A DNA stretch of 64,000 nt, taken from contig CAZIOH010000003.1 of NCBI GenBank assembly GCA_964540815.1, positions 1,685 through 65,684 on the forward strand, written 5' to 3'. The notes under the pieces were generated by a model. It saw only the letters and a program-made list of their open reading frames with translations. It did no database searches and was not told the DNA's origin. How positions within the stretch are numbered: position 1 is the stretch's first letter; each line of letters opens with the position of its first letter. A program made the position numbers and the translations under genes. The stretch is from an uncultured Myxococcales bacterium. GTDB taxonomy: Bacteria; Myxococcota_A; Polyangia; Fen-1088. Positions 1-64,000 of the stretch are shown one piece after another.

Positions 1-316
1 CTCTCGGGGGCGAGAAGTCGTACAGCGCCAGCACCGACGGGTGCCGGATCCCCGCCACCGCGCTCGCCTCACGACGAAACCGCGCTTCGAGATCCGCCCG
101 CCCGGCAAAGAAGCCGTGCATCACCTTGATGGCCACGTCTCGCCCGAGCTGGGGATCGTGCGCGCGATAGACCGTCGCCATCCCTCCTCTCCCGAGCTCC
201 GCGCGGATGGAGAAGCGCCCCAAGGTCTTGCCGATGTAGCCTATCCGACGATCGTCACTTGCGTCTCTCGTCGTGTCATCGACGGCGTCAGCGGCGGCAT
301 CGCCGGTGTGGTCCAC
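1..316 (-). CDS. Ser/Thr protein kinase, N-terminal part (runs off window start)
   Basis: Manual translation of the minus strand (not in ORF track): ...GYIGKTLGRFSIRAELGRGGMATVYRAHDPQLGRDVAIKVMHGFF...RFRREASAVAGIRHPSVLALYDF, i.e. Gly-rich loop, VAIK lysine and helix C of Hanks kinases. Start GTG at 316 is tentative. Confidence 0.85.
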   Translation of the reverse strand, partial: MDHTGDAAADAVDDTTRDASDDRRIGYIGKTLGRFSIRAELGRGGMATVYRAHDPQLGRDVAIKVMHGFFAGRADLEARFRREASAVAGIRHPSVLALYDFSPPR

Positions 317-478
317 CCGCGAAAGCTTACCGCGCCTTCGAGCCGGATTCTGCGGTCAAGCCCCCTGGCAACAAAAAAAACGCGGAAGGTCGGCCCCCCC
401 GACCTTCCGCGCTGCGATCCCCAGCCCTGTTTCCCCCACCCCGAAAGACTGCCCAATCAGATTCGATGATCACCTCCT

Positions 479-2158
479 TTGCGGATGACCTTCCCTGAGC
501 CAGACTCCCTTGTGCCACCGTCTTCCCGGCTCTCACCCACGGCTGCCCTGCGCCTGCCACCCCGACCCTTGGTGCTTCATTCCTTGAAAACTCCCAACCA
601 TCTCAACTTGCTCAACTTGCTCAACTTGGCCAGTGTGCCCAATCTGCCCGGCCTGCCTGCATCTCCGGGCCGCCGTCGGCGACCGGCCCCACCCATCCAG
701 TCGGTGCCGACCTCCGTGTCGGCTCGCCCAGCCATCCCCATCGACGAACACCATCATGCCTCGCGCGATGTTTCGGCGTCCTTTCACACCCACGAATCTT
801 CAGTAAAATCGAGGAAGGGGAGCCCGCACTTTCCGCTCTCCACGCCGCCCTACCGGGTGTTTCGCTCGCGCCTTCCCAACGGCCTCCGCCTGGTCACCAT
901 CGAGACTCCGCACCTGCACACCGCCTCGATCGCGCTCTATGCCCGGGTGGGCGCCCGCTACGAGACCCGCCGAACAAACGGTCTGTCGCATTTTGTCGAG
1001 CACATGCTGTTTCGAGGCTCCTCGCGCTTCGCCAACTCCTTCGAGCTCAACTACGCGATCGAGAGCGTGGGAGGAACGCTCTACGCCGAGACCGGCCGCG
1101 ACTACTCGCTCTACCAGATTCCCCTTCACCCGACCGAACTGCCGCGCGGACTCGAGATCATGGGCGATCTGTTCGCCACGCCCCGCTTCTCGGACATCGA
1201 GCTCGAACGACAGATCATCCTCGAGGAGATCTTGGAGGATCTCGACGAGGACGGCCGCAACGTGAACGTCGACGATCTGTCGCGCGCGGCCGTATGGGGC
1301 AATCACCCCCTCGGCTTCCCCATCACCGGCCCGCTCGCCAACGTGCAGCGCTTCTCCACCGACGAGGTCCGCGCCCACTTCGCCACCTTCTACGGTGCCT
1401 CGAACATGGTGCTCTGTCTGGCGGGCCCCATCCGTCACACCCGCGTCGAGCCCCTGGCGGCGGCGGCCTTCTCGCGCATCCCGCGCGGCCGGCGGGCCCA
1501 GCCGACCCCCGCACCTGCGCCGGGTCCGGCGTCGGGCACCCGCCCCCGCTTCCGGATGGTCCCCAACGATTCGGCGCAGATCCAGACCCAGCTGGTCTGG
1601 CAAGGAATCCCCGACAGCGATCCGGATTATCTCGCCCTCTCGGCCCTGGTCCGGATCCTCGACGATGGGATGTCGACCAGGCTCCACTACCAGATCTGCG
1701 ACCAGAAGGGCCTCGCCTACAACGTGTCGGGCGGAATCGAGCCGCTGCATGACACGGCGCTGCTGGAGATCGACGCCGCCTGCGCTCCCGCCAAGTTGCC
1801 CGATCTGCTCGCCGAGGCCCTGTCGCTGGTCGAGCGTTTTCGCACCGAGCTCGTTCGCGCGGACGACCTGGCCAAGGCCAAGCGCCGCTTCCGCGGTGAC
1901 ATCGAGGCCAGCTACGACGACATCGATGGGCTATCGGGCTGGTACGGCGGAACGTCGCTGTTCTACACGCCCCGCACCCACGCCGAGCGCCTGCGGCGCT
2001 TCGAGTCGGTGACGGCGGAAGCCATTCAACGGGTGGCCAACCGGGTGCTGCGCACCGAGCGCCGGACGGTGACCGCGGTGGGGGCGCTCACCGCCAAGCA
2101 GGAGCGGCGCGTCCGGTCGATTGTTCGACGGGAGCCTGCTCGGGCGCCGGGAGCCTGA
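479..2158 (+). CDS. M16 family (insulinase/pitrilysin-like) zinc peptidase
   Basis: Inverted Zn motif HFVEH in GLSHFVEHMLFRGS, RLPNGLRLV N-terminus, downstream ELERQIILEE. True start is probably several hundred bases downstream of 479. Confidence 0.9.
   Translation: MRMTFPEPDSLVPPSSRLSPTAALRLPPRPLVLHSLKTPNHLNLLNLLNLASVPNLPGLPASPGRRRRPAPPIQSVPTSVSARPAIPIDEHHHASRDVSASFHTHESSVKSRKGSPHFPLSTPPYRVFRSRLPNGLRLVTIETPHLHTASIALYARVGARYETRRTNGLSHFVEHMLFRGSSRFANSFELNYAIESVGGTLYAETGRDYSLYQIPLHPTELPRGLEIMGDLFATPRFSDIELERQIILEEILEDLDEDGRNVNVDDLSRAAVWGNHPLGFPITGPLANVQRFSTDEVRAHFATFYGASNMVLCLAGPIRHTRVEPLAAAAFSRIPRGRRAQPTPAPAPGPASGTRPRFRMVPNDSAQIQTQLVWQGIPDSDPDYLALSALVRILDDGMSTRLHYQICDQKGLAYNVSGGIEPLHDTALLEIDAACAPAKLPDLLAEALSLVERFRTELVRADDLAKAKRRFRGDIEASYDDIDGLSGWYGGTSLFYTPRTHAERLRRFESVTAEAIQRVANRVLRTERRTVTAVGALTAKQERRVRSIVRREPARAPGA
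602..628 (+). repeat. 3 x 9-bp tandem repeat CTCAACTTG
   Basis: Read directly: ctcaacttg ctcaacttg ctcaacttg. Confidence 0.9.
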
Positions 2159-2174
2159 GCGGGGAGCAGCACGA

Positions 2175-2732
2175 ATGCAGCGCCCTTCCACCACGGCGCC
2201 GCCCGGTCGTCGGACGCGGGGCGGTGGTGGCGGCCGAGCTCCGAGCGCGGGAATCCTCCTGTATCGCAGGGGAACCGGGGGCCAAGGCGAGACCATCGAG
2301 ATCCTGCTCGTCCATCCGGGCGGACCGTTCTGGGCGACGAAGGACGCGCATGCCTGGTCGATTCCGAAGGGCGAGCTCGAGGACGGCGAGCCGCCCTTGC
2401 GTGGGGCGATCCGAGAGCTCAGCGAGGAGACCGGGGCCAGCGTCGGGCCCGCCGCGGAAGCAGCGGCGATCGCGCTCCCACCGATCCGGACCAGCAGCGG
2501 AAAGATCATTCATGCGTTCGCGGTGCAGCAGGACTTCGATGTCACCGCGCTCCGGTCGAACCCGGTCGAGCTCGAATGGCCCCCACGCTCGGGGAAGCAG
2601 CAGACCTTCCCGGAGGTCGACCGGGCGGGCTGGTTTCCGCTGGAGCTTGCCCGTGACAAGCTCCACAAAGGTCAGGTGGGGCTGGTCGACCACCTGATCC
2701 GGGTGCTCGACGTCGGCAGCGCCGCGCCGTGA
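2175..2732 (+). CDS. NUDIX hydrolase
   Basis: Nudix box GELEDGEPPLRGAIRELSEETG; SAGILLYR and LLVHPGGPFW...WSIPKG. Start set at ATG 2175. Confidence 0.9.
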   Translation: MQRPSTTAPPGRRTRGGGGGRAPSAGILLYRRGTGGQGETIEILLVHPGGPFWATKDAHAWSIPKGELEDGEPPLRGAIRELSEETGASVGPAAEAAAIALPPIRTSSGKIIHAFAVQQDFDVTALRSNPVELEWPPRSGKQQTFPEVDRAGWFPLELARDKLHKGQVGLVDHLIRVLDVGSAAP

Positions 2733-2772
2733 CGTTGGGGGCGGCCAGGAGCCGGCGGACGAAACCATGCAT

Positions 2773-2796
2773 ATATTCGCATTTTGACATGAATAT
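2773..2796. promoter_or_regulatory. AT-rich inverted repeat ATATTC-N12-GAATAT, candidate operator/promoter of the SahR-like gene
   Basis: ATATTC 2773-2778 and GAATAT 2791-2796 flank a TTGACA (2784-2789) in an AT-rich patch just upstream of the GTG at 2812. Confidence 0.45.
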
Positions 2797-2811
2797 GGTA
2801 CGCTCAGGTCC

Positions 2812-3867
2812 GTGAGCTCGTCGTCCCCCGCTACCCTTCCCCGCGCGGAGCTGTTCCGGCTCCTCGGTGACGAGGACCGGCTGCGGCTCCTCGCCCTGTG
2901 CGAGGCAGACGAGCTCACGGTCGGGGAGCTGGCGACTCTGCTCGACGAGAGTCAGCCGCAGATCACCCGCAAGAGCCAGCCGCTTCGGGACGCTGGCCTC
3001 CTGCAGGCGCGCAGGGACGGCACGCGCACGCTGCTCCACGCCGACCCTCCGACGGATCCGATCGTGCTGGCCGGCCTCGAGGCCGGGCGATCCTTGTGCC
3101 TCGGAGAAGGGCGCCTGGCCCGGGTACCGGCGGTGATCGCGCAGCGCGAAGAGACGGCCCGTCACCTGTTCGGCGAGGGCGACGGCAGGGCGAGGGCTTC
3201 GGGGGATTCCACCCCCGCCGCCGCCAGGGCCGGCGCCAGCGGGAGCGGGAGCGGCGTTGCGGTGGCCGGGAACGCGAACGCGGCCCGGATCGCCGTCGAG
3301 CGGGCGCTGCTGCCGCTGCTGGGGATCGTGATGCCTCTGTTGCCCGGCCGCGCCCTGGCGATCGACGTGGGGACAGGAGAAGGGACGCTGCTGCCCATCC
3401 TGTCGCCGCTCTACGAACGGGTGATGGCCGTCGATCGCAGCCCCGCGCGGCTGGCGCGGGCGGCCGAGCACACCGCGGCGCTGGGGCTCCCGAACGTGCG
3501 GCTCCGCCAGGTCGAGGTCGACGATGCGAACCTCGTGCAGGAGATTGCGCGGGCGGGCGGGGCCGACCTGGTCGTCCTGGCGCAGGTGCTGCATCACGTG
3601 GCGCGGCCGCAGAGCCTGGTCACGTCGGCGGCGCGGCTCCTGCGTCCACACGGCCACCTGGCGATCGTCGATCACCTGGCCCACGACGACGAGCGGCTGC
3701 GCGAGCGAGGTCATGTTTGGCTCGGCTTCGAGCCGGCGCGGCTGCGCGAGCTCCTCGAGGGCGCGCGCCTCGAGCCGGTGGCGCTGTCGCTCTTGCGCAG
3801 CGACGAGACACCGCCTTTGCAGCTCGCGGTCGGACGCCGCACCCAGGAGGCTCCGCCCCCACCCTGA
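2812..3867 (+). CDS. sahR: ArsR-family HTH plus class I SAM-binding methyltransferase domain regulator (SahR-like)
   Basis: N-terminal [36 protein letters not shown] (ArsR HTH); C-terminal [11 protein letters not shown] motif; directly upstream of ahcY, the known SahR arrangement. Confidence 0.75.
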
Positions 3868-3970
3868 CGCCGGCTACCACCCGCACCAGGCGAGGAGGGC
3901 GTATCCTCGGCCTGCCCGGATTGCTTTCGAGCGCGAGAAGAACGACCCAAGAACCCCAAGGAGAGTCACC

Positions 3971-5428
3971 ATGGACAGCCGTACGGAATTCCCTGCTTAC
4001 AAAGTGAAGGACCTGTCGCTCGCCGAGCTCGGACGCAAGAAGATGCGCATGTCCGAAAAGGAGATGCCCGGACTGATGGCGCTGCGCGAGGAGTTTGGCG
4101 CGCAAAAGCCCCTCAAGGGCGCGCGCGTGGCGGGATGTCTGCACATGACCATCGAGACCGCGGTGCTGATCGAGACGCTGGTGGCGCTCGGCGCCGAGGT
4201 GACCTGGACCTCGTGCAACATCTTCTCGACCCAGGACGAGGCCGCCGCCGCCATCGCCAAGGCGGGCGTGCCGGTGTTCGCCTGGAAGGGCGAGACCCTG
4301 GCCGAGTACTGGGCCAACATCGAGCTGCAGCTGGTGGCCTTCAAGGGTGGTCAGGGCCCAAACCTGATCCTGGATGACGGCGGCGATCTGACGCTGCTGG
4401 TGCACAAGGGCGCCGAGTTCGAGAAGGCGGGCAAGGTGCCCGATCCGTCGACCACCAACGTCGACGAGATGAAGGTGATCCTGGCCCTGCTCGCCAGCAG
4501 CCTGAAGGCCGACGGCCAGCGCTTCACCAAGCTGGCGCGGGACATCAAGGGCGTCTCGGAGGAGACCACCACCGGCGTGCATCGCCTGTACGACATGGCC
4601 AAGAACAACGGGCTCTTGTTCCCGGCCATCAACGTCAACGATTCGGTAACCAAGTCCAAGTTCGACAACCTGTACGGCTGCCGCGAGTCTCTGTTCGACG
4701 GCATCAAGCGCGCCACTGACGTGATGGTGGCGGGCAAGATCGTGGTCATCGCCGGCTACGGCGACGTGGGCAAGGGCTGCGCGCACGCCGCGCGCGGGTT
4801 CGGCGCGCGGGTGCTCATCACCGAGATCGATCCGATCTGCGCCCTGCAGGCGGCCATGGAGGGCTTCGAGGTGGTGACCATGGAGGACGCGGCCCCGCTC
4901 GGGGACATCTTCGTCACCGCCACCGGTTGCGTCGACGTCATCGTGGCCGAGCACATGCGGGTCATGAAGGACGAGGCGATCCTCTGCAACATCGGACACT
5001 TCGACAGCGAGATCCAGGTGAGCTGGCTCGAGACCAACCCGGAGGTGCGCGAGGAGAACATCAAGCCTCAGGTGGACCAGTTCGTGCTACCGGGGGGACG
5101 GCGCCTGACGCTGCTCGCGCGGGGACGGCTCGTGAACCTCGGCTGCGCCACCGGCCACCCGAGCTTCGTCATGTCGAACTCGTTCACCAACCAGGTCATC
5201 GCTCAGATGGCCCTGTGGGAGAACGCCACCAAGGGCAAGGACGCCACCACCGGCATGACCTTCGCCAGCGGCAAGGTCTACGTGCTGCCGAAGAAGCTCG
5301 ACGAGAAGGTCGCGCGGCTGCACCTGAAGAAGGTCGGGGTGAAGCTGACCACCCTGACGCGCGCCCAGGCCGACTACCTCGGCGTCTCGGCGGAAGGCCC
5401 ATTCAAGCCGGATCACTACCGGTATTAG
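3971..5428 (+). CDS. ahcY: Adenosylhomocysteinase (SAH hydrolase)
   Basis: [74 protein letters not shown] 3971 follows AAGGAG. Confidence 0.98.
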
Positions 5429-5430
5429 AC

Positions 5431-5483
5431 GCGCCTTCGGCGCTCGCGGGGGGCCGCGGACGGGCCCCCGCGGGCCCCCCGCG
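5431..5483. terminator. GC-rich hairpins between convergent genes (possible terminator)
   Basis: GCGCC-TTC-GGCGC (5431-5443) and CGCGGGGGGCC (5445-5455) pairing with GGCCCCCCGCG (5473-5483); no U-tract. Confidence 0.4.
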
Positions 5484-5617
5484 GAGCTTGCTGAGGCGAG
5501 CCGGCGCGGCGAAGCCGCGCCTCCCGTTGAAAGACCCGCTCGCAGTTGCTCGCTCTGGCGCTTCGACGAAAAGGATCTCCCTCGCCCGCGGAGCCGCTCA
5601 GAGGGGTGGGGACCTGG

Positions 5618-7636
5618 CTAGGGCGGAGCGAGGGTCAGGATGAGATTCGAAATTCGCACGGAAGGAGGGGGGCACGCACGTTCGGCGGACAGCGTGGCAT
5701 TCGATGGCGCGGGTGGAGAACTGCGCAGACGGACGGCCAACCGCAGACCGGCACGACTGTCGTTGTCGTGTTCGGGCGTGGTGGTGCCGGCGAGCTCCGA
5801 GCTGGAGATTGCCGCGGTCGCGAAGACCGTCGCGGGAGCAAACGGGTCACTGACCTCCAGCACGGACGAGCGGGATGAGGCGGTGGCGGTGCCCAGACTG
5901 CAGCCCGCTCCGGGGGTGGACCAGCTCACGCTTGCCCGGACGGCCAGGGTGTGACCGGGGGGCAGGTCGACGTCGGGGATGAGCAGGTCGACGGTGGAGT
6001 CTGGCCGGCCGGGGGCTGCGGCTCGAATGGTGGTGGCGCCGGCGCCCCCTTGCAGAGGTGAGGGCTGGAAGCGCGCGTCGGATGGGTCAAACACGGGGCG
6101 CCAGTAGGTGGCGCGCGGTTGCCCGTCCACGGAGCTCACCGAGAGGGCCCAGCGGTCGTGATCGCGCAGCAGGCGACCGCCCGAGACCATGAGGACGCCG
6201 CCGAGGGAGAGCCCGACCAGCAGCCCGGCGGTCCCGAGCAGGGATGCCCACCCGGATCTCCCCCCCGCGCGGACCGCCGCCGCGAGCCGGGCGATCCCGA
6301 AGGCCGCCAGCGGAAACGTCACGATCTCCGAGGTGAGGCGGTAGCGGGGCTCGGCCACGAAGATCGCGTAGGTGGCGAGCATGGCGAGCGCGAAGGAGAG
6401 CGGGACGAGCAGGCCGAAGGCACGGTCCTGCACCGCAAAGGAGATCCCTGCCGCCAGCCCGAGCACGAGCAGCCATCCATAGGCGTCGGTCACGCCGGTC
6501 AGCCACGCGCGGCGCCGGTTGAACGCCAGGGTCGCGTCGGGCGGCAGGATGCCGGGGCGATAGACCGACCAGTAGAGAAGTCCCCGCTCGGGGGCCAGCA
6601 GCCGCTCGAGGCGCAGGGCGATCATGCCGAGGGTGAAGCCCGGCTGGAAGGCCATCCATCGGCGCGCGAGCGCATAGGCCACGCGGTCCGTCTCGCGGTG
6701 CGGGCGCGAGAGGAACGTCCGGCCCGTGAGCTGACGAAAGGTGTCGTTGAGGCCGCGCGAGTACGTCCCGTCGGTGTTCGGATCGTTGCCCATGAGCGCG
6801 GTCACGCCTCCGTGGGTGTCGGTGAAGAAGAGCGCTCCCTCGTGCTCGAGGTTGCGCCAGGCCCACGGCGCGAGGACCGCCAGCGCGACCAGCACGCCGA
6901 GGGCCGTGCGCGTGCACACTGATTGCCAGGGAACGCGGGCCGCGAGCCAGTATCCGCCGCCGAGCGCCACCAGGGGCAACGCAACCGCGCGGAACCAGGC
7001 CGCGACGCCCATGGCAGCGCCAAAGGCCACCGCGGCCACCAGTGGACGGCGCGGGCCCGCGTGGAAGAGACAGGCCAGCGCCACGCAGATCAGCGCGGCG
7101 CACGGCACGTCGGTTCCGACGACGCTCGCCATGGCGAGGCCGGGCATCCACAGCAGGTACAGGAGGGCGACGGAGATCCCGACCGCTTCCGCGGAGACGC
7201 CTCTTCCAGCCGCTGGCCGACCCGCATGGGAAGTGGCGCCTGCGCTGGCCTCCCCCTGCGTCGCCGCCCCCATGCTTTCGCCCGGCGAGCGCGCGCCCGT
7301 CATGCGCGCCGCCGCCCGCGCCAGCACGTAGAGGGCCACCGCCGTGAGCGCGCCGAAGCCGGCCCCGAGCAGCTTGGCCGCCAGCACCTCGCCTCCGAGT
7401 CGATCGATCCCCGCCAGCAGCAGCACCAGCCCCGGCATGTAGATGAAGCCGTCGTCGAGCCGGCCATGCTCCGCGAGGAACTGCGCCGATTCGCGGTAGG
7501 TCGCGAAGTCACCCACCACGATGGTCGGCACACACAGCACCCAGGCCACGCGCAGCACCAGCGCCACCGCGGCGATCGCGAGCGCCGTGCGCCAAGGCGA
7601 CCATGGGCGCAGTACCCTGGCGATGAGCGGGCTCAC
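5618..7636 (-). CDS. Polytopic membrane glycosyltransferase, GT39/ArnT-like
   Basis: Many hydrophobic helices, early acidic loop (VGDFATYRESAQFLAEHG...YMPG), LAPWAWRN and AEPRYR motifs typical of GT-C fold proteins. Confidence 0.65.
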   Translation of the reverse strand: MSPLIARVLRPWSPWRTALAIAAVALVLRVAWVLCVPTIVVGDFATYRESAQFLAEHGRLDDGFIYMPGLVLLLAGIDRLGGEVLAAKLLGAGFGALTAVALYVLARAAARMTGARSPGESMGAATQGEASAGATSHAGRPAAGRGVSAEAVGISVALLYLLWMPGLAMASVVGTDVPCAALICVALACLFHAGPRRPLVAAVAFGAAMGVAAWFRAVALPLVALGGGYWLAARVPWQSVCTRTALGVLVALAVLAPWAWRNLEHEGALFFTDTHGGVTALMGNDPNTDGTYSRGLNDTFRQLTGRTFLSRPHRETDRVAYALARRWMAFQPGFTLGMIALRLERLLAPERGLLYWSVYRPGILPPDATLAFNRRRAWLTGVTDAYGWLLVLGLAAGISFAVQDRAFGLLVPLSFALAMLATYAIFVAEPRYRLTSEIVTFPLAAFGIARLAAAVRAGGRSGWASLLGTAGLLVGLSLGGVLMVSGGRLLRDHDRWALSVSSVDGQPRATYWRPVFDPSDARFQPSPLQGGAGATTIRAAAPGRPDSTVDLLIPDVDLPPGHTLAVRASVSWSTPGAGCSLGTATASSRSSVLEVSDPFAPATVFATAAISSSELAGTTTPEHDNDSRAGLRLAVRLRSSPPAPSNATLSAERACPPPSVRISNLILTLAPP

Positions 7637-7699
7637 GCGCTCACCAATCGGGCGGTCGCGGTGAAATCGCGCACGCGCTCACCGCGCCCGCGCGCCGTC

Positions 7700-8188
7700 T
7701 CAGGCGCTGGCCGCGTCGCGCAGGCCCGCGAGGGTGGTCCGCACCTGCTCGGCGTGCCCGGCGGCCTTGACCTTCGGCCAGTGGTGGGCGACCTTGCCAT
7801 TCGGATCGATGAGAAAGGTCGACCGGATGATCCCCTGAAACTTGCGGCCGTAGAGGGACTTTTCGCCCCAAGCCCCGTAGGCCTCCATCGCGACATGCTC
7901 CGGGTCGGAGAGCAGATCGATCTTGAGCTTGTACTTCTCGATGAACTTGCGGTGGCTCTCGACCGAGTCGGCGCTGCACCCGAGCACCACGGCGTCCAGC
8001 TTTTCGAAGCCCTTCAGACCGGCGGTGAAGTCGCACGCCTCGGTGGTGCAGCCGGGCGTGCTGTCCTTCGGATAGAAGTAGAGCACGACCCACTTTCCCT
8101 TCAGGTCGGAGAGCTTGACCGTGCGGTGATCCTGGTTCTCGAGCGCGAAGGCCGGGGCCTTTTTCCCGACCGCGGGTGCGGTTGACAT
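7700..8188 (-). CDS. bcp: Peroxiredoxin, Bcp/PrxQ type
   Basis: VVLYFYPKDSTPGCTTEACDF, IIRSTFLIDPNGKV; start set at ATG 8188. Confidence 0.95.
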   Translation of the reverse strand: MSTAPAVGKKAPAFALENQDHRTVKLSDLKGKWVVLYFYPKDSTPGCTTEACDFTAGLKGFEKLDAVVLGCSADSVESHRKFIEKYKLKIDLLSDPEHVAMEAYGAWGEKSLYGRKFQGIIRSTFLIDPNGKVAHHWPKVKAAGHAEQVRTTLAGLRDAASA

Positions 8189-8269
8189 GGACCATGGTCT
8201 TATCACCTCGCGGACACCAATCAAAGGCGGGCCACCGCCCGACCCATCTCCCACTCCGGCGCTCGAGCC

Positions 8270-9529
8270 TCACTCGGGTGCGACCTCGATGCGCACCGGC
8301 ACCACCTCGATCTCTGGCCCTGGCGCGACGTCGAGCGGGAACGCATGGTCGGCGAAGCGCCCGACCACCGAGATCGCGCCCGCCGACGTGGCGACGGGCA
8401 GCTCGCCGGTCAGGTATTCCCCCGTGGTGACCAGCGCCGCCGATACGGCGGGTGGCGCCGGAAAGATCCGCAGATCTGGAGGCACCACGGGCCCGCTCGT
8501 CGGCGGGGCCGCCAGTCTCTGGCGCGCGCGCAGCTCGAGGAAGCGCGGATGCTCGACCCGCACCCGAAACACCAGGCGATCCCCCTTGCGCACCGTGGCT
8601 TGCGGGTCGAGCGCGTGGATGCCGTCGTCCCGCCGCACGTAGATCTGGATGCCCGAGGCCTTGACCCGCGAAGCCCCACGGACGCCCGCGTAGGGCGTCT
8701 CGGCGCGCGACGGGGCCCGCGGCCGGGCGACGAGCAGGGCGAGGGCGCACACCCCGAGCAGCGCGGCGGTCACGATCACGGCTTGCCGCGCACCCTTGCG
8801 ACGGCGGCGCGAGGCGGACATGGCGGTGGCGATGGCGGAGGTCATCGCCTCGACCTCGGTCGGGCCGATGGACTCCACGAACGCCCGCCGCCACCCGTCT
8901 CGCCGTGCCGCGGCGCGGGCGCAGTCGGGGCAGCCAGCGAGGTGCGTCCGCACCGCCGCGCTCTCCGGGGCGGCGTCGAGCTCGAAGCGAGAGGGATGGC
9001 CCTGGGTGGGGGTGGCTCCCTCGAGCGCGCCGAGGGTCCTGCGGAGCCGGTCCGGCAGCGCCGTCCCGAGGACGCGCGCCACCTCGTCGACCGCGAGGGC
9101 GTCGAAGTCCGCGAGCACCCGGGCGTTGGCGTGAAGCTCGTCGAGGCGGCGGAGCTCCCCCATGCTCGGCAGGGGGCGACGGGCCGGCGGCGTGACCCGA
9201 GGCGCGGCAGGTCCCCCCCCGCCGGGGACGGCGTCGTCCGGCAGACGCTGAAGCGCGGCGTTGGTCGCCACGCGGTAGATCCACTGGCGCTCGAGGTCAT
9301 CGGACGTCTCGGTGGGCGCGGGCGCGACGCTCCGGCGGATCACGAAGCGAACGAACAGCTCGTTGGCGAGCGCGCGCGCCGCGGCCTCGTCGCCGAGCAA
9401 CAAGGCCAGCCGCGCAAACAGCGCGCCACCCATGCGCCGATAAAAATCACCCGGGCGGGCGACGCTGCCACCACCTCCATCGGCGCCGGGCGGCCCGCCG
9501 GGGGGCAAATCAACTGTGGACGCAGACAT
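8270..9529 (-). CDS. Fusion of ECF-sigma-like domain, zinc-binding anti-sigma (zf-HC2), TM helix and DUF4384-like C-terminal domain
   Basis: Region-2-like YRRMGGALFARLALLLGDEAAA...WIYRVATNAALQRL; region-4-like LRRLDE...DEVARVLG; HLAGCPDC; basic stretch RRRRK plus TM; VRKGDRLVFRV. Confidence 0.6.
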   Translation of the reverse strand: MSASTVDLPPGGPPGADGGGGSVARPGDFYRRMGGALFARLALLLGDEAAARALANELFVRFVIRRSVAPAPTETSDDLERQWIYRVATNAALQRLPDDAVPGGGGPAAPRVTPPARRPLPSMGELRRLDELHANARVLADFDALAVDEVARVLGTALPDRLRRTLGALEGATPTQGHPSRFELDAAPESAAVRTHLAGCPDCARAAARRDGWRRAFVESIGPTEVEAMTSAIATAMSASRRRRKGARQAVIVTAALLGVCALALLVARPRAPSRAETPYAGVRGASRVKASGIQIYVRRDDGIHALDPQATVRKGDRLVFRVRVEHPRFLELRARQRLAAPPTSGPVVPPDLRIFPAPPAVSAALVTTGEYLTGELPVATSAGAISVVGRFADHAFPLDVAPGPEIEVVPVRIEVAPE

Positions 9530-9610
9530 GCACCGGATCCTCTGGACGCCGGGCTACCTTAGCAGCCCGGCGCGGACTTCTCCACGCGCCGATCCCAAAG
9601 GGGCGGCTCC

Positions 9611-10744
9611 TCAATTCGGCGCGGCGGAGGACGATGGGGGCTCCGAGCCCGACGGGGGCGGCGACGATCCCGCCGGCGGCGGCGGCGCCTCGTCCCTGTA
9701 GGCGTCGATCAGCTTGTTCACGTCGAGCTTGTTGAAGGCCGAGCCCGGGGTGCCTGAGGGCACCAGCAAGATGGCCTTACCTTCCAGCGCCTCGGCGATC
9801 TTCAGCTTGACCATGGCCTTGCCCCCGGCGCCGCGCAGCGCCTCGTTGCGCTTGGCGATGGCCTTGGCCTTGGCGGTGCGCTCGGCCAGCAGCGCCTCGG
9901 CGTTCTGCTGCTGGGCATAGAACTGCGCATCCGCCGAGAGCGTCACCTGCTTCAGCTTCCCCTCGGCCTTGGCGATCTCGGAGGCCACCCCGCCGCGCGC
10001 GGTCTCGAGGTTGCGCAGGGCCTCCTGGGTCACCGCCTCGGTCTCGCTCTTGAGCTGCTCGGCGCGCTGCTCGGCCAGCTTGCGATCGTGGATGATCTTC
10101 TCGTATTCGGGCGCGAAGCGGTGCTCGTGCAGGATCACCTGCAGGACGTTGACCCCGAAGGCCCCGAGCGACTGGCCGAGCACCCGCCGGGCCTCATCGG
10201 CCTTGAGGAAGCGCTTGTCCGAGTTGTAGATGGCCTCGCTGTCGAGCTCGTTGAGCACGTCGCGCACCAGGGTGCGCGCCATCGGCCGCACCAGCTTGTC
10301 CTTGACCTCCTCGGTCGAGGTGCCGACGAACTGGAGGATGCTGGGGACGCGCTGCGGGTCGATGGTCCACACCACCGTCACGTCCATCGAGATGTCGTTG
10401 CCGTCGGTGGTCTTGAACTGCAGATCGTCGCGCTCCTCGCGATCGCCGTTCCTGGCGCTGGCCACCATCTGCAGGTTCTGGACCTTGGTGTCGAAGGTGT
10501 AGAAGTCGCGGATGAAGGGCGCGAACAGGTTGGTCGAGCCCGGCGGATAGAGCTGGTCCTGGACGCCCTTGCTGGCGCACCCGATCGCCAGCTTGCAGAC
10601 CAGCACCCCGACCTCGGTCTCGCCGGTCGAGCGCGACACGCAACCGGACGCCGCCGTCACCGCAGCAGCAGCCGCCACCGCCACCGCCCGCGCCAAGGCT
10701 GGCACGACCATCCGGCCCTTCCCCGGTGGGAGGAGGTCCCTCAT
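9611..10744 (-). CDS. SPFH/band-7 (prohibitin-like) protein
   Basis: LQFKTTDGNDISMDVTVVW, VRPMARTLVRDVL, C-terminal coiled coil; N-terminal anchor/lipobox AASGC. Confidence 0.85.
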   Translation of the reverse strand: MRDLLPPGKGRMVVPALARAVAVAAAAAVTAASGCVSRSTGETEVGVLVCKLAIGCASKGVQDQLYPPGSTNLFAPFIRDFYTFDTKVQNLQMVASARNGDREERDDLQFKTTDGNDISMDVTVVWTIDPQRVPSILQFVGTSTEEVKDKLVRPMARTLVRDVLNELDSEAIYNSDKRFLKADEARRVLGQSLGAFGVNVLQVILHEHRFAPEYEKIIHDRKLAEQRAEQLKSETEAVTQEALRNLETARGGVASEIAKAEGKLKQVTLSADAQFYAQQQNAEALLAERTAKAKAIAKRNEALRGAGGKAMVKLKIAEALEGKAILLVPSGTPGSAFNKLDVNKLIDAYRDEAPPPPAGSSPPPSGSEPPSSSAAPN

Positions 10745-11823
10745 CGGACCTGAAACTTTCGCAGCAGCTCGCCGAGATCGAGCGGGTTGGTCCCGCTCGC
10801 TCCGTCGCTCGGCAGGAGGATCACCCGCACCCCGCGCAGGGCATCGGCCATCTTGAGCCCGACCAGGTTCTCGCTGCCGCTCCCCTGGAGCGCCGTGTTC
10901 TCGAGCTGCGTGCCCTTGGCGTCGGCCAGCTCGACCAGCAGGCGGCCCTCGGCGGCGCGCTTGCGCTGGTACAGATCGGCCTGGGCACGAAGCTTCTCCA
11001 CCTCGGCGCGCCCGCGCGACAGCTCGGTCTCCTGGTTGGCGGCCCCCTCGGCGACCATGGTGTCGCGCTTGCGCTGCTCGATGGCGGCCTTGGCCTCGGC
11101 CTGGCGGAGGAACACGGTCTGGTCGCGGATCTTCCGTCCCTCGATCATCTGCTGGTACTTGGGGTCGTAGGTGTAGCGGCGCACCAGCACCGCCGCGATC
11201 TCGATCCCGTACCCCGCCACCTCGGTGACCAGCTGATCGTGCGCGGCCTGGGCTTTTTCGATGCGCTTTGGCCCCTGGTAGAACTCCTCGCTGTTGAGCT
11301 CCCCGAGGGTCTTGCGCAAGATCCGGTCGGCGCGCGGGATCACCAGGCGGTCCTCGAAGGCCCGTCCGGGCCCGGCCTCGGTGAAGACGTGATAGGGATC
11401 CTTGACCCGGTAGATGATGGTCACGTCGAGCTGGACGTTGTACCCGTCGCTGGTCTGGATCTTGATTGAGTCCGCCTGACGGGACTTCTGCGACAGCTCG
11501 CTGGCGGAGTCACTGAAGTTGATGACCTGCAGATCGCGCGGAAAGAGGTGCAGCCGTTCGACGCCCGCCACGATGAAGTGCAAGCCCGGGCCATACGGCT
11601 CGGGCTTGATGCCGGCGCCCGAGCCGAAGTAAACCTGTCGAATTCCTGTCATGTTGGGCGGCACGTAGGTCGAGCAGGACGACCCGGCGAGGTAGACCGC
11701 CAGCGCGGCCCCGCCGACCAGCCAGAGCAGCCGGACCCGCAGGACGCGGCCGACGATCCGGCGGAGGAGACCGAGGCCCGATTGCCAGTCCAGATCCAGC
11801 CGCGGACGAATGGGATCAGCCAC
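10741..11823 (-). CDS. SPFH/band-7 (prohibitin-like) protein, paralogue of the downstream gene
   Basis: PGLHFIV, IKIQTSDGYNVQLDVTIIYRV, coiled coil; 4-bp ATGA overlap with the next gene. Confidence 0.85.
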   Translation of the reverse strand: MADPIRPRLDLDWQSGLGLLRRIVGRVLRVRLLWLVGGAALAVYLAGSSCSTYVPPNMTGIRQVYFGSGAGIKPEPYGPGLHFIVAGVERLHLFPRDLQVINFSDSASELSQKSRQADSIKIQTSDGYNVQLDVTIIYRVKDPYHVFTEAGPGRAFEDRLVIPRADRILRKTLGELNSEEFYQGPKRIEKAQAAHDQLVTEVAGYGIEIAAVLVRRYTYDPKYQQMIEGRKIRDQTVFLRQAEAKAAIEQRKRDTMVAEGAANQETELSRGRAEVEKLRAQADLYQRKRAAEGRLLVELADAKGTQLENTALQGSGSENLVGLKMADALRGVRVILLPSDGASGTNPLDLGELLRKFQVR

Positions 11824-12391
11824 CGGGCGATCCCGCGCCGCGAGGAGGAGGCGGCGGAGGCGGGAGCAGCTCGTTCAGCTGCACGCGCGCCTCGAGGGCC
11901 GCCTGGGAGGCGCCGAGGCGTAGGGCGATCCGACCGAGCTCGCGCGCATAGCGATGACGGTGCCACACAACCTGGGCGCTTGGCAACCAGGCGCCGGCGA
12001 TCGCCATGGCGAACGGCAGCCACTTCTCCCAGATCGGGATGAAGGGCAACCACACGAGCAGGCCGCCGAGGACCATGCCGCCGAGCACGTAGACGAGTCG
12101 CGCCACCAGATCTCCCCCCCGCCAGAGGCCGAAGCGACGGGCCTCGAGCGCGGTGAAGTCGACCGCGACCGCCCGCCAGGCCACGGGCAGCACGGAGGAC
12201 AGCTCGCGCTCGAGGGCCTGGAAGTAGCTCGGTGGAAGCTCACTCTCGAGGTAACTCTGCCGCAGGGGCGCGAGGGCCGCCTCGACCTCGCGCGCGGTGG
12301 ACTCGGGATCGTGCACCGCCAGCTCCCGGTGACGCTCGAGGTGGGCGAGGACCTCGACGGCGATCCTCCGCATGGCGAATTCATCGGTCAT
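11816..12391 (-). CDS. Hypothetical membrane protein (two TM helices)
   Basis: C-terminal part of ORF 11816..13840 from ATG 12391 (MTDEFAMRRIAVEVL...); LVYVLGGMVLGGLLVWLPFIP hydrophobic; overlaps neighbours on both sides. Confidence 0.7.
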   Translation of the reverse strand: MTDEFAMRRIAVEVLAHLERHRELAVHDPESTAREVEAALAPLRQSYLESELPPSYFQALERELSSVLPVAWRAVAVDFTALEARRFGLWRGGDLVARLVYVLGGMVLGGLLVWLPFIPIWEKWLPFAMAIAGAWLPSAQVVWHRHRYARELGRIALRLGASQAALEARVQLNELLPPPPPPPRGAGSPGG

Positions 12392-13380
12392 CTGGCGAGA
12401 CCTGGGCCGAGAACTCCCTCGGGACGTCGCCGGGGATCTCGCGACGCGGCGGGTGCGGCGGGTGCCGCGGGTGCCGCGGCCGGGAAGACGATCACGAAGG
12501 CGGTCGGGCCGCGCCGGATGCGGGTGGCGCGGCCCGCACGGCGGGCGTGGCGGTAGACCGGCCACCAGTCCTGCGCGCGCAGGAGCGGGCTGGTATCGGC
12601 GTACTCCGGGATCACCAGATCGATCTCGAGGTAGCGCCCGAGGGTGGCCACGCGGATGGCGCGCGCGTAGCTGTAGATCCCGAGGCCCGGCAAAGGGTAG
12701 ACATCGTTGTGGAGCGCGCCTCCGTAGACGGCCACCAGGGGACGGAGACCGGGCGGCGACGTCGGGCGCGGGCCGAGGCGAGCCCGTTCGAGCAGGGCGG
12801 TCTCGATGGTGCGGCGAAGGGCATCGCCCGTCAGGCGCAAGGTGCGATCGAAGTCGAGGTCGGCGGGGGACGCGGTGGTGGTCGAGGTGGAGGCGCGGTC
12901 GGACGGACCGGGGGGCCCACGCATGGCGCGGTAGTCGTCGCAGGACATGGTGAGGATGCGCGGCGCGGCCCCGCGGCCGTGGGCGGCGCGCAGAGCATCC
13001 GCGATGTCGTCCTCCGTGGCGGCCGGACGATCGATGGAGCGGGCAAGGCCCTTGGTCACCGCCTCCTCGACCGGTCCACAGCGCCCCGAGGTCATCCAGG
13101 TCTCCACGATGAAGTGGGACAGCCGGGGCGCCAGCTCGGGCAAGACCTGCTCGGTGAACCGCCGCAAGGTGGGGGCGATCGTCGCCGTGGCGCTGGTCTG
13201 GTGCCACTCGCCGAACCCCACCACCACCGGGTCGGTCTCGGTCAGGGTCGCTTCGATGGCCGCCCGCACCGAGGGGAAGCTGGTCCCGATCGGACGAGGG
13301 TCTGGCGCCGCGGGGAGCGCGGCGGCCCCCGCGGCCGCGGCCACGGTCGCGAGGACCTGGAGGGCGCCCCCGACCATCAC
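12388..13380 (-). CDS. Secreted hypothetical protein, possibly EreA/ChaN/TraB-like fold
   Basis: Signal-like N-terminus; VVVGFGEWHQ, FIVETW and YGGALHND motifs; coupled to both neighbours. Confidence 0.55.
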   Translation of the reverse strand: MMVGGALQVLATVAAAAGAAALPAAPDPRPIGTSFPSVRAAIEATLTETDPVVVGFGEWHQTSATATIAPTLRRFTEQVLPELAPRLSHFIVETWMTSGRCGPVEEAVTKGLARSIDRPAATEDDIADALRAAHGRGAAPRILTMSCDDYRAMRGPPGPSDRASTSTTTASPADLDFDRTLRLTGDALRRTIETALLERARLGPRPTSPPGLRPLVAVYGGALHNDVYPLPGLGIYSYARAIRVATLGRYLEIDLVIPEYADTSPLLRAQDWWPVYRHARRAGRATRIRRGPTAFVIVFPAAAPAAPAAPAASRDPRRRPEGVLGPGLAR

Positions 13381-14129
13381 CTCTCACCCGTCGGGTGGCC
13401 CGCGGCGATCGCGGGCTCGAGGATGCCTCGCACGAACCCCGGCCGAAGGTAGAAGCCCATGCGACCGACGCGGGTCGGGAGGCCATTCTCGTCGAAGGCC
13501 GCCCGGACATCCGCCGCATTCTTGCCTTTCGGTCGAACCTGCAGGACCTGACCGAGGTGGCCGGTGATCGCGGCGGCGCGCCCGCGCCGAAAGTAGTCGC
13601 GCACGAACCGCTCGAAGTCGGCGGCGAGCAGGCGCTCCTCGGCGGGGCTCGGGGTCCACAGCCGCACCGCCGAGATGCGCCGCTCCACCACCGCGTGATC
13701 GAGGTCGGGCCACGCGACGGCCACGAACAGGACGCGGCCGAGCTTGTGGCGGACCGTGCTCGTCTCCCAGGACTCGCCGGCGATCGCGATGGGATCGATC
13801 TGGCAGACCGCGGTCGACTCGCGCGGGACGCCACGTGCATCGACGGGAACCGTCTTCAGCTCGATGCCGAGGTGGGCGAAGTCGGGCCCGCGCCGACCAT
13901 CGGGATCGACGCCGAGCTCGCGCTCGATGATCTGCCCAGCCCAGCCCTTCGAGCGGTCGCGGGTGGCGCCCGGGGCGGGAACGTCGCTGCCGAGCCTGTC
14001 CGCCAGCTCCCCGAGATCCACGCCCACCAAGGCACGCGCATGGGCCAGAAGGGCCGGGAGATCAGCGCCAGCCGAGAGATCCGAGCCGGCCGAGGCCTCG
14101 GGGCTAGTCCGGTCGTCGAAATCGCTCAA
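13377..14129 (-). CDS. mutH: MutH/Sau3AI family endonuclease
   Basis: KGWAGQIIERELG...GPDFAHLGIELKTVPVD..G.PRESTAVC, LQVRPKG and GFYL match the E. coli MutH signature including the PD-(D/E)xK centre. Confidence 0.85.
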   Translation of the reverse strand: MSDFDDRTSPEASAGSDLSAGADLPALLAHARALVGVDLGELADRLGSDVPAPGATRDRSKGWAGQIIERELGVDPDGRRGPDFAHLGIELKTVPVDARGVPRESTAVCQIDPIAIAGESWETSTVRHKLGRVLFVAVAWPDLDHAVVERRISAVRLWTPSPAEERLLAADFERFVRDYFRRGRAAAITGHLGQVLQVRPKGKNAADVRAAFDENGLPTRVGRMGFYLRPGFVRGILEPAIAAGHPTGER

Positions 14130-15702
14130 CGCCGATTCCCCACTTCTTCATCCAGCGCCACACCGCCGCGCGCTGCTTGCCGAGCGCCCGCGCGACCTCG
14201 GCGACGTTGCCCTGGTGGCGACCGAGGAGCTCCTCGATCTGCGCCGCCGTCGGCGTCGGCGTCGCGGCTGGCGCGGAAGCGGAAGCGGAAGGGGACAGGG
14301 TCGAGGTCGAGGACCTCGTCTCCGGCGCGCCCGGGGGCGCCCGCGTCGCACTTCCGAGAGCAGCCACGGCCGCGCCGAGACCAGGAGGAAGGTCGCGGAG
14401 CGCGATTGGACGCTCGCCGCCGGTCAGGACGGCGGCCGTGGCGAGGCTCTTCTCGAGCTCGCGCACATTGAGCGGCCAGGCATGAAGCGCGAGGGCGCGA
14501 AAGGCCGCCTGCTCGAAGGTTCGCGCGGGCGCGGGGACGCGACGCAGGAAATGGGCCGCGAGTGCCCCGAGATCCTCGAGGCGCTCGCGCAGGGGTGGCA
14601 GGTGGATGGGGGAGACCCCCAGTCGGCCGAGGATGTCCTCCCGCAGGCCACCCGGTGACTTCCCGGAGGACTCACCCGTGCGATTGGTGGCCGCGATCAC
14701 CCGCACATCGACCTTGCGCGCGCGGGTGGACCCGAGCGGGGTGAGCTCGCGATCTTGCAAAAAACGCAGCAGCTTGATCTGGGCATCGGGCGCCATTTCG
14801 CCTATCTCGTCGAGGAACAAGGTCCCACCTTCGGCCTCCTCGATCAGCCCGGGCTTGGCGGCGTGGGCGGTCGAGTGAGCGCCCGCGCGGAATCCGAAGA
14901 GCTCGCTCTCGACCAGATCCCCCGGGATCGCGCCGCAGTTGATGGCCACGAAGCGTCCCCGTCGCCCGCTTTGTCGATGCACGGCGCGGGCGTACACCTC
15001 CTTGCCGACGCCGGTCTCGCCGAGCAGCATCAGCTCGCCGTCCGTCGGAGCGAGCCGGCGCAGCCGATCACAGGCCAGCGCCAGGGCCGGCGACGAGGTG
15101 CCCACCGGCCCCAGCGGAGACGTCAGCTCCACCTCGACGGCATCGAGCGCCCGCGGGCTGACCAGGCGGAACACCGCCACGTGGTCGCCAAGAAAGACGA
15201 CCGCGCCATCGCGCAACCGGACGGGAGCGTCGATGCGAACGCCGTCGACGAACGTCCCGTTCTTGCTCCCGAGGTCGGACAGCAGGTACGTGACGCCGGT
15301 CGTCGATGCGGAGGCGGAGGCGGAGGCGGAGCCAGCCGCCATCCCCGCTCCGGGCACACGCGCGAGGCGGGCATGGTTGGCCGAGACCAGCGGATCCGCC
15401 AGCAGGAGCGTCGCCAGCTCCGCGGGGGCGGCCGAGAGCTCGGAGGCGTGCGCTCTGCCCGTTGAAGCAGCGTCGGGCTCCGCCCCGGGCGGCGCAAGAG
15501 AGGCCGACGGGGCGGACGACGGAGACGCCGACGACGATGTCCGCCCGATGTCGAGCCCGCCGCGGACCCTCACCAGGCGCCGGGCCGGGGGGTGCGCCGG
15601 TTGCCCGGCGCTTCCCTGCATCACCAGGATCGCGATCTCCGGGAGCTCCGCGGACGCTGGCGGCGAATGCACGGCCGTCTGCGTCTTGTCGCGCGAGCTC
15701 AC
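14104..15702 (-). CDS. FHA domain plus sigma54-activator-type AAA+ plus Fis HTH transcriptional regulator
   Basis: FHA (VSANHARL, SDLGSKNGTFVDG); Walker A GETGVGKE; ESELFG; Walker B LFLDEIGE; RVIAATNR; WPLNVRELE; HTH GNVAEVARALG. Confidence 0.92.
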   Translation of the reverse strand: MSSRDKTQTAVHSPPASAELPEIAILVMQGSAGQPAHPPARRLVRVRGGLDIGRTSSSASPSSAPSASLAPPGAEPDAASTGRAHASELSAAPAELATLLLADPLVSANHARLARVPGAGMAAGSASASASASTTGVTYLLSDLGSKNGTFVDGVRIDAPVRLRDGAVVFLGDHVAVFRLVSPRALDAVEVELTSPLGPVGTSSPALALACDRLRRLAPTDGELMLLGETGVGKEVYARAVHRQSGRRGRFVAINCGAIPGDLVESELFGFRAGAHSTAHAAKPGLIEEAEGGTLFLDEIGEMAPDAQIKLLRFLQDRELTPLGSTRARKVDVRVIAATNRTGESSGKSPGGLREDILGRLGVSPIHLPPLRERLEDLGALAAHFLRRVPAPARTFEQAAFRALALHAWPLNVRELEKSLATAAVLTGGERPIALRDLPPGLGAAVAALGSATRAPPGAPETRSSTSTLSPSASASAPAATPTPTAAQIEELLGRHQGNVAEVARALGKQRAAVWRWMKKWGIGVERFRRPD

Positions 15703-15753
15703 GGCAAGAGGTTATCACGCGAAACTGCCCCCGCCGGCCGCTGGCCCCAGGGG

Positions 15754-16524
15754 TCAGCGCAGGCTGGCGAGGAGGCGCCCGACCCCGGGCACCCCGTCGC
15801 GCGCCAGCACCTTCAGGGTCTGGCTGCCGATCACGGCGATGTCAGCCTTTCCGCGCAGGAAGTCGACGTCCGCTCGCTCCTTGACGCCGAACCCGACGGC
15901 GAGCGGCAGGCTGGTCGCGGCCCGCGCGCGCTCGAGGTACGCGGTGAGCTCCGAGGAGAACTGGGTCTCGCTGCCGGTCACGCCCTTCCGCGCCACGCAG
16001 TAGACGAATCCGCGCCCGTGGGCCGCGATCTTGGCCAGGCGCGCCGGCGGGGTGTTGGGCGCGAAGATGAAGATGGGCGCGAGGCCGCAGGCCTGCATGG
16101 CGCCGAGATACTCCGCCCCCTCCTCGGCTGGCAGATCCGGCACGATCGCCCCCTGCAACCGGGCGGTGCGCATGCGCTCGGCGAACCGGGCCACGCCCTG
16201 CCGGAACAGCACGTTGTAGTAGCTCATGAAGAGGAAGGGAATGTCGAAGCGCCGGGCGACCTCCGTCGCCAGGGTGAAGCACCGATCGACGGTGGCCCCC
16301 CCGTTCAGCGCCTCCTGGTTGGCGTGGAGGATGGCCGGGCCATCGGCGATCGGCTCCGAGAAGGGGATCTGCAGCTCCATCAGATCCACCCCGGCCTCGA
16401 CCATCGCCTCGACCAGTCGCAAGCTGGTGTCGAGGTCGGGGTAGCCGATCACGATGTGGGTCATGAGCAGGATCTCGTGCTGGCGCCGACGCGCGCGCAG
16501 GTAGTCCGCGAGGGGATCAGCCAC
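15754..16524 (-). CDS. trpA: Tryptophan synthase alpha chain
   Basis: MELQIPFSEPIADGPAI, LFMSYYN, GFVYCVARKGVTG, PLAVGFGV; GTG 16524 overlaps the trpB stop. Confidence 0.95.
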   Translation of the reverse strand: MADPLADYLRARRRQHEILLMTHIVIGYPDLDTSLRLVEAMVEAGVDLMELQIPFSEPIADGPAILHANQEALNGGATVDRCFTLATEVARRFDIPFLFMSYYNVLFRQGVARFAERMRTARLQGAIVPDLPAEEGAEYLGAMQACGLAPIFIFAPNTPPARLAKIAAHGRGFVYCVARKGVTGSETQFSSELTAYLERARAATSLPLAVGFGVKERADVDFLRGKADIAVIGSQTLKVLARDGVPGVGRLLASLR

Positions 16525-17800
16525 GGTAGCGCTCCGCCTTCTTCTGGATGAAGGTCTCCCACTTGGGGTCCTTGAAGGCATCGGCGATGGTGAAGATGTC
16601 CTTGTCGCCGCGGCCCGACTGGTTGATGAGGATGACCTGCTCGGGCGCGAGCTGCGGCGCCTCGACGAAGGCACGCGCGAAGGCGTGGGCCGACTCGAGC
16701 GCCGGGATCAGGCCCTCGAGGCGGATGGTGAGCTTGAGGGCCTCGATCGCCTCGGTGTCGGTGGCGGCCTCGAAGCGGGCCCGCCGGGTGTCGTGGAAGT
16801 GGGCCAGGATCGGCGAGACCCCCACATAGTCGAGCCCCGCCGCCACGCTGTGGGTCTCGTTCATCTGCCCGTCGGCGTTCTGGAGAAAGTAGGTCTTGTA
16901 GCCCTGCGCCACGCCGACCGATCCCTCGAGCAGGCGGGGACCGGCGGCGGGCGCGGCCCCGCTGCGTGGGCCGGCCAGGCGCGCCGCGTGGTGCGCGGTG
17001 TCGAGCCCGTCGCCGCCCGCCTCGACCCCGACCAGCTCGACACCCGGCTCGTCGAGGAAGCCGCTGAAGATCCCCATGGCGTTAGAGCCACCGCCGACGC
17101 ACGCGAAGATCCGCGCCGGCAACTGCCCCGTGGCGGCCAGGATCTGCCCGCGGGCCTCTCGCCCGATGATCGACTGGAAGTAGGTCACCATCTCGGGGAA
17201 GGGGTGGGGACCGCAGGCCGTCCCGAGCACGTAGTGGGTGTCATCCATGTTGGAGACCCAGTCACGGAATGCCTCGTTGATGGCGTCCTTGAGCGTGCGC
17301 GAGCCCTCGACCACCGGCACCACCCGGGCCCCGAGCCGCTCCATCCAGAAGACGTTCGGGCGCTGCCGCTCGACGTCGATCTCGCCCATGTAGATGGTGC
17401 AATCCAGCCCGAACTTTGCGGCCATGGTGGCGGTCGCGACCCCGTGCTGGCCGGCGCCCGTCTCGGCGATCACCCGGCGCTTTCCCATGCGCCGGACCAG
17501 GAGCCCCTGCCCCATCACGTTGTTGATCTTGTGCGCGCCGGTGTGGTTCAGGTCCTCGCGCTTGATGTAGATGCGGGCGCCGCCGAAGTGCCGGGTCAGG
17601 TTCTCGGCAAAGGTGAGCGGCGTCGGCCGGCACGAGTAGCTGCCCATCAGCGCCACGTACTCGGCCCAGAAGGCGGGATCGGCCCGGGCCGCGCCGAAGG
17701 CGGCGTTCAGCTGGTCGAAGGTCGCCTGCAGGATCTCGGGGACGTAGGCCCCCCCGAACCCATCGAAGTATCCATTCTCGGCGCGCACGGGCTCAGCCAT
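16517..17800 (-). CDS. trpB: Tryptophan synthase beta chain
   Basis: YIKREDLNHTGAHKINN (PLP Lys), IAETGAGQHGVATA, CVGGGSNAMG, IPALESAHA, NQSGRGDKD; ATG 17800. Confidence 0.97.
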   Translation of the reverse strand: MAEPVRAENGYFDGFGGAYVPEILQATFDQLNAAFGAARADPAFWAEYVALMGSYSCRPTPLTFAENLTRHFGGARIYIKREDLNHTGAHKINNVMGQGLLVRRMGKRRVIAETGAGQHGVATATMAAKFGLDCTIYMGEIDVERQRPNVFWMERLGARVVPVVEGSRTLKDAINEAFRDWVSNMDDTHYVLGTACGPHPFPEMVTYFQSIIGREARGQILAATGQLPARIFACVGGGSNAMGIFSGFLDEPGVELVGVEAGGDGLDTAHHAARLAGPRSGAAPAAGPRLLEGSVGVAQGYKTYFLQNADGQMNETHSVAAGLDYVGVSPILAHFHDTRRARFEAATDTEAIEALKLTIRLEGLIPALESAHAFARAFVEAPQLAPEQVILINQSGRGDKDIFTIADAFKDPKWETFIQKKAERYRG

Positions 17801-18629
17801 GGGGAATCTCGGCTCCGCTGGTTTGCAAGATGGTTTGATAGAACGTGACCTCGTCGGTGCGACAGGTGATCTCCGAGAAGATCGCGCTCGGCGCCTTGGG
17901 GAAGTGCAGGCGGCGCTTGACCAGCAGCGCCGCCTCGCGTGGCCCGAGCCCGAGCGCCTCACGCGCGTGAGCCGGCGCCGAGGGGGCCAGGATCGCGCGG
18001 AAGCTCTGCTCGGCGTGGCTCGGCCTCAGGTGATAGCGCTCCTCGACCAGGCGGGACAGGGACACCCCGGCCAGCCGCTGTCGGTGGAGATCGGGGAACA
18101 CCTCGGGGTCGAGGAACACTTGCTCGAGCAAGGTGGGGCGAGCACGCCGGGAGGGAGATCTCATGGCAGCCCCTGGCGCGGCAGAGGCCCGAGGCGAAGA
18201 CGTGACCGGGCGCGCCCCGCTCGGCACACTTCCGAGGCGCACGAAGCTGAAGGCGTCGCGGCCGGCGAACGGGTTCTCGGGATCGAGGGTCGGAACCGGC
18301 CGGAGCCGGACCCTCTCGAGCAGTCGCGTGCTCAGCGGGAGCCCGCCGTGCTGGAAGCTCGCGAGGGTCCCGGAGAGCGAGAAGAGATCCACCCGGGGAG
18401 CCCGCCGGCGGACGAAGGTCCCGGAGCCGCGCCGGCGCTCCACCAGGCCGCGCTGCACCAGCAGCTCGGTGGCCTGACGCACCGTCGGGCGTCCGATCCC
18501 GTGGGTGCGGGCCAGCGCCGGCTCGGATGGCAGCCGGGCACCCTCCCCGAGCCGGCCGGCGGCGATCTGCGCGCAGAGCTCCTCGAAGAGCTGGCGATAG
18601 AGGGGGATGGGGGCGTCGGGGTTGATCAT
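17793..18629 (-). CDS. GntR family regulator, HutC/UTRA subfamily
   Basis: PLYRQL...RLPSEPALARTHGIGRPTVRQA..LLVQRGLVERRRGSGTFV; UTRA-like C-terminus; stop overlaps trpB start. Confidence 0.9.
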   Translation of the reverse strand: MINPDAPIPLYRQLFEELCAQIAAGRLGEGARLPSEPALARTHGIGRPTVRQATELLVQRGLVERRRGSGTFVRRRAPRVDLFSLSGTLASFQHGGLPLSTRLLERVRLRPVPTLDPENPFAGRDAFSFVRLGSVPSGARPVTSSPRASAAPGAAMRSPSRRARPTLLEQVFLDPEVFPDLHRQRLAGVSLSRLVEERYHLRPSHAEQSFRAILAPSAPAHAREALGLGPREAALLVKRRLHFPKAPSAIFSEITCRTDEVTFYQTILQTSGAEIPHG

Positions 18630-18675
18630 GACCGGGGGGGAGGGTTGGGGGGGCGAACAGCGAACAGCAGGTCGG

Positions 18676-18713
18676 AGCCTGGCCCTGCTCGCCCAAGTTG
18701 TCAAGACAACCTG
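18676..18713 (-). promoter_or_regulatory. Candidate sigma70 promoter with GntR/HutC-type palindromic operator over the -35
   Basis: GTTGTC-AA-GACAAC at 18697-18710; on the minus strand TTGACA (18704-18699), 17-bp spacer, CAGGCT (18681-18676). Confidence 0.65.
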
Positions 18714-18765
18714 ATCTCCCGGCCTGCCGCCCCCGCGCCCACCGCACCACCCCGGGGAGGTGGGC

Positions 18766-19542
18766 TCAGAGGCGCGGCGTGAAGCGGGCGAGATCCTCGA
18801 TCCCCAGGCTGCGCTCGATGGCGTCGACCTCCGAGACCGCGCGCTCGAAGCCATCCCCGCCGAAGAGCTGGTGCTCACGGCGCTCGAAGTCCTCGCCGAG
18901 GGCATCGTATTCGTGTGGGCCGAGGAGGCCGTGCAGTGCAGGAAACAGCACCGTATCCTCGCGAGCGGCGTGGGGGGCGTACATGCCGCCAAACAGGCGG
19001 AGCTGATCCCGCAGGGCCCGTCGCTGCGCCGGGTCCTTGACGTTGGTGGCCGTCGCCAGCCCGAGGACGCGATCGGTGAGCTTTCGGCCGGCCTGATGCT
19101 GGGCCCGGAGGGTCCGCACCAGCTCGACCAGCTTTCCAGCCCGCTCGAACCGGGGAAACACGAACTCCTCCTCCTGGCGTTCGTGATAGTCCTCCACGAA
19201 GCTGCGGATCAGCTTGGCCCCGCGCTGGATCGCCTCGACCTCGACCTCGGCGCCCGCCGGCCCGTCGAGCCTCCGGCAGACCTCGTCGTAGATGAGGAGC
19301 ACCCGACGAAGCACGCCATGCTCGCGCATGAGGTCCTCACCCGGACCGATGTCGGCGTCGGCCTTTGCGTCGTCGTCAGAGCCCGCACCCGGCTTGGGCT
19401 GGAGCTTGGCCTTCGGGTCGGCCTTGGCCTCGGACCCGAGCGCGGCCCATCCGAGCCAGGCCGTCGCTCCCACCAGAACCGACCGCCGATCGGCGCGCGG
19501 CCTCGGCGGATGAATCCGTGGAGGGGGGGTTTGTTTGATCAT
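18766..19542 (-). CDS. Hemerythrin/HHE cation-binding domain protein with Tat-like signal
   Basis: REHGVLRR, DYHERQEEEFVFP, QHQAGR, PHAAREDTVLFP; DRRSVLVG twin-arginine-like motif before a hydrophobic helix. Confidence 0.85.
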   Translation of the reverse strand: MIKQTPPPRIHPPRPRADRRSVLVGATAWLGWAALGSEAKADPKAKLQPKPGAGSDDDAKADADIGPGEDLMREHGVLRRVLLIYDEVCRRLDGPAGAEVEVEAIQRGAKLIRSFVEDYHERQEEEFVFPRFERAGKLVELVRTLRAQHQAGRKLTDRVLGLATATNVKDPAQRRALRDQLRLFGGMYAPHAAREDTVLFPALHGLLGPHEYDALGEDFERREHQLFGGDGFERAVSEVDAIERSLGIEDLARFTPRL

Positions 19543-19614
19543 ACCGACAGTCTGGGCATCCGACCGCGCCGAGTGCAACCGGGGTGTGCGAGGTCACGCG
19601 CCCGCGGGAGCGGC

Positions 19615-22239
19615 TCACGGGCAGGTGAGGCGTGCCAGGTGCGGCGTCGCGAGCTGTAGGTCTCGACCGTCGCCGAGCTGGCCGGTCGCATCGCTGCCCC
19701 AGCACACCACCGTGCCCTCCGCGCGCAGGCTGCAGGTGTGCGTGCCTCCGGCTGCCACCGCCAGGCTGTCCGTCACGACCGGAGCCGCCGGGGCGCGCAG
19801 CTGCCCGTCGCGGGTCCCATCGCCGAGCTGGCCGAGCCGGTTGTCGCCCCAGCAGTAGACGCTCCCCGGTAGCCGAGGATCGTGGGTGGCGGCGGAATCG
19901 ACCCGCGCGCAGGTGTGCAGGCCTCCGGCGGTCACGTCGACCGCATCGGCCACCCCCATCACCGGGACCGGTACCGCGCGCGCGAGGGCGGCGCCCCACC
20001 CGAGCTGGCCGCTCGTCCCCTGGCCCCAGCACCACACGGCGCCGGCGGAGGTGGCCGCGCAGGTGTGATCGTCGCCTGCCGCGATGGCGGTCGCGTGGTC
20101 GAGCCCGGCGACCGCCACCGGCGTCGGGCTGCTGGCCATGCGACCATCCCCGAGCTGCCCGTCGGTTCCACGCCCCCAGCACTTGACCTGCCCGCTGGCG
20201 AGCAGCACGCAGCTGTGTGCCGCCCCGAGAGCCCAGGCAACGACGTCGGCCCCCACGATGCCGGCGATGCCCACCAGCGCGGTCGGGGTGGTGCGCTTGT
20301 CGGTGGTGCCGTCGCCGAGCTGCCCCGACTGGTTGTCCCCCCAGCACACGGCGCCCGCGGCGCCCGCGGCGCAGGTGTGGGCACCGCCAGCCCCGATGCG
20401 GGTCGCCGCGATGACCCCGAGGGCCCGCACCGGCGAGACGTAGTCGACGGGCATGGCCGCGCCGAGCTGCCCCGAGCTCCCGCGGCCCCAGCACCAGACC
20501 GCGCCGTCGGCTGTGGCGCCATCGCCCCCGGTCCTGGCGCAGGTGTGGAGCGCCCCCGCGACCAGCTCCCGCGCATCGAGCGCCACCTTCAGTGGAGCAG
20601 CAATCGCTCGATCGGTGCGTGTGCCGTCGCCGAGCTGCCCGGCCTGGTTCGAGCCCCAGCACAGGACCGAGGCGGGTCCGGACGAAGGAGATGACGCGGC
20701 TCCGGACGCGCTCGCCGCGCCGTCGACCGAGCGCCGCGCGCAGGTGTGGTTGCTCCCGGCGCTGAGCGCGAGGATGCCGGACAGGACGCCCGACTGGCCG
20801 AGCGCGGGCGTCGGGACATCGCGGGTCAGCCGTGCCCCCGTGCCGAGCTGCCCGGCCCGATCGTCGCCCCAGCACCACACCGAGCCGTCGCGGCGGCGCG
20901 CGCAGGAGAACGAGCTGCCGGTGGCGACTGCCTCCACGTCGGGGAGCCCGGTGACGGGCACCGGCACACCGATGTTGGTTGTCGTGCCGTCGCCGAGCTG
21001 TCCGCTCTGGTTCGCTCCCCAGCACCAGGCCGTCCCGTCCTCGAGACGGGCGCAGGTGTGGTGTCCGGCGGCCGCGAGATCGGAGACGGCGGCCAGGACG
21101 GGGACCAGACCCGCGCTCGGCCGGACCGGCAGATCGTTGCCGTCCCCGAGCTCGCCGAGGAGGTTGGTTCCCCAGCAACTCACCTGGCCGCCGGCGAGCA
21201 GGCAGGTGTGCCCCACCCCGGCGGCCAGGGTCGTGATGGGGCCGGCCGCGCCGAGCGCGCCAGGCGCACCGAGAATGACCGCGGGGGCGGGGGTGGAGCG
21301 GTCGACGAAGGTCCCGTCGCCGAGCTCGCCCTGCGCGTTCGAGCCCCAGCACATCACGGCGCCGGCAGTGGTCGCGGCGCACGCGTGTCGATCGGAGGCC
21401 GCGAGCAAGCGCACGTCGTGCAGCACGGCCGCGTCGATGGCCACCGGGGTGAGCGCGTCCGCGCCTCCGGCGGCTCCGGCTCCGCCTCCGAGCTGGCCAG
21501 TCGCGTTGCTGCCCCAGCAGGTGACGCTGCCGTCGGCGCGCAGGGCGCACGAGAACGCCCCGCCGGCCGCGACCGCGACGGCGTCATCCAGAGCGACGAC
21601 CGGGGCCGGCTGGGCGCGGGATACCGTGGTTCCATCGCCGAGCTGCCCGGTGGTATTCGCTCCCCAGCACCACACGCTGCCGTCGACCAGCAGCGCGCAG
21701 CTGTGCGCATCCCCGAGCGCGACGTCGAGGGCTCGCACCGGGAGGCCTGGGACGGGGACCATGGTCGAGCGGGCCAACCCCGCGTCGTCGCCGAGCTGGC
21801 CGCTCGCCCCTTCGCCCCAGCAGGCGACGCCGCCGTCCTGGCGTACCACACAGGCGTGGTCCCCTCCGGCGCGGAGGTGAACCACCGGGTTGGTGGGGCA
21901 AGCCTCGTCGACGCAGCGGTTGGCGAGCTCCGCGGGGGCGTGCGCGCGATAGCGGCGGCCGGAGTCGCAGGAGCCATCGGGCAGGCTACAGGCGCCGGTC
22001 GACTCGCACACCCCATCGCCGCACTGGCGGTCCTCCTCGCAGCGAAAGATCCCGGGCCCGAGACAGCCCGACATCGTCGAGGTCGCCATCAGCATCGTCA
22101 GCACCACGGACATGCTGAACGCGGCGACCAGGACCACGCGTGGCCAGTTTCGCAGGCAACGACGAAGCCAAGGTCGAAGCCAAGCTCGAAGGCAACGGCG
22201 CGTCGACGCGGAGGTCGCGCTCGAGGCCGGGAGGACCAT
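19615..22239 (-). CDS. RCC1-repeat lipoprotein (14 repeats, probably two 7-bladed propellers)
   Basis: 14 copies of WG.N..G(Q/E)LG.G-like motif with HTC/HSC/FSC; TMSGC lipobox-like; ATG 22239 overlaps the upstream stop (TGATG). Confidence 0.9.
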   Translation of the reverse strand: MVLPASSATSASTRRCLRAWLRPWLRRCLRNWPRVVLVAAFSMSVVLTMLMATSTMSGCLGPGIFRCEEDRQCGDGVCESTGACSLPDGSCDSGRRYRAHAPAELANRCVDEACPTNPVVHLRAGGDHACVVRQDGGVACWGEGASGQLGDDAGLARSTMVPVPGLPVRALDVALGDAHSCALLVDGSVWCWGANTTGQLGDGTTVSRAQPAPVVALDDAVAVAAGGAFSCALRADGSVTCWGSNATGQLGGGAGAAGGADALTPVAIDAAVLHDVRLLAASDRHACAATTAGAVMCWGSNAQGELGDGTFVDRSTPAPAVILGAPGALGAAGPITTLAAGVGHTCLLAGGQVSCWGTNLLGELGDGNDLPVRPSAGLVPVLAAVSDLAAAGHHTCARLEDGTAWCWGANQSGQLGDGTTTNIGVPVPVTGLPDVEAVATGSSFSCARRRDGSVWCWGDDRAGQLGTGARLTRDVPTPALGQSGVLSGILALSAGSNHTCARRSVDGAASASGAASSPSSGPASVLCWGSNQAGQLGDGTRTDRAIAAPLKVALDARELVAGALHTCARTGGDGATADGAVWCWGRGSSGQLGAAMPVDYVSPVRALGVIAATRIGAGGAHTCAAGAAGAVCWGDNQSGQLGDGTTDKRTTPTALVGIAGIVGADVVAWALGAAHSCVLLASGQVKCWGRGTDGQLGDGRMASSPTPVAVAGLDHATAIAAGDDHTCAATSAGAVWCWGQGTSGQLGWGAALARAVPVPVMGVADAVDVTAGGLHTCARVDSAATHDPRLPGSVYCWGDNRLGQLGDGTRDGQLRAPAAPVVTDSLAVAAGGTHTCSLRAEGTVVCWGSDATGQLGDGRDLQLATPHLARLTCP

Positions 22240-23273
22240 CAATAGGACCCCATCACGCTCAACCACCGACCATCGAACAGCAGGCGAGCATCGAGGGCCG
22301 CGGTGGGGCGCCCCGCGGTTGGCCCGTGCGCACCACGGAGCAGCCACCAGGCTCGCACGCCACCCACCACCCCGAGCACCGCGGCGGTCGAGAGCGCGCC
22401 GATGGCCACGGCTCGGCGCGCGCCGGCCGTCTGCCAGGCGCGCGCGAAGTCGTCGTACGAGGTGTTCGTGCTCGCCGTCTCTGCGGGCTGCGCCCGGTTC
22501 GAGGCCACCCATGCGCCGACGCCCGTCCCGAGCGCCACCAGTGAGAGGGAGAGTGGAGCCACGGTCCACGGATCGTGGGCGAGTCGAGCCAGCGCCGATC
22601 GCTGGGCGGTGGGCGGAGTCCGCTCGGTGAGCGCCCCCGAGACCGAGGCCGAGGCCGGGCTTCGATCTTGGGGTGGATGCCCCGGGTCGGACGGGCCGTG
22701 GGGAGTCGGGGGACCGGAGGCCCTTGTCGTCGCGCCCGGCGGGGCGGAGGACGCGGCGACCACGCTGGCGGAGGCGGCTCTGGTCGACGCCGCCGCCGCG
22801 CACCGGTCGAGCCCGAGCTGCGTCGCCTGCACCTGCAGCGGGGGCGGCCGGGTGGCGAGGAACCGGTGATACAGCTCGAGCGCCCGCGGACAGTCTCCGT
22901 CGAGGCGGAACGCCTGCGCCTCCGCGAACAAGAACTCCGGGCGTGGGTCGAGGGCAAAGGCCCCCTCGAGCTCCGCGATCGCGCGATGGAAGTCCCGCGC
23001 GGCATAGTGGCCGAGCCCGCGCACGTACGCCGCCTCGGCCTCGGCCTCGGTGGAGGGGGAGGGCTCGCGCTCGTCCACGGGCGCCGTCCCTCCCGACGGA
23101 GACGCCACGGCGGCCCTCGAGACTGCGCAGCCCACCGCGATCCCCAACGCGACGAGGACGATCCGTCGGAACCCCGAGCCCCGGTCGTGAGTCGGGGGCC
23201 ACCCACCCCCGGACGACCGCCGTCGTTCCGGGAGGTGAAGAGCGCAGGCGCGTGGAAGCTGGGCGGAGCTCAC
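22239..23273 (-). CDS. Secreted TPR protein with C-terminal hydrophobic helices
   Basis: AEAAYVRGLGHYAARDFHRAIAELEGAFALDP.PEFLFAEAQAFR; GTGA overlap with the kinase stop; start tentative. Confidence 0.75.
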   Translation of the reverse strand: MSSAQLPRACALHLPERRRSSGGGWPPTHDRGSGFRRIVLVALGIAVGCAVSRAAVASPSGGTAPVDEREPSPSTEAEAEAAYVRGLGHYAARDFHRAIAELEGAFALDPRPEFLFAEAQAFRLDGDCPRALELYHRFLATRPPPLQVQATQLGLDRCAAAASTRAASASVVAASSAPPGATTRASGPPTPHGPSDPGHPPQDRSPASASVSGALTERTPPTAQRSALARLAHDPWTVAPLSLSLVALGTGVGAWVASNRAQPAETASTNTSYDDFARAWQTAGARRAVAIGALSTAAVLGVVGGVRAWWLLRGAHGPTAGRPTAALDARLLFDGRWLSVMGSY

Positions 23274-25276
23274 GGTGGAACGGGGGAATCCGGATCCCAC
23301 ACCTTGACCTCGGGTCGTGGCGACGCCGAGATCTCGGCGGCCCGCGCGGCTCCCCCCCCGAGCGGTCCTGGAGCGCGACCGCCGGCGTCCTCCTCGGTGG
23401 CCACGGCGGCGGTCGGGGACCGACGAAGAGCCACCGGCGCCCCGTCGGGAACCGAGCGCGGCGACGGGGCCCTGCGCGTGGGTGAGGACGGCCGCCGCTC
23501 GCGCGCCATCCCGCTGCTGCGCGAGGTGGCGTCTTGTTCGAGCGCTTCGGCGGACGACGGCGTGACCCGTGCGCCTCGGGGCTCAGGGCCTCCCGCATGA
23601 ACGCCGGGGTCGACTTCCGATCGAAGCGCCGGCTCGGGGGCTGGCTCGCCTGGCCCTCCAGTCCCAGGCGCGCCGAGCCCGGCCGCCGGCACCGTCCGGG
23701 GCTGCCATCCGGGCTGCATCTCCGGCGACGAGGCGTGCGACGCCGAAATCCGCCCGGGAGCACGCCCCGCCCCTCGGACCGCGCCGCCCCGCGAACGCGC
23801 GATCGCCAGGCCTGCCAGGCCCGCCGCCACCGCGGCCATGCCGACCAGCCCCAGCGCGCCGGCCGTCGCGACCGAATGCGAGCGCTTGACCGGCACCGAC
23901 CCGATCGATCGCCTCGGCGGATCGCGGACCGCGCGCGTCCCTTGCGTCCACCGCGGCGCGTTCGCCACGGCCGCCGTGCCGGCGGCCCCGTCGGTGAGGG
24001 TGCGATCCCCTGGGTCCGTCGCCGGCTCGCCCGGGTGAGGGCCGGCGGCGCCTGCGCTCACCCATCCCGGGGCCGCCACCCCCTCCTCGACCGGAATGGA
24101 AGGCGGTGGCCGCGCCGGCGACGCCACCGCCTGATCGCGCAGGTGCTCCGCCAGAGATCGACCACTTCGCATGGCGGCGCGCCATTCAGAGACCCGCGCA
24201 CCGAACAGGGACTCGAGGTAGGTCGCGGTGTCGAGCGCCGAGCTCGACAGCTGCTCGGCCCGGGCGAGGCGCTCGAGCTCGACCTGCACCGCCTGCGCCG
24301 TCGGAGGGCGCTCGCCGCGCGACCGAGCCAGGCTCCGCACGATCACTTCGACCAGCGGCGCCGGCACCCGCGTCCGTGCCCCCTCGGGGACGCGCACTTC
24401 GCCCCGCACGATGCGAGACATGAGCTCGTAGTCGCTGTCGGCCGCGAAGGCCGGCTGGCCGAACGCCATCTCGAAGAGCAACGTGCCGAGCGCGAACACG
24501 TCACTGCGTCGGTCGAGCGCGTGCCCGAAGCACTGCTCGGGCGACATGTGCGCGAGCTTGCCCTTGAGCTGACCCTGGACCGTCAGGCTCCGCTGCTGGC
24601 GCCACTTGGCCACGCCAAAGTCGGTGAGCTTGACCACGCCGTCAAAGCTGACCAGCACGTTCGACGGTGAGACGTCGCGGTGGACCACCTCGAGCGGGTC
24701 CCCGCTCTCCGCGCGCAGCTCGTGGGCATGGTGGAGCCCGGCGGCCACCGCGGCACCGATCGTCACGACCATCGCGGTCGGGAGCGGGCCCTCCGCCTCG
24801 TTCAGCACGGCCCGCAGATCGCGACCATGCACGTACTCCATGATGAAGTACGGAATCTGTCCGCCGAGCTCGCCAGCGTCCACGCCGACCGGCGCGGCGT
24901 CCGCCACGCCCTCGGCCGCGAGAGCGGCGCGCGCCCCCCCGGAGGCGTCCTCCATCTCGCAGACGTCGTAGACCTGCGGGATGTGTGGATGCGACATGCG
25001 CGCCATCAGGCGAGCCTCGTCGAGGAACATCTGGCGCAGCTGTGGATCGAGTGCGTACTGGGGCAGGAGGCGCTTGATGGCGACGACCTTGCGAAAGTCG
25101 CCGGGCCGGGTGGCCTCGGCCAGGATCAGCTCGGCCATGCCTCCCACCGCCAGCCGGCGGAGCGCGTGGTAGCGACCAAGATGCCGTCGCGCTCCGGGCC
25201 ATCCGGGCGCTGGCTCGAAATCAGCAATGGCCACATCCGATCGTAGCCCCGATCGGTCCCATCGCTCAAGGCGCAT
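23270..25276 (-). CDS. Membrane-anchored Ser/Thr protein kinase
   Basis: LAVGGMAEL, VAIKRL, HRDVSPSNVL, DFGVAK, GKLAHMSPEQ, DVFALG; TM helix; KVWDPDSPVPP end. Start set at ATG 25276. Confidence 0.93.
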   Translation of the reverse strand: MRLERWDRSGLRSDVAIADFEPAPGWPGARRHLGRYHALRRLAVGGMAELILAEATRPGDFRKVVAIKRLLPQYALDPQLRQMFLDEARLMARMSHPHIPQVYDVCEMEDASGGARAALAAEGVADAAPVGVDAGELGGQIPYFIMEYVHGRDLRAVLNEAEGPLPTAMVVTIGAAVAAGLHHAHELRAESGDPLEVVHRDVSPSNVLVSFDGVVKLTDFGVAKWRQQRSLTVQGQLKGKLAHMSPEQCFGHALDRRSDVFALGTLLFEMAFGQPAFAADSDYELMSRIVRGEVRVPEGARTRVPAPLVEVIVRSLARSRGERPPTAQAVQVELERLARAEQLSSSALDTATYLESLFGARVSEWRAAMRSGRSLAEHLRDQAVASPARPPPSIPVEEGVAAPGWVSAGAAGPHPGEPATDPGDRTLTDGAAGTAAVANAPRWTQGTRAVRDPPRRSIGSVPVKRSHSVATAGALGLVGMAAVAAGLAGLAIARSRGGAVRGAGRAPGRISASHASSPEMQPGWQPRTVPAAGLGAPGTGGPGEPAPEPALRSEVDPGVHAGGPEPRGARVTPSSAEALEQDATSRSSGMARERRPSSPTRRAPSPRSVPDGAPVALRRSPTAAVATEEDAGGRAPGPLGGGAARAAEISASPRPEVKVWDPDSPVPP

Positions 25277-25400
25277 TCGTGAGACCGAGGCCAAATCCGC
25301 GCCCGCGGGCCGCGCGCGGGCATCGCCGTGTGGGCATCGCCAGGTGGGCGCGCCCCTTACATGACATGCACCTTGCGCGATCCGGTTCCAGAGGCCCGCG

Positions 25401-25472
25401 GTTGCGCAACACCTCGCACGCCCCCGTCCAAGAGGAGGTTTCCTCGGGGCGGCGGTTGCGCAACCGCCGCCC
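25401..25472. promoter_or_regulatory. Two GTTGCGCAAC palindromes, the second inside a perfect 26-bp palindrome; candidate enhancer/operator sites
   Basis: GTTGCGCAAC at 25401-25410 and 25455-25464 (54 bp apart); GGGCGGCGGTTGC/GCAACCGCCGCCC at 25447-25472. Confidence 0.6.
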
Positions 25473-25628
25473 TTCAGCCGGGTCGGCGAGACGCCGATTC
25501 TTCCCTCGCCAGATCTTTCCGACGCGGACCGACGAAAATTGGCCCCGGAACGGGCGGGCCAGCGCAAGCTCATCGCCCGGTTCGACCATCCCGAGCGTGA
25601 GGCGCCACCCAGAAGCCCTGGGCACGGG

Positions 25629-25644
25629 TGGCCTCGAACTTGCT
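25629..25644 (+). promoter_or_regulatory. Candidate sigma54 (-24/-12) promoter
   Basis: TGGCCT-CGAAC-TTGCT vs consensus TGGCAC-N5-TTGCW with exact GG-N10-GC spacing; AAGGAG at 25662 and ATG at 25672 follow. Confidence 0.6.
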
Positions 25645-25671
25645 CGGCACTTCCGCCACATGAAGGAGCCC

Positions 25672-27924
25672 ATGACCAAACTCATCGCGGACCTCAGGCT
25701 ATCCACCCCGTCGACGCGGCGATCGCGCCGAGCGCTGGCACCGAGGGTCGCGGCCCTCTCCCTCTTGGGCTCGTTCGGCTGCTCGGCCAACCAGAGCTCG
25801 GCCCCCGCGCTGCCCGCCGATGTTCGCGCGATCATCTTCCTGCAGCGGGTGCCGCAGAAGGCCACTGGCAACGTCTTCGACTACACCAGCTTCGAGCCGG
25901 GCGGACGCATCGCGCAGCTCGAGCCGCCTTCTCCCGATGGGAAGCTCACGGTGCTCACCTCGGATCCGATGTGGGATGGCGCGGACTTCATGTCGTGGGA
26001 CCTGTCGTTCGACGCCAAGCAGATCGCCTTCTCGGCACGGACCCAGGACTCGACCCGCTATCACATCTACACGATGTCCCTCGGTGGGACGGCGTCCGCC
26101 CCTCCGACCGTGACGCAGGTGACCGAGGGCGACAACGACTACGTCTTTCCCGTCTACTTGCCCGGCCAGCGGCTCATGTTCACCACCAACAAGAACGTGG
26201 AGGCGGACACGCCCCAGTTCCAGGACGAGTACGAGCGCGCCATCACCGCCCAGGTCGGGACCATCAACCTCGATGGCTCGAACGAGGTGCTCGGCCCGCG
26301 CAATGTGTCGCACCGGGTGGCGCCCGCGCTGCTCCCCGACGGACACGTCCTTTACACCGAGTGGCGGCACCTCGGCCCGGTCAACGACGGGCACCTGCGC
26401 CTCATGAACGGGGACATGACCACCGTACGCGAGGCCTTCGGCAGCGAGGCCGGCGCCGTCGGGGGGACCAACAGCTACCTGCGCGGACGTTACGTGGCGC
26501 AGACCCCCACGGGGGTCGAGGTGGTGGCCGTCGGAACATCCCGCGACCGCACGCTGCAGGCCGGCAAGCTCCTGCTCATCAACCTGGCCAAGAGCGAGGC
26601 GACCTCCAGCTTCAAGGACATGACCCCGCTCGTCCCCGGCGATCGCTCGCGCTCCTTCAGCGGCGTCGGGCGCTACTACGACGCCGAGCCGGTGGGCGCC
26701 GTCGCCGCGCGCACCTTCCTCGTGTCCTGGGCGGATGGCCCGGTGCAGTCCGAGGTGGTCGCCACCGCCGGCAACGCCAACTTCGGGATCTACGTGTTCG
26801 AGTTCGATCCCACGGCCACGGGGGCCTCGAGCGGTGGGGTTCGCCACCCGCTCTACGACGATCCGGCCTACTGGGACGTGCAGGCCCGCCCCGTGCGGCC
26901 GCGCGCCGAGCCTCCCGTGACCTCGTCCCCCATCGATGGCGATGGCTTCGTGCTGAGCGCCATCAACGTCTACGACACCAGCCTGCCCGATCAGGTGAAC
27001 ATTCCCCCCGGCGAGGCGGTGAAGGTCCGGCTCATCGAGGGCTTCTCCGGCGAGGAGGGGCCGCGCCTGTTCGGCACCACCGAGTTCGACGGGCAGTCGC
27101 TCTACGGCGAGGTGCCGGTCGCCCCGGACGGCTCGTTCTCGGCGCGCGTTCCGGCCAACGTGCCGGTGCACCAGCAGGTGATCGACAAGTTCGGGATCGC
27201 GCTGGCCGACGAGCCGGTGTGGATCAGCGGGCGGGCCGGCGAGGCCCGCACCTGCGGGGGCTGCCACGAGGACCGCGCCAAGAGCCCGACCGTCACCCCC
27301 GGGCAGATCGACGCGATCGTGCAGGGGGCGGTGGACCTCAACGTGCCCCGGGCCCAGAGGGTCTCGATGGACTTCAGCCCCGCTCAGGTGCGCGGCGTCC
27401 CCTGGGACAAGGCCATTCAGCCCATCCTCGATGCCAAGTGCGTGGCCTGCCACGACGGCGATCCGGCCAAGCCCGGCAATCCCAGCTTCACGGTCACGGA
27501 CATGACCACCGGCACCGCGCAGACCTTCGTGTTCGACCTGACGGGCAAGCCGCTGCCGGTGACGGTGGGCGAGAAGATGACCGGGGCCTTCACGGCCTCT
27601 TACATCTCGGTGATGGGCATCGGCGAGCTGCTCGGCGAGGACGCCGTGTCCATCAGCGGGACGCCCTTCGCCTTCGCCAAGGGGGGCGCCGCCCGCGACT
27701 CGACCATCATCCAGACGCTGAATCCGCCCCAGCGCGACCCGGTGGTGGACACCACCGTGCGCCGCTGGCCAGGCGCGGCGGTGCACCCGGTGGACGTGGG
27801 CGGCACCGAGCTCACCCCGGACGAGTACTACCTGCTCGGCCTCGGCATCGACATGGGCGGGCAGTTCTACTCCCGCGAGAACAAGGACGAAGCCATCGCC
27901 TACAACCAGTCGGGTGCGCCATGA
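25672..27924 (+). CDS. Hydrazine synthase alpha-like (HzsA-related) lipoprotein: TolB/PD40-like propeller, HZS-alpha middle domain, two CXXCH
   Basis: Lipobox LGSFGC; SFDAKQIAFSA, PALLPDGHVLYTEW; FSARVPANVP.HQQVIDKFG.A...W...RAGEARTCGGCHE; AIQPILDAKCVACHDG. Confidence 0.75.
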   Translation: MTKLIADLRLSTPSTRRSRRALAPRVAALSLLGSFGCSANQSSAPALPADVRAIIFLQRVPQKATGNVFDYTSFEPGGRIAQLEPPSPDGKLTVLTSDPMWDGADFMSWDLSFDAKQIAFSARTQDSTRYHIYTMSLGGTASAPPTVTQVTEGDNDYVFPVYLPGQRLMFTTNKNVEADTPQFQDEYERAITAQVGTINLDGSNEVLGPRNVSHRVAPALLPDGHVLYTEWRHLGPVNDGHLRLMNGDMTTVREAFGSEAGAVGGTNSYLRGRYVAQTPTGVEVVAVGTSRDRTLQAGKLLLINLAKSEATSSFKDMTPLVPGDRSRSFSGVGRYYDAEPVGAVAARTFLVSWADGPVQSEVVATAGNANFGIYVFEFDPTATGASSGGVRHPLYDDPAYWDVQARPVRPRAEPPVTSSPIDGDGFVLSAINVYDTSLPDQVNIPPGEAVKVRLIEGFSGEEGPRLFGTTEFDGQSLYGEVPVAPDGSFSARVPANVPVHQQVIDKFGIALADEPVWISGRAGEARTCGGCHEDRAKSPTVTPGQIDAIVQGAVDLNVPRAQRVSMDFSPAQVRGVPWDKAIQPILDAKCVACHDGDPAKPGNPSFTVTDMTTGTAQTFVFDLTGKPLPVTVGEKMTGAFTASYISVMGIGELLGEDAVSISGTPFAFAKGGAARDSTIIQTLNPPQRDPVVDTTVRRWPGAAVHPVDVGGTELTPDEYYLLGLGIDMGGQFYSRENKDEAIAYNQSGAP

Positions 27925-28886
27925 ACCGGGGCGCCACCAGCCAGCCGTCGTCTACCCTCAGAAGCACCCCCGGAGGCACCCGCATGTTGAAGTCCGCGAT
28001 ACCGTCCGCGCCCCGTCCCCTCCCGAGCCGGCTCACCGGCACCGTCACCGTCGCCTGTTGGGCCGCGATGGTGGCAGGCGCCGTGGCGATCACCCCTCGC
28101 CCGGCGCGCGCCGGACAGGGGAGCAGCCCGCAAGCCGTCGCCTCCGCCATCGCCTCGGGCTCCCCGGACGCCATCAAGGCCGAGCTCGAGCGCGCCGAGC
28201 ACCTGGTCTGTGCCGCCTGCGTGGACTACGTGCTGCCGCTCATCGACAACGCCGATGCCGGCATCCGCGAGGTCGCGGGGTGGTGGCTGATCCGGCGTGG
28301 TGCCAGTCGCCCGGTGTTCCGAGACATGCTCACGCGTCTCGGTGAGCCGAGCTCCATTCGCGCCCGCAATGCCGCGGACATCCTCGGGGCGTTCGCGCTG
28401 CCGCAGGCCATCCCGGCGCTCGGCGCGGCGCTGTCCAACCCGGTCTTCACCCCCGAGGCGCGGGCGGCCATGGCGGCGGCCCTCGGGAAGATTCACCGTC
28501 CAGAGGCGGCCGCGCCGCTCGGCGCCGCCCTGGCGGACGGCGTGCCCGAGGTCCGGGCCGCGGCGCTGGCGGCCCTGCGCCACGTCGACGGGTTCCGGGA
28601 TGGGCAGGTGGCGGTCCCGCTGCTGACCGACGCGGATCCGGAGGTGCGTGTCCAGGCCATCTTCACGGTCGCCGAACGCGGAATCACCGCGGCGGCCATG
28701 CCGCTCGTCGGCTTGCTGCAGAGCGATCCCAGCGCCAGCGTGCGCAGGCGGGCAGCCTGGGCGCTGGGCCAGATCCACGCGTCCGCGGCGATCGCGGCCG
28801 GGCCGCTCGGCCAGGCCGCGAGCTCCGACGCCTCGCCCTTCGTCCGCTCGCTGGCGCGGGCCTCACTGGCGGCGCTGTCGCGTTGA
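27921..28886 (+). CDS. Exported HEAT-repeat protein
   Basis: Signal ending PARA; repeats such as LADGVPEVRAAALAAL, LTDADPEVRVQAIFTV, LQSDPSASVRRRAAWALG; CAAC motif; 4-bp overlaps on both sides. Confidence 0.85.
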   Translation: MNRGATSQPSSTLRSTPGGTRMLKSAIPSAPRPLPSRLTGTVTVACWAAMVAGAVAITPRPARAGQGSSPQAVASAIASGSPDAIKAELERAEHLVCAACVDYVLPLIDNADAGIREVAGWWLIRRGASRPVFRDMLTRLGEPSSIRARNAADILGAFALPQAIPALGAALSNPVFTPEARAAMAAALGKIHRPEAAAPLGAALADGVPEVRAAALAALRHVDGFRDGQVAVPLLTDADPEVRVQAIFTVAERGITAAAMPLVGLLQSDPSASVRRRAAWALGQIHASAAIAAGPLGQAASSDASPFVRSLARASLAALSR

Positions 28887-31800
28887 CCGGCCGAGGGCGG
28901 ACAGCGGCGGCGCGCGGGTGGTCTTGGCCCGTGCGCGCGAGGTGGTGGGAGACCGGCGCGCTCGACGTATGCGCGAGCACCGCCGTCGCCGTCGCCGTCG
29001 CCATGGGCGTTGGCGCGGCGGGCTGCGCGCTGCCGAAGCCCGCGGAGCAGCACTACTACGACCAGCACATTCAGCCGTTCCTCAACAGCTTCTGCGTCGG
29101 GAACACCTCGCCCTGCCACGCGATCGATCCGGGCACCGGGCTGGCGCTCGGCAACCTCGATCTGTCGTCCTTCGAGGCGGTCCAGAAGCGCCCGGACGTC
29201 CTGCGCACCTACGGCAGCTATCCGATGCCGCTCCTGCTCATGAAGGCGGTTCCGGAGTCGTCGGTGCAGATCCCCTACCGCGGGAGGTTCCTTCAAAGCG
29301 AGATCCGTCACGCCGGAGGCAAGAGCCTGTCGACCAGCTCGGACGCCTTCGCCGAGCTGTCGCGGTGGCTGGCCAACGGCGCCAACCGGGACGGCGTCGC
29401 GCCGACCGGAAGCAACCGGCAGGGGCAAGGAGCCTGCAACACCAGCATCCCGGGCGATCGCAACACCAGCGTGGTCGACACGTCGAGCACCGCCTACCAG
29501 CTCTTCACCGCCAACGTGGCCCCGATGCTGAAGGCGTCGTGCACCTTCGCCACCTGCCACAGCTCGCCTCAGTCGGACTTCTACCTGACCTGCGGCACGG
29601 ACGACGCCCAGCAGCGCTTCAACTTCCTGCAGGCAGCCGGGTTCGTCGCCCCCAGGCCCGATCCGACCGCGGCCGCCGGCACCGGCGTCGAGCAGAGCGA
29701 GATCCTGCTGCGGCCCCTGTCCCCCGCCTCGGGTGGGGTCAGTCACACCGGCGGCGTCTTCTTCGCGTCGCGCAGCGACGACACCTGGAAGAGGTGGAGG
29801 GACTGGGCGGTGGCGGTGCAGGCCGATCCCCCCGAGCAGTTCGTCCGCTCGGCGGGCCAGCAGTTCTTCGAGGCGAACGTGATGCCGAAGCTCCTGCAAC
29901 GTGGGTGCGCCCTCGAGGGGTGTCACAGCCCGAACGGCTTCAACGACTATCGCCTGCGCCCGGGCGGCCAGGGCTTCTTTGCCCCGACGGCTCTGCGTCG
30001 CAACTACGAGACCACCGTCAACGAGTTCATGGCCGTCGACAGCGTGGACGTCACGCAGTCGCGTGCGGTCAAGAAGACCCTCTTTGCGGCCAGCGGGGGC
30101 ATTCCCCACCGTGGCGGCCCGTTGCTCGAGGGGACGGCCGACACCTCGTCGGCGGCGGCCTGCCCGGCCACCTACGATCCCGCCACCGCCACCGCTTTTT
30201 GCACCTTCGTCGAGTGGCACCGCCTCGAGCGCGTCGACCGAGCCTCCAGCGTCTCGCCCATGGGCGCGGCGGCGGCGGGGGCGGCGGCGGGCGGGCAGAG
30301 CCTCACGCTCGCGTTCGTGGCGCGCCCACCCGATCCGGACAACCTGCTCGAGTTCGACACCTATCGCCCGGGGGCGGATCTCCGGCTGGCGGACGCGGCG
30401 CTCGATGCCATGGGCCGGGTCACCGCGGTGACCAATTCACGCAGCGCCCTCGCGGGCTGCGCAGGGCTCGACGCCGGGGGTGGCGGGCTCGACGTGCGCG
30501 GCCCCGACTGGAGCTACGACGCGAGCCAGCTGGTCTTTGCGGCCCGCACGGCCGCGGCCTCCGGGCTCGATCTGTGGGTGCTGGACGTGACCGCGGGTGG
30601 CGTGCCCGGGGCCTGCCGGCGTCTGACCAGCGACGATGGGCGGATGCTGACCTTCGTGCGCGTGCACAACTTCGATCCGATGTTCGCGCCGGATGGAACC
30701 ATCGTGTTCGCCTCGACCCGGGCCGGGACCCTCACCCCGAAGACCTTCCTGCCGAACGCGGACCTCTTTCGCACGGGACCGGCGGCGGACTTCGGAAACG
30801 TCCAGCAGATGACCTACCTGCTCGGGTCGGAGCTGTCACCGGCCATGATGCAGGACGGGCGCATCTCGTTCACCGCCGAGAAGGCTTCGCCCGACTTTTA
30901 CCAGCTGTCAGGGCGCCGGATGAACTGGGATCTCTCCGACTACCATCCGCTGCTCGCCCAGCGCGCCCAGTCGACCACCACCTTCGATACCACGCTGTAC
31001 CCGTCGGTGGGGTATGCGCAGGCCACCGAGATCCGCGAGGGGCTGGACCGCAACTTCCTGGTCATCCTCTCCGACGTCGGGGCCAAGGGCGGTGGCGGGA
31101 CCCTCGCGACCTTCAACCGGTCGATCGGGCCCTTCGAGGCCGACCGCACCGAGAAGACGTTTCTGCGCTCGCTGCACATCGTGGACAGCCAGGCCACCGG
31201 GCGATCGAGCACGGTGGGTGCGTACCGCTCCCCGACGTCGTTGCCGAACGGGGAGATCCTGGCCTCGTACGCCGCCAACGTGCACGACACCCTGGCCGAC
31301 GTGCCGACCTACGCGCTGGTGGCGATGAGCATCGGCCAAGGGGCCGACGACGCCAGCGGCGATGCCGCGCGGCGCGTGCTGCTCGGCAGCCCGACCCAGT
31401 CCTACGTGGAGGCCACCCTCGGGTACAAGCGCTCGGCCACCGCGCTCTTCCACAACATCCCGCAGCTGGTGTTCGGTGGTCACGACATGGGGAACGACTA
31501 TGCGGTCATGCACTTCCCCGATCTCCCGATGCTCGCCACCCTGCTCGGCGACAACCTCCGCCACGGACGCAACGTCGCGCGGTTCGACGCGGCCACGGCC
31601 CTCAAGATCTACGAGGAGCGTCCGCCACCCGCGCCGAACCCGCCCGGGCTCCAGGGGTCACAGAACGTGTACGTGGATCGGATCTCGCTCGGCAGCGTGC
31701 CGCTCGCGCCCGATCACTCGGTCAAGGTCTACGTGCCGGCCCGCAAGCCGCTGGTCCTCGAGCTGGTGGACGGCGATGGGAAGCCGGTCCTGACCATGGG

Positions 31801-31990
31801 CGAGGAGCACCAGGTCTCCCCCGGCGAGTACATCACGCCGGGCGTCCCGCGCCGGCTCTTCAACGGGGTCTGCGGCGGCTGTCACGGCAGCATCAGCGGC
31901 AACGAGCTCGACGTCGCGGTCACCGTCGACGCGCTCACCGGCGCCTCGGTGAGCAGCTCCCGCGACCTCGAGCCCCAGGCGCTGAGGTGA
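28883..31990 (+). CDS. Second HzsA-related lipoprotein with CX6CH, two CX4CH and one CXXCH motif plus PD40 propeller
   Basis: Lipobox GAAGC; CVGNTSPCH, CTFATCH, CALEGCH, CGGCH; HNFDPMFAPDGTIVFASTR, SPAMMQDGRISFT; VKVYVPARKPLVLELVDGDG middle domain. Start may be downstream of 28883. Confidence 0.7.
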   Translation: MTGRGRTAAARGWSWPVRARWWETGALDVCASTAVAVAVAMGVGAAGCALPKPAEQHYYDQHIQPFLNSFCVGNTSPCHAIDPGTGLALGNLDLSSFEAVQKRPDVLRTYGSYPMPLLLMKAVPESSVQIPYRGRFLQSEIRHAGGKSLSTSSDAFAELSRWLANGANRDGVAPTGSNRQGQGACNTSIPGDRNTSVVDTSSTAYQLFTANVAPMLKASCTFATCHSSPQSDFYLTCGTDDAQQRFNFLQAAGFVAPRPDPTAAAGTGVEQSEILLRPLSPASGGVSHTGGVFFASRSDDTWKRWRDWAVAVQADPPEQFVRSAGQQFFEANVMPKLLQRGCALEGCHSPNGFNDYRLRPGGQGFFAPTALRRNYETTVNEFMAVDSVDVTQSRAVKKTLFAASGGIPHRGGPLLEGTADTSSAAACPATYDPATATAFCTFVEWHRLERVDRASSVSPMGAAAAGAAAGGQSLTLAFVARPPDPDNLLEFDTYRPGADLRLADAALDAMGRVTAVTNSRSALAGCAGLDAGGGGLDVRGPDWSYDASQLVFAARTAAASGLDLWVLDVTAGGVPGACRRLTSDDGRMLTFVRVHNFDPMFAPDGTIVFASTRAGTLTPKTFLPNADLFRTGPAADFGNVQQMTYLLGSELSPAMMQDGRISFTAEKASPDFYQLSGRRMNWDLSDYHPLLAQRAQSTTTFDTTLYPSVGYAQATEIREGLDRNFLVILSDVGAKGGGGTLATFNRSIGPFEADRTEKTFLRSLHIVDSQATGRSSTVGAYRSPTSLPNGEILASYAANVHDTLADVPTYALVAMSIGQGADDASGDAARRVLLGSPTQSYVEATLGYKRSATALFHNIPQLVFGGHDMGNDYAVMHFPDLPMLATLLGDNLRHGRNVARFDAATALKIYEERPPPAPNPPGLQGSQNVYVDRISLGSVPLAPDHSVKVYVPARKPLVLELVDGDGKPVLTMGEEHQVSPGEYITPGVPRRLFNGVCGGCHGSISGNELDVAVTVDALTGASVSSSRDLEPQALR

Positions 31991-32017
31991 CTCGGCTCCG
32001 CGGAAGCCGGGGTTCGC

Positions 32018-33262
32018 TCAGAAGCGCAGCGAGAGGGCGAGCTGGCCGATGTAGGCGCGACGGCGATCGGCGTTCGGCGCCAGGGCGGAGGCGAGCTCGT
32101 AGAAGAGGCCCTCGAACTTGGCGGACAGCTCGATCTCGTTGAAGAGGGTCCTGGCATCCCCTTCAGGCAGGCGCAGGTAGGCCACCTTGCCCCCGAGCAG
32201 GGTGTTCTGCATGGTGGACAGCTCGCGGTCCCCGGTCCAGTACTGCCCGACTGGCCCCGTCAGGCGGTAGCCCTCGGCGTCCCGGTAGAACACCGCCCCC
32301 ACCTGCGAGTGGACCCGGGCCAGGGCCGACAGGATGAGGAAGCGCGTGAGGTACTCGTGAAAGGCGAGCTCGGCCGAGTACGCCTGCAGGGCCCAGGTGT
32401 CACGGTAGACCCGCGCCATGCCCTGCAGGGACGCGTGCAGGGCGGGAACGGCGTAGGCGGCGCGGCCGAAGACCGCGAAGCGCTGGCGCAAGCCGGGCAA
32501 GCTCTCCTGGGGTGTCCGCCCGGCGCTGCCGAGCTCGACCCGCCGGTATGGGTTCGACTGGAAGCCATCCAGGATCTGCACGGTCCCTCCACCTTGCAAG
32601 AGGAGGCGCGGCGTGACGGCCCAGGTGAGCGAGGGCTCGAGCGAGTCGATGTCGAGGTGGCGGGTGACGATCTGGGGATCGCCTTGAAAGCAATGGTCCG
32701 ACTTCACCAGGGCCAGGCGCTCCAGCGGATTGCCCACGGCGGCTGCGTTGTTCCGATCGCACACCCGATCGAAGTTGTGCGTGAAGGACAGCCCCAGCGT
32801 GAAGGCGTGCTCGGCAAAGTCGCTGCGGGTCGCCACGGTCAGCGAATGGGACTGGTAGTCATGCTCCCACCCGTAGCTGTACCCCACGGTCACGTCGGCG
32901 ACCGGGCGGGTGTAGGTCACGCTCCCGCGCACCTGCTGCCGCGTGTCCGAGAACTTGGTCGCCGACGAGACCGCGTCGACCCCGAAGATGACCGGGGTCG
33001 CCCCGGTGACGATGTCCACCGAGTAGCCAGCCGCCAGCTTCACCGACGCGCCGAGCATCGTGTCGACGTCGGTCTGCGGATGGATCACGGTCACCCCGTC
33101 GTTGGTGGACGACGGCTCCCGGAACACCGTGAGGTGCTGCGCCGCCGAGGTCTCCCCCGCCTGCGCTTCCCCCGAGCCGCCCCCCAGGCCGAGCGCCAAG
33201 CCCATCGACACGATCAGCAGCCTCGCCCGGAGCCGCCCCTTCCCGCGCCGGATCAGTTGCAT
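32018..33262 (-). CDS. DUF3570-like outer-membrane protein
   Basis: Signal peptide; VDIVTGATP...DAVSSAT, E.DYQS, GFQSNPYRRV, P.E.LP..RQR, YRDTW, FYRD..Y...DREL motifs; terminal F. Confidence 0.75.
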   Translation of the reverse strand: MQLIRRGKGRLRARLLIVSMGLALGLGGGSGEAQAGETSAAQHLTVFREPSSTNDGVTVIHPQTDVDTMLGASVKLAAGYSVDIVTGATPVIFGVDAVSSATKFSDTRQQVRGSVTYTRPVADVTVGYSYGWEHDYQSHSLTVATRSDFAEHAFTLGLSFTHNFDRVCDRNNAAAVGNPLERLALVKSDHCFQGDPQIVTRHLDIDSLEPSLTWAVTPRLLLQGGGTVQILDGFQSNPYRRVELGSAGRTPQESLPGLRQRFAVFGRAAYAVPALHASLQGMARVYRDTWALQAYSAELAFHEYLTRFLILSALARVHSQVGAVFYRDAEGYRLTGPVGQYWTGDRELSTMQNTLLGGKVAYLRLPEGDARTLFNEIELSAKFEGLFYELASALAPNADRRRAYIGQLALSLRF

Positions 33263-33618
33263 CCGCAGCCGCCTCCGGAGGTGCCCGTGCCGCCGATGGC
33301 CCCCTCCCGGTTCGCGAGCACGTGCTCGTCGGCGGCGCGCTCCTGCGGATCGGCGTCGAAGCGCATGATGCGATCGGCGAGCAGCTCCCGCTGGTGGGCC
33401 TTGACCCCCACATGACCGCATCCGCTGGCGAGCACCGCCGACAGTGCCGCCGCCGCCACCAACCACGGGCGGAAGGCGCGGACATCCGCGCGCAGCCGCC
33501 CGCGAAGACCCTCGCGAACGCGCGCACGCGGCTCAGAAGACGATGGCGAGCGCACCGGTGTACTCCTCCATGCGTTGGGTGTGGTTCGGATCGAAGACCA
33601 CGTAGTGCCGCACGTCAC
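33253..33618 (-). CDS. DUF4266-like small lipoprotein
   Basis: LASGC lipobox; VKAHQRELLADRIM...REGAIGGTGTSGGGCGCN terminus. True start is downstream of 33618 (about 33460-33530). Confidence 0.85.
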   Translation of the reverse strand: MTCGTTWSSIRTTPNAWRSTPVRSPSSSEPRARVREGLRGRLRADVRAFRPWLVAAAALSAVLASGCGHVGVKAHQRELLADRIMRFDADPQERAADEHVLANREGAIGGTGTSGGGCGCN

Positions 33619-34372
33619 CCCGCAACGTCACGCGCTTCTTGAGGGCCACCAGCAGCCCTCCGCCCACGTTGACCACCGCGTAGGTGCCGGTGCGGATGGC
33701 GAACTGGTCGGCCTTCTTGCGACTGGCGGCCCCACCGGCCGCCGCGCCGAGAAAGGGGGTCACGGGCGCGCTCGGAAACACGAACACGTTCGGCCCGCCG
33801 CCGAAGTAGAAGACGTCGAGCTCGTTGCCCACGGTCTCGCCCGCGAAGCCCTCCAGCGACAGGTGCGGCTCGAACAGGAACGCCGGGCGGAAGATGAAGG
33901 CCGAATCTCCCCCGAGGAGTCCGGCCGAGAAGGACAGCCCGAACCGTCCCTCGAGCAGCGGCGATGGCGAGAACACCGCCTCCGAGAGGCGGTGCCACAG
34001 CGAGGGCCCACGGTGGGCCTCCGCCGTGTCGAGGTCGAGCGGGAACACCTCGTCCCCGAGCAACCAACCCCCGGTTCCATCCGGCAGGCGCACCCGGAAC
34101 CAGCTGGCGGACGTCGCGCGCTCGACCACCGGCAGCACCTCGCCCCGCGTCGCCACGTAGACCACCCGGAACGCCGCGCCTGGACCGGTGTGAACGGCGG
34201 CCTGCTCGGCGAGCACGCGCACCAGCGCCTCGTCGTCGGCGCGGGCCTCCGATGGCCAGACGGCCGCTGCGCACAGACAGGCGGCGATCACCAGGATCAG
34301 CCCCGGCGGCCGCGGCCCACCCGGCCGCCGCCGCCCGGGCATCGGCGAGCTCCGGCCCGCACCGGCGCTCAC
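33533..34372 (-). CDS. SH3-like domain plus outer-membrane beta-barrel protein
   Basis: VHTGPGAAFRVV....RGE.L.V.....SWFRVRLPDGTGGW (SH3b-like); alternating beta strands ending YTGALAIVF; GTGA overlap. Confidence 0.75.
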   Translation of the reverse strand: MSAGAGRSSPMPGRRRPGGPRPPGLILVIAACLCAAAVWPSEARADDEALVRVLAEQAAVHTGPGAAFRVVYVATRGEVLPVVERATSASWFRVRLPDGTGGWLLGDEVFPLDLDTAEAHRGPSLWHRLSEAVFSPSPLLEGRFGLSFSAGLLGGDSAFIFRPAFLFEPHLSLEGFAGETVGNELDVFYFGGGPNVFVFPSAPVTPFLGAAAGGAASRKKADQFAIRTGTYAVVNVGGGLLVALKKRVTLRGDVRHYVVFDPNHTQRMEEYTGALAIVF

Positions 34373-34824
34373 GGCCCCGCCACCCACTGCGTGAGCAACC
34401 CGAGCTCGGGTCCGTTCGGCTCGAACAGCTTGTCGCCGCCGTGCTGGCTGAGACCGGATGGCTTGGTGTAAAGCTCGCTCCCGGCCACGTCCGAGCAGTT
34501 CATCTGGTTCGCCGCCGACTGGTAGAGGGCATCCCAGTCCGAGCCCGCCACCAGCGGGAACGTGGGCGTGCTGGTCGAGGTGGGCGCCACGATGTGCAGC
34601 GGCCGGTTGGCGCTGGCGTGGCAGCTGGCGTCCCCGCAGGTCTTGCCCGAATAGCTCTGCGCCAGGTAGCTGGGCCAGATCTGCGCGACGAAGAACTGCG
34701 CGGAAGGTCGGCAGGCGTTGACGTCGGCCGGCGGCGCGCCGACGTCAACCGTGCTGCACGCGCCGAGGCCGAGCCCGAGCGCGACCAGCGCCGCGCGCAC
34801 CGCCAGGCGGCGGCTCGCGATCAA
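34369..34824 (-). CDS. Small lipoprotein with CX4CH motif (putative cytochrome c-like)
   Basis: TTG 34824 overlaps upstream stop; lipobox LGLGAC; QFFVAQIWPSYL...TCGDASCH...KPSGLSQHGGDKLF...LTQW. Confidence 0.7.
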   Translation of the reverse strand: MIASRRLAVRAALVALGLGLGACSTVDVGAPPADVNACRPSAQFFVAQIWPSYLAQSYSGKTCGDASCHASANRPLHIVAPTSTSTPTFPLVAGSDWDALYQSAANQMNCSDVAGSELYTKPSGLSQHGGDKLFEPNGPELGLLTQWVAGP

Positions 34825-35459
34825 AACGCGTACCTCATCCAGGCGGTGGTCACCAGCAGCTGACCACGCCCGAGACCATTCGCCTGCAAGTAGCTGGCGC
34901 GCACCCCGAGCGCGAAGTGCCGGGACAGGGTGTGGTACTCGAGCCCGAGCCCCCCGCCATAGACCGGCGAGGTCCGCTGATCGTTGAGGCTCGCCGTGGC
35001 GAGGACGTTGGTGGACGTGTGGAGCATCCCCCCGTCCGCCGTGACCGAGGCCGCGAAGCTGCGGTGGCGCAGCGACACGCGCAGCGCGCCCGTGAGCTGG
35101 TAGAGCTGCAGGAGCTCCCCGTCCTGGGGAGCCTGGGGAAACTGCGTCGTGTGGGTCGACCCGACGCCCCGCGCCTCGAGCGCCAGCCACCGCGTGAGGT
35201 CGTAGCCCGCGACGAGGCCGAGCCCGAAGCCGGGGCCGAGGTGCGCGTGCAGCGGGCCGAGGGGCAAGACCGCGCCCACCTCCCCCGCCGTGTAGAGCCC
35301 GTAGGCAAACTTGCTCGGATCGGCCAGGACTTGCGGCGTCGGCGCATCGGTGACCTGCGCGCGGGCCACGCGCGGGGCTCCGGGGACGGCCCCGAGCGCC
35401 ATCAGCGCGGCCGCCACCTTCACGACCAGATGCGGGAAGAGAGAACGCCGCGGGCTCAT
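34821..35459 (-). CDS. GltH/CglE/NfsH-like small outer-membrane beta-barrel
   Basis: Signal ending VARA; GLYTAGEVG, GFGLGLVAGYDL..WLALE, GGGLGLEYHTLSRHFALG; terminal F; position after gltG-like gene. Confidence 0.65.
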   Translation of the reverse strand: MSPRRSLFPHLVVKVAAALMALGAVPGAPRVARAQVTDAPTPQVLADPSKFAYGLYTAGEVGAVLPLGPLHAHLGPGFGLGLVAGYDLTRWLALEARGVGSTHTTQFPQAPQDGELLQLYQLTGALRVSLRHRSFAASVTADGGMLHTSTNVLATASLNDQRTSPVYGGGLGLEYHTLSRHFALGVRASYLQANGLGRGQLLVTTAWMRYAF

Positions 35460-36277
35460 TGTCTCGGCGGGATGGTCGGGGCGAAGGTCGCCGGTTGGGG
35501 AACGAATTCATCGGCGCCGCTCGACCACAACCGATTGTCATCGTCGCGGATCCGCACCAGGAACCGACAGGTCATGTGCTGGGTGGCCGCGACCTGCAAG
35601 GTGACCTCCCACAGGGCGGGTCGCACGAAGCCCGCCGGCAGCATCTCGAGGCCGATCGGGTTCACCTCCGAGCGATTCACGATGACCGCCTGGAACGGGG
35701 CCATGAACCGCCCCATCGCGTCGAGATCCAGGGCGGCCTCGTGGAAGTCGTCCTCGCGCACGGTCCCCTGAAGAATCCCGCCCGGAGCCAGGGTCTCGGG
35801 CGTCGGCTCGATGAGTCCGAAGAACGGTGACTGCTGGTTGGCGGTGGCGAACGCCGTGGCCACCGCGTCCTCGTCGTAGCGGGTGAACTCGTTGGCACCA
35901 TCCACGTGCAGGGTGAAGGTCCCCGCCGCGTCGCCCAGGTTCGTGACGGTGTAGCGAACCTCGACATGGAACCTGTCCTCGCGCACCTCCGGGAGCGGGA
36001 CCGGGTAGGCCAGCTTCTGCTGGAGTGCCTGTCGGTCGCGGTTCTCGGCGGCGGTGGACGCCCGCAAGCGCAACGCCACCGTCCCCTTGACCCCAAACGA
36101 GCCGGCGCCGCCCGCGCCGCCCGCGCCCGGCATGGTCATCGCCTGTCCGGGCTGGCCGTTCACCTCGATGGCCATGGTGGCGGGGACGTACACCGGATCG
36201 TTGGCGTCGCAGCCCACGATCCCTCCACTCGCCCCACACCCGATCAGCGCTACCAGCACCGGCGGGGAGACTCTCAC
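35456..36277 (-). CDS. Hypothetical lipoprotein
   Basis: GTG 36277 overlaps upstream stop; GIVGC lipobox-like; good codon usage; coupled to both neighbours. Confidence 0.7.
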   Translation of the reverse strand: MRVSPPVLVALIGCGASGGIVGCDANDPVYVPATMAIEVNGQPGQAMTMPGAGGAGGAGSFGVKGTVALRLRASTAAENRDRQALQQKLAYPVPLPEVREDRFHVEVRYTVTNLGDAAGTFTLHVDGANEFTRYDEDAVATAFATANQQSPFFGLIEPTPETLAPGGILQGTVREDDFHEAALDLDAMGRFMAPFQAVIVNRSEVNPIGLEMLPAGFVRPALWEVTLQVAATQHMTCRFLVRIRDDDNRLWSSGADEFVPQPATFAPTIPPRQ

Positions 36278-37812
36278 GTGCCACCCTTGAACAGGAACGG
36301 ATAGCTCTGCACCACCGTTCGGCCATCGGATCTGGGGAAGGCCCACTGCTTCACCTGGCGCACGATGCAGCCCTCGACCGCCTCGTCGCCCATGGTCGTG
36401 ACCGCGATCCTGGACTTCTCGACGGCGCCCTCCGGACCGATGACCCAGTACACCTCGATCTTGCCGCCGAGGGTTGGCTTGCGCTGCAGCTCCTTCTCGT
36501 AGCAGAACTTGATCGCGTTCGCGTGCGCCCGCACCACGCGCGCCACCTGCTCCTTGGTGAGCCCTCCCCCCTCGTCGAGGGTGCCGGTCGCGATGTCGAG
36601 CTTCACCTCGCGTTCCTTGCGACTGGCGAGCGTCGGCGCGTGGCCATGTCCGTGGTTCGAGCGCCCGCCGGTGTCGAGCTCTCCGGCCCCGAGCAGGTGG
36701 CCGCTGCCGGTTCCACCGCCCCCCAGGCCTGCGCCGCTGGTCGCGAGCCCGCCCGAGCCCCGTCCCGCCACCACCGCCTTGGCGCCGCTCAATCCGGCCA
36801 CCGCCTGCTCGAGCTCGAGGCTGTTGTTCGCGAACAGCTTGGCCAGCCCCGAGCCCTGCGGGCGCTCCTTGCCGATGAGGCCCAGCAAGCCGACCTTCGA
36901 GACCTTGTCGCGCAGGAGATCCTTCTCGCCCTTGGGGACGACCGACTCCTTGGCCACGGCATCGCTCCGGCCGACGCGCCCGCGTTCCCGCTCCGCCCGC
37001 TTGGTCTGGCCGGCGTCCTCCCGCTTCTTCTCCTCGACCTTCTTCTCGTCCTTTTTGGGACCCCCGCGCTCGGGTGGTGCGGGCGGCGGCGCGGGTGGAA
37101 GCAGCTTGGCCACCCGCTCCCGCGAAAGGGCCAGCGGACGCGGATCCTCGTTCGGCGCGAACACCAGGAGCGCTGCCAGAAACATGGCCATGGCCGCCGA
37201 GGTCCCGGCGATGGTGCGGGCAAGGAACGGCTCGCGCTCGATGAGCGGCGGGCGCGCCACGTCGGGGGGGGGGTCCACGAACCGGACCTCGATGCGCAGG
37301 GCGGGCACCTCCCGGAAGAACAGGCGCGCCCGATCCCCAGGCGCAAGCTCGATCTCCCGCACGGCGGGGTCGCGCTTCACCGCGCGCCCACCTTGCAGGA
37401 TCTCCGCGACGTCCTGGCGCTGACCCGCCACGGTGACCTCACCGCCGAGATCCTCCGTCAGCCGCAACCGGAAGCTCCCGCGGGGCTTGCACGGAACCAG
37501 CAAGGCGTACCGATCTCCCGCCCGGCGCGATCGAAGGCGCGGCGTGTTCATCGAGGCCCGATGCGACGGCCCGAGCGTGATCCGCTCGCGCGGGCGCACC
37601 AGGCGGAACGCAAGGATCTTGTCCTGCCAGACCAGCGCGATCTGGAGCATCCGAGGAAGCACGCGAGAGGGAGCAGACATGAGGTTGGTTGGCGGGGCGG
37701 GCGAAGCGGGCGCGGAGGGACGAAGCCGCGACGGGTCGTCCCCCGTCTCCCGTTCCGGGTTCGGATGAGGGTCCGGGTCGAGTGAAGCCACGGCTCTAGA
37801 GATTCGGGTCAT
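36274..37812 (-). CDS. GltG/NfsG-like protein (AgmX/PglI C-terminal, TonB-C-like domain)
   Basis: MLQIALVWQDKIL N-terminus, one TM helix, Pro/Lys/Gly-rich linker, C-terminal LTKEQVARVVRAH...IKFCYEKELQRKPTLGGKI...W.FP...YPF.F. Start may be ATG 37680. Confidence 0.85.
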   Translation of the reverse strand: MTRISRAVASLDPDPHPNPERETGDDPSRLRPSAPASPAPPTNLMSAPSRVLPRMLQIALVWQDKILAFRLVRPRERITLGPSHRASMNTPRLRSRRAGDRYALLVPCKPRGSFRLRLTEDLGGEVTVAGQRQDVAEILQGGRAVKRDPAVREIELAPGDRARLFFREVPALRIEVRFVDPPPDVARPPLIEREPFLARTIAGTSAAMAMFLAALLVFAPNEDPRPLALSRERVAKLLPPAPPPAPPERGGPKKDEKKVEEKKREDAGQTKRAERERGRVGRSDAVAKESVVPKGEKDLLRDKVSKVGLLGLIGKERPQGSGLAKLFANNSLELEQAVAGLSGAKAVVAGRGSGGLATSGAGLGGGGTGSGHLLGAGELDTGGRSNHGHGHAPTLASRKEREVKLDIATGTLDEGGGLTKEQVARVVRAHANAIKFCYEKELQRKPTLGGKIEVYWVIGPEGAVEKSRIAVTTMGDEAVEGCIVRQVKQWAFPRSDGRTVVQSYPFLFKGGT

Positions 37813-38410
37813 CGGCGGTTCTCGCGAGTTCCTTCATGAACGAACGCTCGGCCGGGGCCGACATGTCGAGCTCGAGCTTGACGCGGTTCAGGAAGTAGAG
37901 CAGCTGCGGGGTCTTGAGCTTGCCTTCCACGTCCATGGCACCGAACGAGTACACCTTGGTCTTGGAGGGCTTTCCGGGTGGCATGGGTACATTCGCGGCG
38001 GCGCCGCCTTCGGCCTCGTCGCCGGTCGAACGGGGGGACGCCGCCGGGGTAGGAGAGCTGTGCGAGCTGTCGGTCTGGCTGGCCACCTCGTCGCCGTCGG
38101 CCGCGGCGCCTGCCAGGCGTTCGGCCGTGTCCTCGCGACCGCCCGTCGTGTCCTGTCCTTCTTTCTTCCCCGGCCCCCTCGGCCTCCCGGCGCGCGACGT
38201 GCGAGCGGCGGGCGCAGGCGCGGGTGCGCGCTTCTTCCGAGGGCCTCCACCCTGGCTTCCGTGGGCGCCCGCGACGCTGACGACTGCCCGGGCCCGGGCC
38301 TCGGCCGGGCGCGCCCCGCCCCCCCCGACCCGGAGCACGGTGACCACCGCCGCCGCCGAGACCAGCCACGCCCACCCCGTCGAGCTGGCCGTCATCCGCC
38401 TCCACATCAC
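37796..38410 (-). CDS. GltF/CglF/NfsF-like protein
   Basis: Signal, disordered linker, C-terminal KTKVYSFGAMDVEGKLKTPQLLYFLNR...RSFMKEL resembling CglF; position between TPR and GltG-like genes. Confidence 0.7.
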   Translation of the reverse strand: MMWRRMTASSTGWAWLVSAAAVVTVLRVGGGGARPAEARARAVVSVAGAHGSQGGGPRKKRAPAPAPAARTSRAGRPRGPGKKEGQDTTGGREDTAERLAGAAADGDEVASQTDSSHSSPTPAASPRSTGDEAEGGAAANVPMPPGKPSKTKVYSFGAMDVEGKLKTPQLLYFLNRVKLELDMSAPAERSFMKELARTADDPNL

Positions 38411-39580
38411 GGTTTGTCGCTCCTCGCCTGCAGGCTCTTCTGGGTCGCGGCGAGGTCCTTCAACCGGTCGAGCGCCTCCCGCCGTCGGGGATCGCCCTCC
38501 TCCGTCAGCTCGGCGAAGGCCTGAAAGGCCGCGCGCGCCTGGGCCGGTTGCTTCTCGTAGTCCATCGCCAGGATCCCGCTGTCAAACAGGGCCGCCGCGT
38601 GCTCCGGCTCGAGCTCGAGAGCCCGGGCGTAGGCCCGGCGCGCCTCGTCGAAGTGGCCTTGCCCGCGCGCCGCCACCCCCAGCGCGACGTAGGCGTCCGC
38701 GTCGGCCTCGGTCGCGTCGATGGCCCGCTGCAGCTCCGCGTGGGCGCGGGTGTAGTCTCCACAGTCGAGGTAGACCACGGCCTTGTTGAGCCGCGCCTCG
38801 ATGTATCGGGGATCGAGCTCGGTGGCCTTCTGGAAGCTCGAGAACGCCTCCTGGTCCCGGCCTCGGGCGAAGGCCACCAGGCCAAGGTTGTTCCACACGA
38901 ACGCGCTCTTCCCGTCGAGCGCGAGGGCCTTTCGCAGCGCCGACTCGGCCAGCTCGAGCTTGTCCATCTTGTAATAGATGAGGCCGAGCGAGTTGTAGGC
39001 GCGCACCATCTGCTTGACGTCCTCACCCGCCTGCCCGAGCGCGATGCGGGTCTGCGCCAGCGCCTCCGTCAGATCGCCTGCGTCACGCAAGGCCTGGATG
39101 TAGCAGTTGCGAAGCTCCGCGTCCGCGGGCGCGGCTGCCAGCCGCTCGCCATACAGCCGCGCCGCCTGCTTGAACTGCCCGGAGCGGCGCAGGGCCTCGC
39201 CGAGCGCCAGCGCGGTGGGCCGCGAGGCGGGCTGAATCTCGAGCGCGCGCCGAAACTCGCCGGCGGCTCGCCCGAAGTTCCCGCGGCTCGCATCGAGCCA
39301 CCCGAGATCGTGCCACGCCTCGAAGAACCTGGGCTCGAGTCGGGTGGCCTCGAGCAGGTGGCGACGGGCCTCGGCGTGGCTGCCGGTCCCTTGCCGAAGA
39401 GCGAGGAGGCCGCTGGCGAACTCGGCGCGCGCCTCGTTCGCCACGACGGGGAGCACCGCGGCGGCGATCGGCCTTGCCGCCGCGGAGGGTGCGGGAGCGC
39501 CGTGACGGCACCCCGTGCCCACCAGGCCCGCGCCCCCGCACACCGCGAACGCCAGGCACACGCCCAGCTTGAGCCGTCCA

Positions 39581-39591
<11 letters not shown>
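38407..39591 (-). CDS. GltE/AglT/NfsE-like TPR lipoprotein
   Basis: LVGTGC lipobox; serial TPRs (AYNSLGLIYY, VWNNLGLVAF, ARLNKAVVYL, AYVALGVAAR). Confidence 0.75.
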
Positions 39592-42944
<3,353 letters not shown>

Positions 42945-42961
<17 letters not shown>

Positions 42962-44876
42962 ATTCGTCCGCCCAGTATTCGCCCTCGTAGGGCCAGTATT
43001 CCTCGTCGTCGCGAATCAAACCTTCGGTCTCGAGCTTGCCGAAGAGATCGCTCGAATAGCGCCCCGCCTGCAGGTTGGCGATCTCGATCTCGAGGCGCTT
43101 CTTCTTCCCGATGACCGCGTCGATGTGGGTGAGGCGCGCCTGACGAAGGATGGACCTCAAGCGATGGTCGAGGTCCTGAAGGGCGCTCTCGGCCAGCCCC
43201 GCCGCCGCATCGACCAGGCCGGCACGAAGCCGCCGCGTCTGTCGACCGAGCTCCTGCAGCTTCACCGTCTCGTTGGCGAAGGGTCCGCCGAGGCTGACCG
43301 GACGCGCCAGACGCGCGACCTGGCGCGCCCTGCCCAGCAGGTCGACGGCGTCGTCGTGGGTCTCACGCGTCTCCTCCCCACCGCGGCTGTCGGCCACCAG
43401 CGCCTCGACCTCCGCCACCAGGGCGGCGGCCTCGGGCGCCTCCGCGCCCCGCGCCGCGCTTGCCCCGTCGATCGGGGCGGCCCGAGCGGCCGTCAGGGCG
43501 TCCCAGATGGCCACCTCGTGCGGCAGCGCATCCGCCTCCCGGTCGAGCGCCGTCAGATAGGTCACGTACCGGTAGAACCTGGGATCGAGCTTGAGCAGCT
43601 CGACGATCGGGTCGTGCTCCCGGCCGAGCGCATCGCGCGCCAGCAGCCGCCGGTAGAGCGTTCGCCGGTGGTCGGGCTCGGCGATCAGGCGGGACACCTC
43701 GGCCTCGAGCGGGGCGTACCGATCGACCAGCGCCCCGAGGTGCGCGCGCACGTCATCGAACCGGCAGGACTTGAGCTCGATCATCGCGCGCAAGAGCAAC
43801 ACGTCGGGGCCGAGCGGGGAGCTGGGGAAGGCCCGGTCGAACTGCTCGATGAAGGCGCGCGCCGCCTGGTACTCACCCTTCTGGAACATCGACCACGCGG
43901 CCTCGAACAGCGCATCCGGCAAGCGCTCCGATTCCTCGGGCACTCGAAAGTAGAAGTAGTAGGCGTCGTCGTAGCGCCCCTGCTCGTGGGCGATGCGCCC
44001 GAGGGCCAGATAGGCGAGATCCTTGATGGCCCAGTAGCGCCCGTCGACGAAGAACGAGAAGGCGTCGTTGTCCGCCTGCTCGACGATCTCGCACAGGTTG
44101 CGACGGGCCAGCCCATAGTGCCGGGTCCGCGCATTCACCAGTCCCCGAAAGTAGAGTGCCGACGCGAAGAAGCGGGACTGGCGCCCGACCACCGCGAAGG
44201 CCTCGGCCGCCTCGGCGAAGCGCCCGGCGCCGTACAGCCCCTTGCCGGACAGGTAGGCCCGCTCGTTGCGCGCGTCCGTGGGCAGTCGCTCTCGCGGCGC
44301 GGCCGCGTCGAGGCGCGCCAGCACGCCGGCCTCATCGTGCGTCTCGAGCGCGATGTCCACCATGGCGCGGTACCCGGCCCCGAAGAAGGGGGATGACGAT
44401 CCGGCCTCGAGCACCCGCCGCAGGAAGCCCTCCGCGGCGCGATAGGCCCCGCCCCGCAGCAGGGCCCGCCCGAGCGTGAGCTCCGCCCCCTGGAACTCGG
44501 GATCGGCGTGAAACGCCGCGAAGCGATTCGACTCCACCAGGGTGGCCAGCCGGGCGGTCGCCGCGTGGACGTTGCCCGCGACCAGCTCCTGCTGGGCCAG
44601 CGCCAGCCCTGCCCGCAGCTCCTCGAGCGACCCCGCGCCCCCGCCCGCCCCGATCCGCGCTTGCTCGAGATCCAGGAAGAGGGGCTTGTCCGGCGGCCCG
44701 GACCGTGGCTCGTCCGCCGCCCCCACCGTCGCGTTGCCCGCAGGCGACGGCTGCGCGTGCGCCTCACCCACACCCACGCCCACGCCCACGCCCACGCTGC
44801 GCCCGGTGCGATCCACCGCGCCCCACGAGGCCAGCGCACTCAAGATCGCCAGGCAGTGCCGCGTGGGATTTCTCAT
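42945..44876 (-). CDS. GltC/NfsC-like TPR protein
   Basis: Signal peptide, TPRs (LPDALFEAAWSMF), coiled coil and terminal EEYWPYEGEYWADE motif characteristic of GltC-type proteins. Confidence 0.8.
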
Positions 44877-45540
44877 TCCGCGAGCTTCACCTCGAGCTCC
44901 AGCTTGGGCTCGTATTCGGGCGGATCGCCGTCCTCGTCCCCCGTCAGCCCGAGGTGCAGCGCTCCCCTGCCTGGCGCGACCACCGCGAACGTGTGCTCGG
45001 AGGTATACCCGAGCCGCGCGGCTCCGACCTTGGTTCCCCCCTTCTGCTCGGCCTTGGGACGGATCTCGAGCCAGACGGTGAGCGCGTGCGGCCCAGGCTT
45101 GATCGGCCGCGACGCGACCTGGATCAGGTCGTCCAGATCGTTGGTGCTCGACCTGTCGCTCGAATCCCAGATCTCCGCGCCATCCATCAGGAATCGCGCC
45201 TTGCGGAGCACGAAGGCGGGGCTGCCCTTCCAGTGCAACTGGACGTCGAACCGGGTCGGATAGACCGTATCGGCCACCTTCTGGCTGCGCACCCGCGCCT
45301 TGAAGAGCTCCTCGCGGAGCCGGTCGTACTCCGCGCGCAGCTTCTCGAGATCGGCCGCCTCCGCGCCGGGCGCCTGGTGTCCCTGCTTCACGTCGGCGCC
45401 CGTCCCGCCTCGCCCGGAGGACGCGCCCGGGCCGGGGCCATCCACGCCGCCCGCCGCCGCTCCAGCGCTCTTCGCGGCGGCGCCGGGCCAGAGGCCCAGC
45501 ATGATTCCCAGGGTGCCCACCGCGAACCGGAGACCGACTC

Positions 45541-45544
<4 letters not shown>
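44873..45544 (-). CDS. Exported hypothetical protein (coiled coil plus beta-rich domain)
   Basis: ATG 45544 overlaps upstream stop; signal; LEKLRAEYDRLREELFKARVR coil; beta-strand-rich C-terminus. Confidence 0.7.
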
Positions 45545-46295
<751 letters not shown>

Positions 46296-46299
<4 letters not shown>

Positions 46300-47189
46300 C
46301 CGGGGAACCACCCGCAAAGACCGACCAGGGTGACGATGTTGTGGCTCGTGCGCCCGCGTCCGAGCACCTCCTCTGGGATCGCGAAGTCGCGCAGATCCAG
46401 CCGGATCGAGAGGTAGCGCGCGAGAAAGAGCCTCAGCCCGACACCGACTTGCAAGGTGAGCCCCTGGGCGGTGTCGTTGAAGGTCCGCCCGGCCCCCACC
46501 ACCCACGACAGGTCGGCGTGCGTGATCCGGCGCTCACTCCAGCGCAGCTTGGCGTGAATCGGTGCCCACACCATCGCCCCCAGGGCGTTCCAGGCCATGC
46601 CCGACTGGAAGTGGTGCTCCCGGTCGAAGCCCGTGAACGGCTGCTCGAGGCGAAACTCAACCGGATTGCGGGCGAGCAGGGCCTCCACGCCGAAGTCCTC
46701 CGACAGCCAGAACACCACCGCGGCCCCGTAGGTGTAGGTGGAGGACAGCATGTCGGCGGCGTAGTGGCCACCGAGCAGCGACAGCTCGACGCGGTGTCGC
46801 TTGATGAAATCGCGCTTCTGGACCCCGCGGCGCGCACCGTCGCTGTCGTTCCCACCCTCGCCCTCGAGGCAAGCCAGCGCATGGAGCGCGGCGCCGGGGG
46901 CGGCCCCGGCGTCCGACTCTGATTCTCGAGCCGAGGCGCCGTCACCGTCACCGTCGTCGTCGTCCGCAGCCGCGGCCGCGGCCCCGGACGCTGGAGGTGA
47001 CGGCGTGGCGCGCGCCACCGGGTCGACCTCCGAGGTCGGGCCCGGCGGCGCGGCTTCCTCGAACGGGCTGTCGCCGGCGGCCCCGGGCGGCGACCTGGCG
47101 GCGGCATGCGCGCGCACCTCGAGCGACCATAGAACCACGGGCGGAGCGACCGCCGCGCAGAGGGCGAGGATGACCGTCGCGCGTCCCAA
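46296..47189 (-). CDS. Myxobacterial outer-membrane beta-barrel (GltA/GltB, NfsA/NfsB-like), paralogue of the next gene
   Basis: VQKRDFIKRHRVELSLLGGHYAADML, FWLSEDFGVE, WAPIHAKLRW, VGLRLFLARYLSIRLDLRD. Start uncertain (TTG 47189 chosen because the ORF from 47606 overlaps a divergent gene). Confidence 0.75.
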
Positions 47190-47310
47190 CGCATAACCGT
47201 AGTCCCGGCCGCGTGGTCCTGGCAAGGCACGACCCCGGGGTTTCCGCACAAACTCGTCGTGGAGTGGCGTTTTTGGCCCGGATCTTTCGAGTCTTTGCTC
47301 GAAGAGTGCG

Positions 47311-49215
47311 ATGCTCGAGTGGGTGGCCATCATGAAAAGGCGCGAACTGTGCGCAGGAGCGGCGCGCAGGTCGCACGTGTCGGTCCGCCAGAGGCGGGTG
47401 GCATCGCCGTCGTCGTCACGCGGGTCACCCGAGTCGCGCGGGTCGCGCGTCGTGGTGACGCTGTGCCCGGGGCTCCTCGCCATCTGCGGTCTGGCGCTTT
47501 CGCTGGCACCTCCTCTGTTGCTCGTTGGAGGCTGCCATTCGGGGTCGGGGTTGTCGCGCATCGACCCAGCGGCTGGAATGTCTGTCGTCGGCCAGCAAGC
47601 CCCCACCGACGCCTATTCGTCAGACGCCGGCCAAGCCTGTAAGGCGCCCCGCGTCTGCGTGCAGAATCAGGTCTTCACCTGCGGCTCACCCGGCAGCCCC
47701 GGCATGCGCATCGAGACCTGCGCCGATGCCTGCAGCCTCGGTCGCTGCGTCAGCACCGACTGCGCCCTGGCCGAAGCATCGGATGCCGCCCGCGGGTGTC
47801 TCTTCTACGGCGCACGCGTGGACAACATCGACAGCGACGCGGATTCTCCCACCATGCTGCTCGTCAGCAGCGCCTCGGACAGCGGTGGCAGCATCTCGGT
47901 CGAGGCGCGCGCGCCTGGCAACGGGTCCCCCGGAGACGCCTGGGTCCCATTTGCCTCTGGCTTTCTCGGTGGACGCGCCGCGCAGCGCCTGTGGTTCACC
48001 ACGCCCGCCGCCTTGAAGAGCGCCGGTGCCACCGTGGCCGGTGGGTTCCGGGTGGTCACCGAGCATCCTGCGCTGGTGGTGCAGCTCGACAGCGCCAACC
48101 TCGATCGCACGGCCCAGTCGACCGCGGGAACCGTGCTGCGGCCGGCCCAGTCGCTCGGGTATCGACACCGCGCGATGACCTACCCGCAAAGAACCAGCAA
48201 CACGGTGGATCGGACCCCGGGCAGCCGCGCCGGCGCGGGACAGGTGGTGGTGGTCGCCACCCAGGATGGCACGGTGGTGAACTTGACGGCCCGGGTGCCG
48301 GTGATCGCCGGCGCTGATGGGAGCTCGGTCCTGGCCAGCGGCGCTGGGGGGGGCCTCTTCCCGCTCGACGCGGGCGACGCCTTCCAGTTCTTCTCCGCGA
48401 ACGAAGGGGACGATCTCACGGGCTCCCTGCTCGAGTCGAACCACGCGATCGCGGTGTTCTCGGGGAATGTCTATTCCAGCTACGGGGCGACGGTCGCGGG
48501 GTTCAATGGCGGCGATTCGACCCTCGAGCAACTCCCCCCGGTGGAGGCGTGGGGCGGCGAGTACGTGGGCGCCTGGCTGGCCCCGCAGGCGAACTGCGAT
48601 CCACTCGGATCCTCGAACACCGGGCGCTGGTCGGTGGTGGCGGCGGAAGATGGTACGTCGGTGTCGATCGCCGCGGCCAGCGGCGCGACCCTCGAAGGCG
48701 TGCCCGTGCAGTTCACGCTCGCGGCCGGCGAATCCAGGAACTTCCTGGTCCACGGCGGGACGACCCCGGACGGGACGGTGATCCCGGGAGACTTCGTGCT
48801 CTCGGCGGCCGGCGAGAAGCGCGTGCTGCTCGGGCAATGGCTGGACTGCGAGCCGTCGCTCTCCTGGGGGGTCGACACCCGCCACGGCGTCGACGGGCTG
48901 AGCCTGGTGTTGCCACCGGGCTTCGACCACGAGCTGGCGATCGTGCGCGAGCGACGCACCGACGTCACGCTCGACGGCACGATCCTGACCACCCCCTTCA
49001 GCCCCGCCGGGGGCGACGGGAGGTACGAGGTCGGCCGGATCGGCTCCGCGGAGCTCGGGCCGTGTCGCGACCTGCTCGATACCTGCGCCGTCACGCTCGG
49101 GAGCGGCGCGCTCGGTCTCACCTGGCGGGGCATGGATTCCGTTTGCAGCTACGCGGTCACGGTCCCGCCACGCGGCACGGCTTGCGCCCTGCCGAGCACG
49201 CAGTGTCTGGAGTGA
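47311..49215 (+). CDS. IgGFc-binding-domain-like lipoprotein
   Basis: LVGGC lipobox; Cys-rich N-terminal; GCLFYGARVDN, VVVVATQDGTVV, DLTGSLLESNHAIAVFSG, EQLPPVEAWGGEY motifs. Confidence 0.75.
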   Translation: MLEWVAIMKRRELCAGAARRSHVSVRQRRVASPSSSRGSPESRGSRVVVTLCPGLLAICGLALSLAPPLLLVGGCHSGSGLSRIDPAAGMSVVGQQAPTDAYSSDAGQACKAPRVCVQNQVFTCGSPGSPGMRIETCADACSLGRCVSTDCALAEASDAARGCLFYGARVDNIDSDADSPTMLLVSSASDSGGSISVEARAPGNGSPGDAWVPFASGFLGGRAAQRLWFTTPAALKSAGATVAGGFRVVTEHPALVVQLDSANLDRTAQSTAGTVLRPAQSLGYRHRAMTYPQRTSNTVDRTPGSRAGAGQVVVVATQDGTVVNLTARVPVIAGADGSSVLASGAGGGLFPLDAGDAFQFFSANEGDDLTGSLLESNHAIAVFSGNVYSSYGATVAGFNGGDSTLEQLPPVEAWGGEYVGAWLAPQANCDPLGSSNTGRWSVVAAEDGTSVSIAAASGATLEGVPVQFTLAAGESRNFLVHGGTTPDGTVIPGDFVLSAAGEKRVLLGQWLDCEPSLSWGVDTRHGVDGLSLVLPPGFDHELAIVRERRTDVTLDGTILTTPFSPAGGDGRYEVGRIGSAELGPCRDLLDTCAVTLGSGALGLTWRGMDSVCSYAVTVPPRGTACALPSTQCLE

Positions 49216-49252
49216 GACGGCAGACGGCCGCGGTGGTAAAGAGAAGGGTATC

Positions 49253-50047
49253 ATGCTGCGAATCGCGTCGACGGTGATGGCCGTCGCCTTTGCCGGCGCG
49301 GGCGCCGTCACCCTCAGGGTTGAACCGGCGCGTGCGGCGCCAGCCGCCGCCTTGGCCCCCGCCGCCGGGCCGCCGGGCCTCGACCCGGACGCCATCCCGG
49401 CCGAGCCCGCGCCATCCTCGTCAGCCTCCGGCGAAGTGGTGGCGGCGCCACCGGCCGGAACGCTTGCAACCGTCCTCGCACCCACGCGCCCGCGCTTTTC
49501 CTTTGCCGTCGGGTTCGGCACCTCGTTCGATCACAGCGGCACCAGCGACGGACGCACGGTGACCATCCCCGCCTTCGAGATCTCGCTCGGCGCCGGGGAC
49601 CGGGCGCTCGGATTCGAGGCCAACCTGATGTCCACCCAGGCGAGCGGCCGGTACCGCCAGGTCACGAACGGGAAGGACGACATCGGCGTGGATCGGGCGG
49701 CGCTGGACGGGTTGCTCGCCCTGCGCCCTGCCTGGATGATCGATCGGATCGGCGGGCGACATCCCCCGCCCCCGACCTCCTATCTCGCGCGCGTCTGGCA
49801 CTCGTTCACGCTCGATGTTGGAGGCACCGCCGAACGCGTCGCGCCCGGCACCGAGTCCGCCTACCGCCTCGGCGGTCTGCTGGCCACGCACGTCGACATC
49901 CTCCCCCTCACCTACGCGGATCATCCGAGCGTGCTCGCCATTCGCATCGGCGCCCGCCGGGTGCTCGCCCCCAAGGCCACCCTGACCAGCGCCGAGGTCA
50001 CCGACACCAACGTCGACCTCTTCGTGAGCCTCGCCGCCGGGTTCTGA
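49253..50047 (+). CDS. Exported hypothetical protein, probable beta-barrel
   Basis: Signal; amphipathic strands (FSFAVGFGTSF, LFVSLAAGF); terminal F. Confidence 0.55.
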   Translation: MLRIASTVMAVAFAGAGAVTLRVEPARAAPAAALAPAAGPPGLDPDAIPAEPAPSSSASGEVVAAPPAGTLATVLAPTRPRFSFAVGFGTSFDHSGTSDGRTVTIPAFEISLGAGDRALGFEANLMSTQASGRYRQVTNGKDDIGVDRAALDGLLALRPAWMIDRIGGRHPPPPTSYLARVWHSFTLDVGGTAERVAPGTESAYRLGGLLATHVDILPLTYADHPSVLAIRIGARRVLAPKATLTSAEVTDTNVDLFVSLAAGF

Positions 50048-50210
50048 GGGCGACAGTCACCTCGCTCCTCTGACTATCTCTCGCCCGACGGAAGCGGAAG
50101 TCCCGGTGGGCGCTGGCAGGTCTCATCCCCTCGCCCCGCAGCGCCGGCCAGGCAGAGGGGCCCACTTCACTCCAGCCCTCGGCCCTGTCCAGCTTGACTT
50201 GCCGGTCTCG

Positions 50211-50232
50211 TCATGGCCAGATATAGCCATGA
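50211..50232. promoter_or_regulatory. Inverted repeat TCATGGC-N8-GCCATGA over the antitoxin start codon (candidate TA operator)
   Basis: tcatggc cagatata gccatga read directly; right arm contains ATG 50229. Confidence 0.65.
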
Positions 50233-50489
50233 AGGCGGTCAAGATTGCCGAGCTGAAGGATTGCCTGTCCGAACACTTGCGGGCGGTCGAGCGGGGGGCC
50301 GAGGTTGTGGTGACGGATCGCGGCAGGCCGATTGCCCGTATCGTACCCTTTTCTTCCGGTCAACCGTCGGCCACGATCGAGCCCGCCAAGGTGCCATTCT
50401 CGATGATCCGGGCACGCAAGCGTTCTCGCCCCGCGCGCTGGTCGGTCAAGTCGGGCGCGTTGCTGATCGCCGAACGCGGCGCCAGGTGA
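50229..50489 (+). CDS. Phd/YefM family antitoxin
   Basis: MKAVKIAELKDCLSEHLRAVERGAEVVVTDRGRPIARIVP. Confidence 0.9.
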   Translation: MKAVKIAELKDCLSEHLRAVERGAEVVVTDRGRPIARIVPFSSGQPSATIEPAKVPFSMIRARKRSRPARWSVKSGALLIAERGAR

Positions 50490-50938
50490 AAGCCTATATC
50501 GACACGTCGGTCCTGCTTCGGATCGTGCTTGGCGAGCCGCGACCGCTCGCCGAGTGGCGCTCCATCGATCTCGCCTTGACCAGCGAGCTCACCCGGATCG
50601 AGGCGTTGCGCACGATCGATCGGGCGCGTATCGAGCTGCGCCTTCCTGACACCGCGGTGGCCGAACGGCGGGCGCTCGTCCTCGGGACTCTGGACGGCTT
50701 TCATCTGGCCCACCTCGACGGAGTCGTCCTCGACCGCGCCGCCGAACCGTTCCCCACGCTGGTCCGGACTCTGGATGCCATACATCTGGCGACCGCGGTG
50801 CTCTCTCGAGCCGAGCACCCGGGCCTCGTGTTCGCCACGCACGACGAGGCTCAAGCCACGGCCGCCCGGTCGCTGGGGTTTGACGTGATCGGCGCCCCTT
50901 CCCGCTTGGCTCGTGCCAGGCTGAGCCAAAGGCCATGA
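50486..50938 (+). CDS. vapC: PIN-domain toxin (VapC-like)
   Basis: AYIDTSVLL, ELTRIE, RTLDAIHLATA, FATHD; GTGA overlap with antitoxin. Confidence 0.9.
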   Translation: MKAYIDTSVLLRIVLGEPRPLAEWRSIDLALTSELTRIEALRTIDRARIELRLPDTAVAERRALVLGTLDGFHLAHLDGVVLDRAAEPFPTLVRTLDAIHLATAVLSRAEHPGLVFATHDEAQATAARSLGFDVIGAPSRLARARLSQRP

Positions 50939-50945
50939 GCGGAAG

Positions 50946-52022
50946 ATGAGCTCGAGGAAGCCGATGACCGAGCGAGTCGCAGATGACCTCGGCGGTGCCT
51001 TCACGGTTGGGTTGGCGTACATCGGCGACCGGCTGGGGCTGTTCGCGGCGCTCGCGGCGCTGGGACGAGCATCGAGTGTCGACGTCGCGGAACGAACCGG
51101 CTTGCAGGAACGCTACGTGCGAGAGTGGCTGAACGCGATGGTCGCGTCGGAGTACATCGAGTACGACCGCGACGAGAAGAGCTACTTCTTGACGCCCGAG
51201 CAAGACGCGGCCCTGGTCGATGAGGCCGCTCGGACCTTCGTCGGGGGGGCGTTTGGGTTCGCGTTGCCGTCGCTCCTGCTCGCACCGCGGATCATGGAGG
51301 CGTTCAAGCGGGGCGGTGGAATCTCCTTCGCCGATCTGCCGGCGGAGATTCCAGCGGCGATCGACCGGATGCACCGGCCCTGGTTCGATCACCTGCTGAC
51401 CCAGCGGTGGCTCCCAGGAGTTCCCGGCCTGCTCGAACGGCTTTCGAGCGGAATATCCGTTCTCGACGTGGGATGCGGGCTCGGACGATCGACGATTGCC
51501 ATGGCCACCGCCTATCCGACGAGCACGATTCTCGGGATCGATCCGCACGCGCCCAGCATCGAAAAAGCGCGAAGTCTGGCCGGCGAGCGCGGGCTCTCCA
51601 ACGCGCGATTCTCCACCCACCCCATCGAGGGGCTATCGAAGGCCAGCGATGCGACCGGTGCGACGGTCAGTGGCGGCGAATTCGATCTCGTCGTCGCGAT
51701 CGACTGCATTCACGACATGGTCGATCCGGTCGAGTCCCTGCGCGCGATGCGAGGTCTGCTGTCGGCGAACGGCGTGGTCTTTTGGTCGGAGCCGACGGGC
51801 TCACGGGATCCCCTGGAAAATCGCAATCCCCAAGGAAGATTGCGCGCCGGCCTCAGCCCGTTCCACTGCCTGACCGTTTCGCTGGCCGAAGGCGGTGCGG
51901 GGCTCGGGACCATCATCGGCGAGGCGGGTGTGCGCGAACTGGCGCAGCAGGCGGGGTTCTCGTCCATTCAAAGGCTGGAGATCGAAAGCCCGGTGCAGCA
52001 GTTCTTTGCGATGAGGGGGTGA
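50946..52022 (+). CDS. Class I SAM-dependent methyltransferase with N-terminal winged helix
   Basis: LAYIGDRLGLF, GLQERYVREWL; VLDVGCGLG; FDLVVAIDCIHDM; CLTVSLAEGGAGLGT. Confidence 0.88.
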   Translation: MSSRKPMTERVADDLGGAFTVGLAYIGDRLGLFAALAALGRASSVDVAERTGLQERYVREWLNAMVASEYIEYDRDEKSYFLTPEQDAALVDEAARTFVGGAFGFALPSLLLAPRIMEAFKRGGGISFADLPAEIPAAIDRMHRPWFDHLLTQRWLPGVPGLLERLSSGISVLDVGCGLGRSTIAMATAYPTSTILGIDPHAPSIEKARSLAGERGLSNARFSTHPIEGLSKASDATGATVSGGEFDLVVAIDCIHDMVDPVESLRAMRGLLSANGVVFWSEPTGSRDPLENRNPQGRLRAGLSPFHCLTVSLAEGGAGLGTIIGEAGVRELAQQAGFSSIQRLEIESPVQQFFAMRG

Positions 52023-52039
52023 GCCAGGCACGCCGCGGA

Positions 52040-52241
52040 TCAGGCGCGCTCCCGTTCGGCCAACAACGCCTCGAGCTCGGCGATGGCTTCGAGATCCTCG
52101 GGTCGGCCCGCCGCCCGCTTGGTCCACGTCGTGGGTCAGGCGAGACGAACCGTGGGCCTGCCCCGCCAATCCGCCGATCAGGATCGTCTCGACACCCGCG
52201 TCGGCGAAGACGCCGACGATGTTTGCAAGCTCGCCCTCCAC
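52040..52241 (-). pseudogene. Internally deleted nucleotidyltransferase (MNT-like) remnant
   Basis: N-terminal ILIGGLAGQAHGSSRLTHDVD is joined out of frame, at gtggaccaag, to the family-typical C-terminus TKRAAGRPEDLEAIAELEALLAERERA*. Confidence 0.7.
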
Positions 52242-52389
52242 GCCGGCTGGCTCCCGCCCTGCGTACCTCCGCGGCGAGGCGGCCAGCGCGGTCCAACATC
52301 TCCCATCGCTCGGCCGGCGTTCGCATCAGGTTCTGCCTGGGAAGCGTGCGATCGACGTCGCGCTTGTACGCCTCGATGACCGGGTCGGG
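52242..52389 (-). pseudogene. Remnant of small partner gene usually preceding such nucleotidyltransferases
   Basis: PDPVIEAYKRDVDRTLPRQNLMRTPAERWEML...LAAEVRRAG, preceded in frame by TAG and with no own start or normal stop. Confidence 0.55.
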
Positions 52390-52428
52390 CTACTGGCGAA
52401 CGGGCCGCGGGAGGCCCCGCGGGTCGCG

Positions 52429-54987
52429 TCAGTCGCAGGTGCCGGAGCAGGGGATGAAGGTGCCGTCGGTGGCGACCACGGTCGCGGAGCCACCGGTCAG
52501 CGCCCCGGAGGTTGCGGTCACCGTGATGGTGCCGGGGCCGGTCGCCTGCACCAGGGCGAAGGCGAGACCGAGGAAGGCGTTGCGCTGGTTGCCGCGGAAC
52601 GTCTCCTCGATCCGGTTGCCGCTGTCCACCGCCACGATGGTGCCCGGGCCGGTGATGTTGAACGTCACGGGCGCCGACGAGGCGGTCACGACGTTCCCGG
52701 CGCCATCCGCGATCGTGGCCTTGATGAACGAGATGTCGTTGGGATCCGTGAGCAGCGTCGGGTGGTCGGCGGTGAGGACCACCTTGCTGGCGGTCGTCCC
52801 GATCGCTGGGAGCGGGGTCGCGGGCAATCCCCACACCTTCTGCCACGCATAGGCGGCTGCGCGCGCCGTGCCCATCGCGTCCAGGATCCCGCGCGCCGTG
52901 GCGGGTCCGTACCCTTGCGTGCCGGGCCACTCGTCGGGGGCCTCGCCGAGGTAGTCCGTGCCGAGCCACATGAAGAGCCCGGTCAGGCCGGGGTTGGCCA
53001 TGACCGTGGACCAGGTCGTCGTCTCGGTGCCCATCTCCGTGAGCACGCCGGACTTGGTCGGAGACTTGGGCATCGTATCGACGACCTCGTTGGTCCGGTA
53101 GTTCCCGCCGAAGACATCGAGGAGGGTGCTGGTGGCGCCGGTGGTGTCGCCCGAATCCGCTGGCCGGAACAGGGCCTGCGTGACCCCGCGGCCCGGGTCG
53201 AGCGCCTTGACGATGGCGATCATCTTGGTGAGGATCGGCGTCCGCGTCGCCAGGCTGTCGCGGATCTCGTTGCCGGCGCTGTAGAGCGCGACGCTCGGAT
53301 GGTTGCGGTCGCGCGCCACGGTCCCGGCCACGACGATCTGATACCACGGGGAACCGGCGGCGCCTCCCGGCACCGTGGGCGCCCCGGTCGGCGGCGTCGT
53401 GGCCTTGCTGAAGTACGTGGCAAAGTCCCCGACGTCGTCATACTTGTGCGCCACCCAGGTGTCGAAGAACTCCTCCAGCACGAGGAGCCCCATGCGGTCG
53501 GTCAGTTCGAGAAAATCCGGGCTCGGCGGCTCGTGGGAGGTCCGGATGGCGTTGATGCCGAAGGCCTTGAGCTGCGCCAGGCGCCGCTGCATGGCCCGCT
53601 GGGGGGCGGCCATGCCGAGCCCGTGGTGATCCTGGTGCAGGGCGGCTCCCTGGAACTTCACCGCCTTGCCGTTGATGGTCATGCCCGCGTCGAACTTGAT
53701 CTCCCGGATGCCAAAAGGGATCACGTCGTCGTCGACGACGGCGCCGCCAACCGCGACGTTGACCACGAGCTGGTACATGTTCGGTCTCTGCAGATCCCAG
53801 AGCTGCGGGTTCGCGACCGGGACGTCGAAGGCGAAGGTGGCCGACGCCCCCGCGGCGATGGTCTGCGCGGCCGTCGAGACCGGTGCCAGGGCCTTGCCAT
53901 CGGGGCCGCTGACGATGCCCTGCAGGCTCACGCTGGCGGGGCCCGCCCCGCTGTTGACGACGGCGGTCGTCACCTTGACGGTCGCTGCCGTTGTCGTCGG
54001 CGCCGGCGTCGTGACATAGGTCGCCCACTGATCGATGTGAACCGGATCGGTCGCGAGGAGACGAACGTGGCGATAGATCCCCGCCCCGGCATAGAAGCGC
54101 GAGGAGGGCTGCAAGCTGGTGTCGGTCTTGACCGCAATCACGTTGTCCGCCGCGCCGAACTTGATGGCCGAGGTGATGTCGTAGCGAAAGCTGGTGTACC
54201 CGCAGGGCTGGGTCCCGATGGCGGTTCCGTTCACGTAGACCGTGCTGTTGGCCATGACCCCGTCGAACTCGATGAAGACTTTGCGGGCCGAGAGGGTCGC
54301 GGGGAGCGTGAAATGCTTTCGATACCACCCGATGCCCGACGGCAGATAGGCCCCTCTGCCCGTGCTCGGCGCGTCCTGGGCGAACGGATCGGCGGGAGGA
54401 TTCGGCCCCTCGATGGCCCAGTCGTGCGGAACGCTGAGGCGGCGCCAGGCCGTATCGGCGAAGGCGGCCGCGTCGGCCCCGGCGGCGTCTCCGTACTTGA
54501 AGAGCCAGCCATCGTTGAAGGGCTGGATCGTGCGCACGCGGTTCGGGACCGTGGTGCCAATCCCGGGACCGGGGCCGCTGCCATTGCCACCGCCACCACT
54601 GACGACGGTCGTGCCCCCGGCGGCGGCGCCCCCCCCATCCGTTCCGCCGGTGGATTGTCCCGGGCCGGGCGCGCTGCCCCCGCTCGAGCTCCCGACGGCG
54701 ACGGCGCCCTGACCGCCAGAGCCGAGCCCACTCGTCCCCGGGCCATCCGGATCGCCAGGGCCTATGCCACCGGACCCGCGGAAACCAGCCGCCGGTCCCC
54801 CGGCCACCCCGCTGCCCCCGCTGGAGGCGCCGGGGGAAACCGATGCATCCGGATTTCCTGTGGCCCCTCTGGGCGAGCCGTTCCCCTGCGAGCTACACCC
54901 GGTGGCACCGCCACCCGCGACCAGGAACAGGGAGCCGAGCAGAAGGACGCATGGCGGCTCGGCACTTCTCGACCGACATCGGCGCAT
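52429..54987 (-). CDS. Glycoside hydrolase family 2 (beta-galactosidase-like) lipoprotein
   Basis: GIGWYRKHF, FDGVMANSTVYVNG..GYTSFRYDIT, GINAIRTSHEP, DRNHPSVALYSAGNE; lipobox GATGC plus Gly/Ser linker; AAGGAG before ATG 54987. Confidence 0.9.
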   Translation of the reverse strand: MRRCRSRSAEPPCVLLLGSLFLVAGGGATGCSSQGNGSPRGATGNPDASVSPGASSGGSGVAGGPAAGFRGSGGIGPGDPDGPGTSGLGSGGQGAVAVGSSSGGSAPGPGQSTGGTDGGGAAAGGTTVVSGGGGNGSGPGPGIGTTVPNRVRTIQPFNDGWLFKYGDAAGADAAAFADTAWRRLSVPHDWAIEGPNPPADPFAQDAPSTGRGAYLPSGIGWYRKHFTLPATLSARKVFIEFDGVMANSTVYVNGTAIGTQPCGYTSFRYDITSAIKFGAADNVIAVKTDTSLQPSSRFYAGAGIYRHVRLLATDPVHIDQWATYVTTPAPTTTAATVKVTTAVVNSGAGPASVSLQGIVSGPDGKALAPVSTAAQTIAAGASATFAFDVPVANPQLWDLQRPNMYQLVVNVAVGGAVVDDDVIPFGIREIKFDAGMTINGKAVKFQGAALHQDHHGLGMAAPQRAMQRRLAQLKAFGINAIRTSHEPPSPDFLELTDRMGLLVLEEFFDTWVAHKYDDVGDFATYFSKATTPPTGAPTVPGGAAGSPWYQIVVAGTVARDRNHPSVALYSAGNEIRDSLATRTPILTKMIAIVKALDPGRGVTQALFRPADSGDTTGATSTLLDVFGGNYRTNEVVDTMPKSPTKSGVLTEMGTETTTWSTVMANPGLTGLFMWLGTDYLGEAPDEWPGTQGYGPATARGILDAMGTARAAAYAWQKVWGLPATPLPAIGTTASKVVLTADHPTLLTDPNDISFIKATIADGAGNVVTASSAPVTFNITGPGTIVAVDSGNRIEETFRGNQRNAFLGLAFALVQATGPGTITVTATSGALTGGSATVVATDGTFIPCSGTCD

Positions 54988-55224
54988 CACGACTCCTTCG
55001 TCTGGCTTTTCGGTCTGGCATTCGCTCGACCGCTCGCGCTCGCGACACGGACGGTCATCCCCCACGCCCGGCGTCGTTCCCAGGACTGACGACCATTCTC
55101 CCCCGCCAACCAGGCGCCACCCTACCGTCGTTGCGCACATGTCCAGGTGTCCGCTTACCGACCTTGGCCCTTGCTTTGACCGTACGGCTACTATAGGCGA
55201 TAAGCACTCGAGGAAGGGCCACCC

Positions 55225-56151
55225 TTGTTCAGCTGGGTCATCGACAATCAAAGAACCGGCGGCGCTCCTCGGATCGCCTGGAACGTGGGCCGCCACCCGG
55301 CGGTCCTGCTGGCCGGCGCCCTACTCCTCGGCGCCACCGGATGCAAACCAATGGACGCCTGCGCCGAAACTGGCCCCGCCTGCGGCGGCGATCCGGTCGG
55401 CTCCTGGATTGAAGACACCGTCTGCCAGGATCCGGCTCTTCAAGACACGCTCAACTCGAAGCAGACCTATCGCAACCAACCCATCGTTCTCGGGGGCCAG
55501 TCGCCGCCCGAGTTGACGTCGACGGATTGGTGTTCCTCCCTCCAGTACTTCGGGCCGGCCGGCATCCGGATGTTCGCGTTGCCGCGCGATACGCCGGTCG
55601 TTCGGGGGGCGTATGTCAGCTACACCGCCGGATCGGCGGGCGATCATACGAGCGGGGTGTATGGAACGCTGCTCACGAGCAGCGACCGGTCCACCCTCAC
55701 CTACTCGGCGAGCTGCCTCCAGCGATTTGGCTACGCTCCCGGTAGCTGCGCCGAGTTTGCCGCGGCGTTTGCCTTCTACGGCTCGACGTTGGGGGGAATC
55801 AAGGAGACGAGCTGCCTCGACGCCGTCGACGGGGGCTGCACGTGCTCGTACTTGAGCGAATCCGATGCTGCTGGCACCAACCTGTCCGGCATCTGGCGCT
55901 CGGACGGACGCGTCATCACCCACTATCCGGGCGGGGGAACGTTGCCGACCCAGGCTGACTACTGCGTCAGGGGTAACGAGATGACACTCTGGGGCCACGC
56001 CCGGACGAGTCTCTTCGACTCGAACGGCTTGCGGACCATGAGCCTGCACAAGGTCGTCTGCGGTGACGGTGTTCAGGACCGAGGAGAGGAGTGCGATCCG
56101 CCGGACCAGAAGACCTGTAGCTCCACCTGTCAGAAGATCGCGGCGCCCTGA
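55225..56151 (+). CDS. Cys-rich hypothetical lipoprotein with C-terminal myxococcal Cys-rich repeat
   Basis: GATGC lipobox; CGGDPVGSW; ADYCVRGNEMTLWGH; CGDGVQDRGEECD. Confidence 0.75.
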   Translation: MFSWVIDNQRTGGAPRIAWNVGRHPAVLLAGALLLGATGCKPMDACAETGPACGGDPVGSWIEDTVCQDPALQDTLNSKQTYRNQPIVLGGQSPPELTSTDWCSSLQYFGPAGIRMFALPRDTPVVRGAYVSYTAGSAGDHTSGVYGTLLTSSDRSTLTYSASCLQRFGYAPGSCAEFAAAFAFYGSTLGGIKETSCLDAVDGGCTCSYLSESDAAGTNLSGIWRSDGRVITHYPGGGTLPTQADYCVRGNEMTLWGHARTSLFDSNGLRTMSLHKVVCGDGVQDRGEECDPPDQKTCSSTCQKIAAP

Positions 56152-56174
56152 CGCGCCGCCGAGAGCTCCACGAG

Positions 56175-57632
56175 TTAAAAGAACAGCCGGAAGCCCAACT
56201 CGCCTCGTTGGTTGCGCCCAACTGGGTGGGGTAGGTTCACGTCAAACGGGCGGTCACCAAAGGTTTGACGGCTGAACTGATAGGAGATTCCCACCTGAAA
56301 CTCCGGCGTCACGGCCGCAAACAGGTTACCGTCCACATACTCCTGCTTCAGGAATATTCCTCCCCGACTCGCCTCGGGGGTCAGTCCGAGAATGTTCGCC
56401 GATTCGATCCGAGACGCAGTCGCCGAGACCCAGATTCGCCCGTTCGCGACCGGCAGGTAGTACTGAGCGCCAAGGACGATGGCCCGCCAATCGATGGATT
56501 TCAGGTCGCCATTGGCGTCGTAGGTCACGATGCCGCTGTCGATGTTCGGACGATAGATGGGCGCCGGCACGAGATTGCCGCTGGGATCAGGAAGAAGGGG
56601 AAACAACGCACCGCCGGTGAGCCCGGTGTAGAGATCCGAGATTCCAGAGCCCGTCGAGGCTTCAACGGTGAGGGAAAGTGCGTTGCCTCGGTCGGAATCG
56701 CTGCGAACGGGAATGACCGGAAGAAAGACGTTGGCGGCCGCGCCCCATCCAAAGGCAATCTTGGCGTCCCCTGGATTTGGAAGAAACTCCGCGACGGCGA
56801 AACGCCGCCCCACACCCGACACCCCGATCGCGAGCGGCGCGACGGAGGGGCGACCGAAGCCCTGCGCAGTGGCCCCTTTCCAGGTATTGACGGACACCTT
56901 GATACCGCCTTCAACGTCGGGCACCTCCGAATCGCGCTGGACGGGTCGCACGGCCGCGACCGCCAGATCGAGGCTCACGGCAGAGTCACCACCCAAGGTC
57001 TTCGACAAACGAATCTGGGGATTCCGATGGTAGATCTCCCCGGCGACCCCCAAGAAAGCCACGCTGTTCTGGTAGAAGCCCGCCCCCCCCCACCCGAAGA
57101 GGTCGTGGTACTGGCCCACCAGCACATCGACAATCGGGGTCTTCAGCTCCACATAGAACAACCTCATCCGGACCGACGGCGTCGTGAAAGTCGTCTGTTC
57201 CGTGGCATCGGTAGGCTGCACGCCGAAGAAGTCAATCTCGGCGCGACCTGATGTCTTGATCCTCCCGTAGTCAGGGGCCGCGAGTCGCACCCCCAGTTGT
57301 GAGTTGGCGACGGTCAACTGCGTGCGCGCATGTGCGCCTGCGTATGAGCCAGGCCGCGCCAGCATGGCGTTGTTCGAGGCCGGACCGTAGGCCTGCGATG
57401 TGTCGTGCATGGCGTCGAGCTCGGCAAACCCGTAGAGAGACCTCTGCCACCCCGGCCCCGGGGGCGCAGCTCGAGGCGACGACGGTGGTGCCGGCTCGAC
57501 GGTGGTGGGATTGTCGCCGACGGGCGGGACGTCCTCAGGCTCTTGCCCTGGCTCCCGCGTCTGCGCATACGCGCGAGGCATGACCAGGAGAACTGCGGCG
57601 CCGATCCAGCTGATCAACCTTGGGATTTTCAT
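56175..57632 (-). CDS. Outer-membrane porin, DcaP-like
   Basis: Signal ending AYA; LYGFAELDAMHD, NSQLGVRL, GRAEIDFFG, RMRLFYVEL, LVGQYHDLF; terminal GFRLFF. Confidence 0.7.
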   Translation of the reverse strand: MKIPRLISWIGAAVLLVMPRAYAQTREPGQEPEDVPPVGDNPTTVEPAPPSSPRAAPPGPGWQRSLYGFAELDAMHDTSQAYGPASNNAMLARPGSYAGAHARTQLTVANSQLGVRLAAPDYGRIKTSGRAEIDFFGVQPTDATEQTTFTTPSVRMRLFYVELKTPIVDVLVGQYHDLFGWGGAGFYQNSVAFLGVAGEIYHRNPQIRLSKTLGGDSAVSLDLAVAAVRPVQRDSEVPDVEGGIKVSVNTWKGATAQGFGRPSVAPLAIGVSGVGRRFAVAEFLPNPGDAKIAFGWGAAANVFLPVIPVRSDSDRGNALSLTVEASTGSGISDLYTGLTGGALFPLLPDPSGNLVPAPIYRPNIDSGIVTYDANGDLKSIDWRAIVLGAQYYLPVANGRIWVSATASRIESANILGLTPEASRGGIFLKQEYVDGNLFAAVTPEFQVGISYQFSRQTFGDRPFDVNLPHPVGRNQRGELGFRLFF

Positions 57633-57654
57633 TTCGAATTGAAGTCTCTCAGGT

Positions 57655-58494
57655 TCATGGAGATCGCTGCAGACTCAGCGTACGGAGCCCTGGTTGGTTG
57701 AGGATGGAGGTGCCGTCGTGGCCCCACAGCGACAAAGAGCCCTGACCCTGAACGCAGTAGTCGGCCTGCGACGGTAGGGTGCGCGAGGCATCGTTGTGGA
57801 TCAGCAGCGTCCCCACTCTCGTCCAGCGTCCCGTGAGGGTCCCGGAGAAGGACACGCCGTAGTTACACTGGCAGGCACCGCCGGCGATCGGGGCGCACCT
57901 GATGTTCTGGTAAGAGAAGAAGAACTGGCAAGTTGCGGGCTCGCTCGGACTGTCGCTGCATGCAATGCCGGGGTCCCCTTGCTTCATACCGGCGAAGGTC
58001 GTCAGGGCGGACGCCACCGCGTCGCAGCTCACGCTCGTCCCCATCCGGGACAGACAGGCCGCCGACAACTCGATGGCGCCTTGTCCGACCGTGTTGACGA
58101 CAGCCTGGTAGGTACCTTGAGCGTGCTGCGGATCGTCACCGGAATATGAAATCTGCCCGCCTGTCACCCCGAGCGTATCGTGGGGGAAGGTGAAGCTGGT
58201 GACCACCGTATTTCCCATCGCCGTGCCGAGGACGAGGCCCGAGCACCAATCGCTGCTGGACGTCATGGGGGTCGGCTGACGCGCGATCTGGACGGGTTGC
58301 TGGTAGTACGTCACAGGCACCGGCGTCCCGAAGGCAGGATCCCGACAGGCGTCCGCCACCTTCCAGGATCCCGTCGGGTCACCACCACAGGGCGATCCGT
58401 TCTTGGGACAACTGGTGTCTGGCTGACACCCCAGTCCCAATCCCAATCCCAGTCCCAAGACCAAGACGGTGGCCCAGCCGCCTTTGATTCTCAC
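57655..58494 (-). CDS. Cys-rich hypothetical lipoprotein, paralogue of 55225..56151
   Basis: LGLGC lipobox; CGGDPTGSW; TLPSQADYCVQG..LSLWGH...GLRTLSL. Confidence 0.75.
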   Translation of the reverse strand: MRIKGGWATVLVLGLGLGLGLGCQPDTSCPKNGSPCGGDPTGSWKVADACRDPAFGTPVPVTYYQQPVQIARQPTPMTSSSDWCSGLVLGTAMGNTVVTSFTFPHDTLGVTGGQISYSGDDPQHAQGTYQAVVNTVGQGAIELSAACLSRMGTSVSCDAVASALTTFAGMKQGDPGIACSDSPSEPATCQFFFSYQNIRCAPIAGGACQCNYGVSFSGTLTGRWTRVGTLLIHNDASRTLPSQADYCVQGQGSLSLWGHDGTSILNQPGLRTLSLQRSP

Positions 58495-58573
58495 GGCTCG
58501 GCAGTTTCAACCGAATGGACCGCCCAGGCAAGACCGAACGACCGAAGTTGCTGTCGCATCTATCCGAGCCGGG

Positions 58574-60028
58574 CTAGAACCGAGAGAAGAACTGCCAGAA
58601 CGCCGGCGCACCGTTTGGTGATGGATCGTGCTGCCCCATCGTCAGGGCGGAGACGCAGAAGTACATGGGGTAGGCCGCTGGACAGGTCGTGTAGTGGTAA
58701 CAGCGGAAGGTCGTGCTGGTCGGAACCAACACTTTGCCTGTAGGATCGCTGATCTGGAACACCTCGAGACCTGCCGGAATGGCCGTCACGCCCGGTGAGG
58801 GCGGAGTGGGAAAGGTGCCGGTGCAGCCGTTCAGAGCAAAGACGCGCTTGGCTCCGTCGACGGAGCCCTGGAATGCGTTCGAGGGGTCCGGGTTGTTGTG
58901 AATCGAGAAGTAGGCGATGGGGTGCTGAACGCAATATTCGGGGTGGGCCTTGATGATCGGCGGGATGGATCCCGTCATGTTGGCCTGTGCGCGCAGGACA
59001 TCCGGGAACCAGCAGCCGAGCTGCTGCGCCAGCCATCCCCCGCTCGAGTAGCCGGAGTAAAACTGCCGGGTCGTATCGACACAATACGTGTTTTCGATGG
59101 TGGTGTGCAGGGCAGCGAAGTAGGCCTTCTCCATCGCAACTGCGCCGCTCGGGGGGCCATCGGGAATGGACGTGACCTGCGGCGCATTTTGCTCGGAAGC
59201 CCAGTCGTCGAAACAATAGGCAGACATGGAGTTGCAGCCAGACATGTTGTTGGCATCGCAGTTACCCCCCTGGTTATAGGTCGCGGGGTTGTAGGTTCCT
59301 TGCTGCAGTTGCACCAAGATGGCGTCGGTGCGAGCGGCGGTCGTGTTCGCGTCCGCCGCAAACTGGGGCTGCGCCTTGATATCCATCGGTACGGTGTCCT
59401 GTGGGGTATTGCACCCTTGTCCCTGATAGATGACCCGGTAAGGCTTCGTCTTGTCGTAGTTGTCTGGCAGTCGAACGAAATACTCTCGCATGACGGGTTG
59501 GTTCATCCCCGGCATGGCGTTGAACTGAAGCACCGATTGCGCGTTGATGGTCATCGTGAACTTCCCGTAGATACCTTTTGCATCGACCCCGATTGTCGAG
59601 GCCGCGGTGGGCGGCGCTTTCCCACAACCCGCGCTCGCGACCACGGCACTGGCGCCTCCCCCTCCAGTGGTCCCGCCCAGGGGGGCCCCGCCCGAGCCCG
59701 AGGCCTGTCCCGCTGTACCGCCCGAGTTGGCGCTCGCTCCCCCCGCCGAGGTTTGTCCGCCCGTCGCCACACCGCCGCCCGTCGACCCGGTCGTCACGCC
59801 CCCAGAACCGGTCTCCCCCCCCGATCCAACCACCGATCCTCCGGATCCCGTCGCCGCTCCCCCAGTCGAGCCCGTCGTAGCCCCGCCGGAGCCAGTGGCG
59901 CCCCCCGAGCCGGAGCCCGTGCTGCCGCCCGTACGGATCAGTCCTGCGGTGTTCGAACTGGACGAAGAACAAGCGCCGAGGCCGAGGCCTGCGGCTACAA
60001 CGAGAAGAAGATTCAGCCGTGATCGCAT
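58574..60028 (-). CDS. Alpha/beta-hydrolase esterase lipoprotein (PHB-depolymerase/CE1-like)
   Basis: Lipobox LGLGAC, Gly/Ser/Thr linker; YFVRLPDNYD, YCVDTTRQFYSGYSSGGW nucleophile elbow, IHNNPD; GAGGAG before ATG 60028. Confidence 0.8.
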   Translation of the reverse strand: MRSRLNLLLVVAAGLGLGACSSSSSNTAGLIRTGGSTGSGSGGATGSGGATTGSTGGAATGSGGSVVGSGGETGSGGVTTGSTGGGVATGGQTSAGGASANSGGTAGQASGSGGAPLGGTTGGGGASAVVASAGCGKAPPTAASTIGVDAKGIYGKFTMTINAQSVLQFNAMPGMNQPVMREYFVRLPDNYDKTKPYRVIYQGQGCNTPQDTVPMDIKAQPQFAADANTTAARTDAILVQLQQGTYNPATYNQGGNCDANNMSGCNSMSAYCFDDWASEQNAPQVTSIPDGPPSGAVAMEKAYFAALHTTIENTYCVDTTRQFYSGYSSGGWLAQQLGCWFPDVLRAQANMTGSIPPIIKAHPEYCVQHPIAYFSIHNNPDPSNAFQGSVDGAKRVFALNGCTGTFPTPPSPGVTAIPAGLEVFQISDPTGKVLVPTSTTFRCYHYTTCPAAYPMYFCVSALTMGQHDPSPNGAPAFWQFFSRF

Positions 60029-60337
60029 CAAAATTCTCCTCAAATTAGTCCCGTGACGACGCGCAACAGAAGACCCGAACTACGACCCGTCGGTCAACGG
60101 GTGGGCCGTGCCGAGAAAGCAAAACAATCAGCGACAGGCAGCTTGTACCATATCACCTGGTTGCTAGGCCTCCCGACCCTTCGTCCGCCTAACCAAGGTC
60201 AGGAGGTACACACTTCTAGACCGCATCGACAGGCTGTAGCGTGCGGGTCGGATTTGGGGCCACTTTGAACTCATCCCGGCGTGGACACGAACCATTGTAA
60301 CACATTGCGCCGTGTGCCTGAATGGCAATCCCAACAG

Positions 60338-62740
60338 TCAGAACCCCGCTGCGGTGCTGCTGAGATAGATCTGATCAACTTCCAAGTTGTAGCAGTTTAT
60401 GAGAAGGGAGTTGACGGCTGGATCCGTCGTGAGGTCGGTGCCATAGGACAACCAGATCGACGTATTTGCACTGTCGCCTATCCGGCCCAAGGCCGCAGGC
60501 ATATCACTCCCGCTGGGTATCCATGGAACGGCACAGAAGTTGTCCGAGTAGGTCCACAAATAGCAATAGCCGGCCCCCCGCACCTTCGCGCCGAAGAAGT
60601 AGAACGTCGAAGGGTTGACCTTCTGACAGAACTGCCCTCCCCCAGCTGACAGCGACTTCGAGCCCGCGCAACCGTCCGCATCTGCGGTGCCCAGTTGTCC
60701 TTGGCTCCAACCCGCTAGGCCGGTGTCGAATCCCGGATCTGGCAGAAGATTCGTTGAACTCTTCTTCCGACAGCCGCAGGTGTGCTTCGTCGTGTCGCAG
60801 ACCTGGCCCGTGAGCGTGCAGTTGGCGTCGGCGATGCACTGAACGCAGGCGTTGACCAGACAGGCGGGCGTGGACCCACTGCAGCACATGGAGCTGCACG
60901 CGACCTGGCCTGCTTGGCAGGTCAGGCAGTCGTTGCCTGCGGCGTTGCAGCCGGCGGCGCACGTCGTTTGAGTCGTCGAGCAGGCGCCGGCCGAGTTGCA
61001 GACGGCCGCACTCGTCTTGACCTTGGTGCTGCTCGAGCAGGTGGCGCCGGCCCCGCAGGGGGTATTGGGGGCCATGTTGCCGGTCTCGTTGCAGATCATC
61101 GTACCGGTCGTGCAGGAGGTCGTGCCGGTCTTGCAGGGGTTCGAGGGGGTGCAGCCCATGTTGGGGGTGCAGGCGCCGCAGGTGCCGGTTCGGCAGAAGC
61201 GGTTGGTACCGCACATCATCCCGTCGGGGGCGCGGTTGCACGCGCCGGAGCCGTTGCAGGTGGTCTGGCAGTTCGCGGTCGTGCAGCCCGGATCGGTCGC
61301 CCCACTCGCCTTGGCCGAACAGGTGCCGGGGGTGCCGAGGTTGCAGGCCTGGCAGGTCCCGCAGCTCGCCGACGTGCAACAGACTCCATCCACGCAGTTG
61401 CCCGAGGCGCACTCGCCGCCGCCGCCGCAGCTCCGGCCAGGGGGCTTTCCGGCCTGACACTTGCCGGCGTTGCAGTAGGGTGTTCCGGCGAGACAGTCCG
61501 TGTCGGCCGAGCAGCTCGTCTTGCAACTGGTGCCCGAACAGACGAGGCCTCCGCATGACGTGGTGGCGGCCGTCGGACACGCGCCCTTGCCGTCGCAGTT
61601 GACGGCCGCGGTGGCGGTCCCGGCGGAGCACTTGGCGGCGCCGCACGAGGTCGCCGACGAGGCGAACGCGCACGACGTGCTGGTGCCATCGCACCGGCTC
61701 CCGCAGGTCCCGGCCGTGCACGCCGTGCGCCCACTCCTCGGTGTCTGGTTCGCGGGGAGCGTGGTGCACTTCCCGATCGCGCCCGCCAGATCGCACGCCT
61801 GGCACGAGCCCCCGCAGGCGAGGTCGCAACAGTAGCCATCGACGCAGTTACCCGACGTGCATTGCGCGGCGCCCGTGCACTTGCTGCCGTTCGCCACCTT
61901 GCCGCACGAGCCGGCCACGCAGGGTTGCCCCTGGCAATCGGTGTCCGTCACGCACGACGAGGCGCAGCCGGTTCCGTCGGCCTTGCACTTGAACGGCGCG
62001 CATGCCACGGCAGCGGCCGGCTTGCAGGCTCCGAGCCCGTCGCACGTCGATCCGGTCACGGCGCTCTGAGTGGTCGCGCTGCAAGAGCCCCCGCCGCAAA
62101 CCTCACCGCTCGCGTAGAGCTCGCACGCGCCCTTGCCATCGCACAGGCCGTTCTGCTTGCACGTGGTGGCGGCCATCTTGGGACAGGCCGCATGGCTCGC
62201 CGGGGCCGCGCTGTCGGCCGGGACGGGCGTGCAAGCCCCCACGAAGTCCTTCAGGTTGCACGCCGAGCAGCTGCCGGTGCACGCCGAGTCACAGCACACA
62301 CCATCGGCACAGTTGCCCGAAGCGCAGTCGGATCCCGCCGAGCACGTCTGACCGAGATCCCGCATCAAGAGGGGACCGTCCGTGGCCTGCCCGGGCGGCG
62401 TGGAACCCGCGTCTTGAGTCTGCGCCACTCCGTTGCCTCCCGAGCCATTCCCGCCGGTCCCTGTCCCGACTTGGGCACCGCCTGTTCCCGTTCCAGCAGA
62501 CCCAACCATTCCAGGCGAGCTCGCGCCTCCGCTCCCCGTCATGATCGAAATCGAGCCGCCGCTTCCTCCCGGGGCGCTGTTCTGGCCGCTCGCCGCATCG
62601 TTGTGTTGCGTTGCGACCACCTGGCCTCCGGCGTCGGAGCCACCGTCCACTCCGACGGGCTCGAGCTCCTTGCGGAGCGAACACCCCACTCCCACCAGAA
62701 CCACCAAACACACCATCGCGATCGCCCGACACTGAATCAT
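60338..62740 (-). CDS. Cys-rich repeat lipoprotein with C-terminal CBM-like domain
   Basis: LVGVGC lipobox; three C.SGNC.DG.CC...C...C..C.L repeats and several CDGxGAC units; NLLPDPGFDTGLAGW. Confidence 0.8.
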   Translation of the reverse strand: MIQCRAIAMVCLVVLVGVGCSLRKELEPVGVDGGSDAGGQVVATQHNDAASGQNSAPGGSGGSISIMTGSGGASSPGMVGSAGTGTGGAQVGTGTGGNGSGGNGVAQTQDAGSTPPGQATDGPLLMRDLGQTCSAGSDCASGNCADGVCCDSACTGSCSACNLKDFVGACTPVPADSAAPASHAACPKMAATTCKQNGLCDGKGACELYASGEVCGGGSCSATTQSAVTGSTCDGLGACKPAAAVACAPFKCKADGTGCASSCVTDTDCQGQPCVAGSCGKVANGSKCTGAAQCTSGNCVDGYCCDLACGGSCQACDLAGAIGKCTTLPANQTPRSGRTACTAGTCGSRCDGTSTSCAFASSATSCGAAKCSAGTATAAVNCDGKGACPTAATTSCGGLVCSGTSCKTSCSADTDCLAGTPYCNAGKCQAGKPPGRSCGGGGECASGNCVDGVCCTSASCGTCQACNLGTPGTCSAKASGATDPGCTTANCQTTCNGSGACNRAPDGMMCGTNRFCRTGTCGACTPNMGCTPSNPCKTGTTSCTTGTMICNETGNMAPNTPCGAGATCSSSTKVKTSAAVCNSAGACSTTQTTCAAGCNAAGNDCLTCQAGQVACSSMCCSGSTPACLVNACVQCIADANCTLTGQVCDTTKHTCGCRKKSSTNLLPDPGFDTGLAGWSQGQLGTADADGCAGSKSLSAGGGQFCQKVNPSTFYFFGAKVRGAGYCYLWTYSDNFCAVPWIPSGSDMPAALGRIGDSANTSIWLSYGTDLTTDPAVNSLLINCYNLEVDQIYLSSTAAGF

Positions 62741-62925
62741 GGTTGCACCTAAGCCCAAGACGTCCGACAAGCCAAGCTCCTGACCGACGCCGACAGTTGC
62801 ACGCCGGAGTGGATACGGTCCATGACAATCTGTCCCGCACGGTTCTTTCTGGTCGAGGGCGTCAGATGTGGCCGATTCCCGCCAGCACCGACGCCAATTC
62901 GCTTGGCGGTGGGAGACCCAGCGCC

Positions 62926-64000
<1,075 letters not shown>

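Follow-up and report, generated by a model that had tools for sequence, protein, structure and literature searches.

The alpha subunit of hydrazine synthase (HZS-alpha) of the anammox planctomycete 'Ca. Kuenenia stuttgartiensis' (kuste2861; PDB entry 5C2V, chain A) is the only characterised relative of the proteins analysed here, and its middle-domain haem is a site of catalysis (Dietl 2015, cited by bioRxiv 10.1101/2023.01.22.525020). HZS-alpha homologues forming clades I to IV have been described in non-anammox Planctomycetota, Desulfobacterota, Acidobacteriota, and Verrucomicrobiota (Hagglund et al. 2025, PMC12758564), and hzs-like genes were found in Phycisphaerae and KSB1 MAGs (PMC10732223). 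In PMC12758564, no homologue is characterised among the non-anammox members of the family, and Myxococcota go unmentioned. The clade homologues were chosen for an adjoining fused beta-gamma (CCP-like) homologue, often together with an FG-GAP/CRTAC1 gene. Our own profile search retrieved 2,697 clusters (50% identity) at an E value of ≤1e-10. HZS-alpha-like proteins outside anammox bacteria are already published (2023 and 2025: PMC10732223; PMC12758564), and the original prediction, which was right about a non-anammox host (Polyangia, Myxococcota), overstated the implied novelty. The new element is that two alpha-like paralogues are combined with a HEAT protein. We favour, with modest confidence, the reading that this operon encodes a membrane-tethered periplasmic multihaem oxidoreductase that is not a hydrazine synthase.

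Gene order and start sites of the locus

Three plus-strand genes, in the order p1-p2-p3, lie within positions 25672-31990 of the window, i.e., the whole 64-kb stretch of DNA analysed; two large ORFs (25672-27924 and 28883-31990) flank the HEAT ORF. The first gene, p1 (25672-27924, +), encodes a predicted lipoprotein of 750 amino acids, assigned by Pfam HZS_alpha and by profile and AF2/Foldseek matches to 5C2V_A, and its ATG at 25672 has AAGGAG just upstream. The second, p2 (27984-28886, +), encodes a predicted Sec-exported HEAT-repeat protein with PBS/alphaRep-type repeats, as judged by HEAT_2, by alphaRep matches in the PDB, and by start context. The third, p3 (28931-31990, +), encodes a predicted lipoprotein of ~1,000 amino acids, identified as a p1 paralogue by hhalign to the p1 family, by profile and Foldseek matches to 5C2V_A, and by PD40. 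Among the coding-like ORFs of the window (third-position GC of >0.8), only p1 and p3 contain a C..CH motif.

The longest p2 ORF begins at 27921; the ATG at 27984, which is preceded by GGAGG at ~8 nt and matches the start Met of orthologues, is the likely start. For p3, the longest ORF begins with TTG at 28883, and the start is most plausibly the alternative GTG at 28931. The 4-bp overlaps described originally are present for the longest ORFs alone and arose because these calls were taken for p2 and p3; under the preferred starts, the genes are likely separated by spacers of ~59 and ~45 nt.

Relationship of p1 and p3 to hydrazine synthase alpha

Sequence and model comparisons indicate that p1 is a full-length distant homologue of HZS-alpha, at ~17% identity, with a propeller, an HZS_alpha middle domain, and a C-terminal cytochrome c domain in the same order. 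The Pfam HZS_alpha score was 53.4 bits against a cut-off of 26.6 (match at aa 466-533), and the p1 family profile matched 5C2V_A with an E value of 9.3e-21, collinear across chain residues 22-767. The AF2 model (pLDDT 78.7) matched 5c2v_A over the whole chain in Foldseek (E 1.7e-27; TM 0.61/0.60), the runner-up being TolB (E 1e-6); for the clade homologues, TM values to HZS-alpha of 0.66-0.67 are reported (PMC12758564), compared with 0.6 for p1.

A putative lipobox Cys37 (25780-25782, +) follows a hydrophobic signal segment and is invariant in 58 orthologues. The beta-propeller (~aa 49-420; 25816-26931, +) consists of all-beta blades in the AF2 model and contains the invariant polar stretches RNVSHR, EWRHLG, NDGHLR, REAFGxE, TSRDRTLQ, and GRYYDAE. 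It had been described as TolB/PD40-like, of which the TolB part stands for p1 (profile E ~0.03; Foldseek as above); Pfam PD40 gave no match. At the end of the middle domain (27067-27270, +) lies CGGCH (aa 528; Cys528, Cys531, and His532; 27253-27267, +), which aligns with the CSGCH haem alphaI motif of 5C2V_A and is invariant in 58 sequences. The C-terminal cytochrome c-like domain (27379-27921, +) is aligned to the region of the CAMCH haem alphaII motif and carries CVACH (aa 590; C590/C593/H594; 27439-27453, +), again invariant in 58 orthologues. Cytochrome c domains of the haem alphaII type presumably resemble the Planctomycete PSCyt-type cytochrome domains. In p1, a candidate distal ligand of the second haem, His705, is kept in at least 90% of the 58 orthologues; in clade I proteins, His772 is reportedly missing (PMC12758564).

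By the same kinds of comparison, p3 is a predicted paralogue of p1 (family against family in hhalign: probability 96.5%, E 7.4e-10, 460 columns), and the two also have propeller and middle domain in common with HZS-alpha; the C-terminal cytochrome domain is gone, and three N-terminal cytochrome-like CX4-6CH modules are present instead. Its own HZS_alpha score of 22.1 bits is under the cut-off, so that the Pfam check is positive for p1 and negative for p3. The homology of p3 is backed by its profile (E 1.5e-5 to 5C2V_A) and by its model (Foldseek E 1.1e-13 to 5c2v_A), the latter being of low confidence (pLDDT 63.8), especially around the motifs; many p3 orthologues, moreover, list PF18582 in precomputed domain annotations. 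The propeller (~aa 471-900; 30293-31582, +) scored 24.8 bits with Pfam PD40, was also recognised by a TolB profile and Foldseek, and is aligned to that of p1. The HZS_alpha-like middle domain (31676-31897, +) ends in CGGCH (aa 997; 31871-31885, +), aligned to the CGGCH of p1, with C997/C1000/H1001 invariant. The putative lipobox Cys48 (29024-29026, +) is invariant in 28 orthologues and kept in at least 90% of 48. The original reading of both large proteins as HZS-alpha-like lipoproteins with propellers and haem motifs is supported.

Fold, domain order, and the alignment of both haem motifs make p1 look like HZS-alpha itself, as would be expected if the operon encoded a genuine hydrazine synthase or some anammox-like enzyme that forms N-N bonds in a myxobacterium. 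We nevertheless rejected this identity as exceedingly improbable because no beta/gamma partner lies in the window or the 48 related loci, because p1 has no counterpart of Tyr591 or Cys303, and because the NCBIfam hydrazine_alpha equivalog scores are low (61 and 19 bits for a cut-off of 800). Tyr591 is the proximal ligand of HZS-alpha; the Tyr at His+4 (CSGCHYGSY) is missing in both p1 (CGGCHEDRA) and p3 (CGGCHGSIS), and Cys303 aligns with Glu259 of p1 in a weak stretch of the alignment. Further differences from HZS-alpha are that p1 and p3 are predicted lipoproteins and that they occur as a pair of alpha-like paralogues. As originally stated, no hzsB/hzsC-like gene, and likewise no beta/gamma or CCP-like gene or other CXXCH gene, was found in the window or within ~10 kb in 48 related loci. 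The clade I to IV homologues have a canonical haem pocket and resemble p1 in the loss of Tyr591 and Cys303 and in their occurrence outside anammox bacteria, and these losses were used to reject an anammox function for them (PMC12758564). Where they have beta-gamma, the myxobacterial operon combines its first alpha-like gene with a paralogue and with a gene for a HEAT/CxxC protein.

Haem motifs and the HEAT protein

Six Cys..CH motifs were found as claimed, two in p1 and four in p3, with CGGCH in both proteins; three of the six are canonical CXXCH. The N-terminal modules of p3 contain the others: R1, CVGNTSPCH (CX6CH; aa 71; 29093-29119, +), R2, CTFATCH (CX4CH; aa 220; 29540-29560, +), and R3, CALEGCH (CX4CH; aa 342; 29906-29926, +). 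Each has an invariant paired His, namely, His143 (RHAGG) with C71/C78/H79 in R1, His288 (SHTGG) in R2, and His409 (PHRGG) in R3, so that, with His705 of p1, four of the six motif modules have a second conserved His. The spacing of R1 recurs in a Kofleriaceae locus (CGGNTSGCH, locus L048), and the distant relatives P0355 and P0360 have CX4CH (CSKPECH/CATPKCH) where the haem alphaII site of HZS has CXXCH, which favours CX4CH as a haem motif. Every motif Cys and His is invariant, in 58 p1 and 28-48 p3 orthologues. A missing HZS_alpha match and motifs that vary among homologues had been named beforehand as speaking against the original prediction; p1 matches the family, and the motifs do not vary.

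In hhalign, R2 and R3 were homologous (probability 94.7%, 89 columns) and the motif region of R1 matched the p1 C-terminal domain (88%, 22 columns), whereas comparisons of R1 with R2 and of R3 with the p1 C-terminal domain were not significant; homology of the N-terminal modules, to one another and to known cytochrome domains, is supported locally only. The pattern F..V.P.L...C(x)nCH ... H.GG is shared by R1-R3, the p1 C-terminal domain, a small lipoprotein at 34369-34839, and the haem alphaII site of HZS. From the alphaII-type domain, the p3 modules differ in their CX4/CX6 instead of CX2 spacing, and homology is weak beyond the motif region. Neither R1-R3 nor the p1 C-terminal domain matched a Pfam cytochrome family above its cut-off.

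The p2 product is predicted to be an exported solenoid of HEAT repeats in which a CxxC is invariant. It scored 80 bits with Pfam HEAT_2 and matched alphaRep/HEAT proteins in the PDB (E 1e-25), the best matches being designed alphaRep binders. As had been noted, it contains CAAC (aa 97-100; 28209-28220, +), whose C97 and C100 are invariant in 41 orthologues and lie near the mature N-terminus; the orthologues have a signal peptide that would be cleaved at an AxA site preceding G-[RKQH]-G-[SG]. This signal peptide and the lipobox Cys of p1 and p3 are consistent with periplasmic haem attachment. No cytochrome c maturation genes were found within the window.

CcmH is a helical protein with a CxxC. 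We consider it unlikely that p2 is similarly a dedicated maturation factor rather than a stoichiometric subunit, one that would keep the apocytochrome cysteines of the CX4CH and CX6CH motifs reduced or present them for haem attachment in the manner of CcmH or of CpcE/F, HEAT-type lyases that join tetrapyrroles to cysteines. This idea, which concerns p2 alone and is compatible with a multihaem oxidoreductase, agrees with the position of the CxxC in an exported all-helical protein and with the location of p2, in all loci, between two genes with non-canonical haem motifs. The lyase likeness is, however, that of generic HEAT repeats: p2 repeats match HEAT_2/HEAT_PBS and designed alphaRep, and similarity to the NCBIfam NblB/CpcE proteins is weak and far under the equivalog cut-offs. 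Unlike such PBS-lyase-type proteins, p2 is predicted to be periplasmic and has an invariant CxxC at its N-terminus, and its gene lies between those of two haem-motif proteins. Moreover, the p1 motifs are all canonical CXXCH, yet p2 always co-occurs.

Distribution, neighbourhood, and proposed function

Among 46 Polyangia MAG loci, every sufficiently long one contained the p1-p2-p3 trio, which persists to 40-44% identity (Haliangiales, Kofleriaceae) with differing flanking clusters. By sequence, the three genes form an operon that is conserved in soil myxobacteria belonging to the class Polyangia. Identity among orthologues is 57-95% for p1 and p3, and dozens of polar residues in the propellers never vary; purifying selection of this kind is more in keeping with an active site or a closely packed interface than with a scaffold that plays a passive role. 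One of 23 long relatives, P0368, has HEAT repeats, without CxxC, fused to a propeller and HZS_alpha module. The evidence for a putative p1-p2-p3 heteromer consists of the strict co-occurrence of the genes, the p1-p3 paralogy, and this single distant fusion.

The neighbours of the trio include a flavinylated DUF3570 barrel, a DUF4266 CXC lipoprotein, and the small lipoprotein at 34369-34839, which is of the CX4CH type; a GltG-like gene, TPR proteins, and outer-membrane barrels also lie downstream.

That p1 and p3 are non-haem structural envelope proteins acting with the Glt-like envelope/motility genes appears very unlikely. TolB-like propellers in both proteins and the downstream genes just listed would suit such a role, in which the Cys pairs would form disulfides or metal sites; three of the motifs are non-canonical, and p3 has further conserved Cys pairs (C185/C237, C427/C440, and C526/C578). 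In all six motifs, however, the second Cys is immediately followed by an invariant His, a haem-ligand signature that disulfides do not need; the motifs also coincide in alignment with both haem sites of a solved structure, and many trio-bearing loci lack Glt-like genes.

Rather unlikely, too, is a pure electron conduit, in which non-catalytic multihaem carriers would carry electrons through the periplasm, exchanging them with other envelope redox proteins such as the DUF3570, DUF4266, and CX4CH neighbours. The second His in four motifs is typical of relay haems, and many loci have, immediately downstream, the DUF3570/DUF4266 pair, in which an S/TGAT flavinylation motif is conserved, together with a small R2-like lipoprotein; DUF3570 systems have been proposed as extracytosolic electron-transfer modules (PMC8238504). 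Yet in ~10 loci that retain the trio, the DUF3570 cluster does not adjoin it, six motifs across ~1,750 residues with two large, very conserved propellers make a poor wire, and the middle-domain haem is catalytic in the sole characterised relative (Dietl 2015, cited as above).

In the membrane-tethered multihaem oxidoreductase that we favour, Sec export and lipidation would be followed by covalent haem attachment at all six Cys..CH motifs. The modules with His705 of p1 and His143, His288, and His409 of p3 may hold bis-His electron-relay haems, and the two middle-domain CGGCH haems, set against the propellers, would be the reactive sites. Since the Tyr that ligates haem alphaI is missing, these haems are probably ordinary, His-ligated, and redox-active. 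The HEAT protein may bridge the two paralogues or help their assembly. Oxidation or reduction of a small soluble substrate would take place at the CGGCH haems. HZS-like proteins have been put forward as a possible broader family of enzymes that act on different substrates (PMC10732223).

Gene starts and domain architecture

The operon comprises three ORFs that are all located on one strand (window positions 25672-31990), and the G+C content across the window is approximately 70%. The first gene, p1 (25672-27924, (+); 750 aa), encodes a putative lipoprotein resembling hydrazine synthase alpha (HZS-alpha) and has the sequence AAGGAG directly 5' of its ATG; p2 encodes an exported HEAT-repeat protein, and p3 encodes a second putative lipoprotein of the HZS-alpha-like type. 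The longest ORF of p2 starts at 27921, in an ATGA overlap with p1, and that of p3 starts at TTG 28883, in a TTGA overlap. The likelier starts of both genes lie further 3'. In p2, ATG 27984 has GGAGG approximately 8 nt 5' and lines up with the initiator Met of the orthologues, the signal peptides of which end in AxA followed by G-[RKQH]-G-[SG]. Initiation of p3 at GTG 28931 results in a normal signal peptide (Arg rich, hydrophobic, AAGC). Since gene calls on related contigs also leave intergenic gaps of ~0 to 150 nt, we consider the operon to be tight and the 4-bp overlaps of the original prediction to be an artefact of longest-ORF calling.

A segment of p1 (aa 466-533) matched the Pfam family PF18582 (HZS_alpha, the middle domain) with 53.4 bits, above the gathering threshold of 26.6 bits, and this family was found in all of the 120 best p1 homologues (of 656). 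When compared with chain A of PDB entry 5C2V (5C2V_A), the HZS-alpha of "Ca. Kuenenia stuttgartiensis," the p1 sequence alone gave an E value of 1.4e-9 in four collinear pieces, and the p1 family profile gave a collinear alignment (E = 9.3e-21) over chain residues 22 to 767 with both haem motifs aligned. The AlphaFold2 model of p1 (pLDDT 78.7) had 5c2v_A as its sole full-length match in Foldseek (E = 1.7e-27; TM scores, 0.61/0.60), followed by TolB (1e-6). The three-domain HZS-alpha fold, namely, propeller, middle haem domain, and C-terminal cytochrome c domain, is present in p1.

The prediction that both large proteins carry the HZS_alpha signature thus held for p1, but p3 itself reached only 22.1 bits, which is below the threshold; PF18582 is listed for many p3 orthologues, and p3 also matched PD40 (24.8 bits). 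A phmmer search of the PDB with the p3 sequence returned chance matches only, and the family profile was required to retrieve 5C2V_A (E = 1.5e-5). The p3 model was weaker (pLDDT 63.8), and 5c2v_A was again the top match (E = 1.1e-13). The p1 and p3 families could be aligned over 460 columns (probability, 96.5%) that extend from where the propeller begins through CGGCH, and p3 holds only the propeller and the middle domain of the three HZS-alpha domains. These profile, fold, and p1-p3 alignment matches establish homology at the level of fold and domains, and from them we judge p1 to be a full-length distant homologue of HZS-alpha and p3 to be its paralogue, with the cytochrome modules apparently relocated to the N terminus.

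Neither the N-terminal modules of p3 (R1, R2, and R3) nor a small lipoprotein containing a CX4CH motif matched any family in Pfam or NCBIfam. In hhalign comparisons among R1, R2, R3, and the C-terminal cytochrome c-like domain of p1 (p1C), the pairs R2-R3 (94.7%) and R1-p1C (88%, 22 columns) were supported, and the pairs R1-R2, R1-R3, R2-p1C, and R3-p1C were unsupported. Since only two pairs were supported, we refer to R1 to R3 as cytochrome-like modules and not as a proven repeat family. The small lipoprotein (~150 aa; 34369-34839, (-)) contains CGDASCH, a CX4CH motif, and QHGG; neighbouring MAGs retain the motif as CSDASCH, CADSACH, and CTDSTCH. Its alignment with R2 covered 91 columns at an E value of 5.6e-4, with a probability of only 30%, and the protein may represent a stand-alone version of the p3 cytochrome-like module.

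Haem motifs, export signals, and the HEAT protein

The two large proteins contain six Cys..CH motifs, namely, CGGCH and CVACH in p1 and CX6CH, CX4CH, CX4CH, and CGGCH in p3, and p2 contains CAAC, all as originally described. Among the coding-like ORFs of the 64-kb window (third-position GC of >0.8), only p1 and p3 bear such haem-type motifs. The original prediction had been made dependent on the conservation of the motifs in homologues, and every motif Cys and His was found to be invariant in 58 p1 and 28 to 48 p3 orthologues; the Cys residues of the p2 CxxC were invariant in 41 orthologues. Furthermore, one extra His is kept in each cytochrome-like module: His705 in p1 (at least 90%) and the invariant His143, His288, and His409 in p3, each within H-x-G-G. 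In two distant superfamily members retrieved from outside the window by profile search, P0355 and P0360, a CX4CH is located exactly at the position of the CXXCH of haem alphaII, the C-terminal haem of HZS, and thus supports CX4CH as a candidate haem motif in the HZS-alpha fold.

Both large proteins carry export signals with a putative lipobox. The N terminus of p1 is a signal segment with Cys37 as its last residue. Cys37 of p1 is invariant, and Cys48 of p3 is invariant or conserved to at least 90%; both are preceded by a hydrophobic segment, and position -1 is usually A or G. The putative lipobox of the window p1, GSFGC, is atypical. A Tat signal in p1 (SRRALAP stretch) was rejected, since the twin arginine varies among orthologues. 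The two proteins combine a CXXCH or variant motif with signal and lipobox features, as expected of exported c-type cytochromes. None of the scanned ORFs of the window was recognised as a cytochrome c maturation gene (Ccm or Ccs). An unlikely alternative is that the trio consists of non-haem structural proteins.

The HEAT assignment of p2 is based on matches above the gathering thresholds to HEAT_2 (80.1 bits), HEAT (43.8 bits), and HEAT_PBS (28.1 bits) (PF13646/PF03130). A rival view of p2 is that it serves as a maturation factor instead of a subunit. Of the 23 long superfamily members examined, one, P0368 (1,246 aa), is a HEAT fusion, in which ~500 residues of HEAT repeats precede a propeller and an HZS_alpha middle domain (CVGCH). 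The HEAT region of P0368 contains no CxxC and has no specific likeness to p2, and we consider this fusion to be weak support for a link between HEAT proteins and the HZS-alpha scaffold. Other extra domains on long superfamily members were Malectin, Laminin_G_3, F5/8-type C, and carboxypeptidase-regulatory domains.

Distribution, genomic context, and comparison with hydrazine synthase

We retrieved 656 homologues of p1 at an E value of ≤1e-5, and the best 120 of these shared 57 to 100% identity and belonged to Polyangia where labelled. A scan of species-representative genomes with two peptide patterns, which gives a lower bound of the taxonomic range, identified 46 loci, all in Myxococcota MAGs and none from a cultured carrier, from Polyangia and Haliangiales/Kofleriaceae (40 to 44% identity). 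The order p1, HEAT gene, p3 was kept in every sufficiently long locus. The feature originally spotted is real and conserved. RCC1-TPR-kinase genes upstream and a DUF3570 cluster downstream were often present. However, the DUF3570 cluster was absent or displaced in ~10 loci with an intact trio. The conserved unit is therefore the trio, and the DUF3570/DUF4266/SH3/small-cytochrome cluster was rejected as a member of the functional core.

In the window, the DUF3570 protein (32018-33480, (-); 82 bits) adjoins a DUF4266-like small lipoprotein with a GGGCGCN end. It contains a TGAT flavinylation-type motif, which 17 of 18 orthologues retain as S/TGAT; DUF3570 has been published as an ApbE substrate (PMC8238504). 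ApbE, thioredoxin-like, and DsbD genes were not seen among the window ORFs scanned. The region 34821-43015 (-) contains an apparent Glt/Nfs-type envelope gene set, composed of an OMP_b-brl protein (34821-35459), an ORF of no assigned family (35456-36346), a GltG-like protein with an AgmX/PglI C-terminal domain (36274-37833; 103 bits versus a cutoff of 40), and two TPR proteins (38407-39594 and 39581-43015), all on the (-) strand. Previously unassigned ORFs downstream of the trio thus proved to be Glt-like (GltG-like and TPR) and not redox proteins. Divergent from the operon, the region 19615-25573 (-) contains genes for an RCC1-repeat protein, a TPR protein, and a Ser/Thr protein kinase; these three genes also precede the trio in the majority of related loci, which may reflect a regulatory link or mere lineage synteny. 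Elsewhere in the window, a MutH endonuclease-domain ORF (13377-14147, (-); 78 bits), unusual for a myxobacterium, could be a restriction-type nuclease and adjoins an ORF without family match (12388-13383). An ORF annotated with an IgGFc_binding domain (47203-49215, (+); 117 bits) is unusual in a soil myxobacterium, and the segment 56001-62000, with a G+C content of 0.63 to 0.65 versus 0.70 to 0.75 elsewhere in the window, may be foreign or non-coding-rich DNA.

Several observations argue strongly against the notion that the trio is a true hydrazine synthase. (i) With the NCBIfam equivalog for hydrazine synthase alpha (NF052339; cutoff, 800 bits), p1 and p3 scored only 61.3 and 19 bits, respectively. 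(ii) In HZS, Tyr591 (His+4) is the proximal ligand of haem alphaI, the haem of the middle domain, and His587 and Cys303 bind zinc (bioRxiv 10.1101/2023.01.22.525020; PMC12758564). There is no Tyr at His+4 in p1 (CGGCHEDRA) or p3 (CGGCHGSIS), as opposed to CSGCHYGSY in HZS; Cys303 (chain position 276) is aligned to the invariant p1 Glu259, in a part where the alignment is weak (3.8 bits), and Cys303 is also missing in some true anammox bacteria (PMC12758564). (iii) As predicted for hzsB and hzsC, no beta, gamma/CCP-like, or other coding-like CXXCH gene besides p1 and p3 was found in the 64-kb window, and no CXXCH/CCP-like partner beyond p1, p3, and the small CX4CH lipoprotein was present within ~10 kb in 48 related loci. 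In contrast, the hzsCBA operon contains co-located genes for beta (propeller) and gamma (CCP/MauG-like dihaem). Judged by its sequences, the trio is not a hydrazine synthase. It also differs from the HZS-like clades I to IV, in which the alpha homologue lies beside a homologue of beta and gamma fused together and, in clades I to III, an FG-GAP protein (PMC12758564). Here, p1 is accompanied by the HEAT protein and by p3, its alpha-like paralogue, and the other neighbours are a Ser/Thr kinase and DUF3570; neither CCP-like nor FG-GAP matches were found among them.

The HZS-alpha-like superfamily is large: when 1.84 billion representatives were searched with the profile, 11,894 proteins were retrieved at an E value of ≤0.001 and 2,697 at ≤1e-10. 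To our knowledge, homologues of hydrazine synthase were long considered to be absent from bacteria other than anammox bacteria. HZS-like genes in other bacteria have, however, been described and judged not to encode hydrazine synthases (PMC10732223; PMC12758564), and the predicted occurrence in a non-anammox organism is not in itself new. The focus of PMC12758564 is on alpha homologues beside beta-gamma homologues, and Myxococcota are not mentioned; our literature search found no characterised non-anammox HZS-alpha homologue and no myxobacterial report. What is new here is the combination of two alpha-like paralogues with a HEAT protein and without a beta/gamma partner.

Possible function and relevance

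The reading that we favour is that the trio probably encodes a membrane-tethered periplasmic multihaem oxidoreductase. All six motifs would carry covalent haem; four bis-His haems would act as an electron relay, and the two His-ligated middle-domain haems, facing the propellers, would be the reactive sites, with the HEAT protein as the base or partner for the assembly of p1 and p3. The propellers bear many invariant polar residues, which point to a pocket or a tightly packed interface. In a less likely competing view, the trio would be no more than an electron conduit to the flavinylated DUF3570 system next to it (PMC8238504). A more specific but unlikely reading is that aerobic soil myxobacteria possess, in the trio, a periplasmic haem enzyme that has gone unrecognised, which would use the HZS-alpha scaffold twice per complex for the chemistry of small N/O species (e.g., hydroxylamine, NO, or hydrazine turnover), with electrons passing via the CX4CH/CX6CH haems and the HEAT/CxxC protein as an integral subunit.

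The operon represents a well-defined, highly conserved, and abundant subfamily with hundreds of metagenomic orthologues. Because it also pairs two alpha-like proteins and lacks beta and gamma, it is a clean system to ask (i) what role the alpha scaffold plays alone, (ii) whether CX4CH and CX6CH motifs are loaded with haem, and (iii) what a periplasmic HEAT/CxxC protein contributes. In soil metagenomes, matches to the HZS_alpha Pfam family should not be counted as anammox potential. If the reading as an enzyme of small N/O species is true, the large HZS-alpha-like superfamily would for the first time have a function assigned to it beyond the anammox bacteria.

Follow-up and report, generated by a model that had tools for sequence, protein, structure and literature searches.

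Shared CX4CH domains suggest a possible hidden redox module linked to an envelope machine of the gliding-motor type in an uncultured Myxococcales bacterium

The sequence CX4CH is accepted as a motif for the covalent attachment of heme c in Desulfovibrio cytochrome c3, in hydrazine dehydrogenase and in the Geobacter CxxxxCH/CxxCH domain described by NCBIfam TIGR01904. Cytochrome c3 holds four hemes within about 110 residues that have almost no secondary structure. The class I cytochromes, which include FoxE and mitochondrial cytochrome c, carry one heme motif, with a Cys spacing of two residues, per helical domain of ~100 residues; an N-terminal helix leads to Cys-Cys-His and is followed by a helix of the S/T-x-x-L-x-x-P pattern, the axial-ligand loop, Gly-Gly after this loop and a C-terminal helix. 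The Glt machinery of Myxococcus xanthus (GltA-K, CglE/GltH) has, to our knowledge, no cytochrome, DUF3570 or DUF4266 component. Proteins of the latter two families belong to an extracytosolic electron-transfer system associated with flavinylation (Meheust et al. 2021; PMC8238504), the described clusters of which also encode ApbE, a thioredoxin-like protein and often DsbD; flavinylation of DUF3570 by ApbE has been demonstrated experimentally in Chlorobium luteolum, and the CXC protein DUF4266 may, according to the same work, undergo redox cycling (PMC8238504).

Here we compare with these systems two convergent operons lying in a window of 64 kb, the whole stretch of DNA that was analysed, from an uncultured Myxococcales bacterium. 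Both operons encode a lipoprotein containing the same domain of ~110 residues (~110-125 per motif), present in three copies in the large lipoprotein and in one copy that makes up the body of a lipoprotein of 151 aa. The domain consists of an N-terminal helix, a C-Xn-CH motif, a mid helix and an S-x-L-L-x-x-P helix, followed by an H-x-G-G loop and a C-terminal helix that ends in Trp. The C-Xn-CH motif comes directly after the predicted N-terminal helix and has a non-canonical spacing, CX4CH in general and CX6CH in the first repeat. The ORF of the large lipoprotein (28883..31990, forward strand) yields 1035 aa from a TTG at 28883, which overlaps the stop of the upstream HEAT gene (TTGA), or 995 aa from an ATG at 29003, and has a lipobox, AAGC, at 29015-29026 after a hydrophobic leader. 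Repeat 1, a divergent copy, covers 29048..29386, with CVGNTSPCH at 29093-29119 and HAGG at 29309-29320; repeat 2 covers 29489..29821, with CTFATCH at 29540-29560 and HTGG at 29744-29755; and repeat 3 covers 29855..30232, with CALEGCH at 29906-29926 and HRGG, which is HR[AG]G in many homologues, at 30107-30118. The small lipoprotein (34369..34824, reverse strand) has its lipobox, LGAC, at 34756-34767, again after a hydrophobic leader, and a single cytochrome-like domain at 34372-34713 with CGDASCH at 34618-34638. Scanning the sequence thus located every motif where the earlier note had placed it, and the form H-x-GG holds for the three copies of the large protein, whereas the small protein has HGG (34435-34443, within QHGG). 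Given the two lipoboxes, both lipoproteins would be exported to the site of heme c attachment.

The small lipoprotein belongs to an operon of the reverse strand that resembles the genes of the Glt machinery. Upstream of its gene, in an order that is kept in 18 loci (34821..44876), lie genes for a GltC-like protein (42945-44876; NCBIfam GltC score 117.7 vs a cut-off of 450), a GltD-like TPR protein (39581-42961), a GltE-like protein (38407-39591; GltE 107 vs 225), a protein of 204 aa (37796-38410), a GltG-like protein (36274-37812; GltG 189.8 vs 650), a protein of 296 aa (35456-36346) and a CglE-like outer-membrane protein (34821-35459; CglE 61.6 vs 70), the stop of which overlaps the TTG start of the small lipoprotein (TTGA). 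This arrangement follows the GltC/D/E/(F)/G/H-like gene order of M. xanthus, while the scores for GltC, GltE, GltG and CglE all fall below the cut-offs and exclude an equivalog-level assignment to the M. xanthus machinery; what the cluster encodes is a paralogous system of the Glt/Nfs-like kind. No named Myxococcus protein was among the matches of the search with the small family. In all 18 related loci the small lipoprotein gene lies between the CglE-like gene and that for an outer-membrane beta-barrel protein with an SH3 domain (33533..34387, reverse; Pfam SH3_3, NCBIfam OMP_myx_plus), which in turn precedes DUF4266 here as in related loci.

The Glt-like operon ends with two genes, also on the reverse strand, which encode a small lipoprotein of the DUF4266 type (33253..33618; Pfam DUF4266 on orthologues), ending in GGGCGCN, with a CXC motif that is kept in all loci, and a DUF3570 protein (32018..33466; PF12094, 81.9 bits vs a cut-off of 25) with a predicted ApbE-type flavinylation motif, TGAT, at 32996-33007; of 28 loci in which a DUF3570 ORF was matched, 26 keep the form [ST]GA[ST]. 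Hence the pair shares with the described flavinylation system a DUF3570 protein bearing [S/T]GA[S/T] next to a DUF4266 with a C-terminal CXC, but its partners here are cytochrome-like lipoproteins and Glt-like proteins. Genes for ApbE, thioredoxin-like proteins and DsbD, which may lie elsewhere in the genome, were absent from the 20 likely-coding ORFs scanned outside the two operons and from the flanks of the related loci examined; the scan of these 20 ORFs likewise found no cytochrome c maturation genes.

The operon of the forward strand combines the large lipoprotein with a relative of hydrazine synthase alpha and a HEAT-repeat protein. Beyond its three repeats, the large lipoprotein has a TolB/HZS-alpha-like beta-propeller with a middle domain (from approximately 30290 to 31990; Pfam, AF2 and Foldseek), including a canonical CGGCH at 31871-31885, the C957, C960 and H961 of which show little or no variation in the alignment of homologues of the protein. 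Pfam recognizes PD40, and HZS_alpha below threshold. The AF2 model (pLDDT 84.3, pTM 0.87), in which the motif loop of repeat 1 has low pLDDT, finds with Foldseek hydrazine synthase alpha 5C2V_A as the best match (E 3.7e-20, 611 columns) and then TolB. The paralogue of 881 aa (25279..27924, with a true start that is probably downstream of 25279) lacks the N-terminal repeats, matches Pfam HZS_alpha with 52.8 bits (cut-off 26.6) and contains CGGCH at 27253-27267 and CVACH at 27439-27453. Between the two genes lies the one for the HEAT-repeat protein (27948..28883), which has weak matches of the NblB/CpcE type, with HEAT_2 found on its orthologues; the paralogue has the same position in all loci with enough flank, and the HEAT gene in related loci. 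Compared with the Kuenenia enzyme (5C2V), the propeller and heme-bearing middle domain recur in the C-terminal ~560 residues of the large lipoprotein, and the paralogue also has a C-terminal cytochrome domain, whereas hydrazine synthase alpha neither is a lipoprotein nor has the three CX4CH domains at its N-terminus. Neither protein is a hydrazine synthase, because on NCBIfam hydrazine_alpha (NF052339) the large protein and the paralogue score 19 and 59.9 bits vs a cut-off of 800.

Do these two operons, then, form one system or are they simply neighbours? The earlier note had argued for one system from the shared domain. This argument is weak, because the domain is distributed independently of these operons: its profile retrieves 2,688 protein clusters at E<=1e-3 (337 at E<=1e-10), in many architectures and in other phyla, including Acidobacteriota and Alphaproteobacteria. 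The conclusion itself is nevertheless supported by other evidence, namely conserved gene order and the link through DUF4266 and DUF3570: in distant Myxococcota, relatives of the large protein (~25% identity) have DUF3570 following them directly on the same strand in 17 of 22 loci without Glt genes, DUF4266 being also detected in most of these 17. The best contender would have the domains be cytochromes and the operons independent: the forward operon would constitute, with DUF4266 and DUF3570, a stand-alone redox system that in one clade lies beside a Glt-like operon, or has had its tail genes appended to it, the small cytochrome serving the Glt-like machine separately. Such independence agrees with the wide occurrence of the domain in unrelated architectures and phyla, and with the absence of Glt genes from 21 of the 22 loci of relatives of the large protein with DUF4266/DUF3570. 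Moreover, since the two operons are convergent they would produce separate transcripts, and some genomes have variable regulators, or other DNA amounting to 13-17 kb, in the space between the two. Yet every one of 15 Polyangia genomes has the forward operon close to the Glt-like one, with the two convergent and at most 10 kb apart at 13 loci and about 20 kb apart at the remaining two, even if their proteins are only 46-62% identical across these genomes; DUF4266 and DUF3570, the conserved partners of the large-protein family, are encoded inside the Glt-like operon; and the small cytochrome-like protein is found in this operon only, in 18 of 18 loci. Hence, we consider the independence of the two operons unlikely, while granting it more weight than any other alternative.

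The nature of the domain can be approached through its conservation and its relatives, even if the family is absent from Pfam and NCBIfam and is described by no curated library. In 327 aligned copies from 139 proteins, the first Cys is conserved in 301 of 313, the second Cys and the adjacent His each in 316 of 318 and the distal His in 283 of 286. The Cys spacing at the aligned motif is most frequently CX4 (230 copies), followed by CXXCH (59), CX5 (9), CX6 (8) and CX3 (5), with a range of 2 to 10 residues across the family, and CXXCH and CX4CH copies occur together in the same proteins. When the CX4CH profile is aligned by hhalign with that of the CXXCH relatives (99.6%, E 1.4e-23), the motifs are in register save for a gap of two residues. 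The link with known structures is made via these CXXCH relatives, the CX4CH copies themselves being unmatched, and is marginal in E-value: the 107 PDB sequences matched at E<=10 are c-type cytochromes without exception. FoxE, a diheme Fe(II) oxidase from Rhodobacter ferrooxidans (5MAB), ranks first, over the whole domain with E 1.9e-4, and among the others are CcoP, PccH, HZS-alpha and iso-1 cytochrome c, with E 0.05-0.4 for mitochondrial cytochrome c. One CXXCH relative, P0142, reaches 51 bits on Pfam Cytochrom_C (cut-off 21.3) when its copies are summed. For the families of the window itself, no Pfam cytochrome model matched directly even at E<=10, the family profile found nothing in the PDB sequence search, and Foldseek gave no PDB match at E<=10, and no structural superposition, for the small protein, whose AF2 model is of high confidence (pLDDT above 90 for residues 40-150) and agrees with class I in its helix order. 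TIGR01904 matched below threshold.

Because the CXXCH homologues match only cytochromes and a His occupies the axial-ligand loop, the domain is best classified, as far as computation goes, in a class-I-like cytochrome c family with a CX4CH heme motif, which supports the earlier reading of it as cytochrome-like. The succession of elements described above for class I cytochromes recurs in it, the S..L..P pattern is in register with the SEYLTNP helix, and the alignments of the CXXCH-relative profile cover FoxE domain 2 in full and extend over iso-1 cytochrome c. The differences are the Cys spacing, 4 (or 6) instead of 2, and the candidate sixth ligand, a His that comes one residue later than the Met serving as axial ligand in FoxE (RMPPG) and than Met80 of yeast cytochrome c (KMAFGG). 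This placement is consistent with the suggested role of the downstream His as distal ligand, so that ligation would probably be bis-His. Two other affiliations fail. The precedent of cytochrome c3 stands for the chemistry of CX4CH, and possibly for bis-His ligation, as in multiheme CX4CH cytochromes generally, but not for the fold: such a class III tetraheme protein needs four motifs in ~110 residues, whereas here a helical domain of ~110-125 residues has one, and no homology was detected. The planctomycete cytochrome PSCyt1 (PF07635) shares with the domain an initial F..V.PIL...C..CH and a final L..W...GA helix, but has CXXCH and, in what we take to be its family consensus, a Met-Pro-Pro ligand motif instead of HxGG; none of the four copies matches it at E<=10, let alone at the gathering score. 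Some relatives of the domain do occur in proteins with PSD2, PSCyt3 and PSD4 and have weak PSCyt1 matches, which in one distant relative amount to 18 bits (cut-off 22).

A cytochrome fold may also have lost its heme. The domain would then descend from cytochrome c, but its stretched C-Xn-C pair would now be closed as a disulfide or would bind Zn, Cu or Fe jointly with the two His; as a module it would have a structural, metal-binding or thiol-redox function next to DUF4266 with its CXC. A Cys spacing of 2 to 10 residues, a range that canonical heme lyases rarely accept, would fit such a loss, as would the thiol-based character of the adjoining DUF4266 and of the DsbD/thioredoxin-type systems linked to DUF3570, and the fact that CX4CH profiles do not directly match cytochrome models or structures. 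However, a relic site would not retain its four residues (the Cys pair, the His next to it and the distal His) at ~99% over hundreds of diverged copies, CX4CH is in itself an accepted heme c motif, copies with CXXCH and CX4CH coexist within proteins, and the conserved distal ligand is placed as in cytochromes. Loss of heme is thus, in our judgement, quite improbable, and we retain the view that the CX4CH domains are likely to bind heme.

That the motifs are just chance arrangements of Cys and His in high-GC coding sequence, the frames of which abound in Cys, His and Gly codons, is so improbable as to be ruled out, even if a six-frame search of the window finds C-X4-CH only six times and in three cases outside the coding frames (the other three being the motifs described here), since the copies share profile homology, their motifs are near-invariant in homologues and database matches are significant in the thousands. 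In hhalign profile-profile comparisons the small protein aligns with repeat 2 at 95.4% (E 1.8e-8) and with repeat 3 at 91.9%, repeats 2 and 3 aligning with each other at 96.6%. The motifs are kept in 52 clusters of the small family and in 66 matches to the N-terminal part of the large protein, while the C, C, H and distal H of repeat 2 are invariant in 36 full-length homologues with identity down to 22%. These results identify the four copies as homologous domains. Repeat 1 is the least secure copy, with weaker values of 54% vs repeat 2 and 37% vs the small protein; close homologues have CX6 or CX8 there, and more distant ones have CX4CH with the same S.LL..P...H.GG consensus. Common to all domains are only C-Xn-CH and the distal His; the remaining Cys pairs look like ordinary disulfides, because their positions vary from one domain to another.

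The joint explanation that we favour, and consider probable, is that class-I-type CX4CH cytochrome c domains form part of a redox module tied to the Glt-like machine. After Sec export and lipidation, each domain would receive one heme c, bound by thioethers to its two Cys, with the adjacent His as proximal and the HxGG His as distal ligand, giving low-spin bis-His hemes suited to electron transfer. The large lipoprotein would thus carry three hemes in its CX4CH-type domains and a canonical CXXCH heme in its hydrazine-synthase-alpha-like propeller module, whereas the small one would be a cytochrome with a single heme, its translation being coupled to that of the CglE-like outer-membrane protein. 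The two lipoproteins, DUF4266 and a flavinylated DUF3570 would most likely constitute a periplasmic or outer-membrane module for electron transfer through heme, flavin and thiol, genetically tied in this Polyangia clade to a Glt-like trans-envelope machine. A bolder possibility, which we hold to be very doubtful, is that the small lipoprotein with its one heme, the propeller lipoprotein with its four, the DUF4266 CXC lipoprotein and the flavinylated DUF3570 barrel form a conduit anchored in the outer membrane that is physically part of this machine. If that were true, the Glt-like apparatus could be driven or gated by redox reactions, or could deliver electrons to the cell surface, for instance to iron or in extracellular electron transfer, and a motility-type machine would be coupled to electron transfer in a way that has not been described. 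On the reading favoured here, the shared CX4CH domains would reveal a redox module, hitherto hidden, that is attached to a machine of the cell envelope resembling a gliding motor.

The large lipoprotein (28883-31990, plus strand) and the small lipoprotein of 151 residues (34369-34824, minus strand) carry in their place all the cytochrome-like motifs that an earlier note had listed for them, and these sites account for three of the six C-X4-CH motifs present in the six frames of the 64 kb. The domain concerned spans about 110 residues, with a helix, C-Xn-CH, S..L..P, H-x-GG and a C-terminal helix; it is single in the small protein and repeated three times in the large one, repeat 1 having the CX6CH spacing. 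When the family alignments were compared with hhalign, the small protein matched repeat 2 at 95.4% (E 1.8e-8) and repeat 3 at 91.9%, while repeats 2 and 3 matched each other at 96.6%. The matches of repeat 1 were weak (54% and 37%); in distant full-length homologues of the large protein, this repeat carries CX4CH and the S.LL..P...H.GG consensus common to the other copies. Judged from their sequences, the four copies are homologous domains. Among 26 members of the small family, C63, C68 and H69 never vary and H128 hardly does. Across 36 full-length homologues of the large protein (identity down to 22%), repeats 2 and 3 keep the two Cys, the His and the distal His without exception, and the CXXCH near the C-terminus is invariant or almost so. 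What all copies of the domain share is limited to C-Xn-CH and the distal His; the extra pair of Cys in each is placed differently from domain to domain and consequently looks like ordinary periplasmic disulfides. Many ENA-derived homologues of the large protein (P0057-P0118 in its alignment A3, e.g., P0075 and P0080) are fragmentary or switch frame midway, probably through indel errors of long-read MAG assemblies, which make short "proteins" of the family seem more numerous than they are.

A profile of 35 domain sequences (A4, comprising the small family and repeats 2 and 3) was searched against 1.84 billion representative proteins and retrieved 2,688 clusters at E<=1e-3, including 337 at E<=1e-10, in proteins of 100 to 2,800 residues containing one to six copies; the family thus comprises at least 2,688 clusters at 50% identity. 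Among 327 copies re-aligned from the best 139 proteins, the first Cys is found at 301 of 313 occupied positions, the second Cys and the His following it each at 316 of 318, and the distal His at 283 of 286. The spacing is CX4CH in 230 copies, CXXCH in 59, CX5 in 9, CX6 in 8, CX3 in 5, and CX7 and CX10 in one each. Hence, the family holds many canonical heme c motifs at exactly this position, as in P0132 ("CITCH ... FHAGG", three copies) and P0142 (six copies among Big_2 domains). Neither Pfam nor NCBIfam has a model for it: the Pfam scan of the four isolated window copies gave no match at E<=10, and NCBIfam offers no model covering the window's domains and no domain-level family on distant relatives. 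The domain thus appears to represent an uncurated family of CX4CH/bis-His cytochrome c domains.

Since the window's own domains have no direct Pfam or PDB match, their link to solved cytochromes is transitive, with marginal E-values: the profile of the small family found only a spurious kinase match (E 1.2) among PDB sequences, and Foldseek, given the small protein's confidently predicted structure, found no PDB match. The link passes through A7, a profile of 26 CXXCH copies, which matches the CX4CH profile with 99.6% probability (E 1.4e-23), the motifs being in register but for a two-residue gap and HxGG falling on HxGG. All 107 PDB sequences that A7 retrieved at E<=10 are c-type cytochromes, the best being FoxE (5MAB, E 1.9e-4), aligned over the whole domain, followed by CcoP, PccH, hydrazine synthase alpha and mitochondrial iso-1 cytochrome c. 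In the alignment with yeast cytochrome c, the HxGG His lies one residue past Met80 ("KMAFGG") and the S..L..P of the domain falls on "SEYLTNP"; the yeast sequence used is consistent with the PDB matches of A7. The same His lies one residue past the Met of "RMPPG" in FoxE, which by our own residue count is the Met described as axial ligand (PMC10654088). CXXCH relatives exceed the thresholds of Pfam Cytochrom_C and Cytochrome_CBB3 once their copies are summed, and some of them are found in proteins with planctomycete-type PSD2, PSCyt3 and PSD4 domains. The helix order in AF2 models is that expected of class I: N-terminal helix, motif, mid helix, short helix, ligand loop and C-terminal helix. 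Repeat 1 has a poorly modelled motif loop, and its CX6 or CX8 spacing is the most unusual.

As a heme c motif, CX4CH is accepted, cytochrome c3 being a known example. It also occurs in multiheme cytochromes of published papers, and NCBIfam TIGR01904 provides a further instance. The cytochrome reading of the earlier note is retained, being well supported computationally by the A7 matches and by the invariance of the motif, and homology and conservation together make real heme binding probable. The fold is class-I-like, not c3-like, and heme density per domain speaks against a c3 identity.

The AF2 model of the large protein (pLDDT 84.3, pTM 0.87) belongs to a polypeptide in which a lipobox is followed by the three CXnCH domains, a beta-propeller and a middle domain of HZS-alpha type with CGGCH. 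For its C-terminal ~560 residues, Foldseek found hydrazine synthase alpha closest (5C2V_A, E 3.7e-20, 611 columns), followed by TolB. With a score of 19 bits where the cut-off is 800, the protein is no hydrazine synthase, and a literature search found nothing relevant on hydrazine-synthase-like proteins in myxobacteria. Distant relatives (P0164-P0226, C-terminal ~120 columns of alignment A6) possess an extra terminal cytochrome-like domain with the CX4CH motif "DARCxxAGCH" and the tail "ELDAP ... RWIDLGA". This extra domain matches, in NCBIfam, the heme domain at the C-terminus of hydrazine synthase alpha; it is absent from the window's large protein and present in a CXXCH version in its 881-residue paralogue.

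That HZS-alpha-like paralogue (25279-27924, plus strand; Pfam HZS_alpha 52.8 bits; CGGCH, CVACH) opens a plus-strand set in which a HEAT-repeat protein (27948-28883, plus strand) separates the two HZS-alpha-like genes, the large lipoprotein being third. Convergent to this trio, the minus-strand Glt-like operon encodes GltC-, GltD-, GltE- and GltG-like proteins, a 204-residue protein (37796-38410) between GltE and GltG, a 296-residue protein (35456-36346), a CglE-like outer-membrane protein, the small lipoprotein, an SH3 plus barrel protein and finally DUF4266 and DUF3570 (32018-33618). As every Glt match falls under its NCBIfam equivalog cut-off, the operon represents a Glt/Nfs-like paralogous machine, not the gliding motor of M. 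xanthus. The 296- and 204-residue proteins have no family match and keep their position in 18 of 18 related Glt-like operons. The small lipoprotein is not a CglF/GltF orthologue, for GltF has its place between GltE and GltG, a slot that the 204-residue protein occupies here, and the small cytochrome follows the CglE-like gene. TTG starts overlap the preceding stop codons as TTGA for the small gene after the CglE-like gene (34821-34824) and for the large gene after the HEAT gene (28883-28886), which suggests translational coupling in both pairs. The HEAT protein, kept in all related loci, weakly matches phycobilisome lyase-type NblB and CpcE. Such a resemblance could be common to HEAT proteins in general, yet it is notable beside candidate tetrapyrrole-binding proteins.

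A Ser/Thr protein kinase gene (23270-25573, minus strand) is divergent from the HZS-alpha-like gene, as in the related locus L001 (20116-20477), and a response regulator or hybrid histidine kinase is inserted between the two operons in L001 and L002. Upstream of the kinase, a hemerythrin-domain protein (18766-19593, minus strand) adjoins a 1382-residue RCC1-repeat protein (19615-23763, minus strand), with no evident link to the cytochrome-like domains. The scanned parts of the window contain no ccm, ccs, ApbE, DsbD or thioredoxin genes near the locus, and an AhpC/TSA peroxiredoxin (7700-8269), 24 kb off, looks unrelated. The G+C content of the window is 66-76%; its nearest relatives, without exception, are metagenome-assembled genomes with the label Polyangia, Myxococcales or Myxococcota, and every carrier found comes from uncultured organisms.

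Do the two operons constitute one system? The earlier note had argued so from the shared domain, which is a weak argument because the domain is widespread, fused to unrelated modules and present in CXXCH form in Acidobacteriota and Alphaproteobacteria. The idea is supported instead by gene order, which argues strongly for one system. In 18 of 18 species-level genomes, the small lipoprotein is flanked by the CglE-like and the SH3 outer-membrane genes of this Glt-like operon. Of 15 loci whose flanks are long enough, 13 have the large protein-HEAT-HZS operon convergent within 10 kb; the other two have it on the contig that bears DUF3570, some 13 and 17 kb past that gene. We also collected, with P0174 as query, 22 loci of other Myxococcota lineages (~25% identity to the large protein): DUF3570 follows the distant relative on the same strand in 17 of them, most with a detected DUF4266, and Glt-like genes are nearby in only one. 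The deepest conserved unit is therefore the cytochrome/propeller lipoprotein with DUF4266 and DUF3570, the latter two having turned into the tail of the Glt-like operon in the window's clade. In one distant locus of a Polyangiaceae MAG (L031, 7270-9856, plus strand), an imelysin (Peptidase_M75) and a diheme DHOR peroxidase-like protein precede the relative of the large protein, a neighbourhood suggestive of chemistry with iron or peroxide. Pairing of imelysin with DHOR is usually tied to iron uptake or oxidation.

DUF3570 has been demonstrated experimentally as a substrate of ApbE flavinylation (PMC8238504). The window's DUF3570 retains the flavinylation motif TGAT (32996-33007) and its DUF4266 the tail GGGCGCN, both likewise kept in nearly all related loci. 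The two Cys of each cytochrome domain would attach a single heme c, ligated by two His. Electrons would then pass between the lipoproteins, the large one with four predicted hemes and the small one with one, and the thiol pair of DUF4266 and flavins of DUF3570, either in the periplasm or at the outer membrane. This putative redox module may drive, gate or merely accompany the Glt-like machine.

Heme counts based on CXXCH miss the CX4CH copies of this family, as the earlier note had anticipated, since ~70% of the aligned copies carry that spacing; the cytochrome content of soil lineages, Myxococcota and Acidobacteriota among them, is thus underestimated. The association of the CX4CH domain family with DUF3570/DUF4266 and a Glt-like operon is previously undescribed. 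It gives the DUF3570/DUF4266 flavinylation system a new conserved partner, a predicted multi-heme lipoprotein of HZS-alpha type, and renders the electron-transfer chain testable. To our knowledge, the known Glt components of Myxococcus include no cytochrome and no flavoprotein. With redox proteins now predicted within an operon of Glt type, it becomes a concrete hypothesis that an envelope machine of the motility type receives a redox input.
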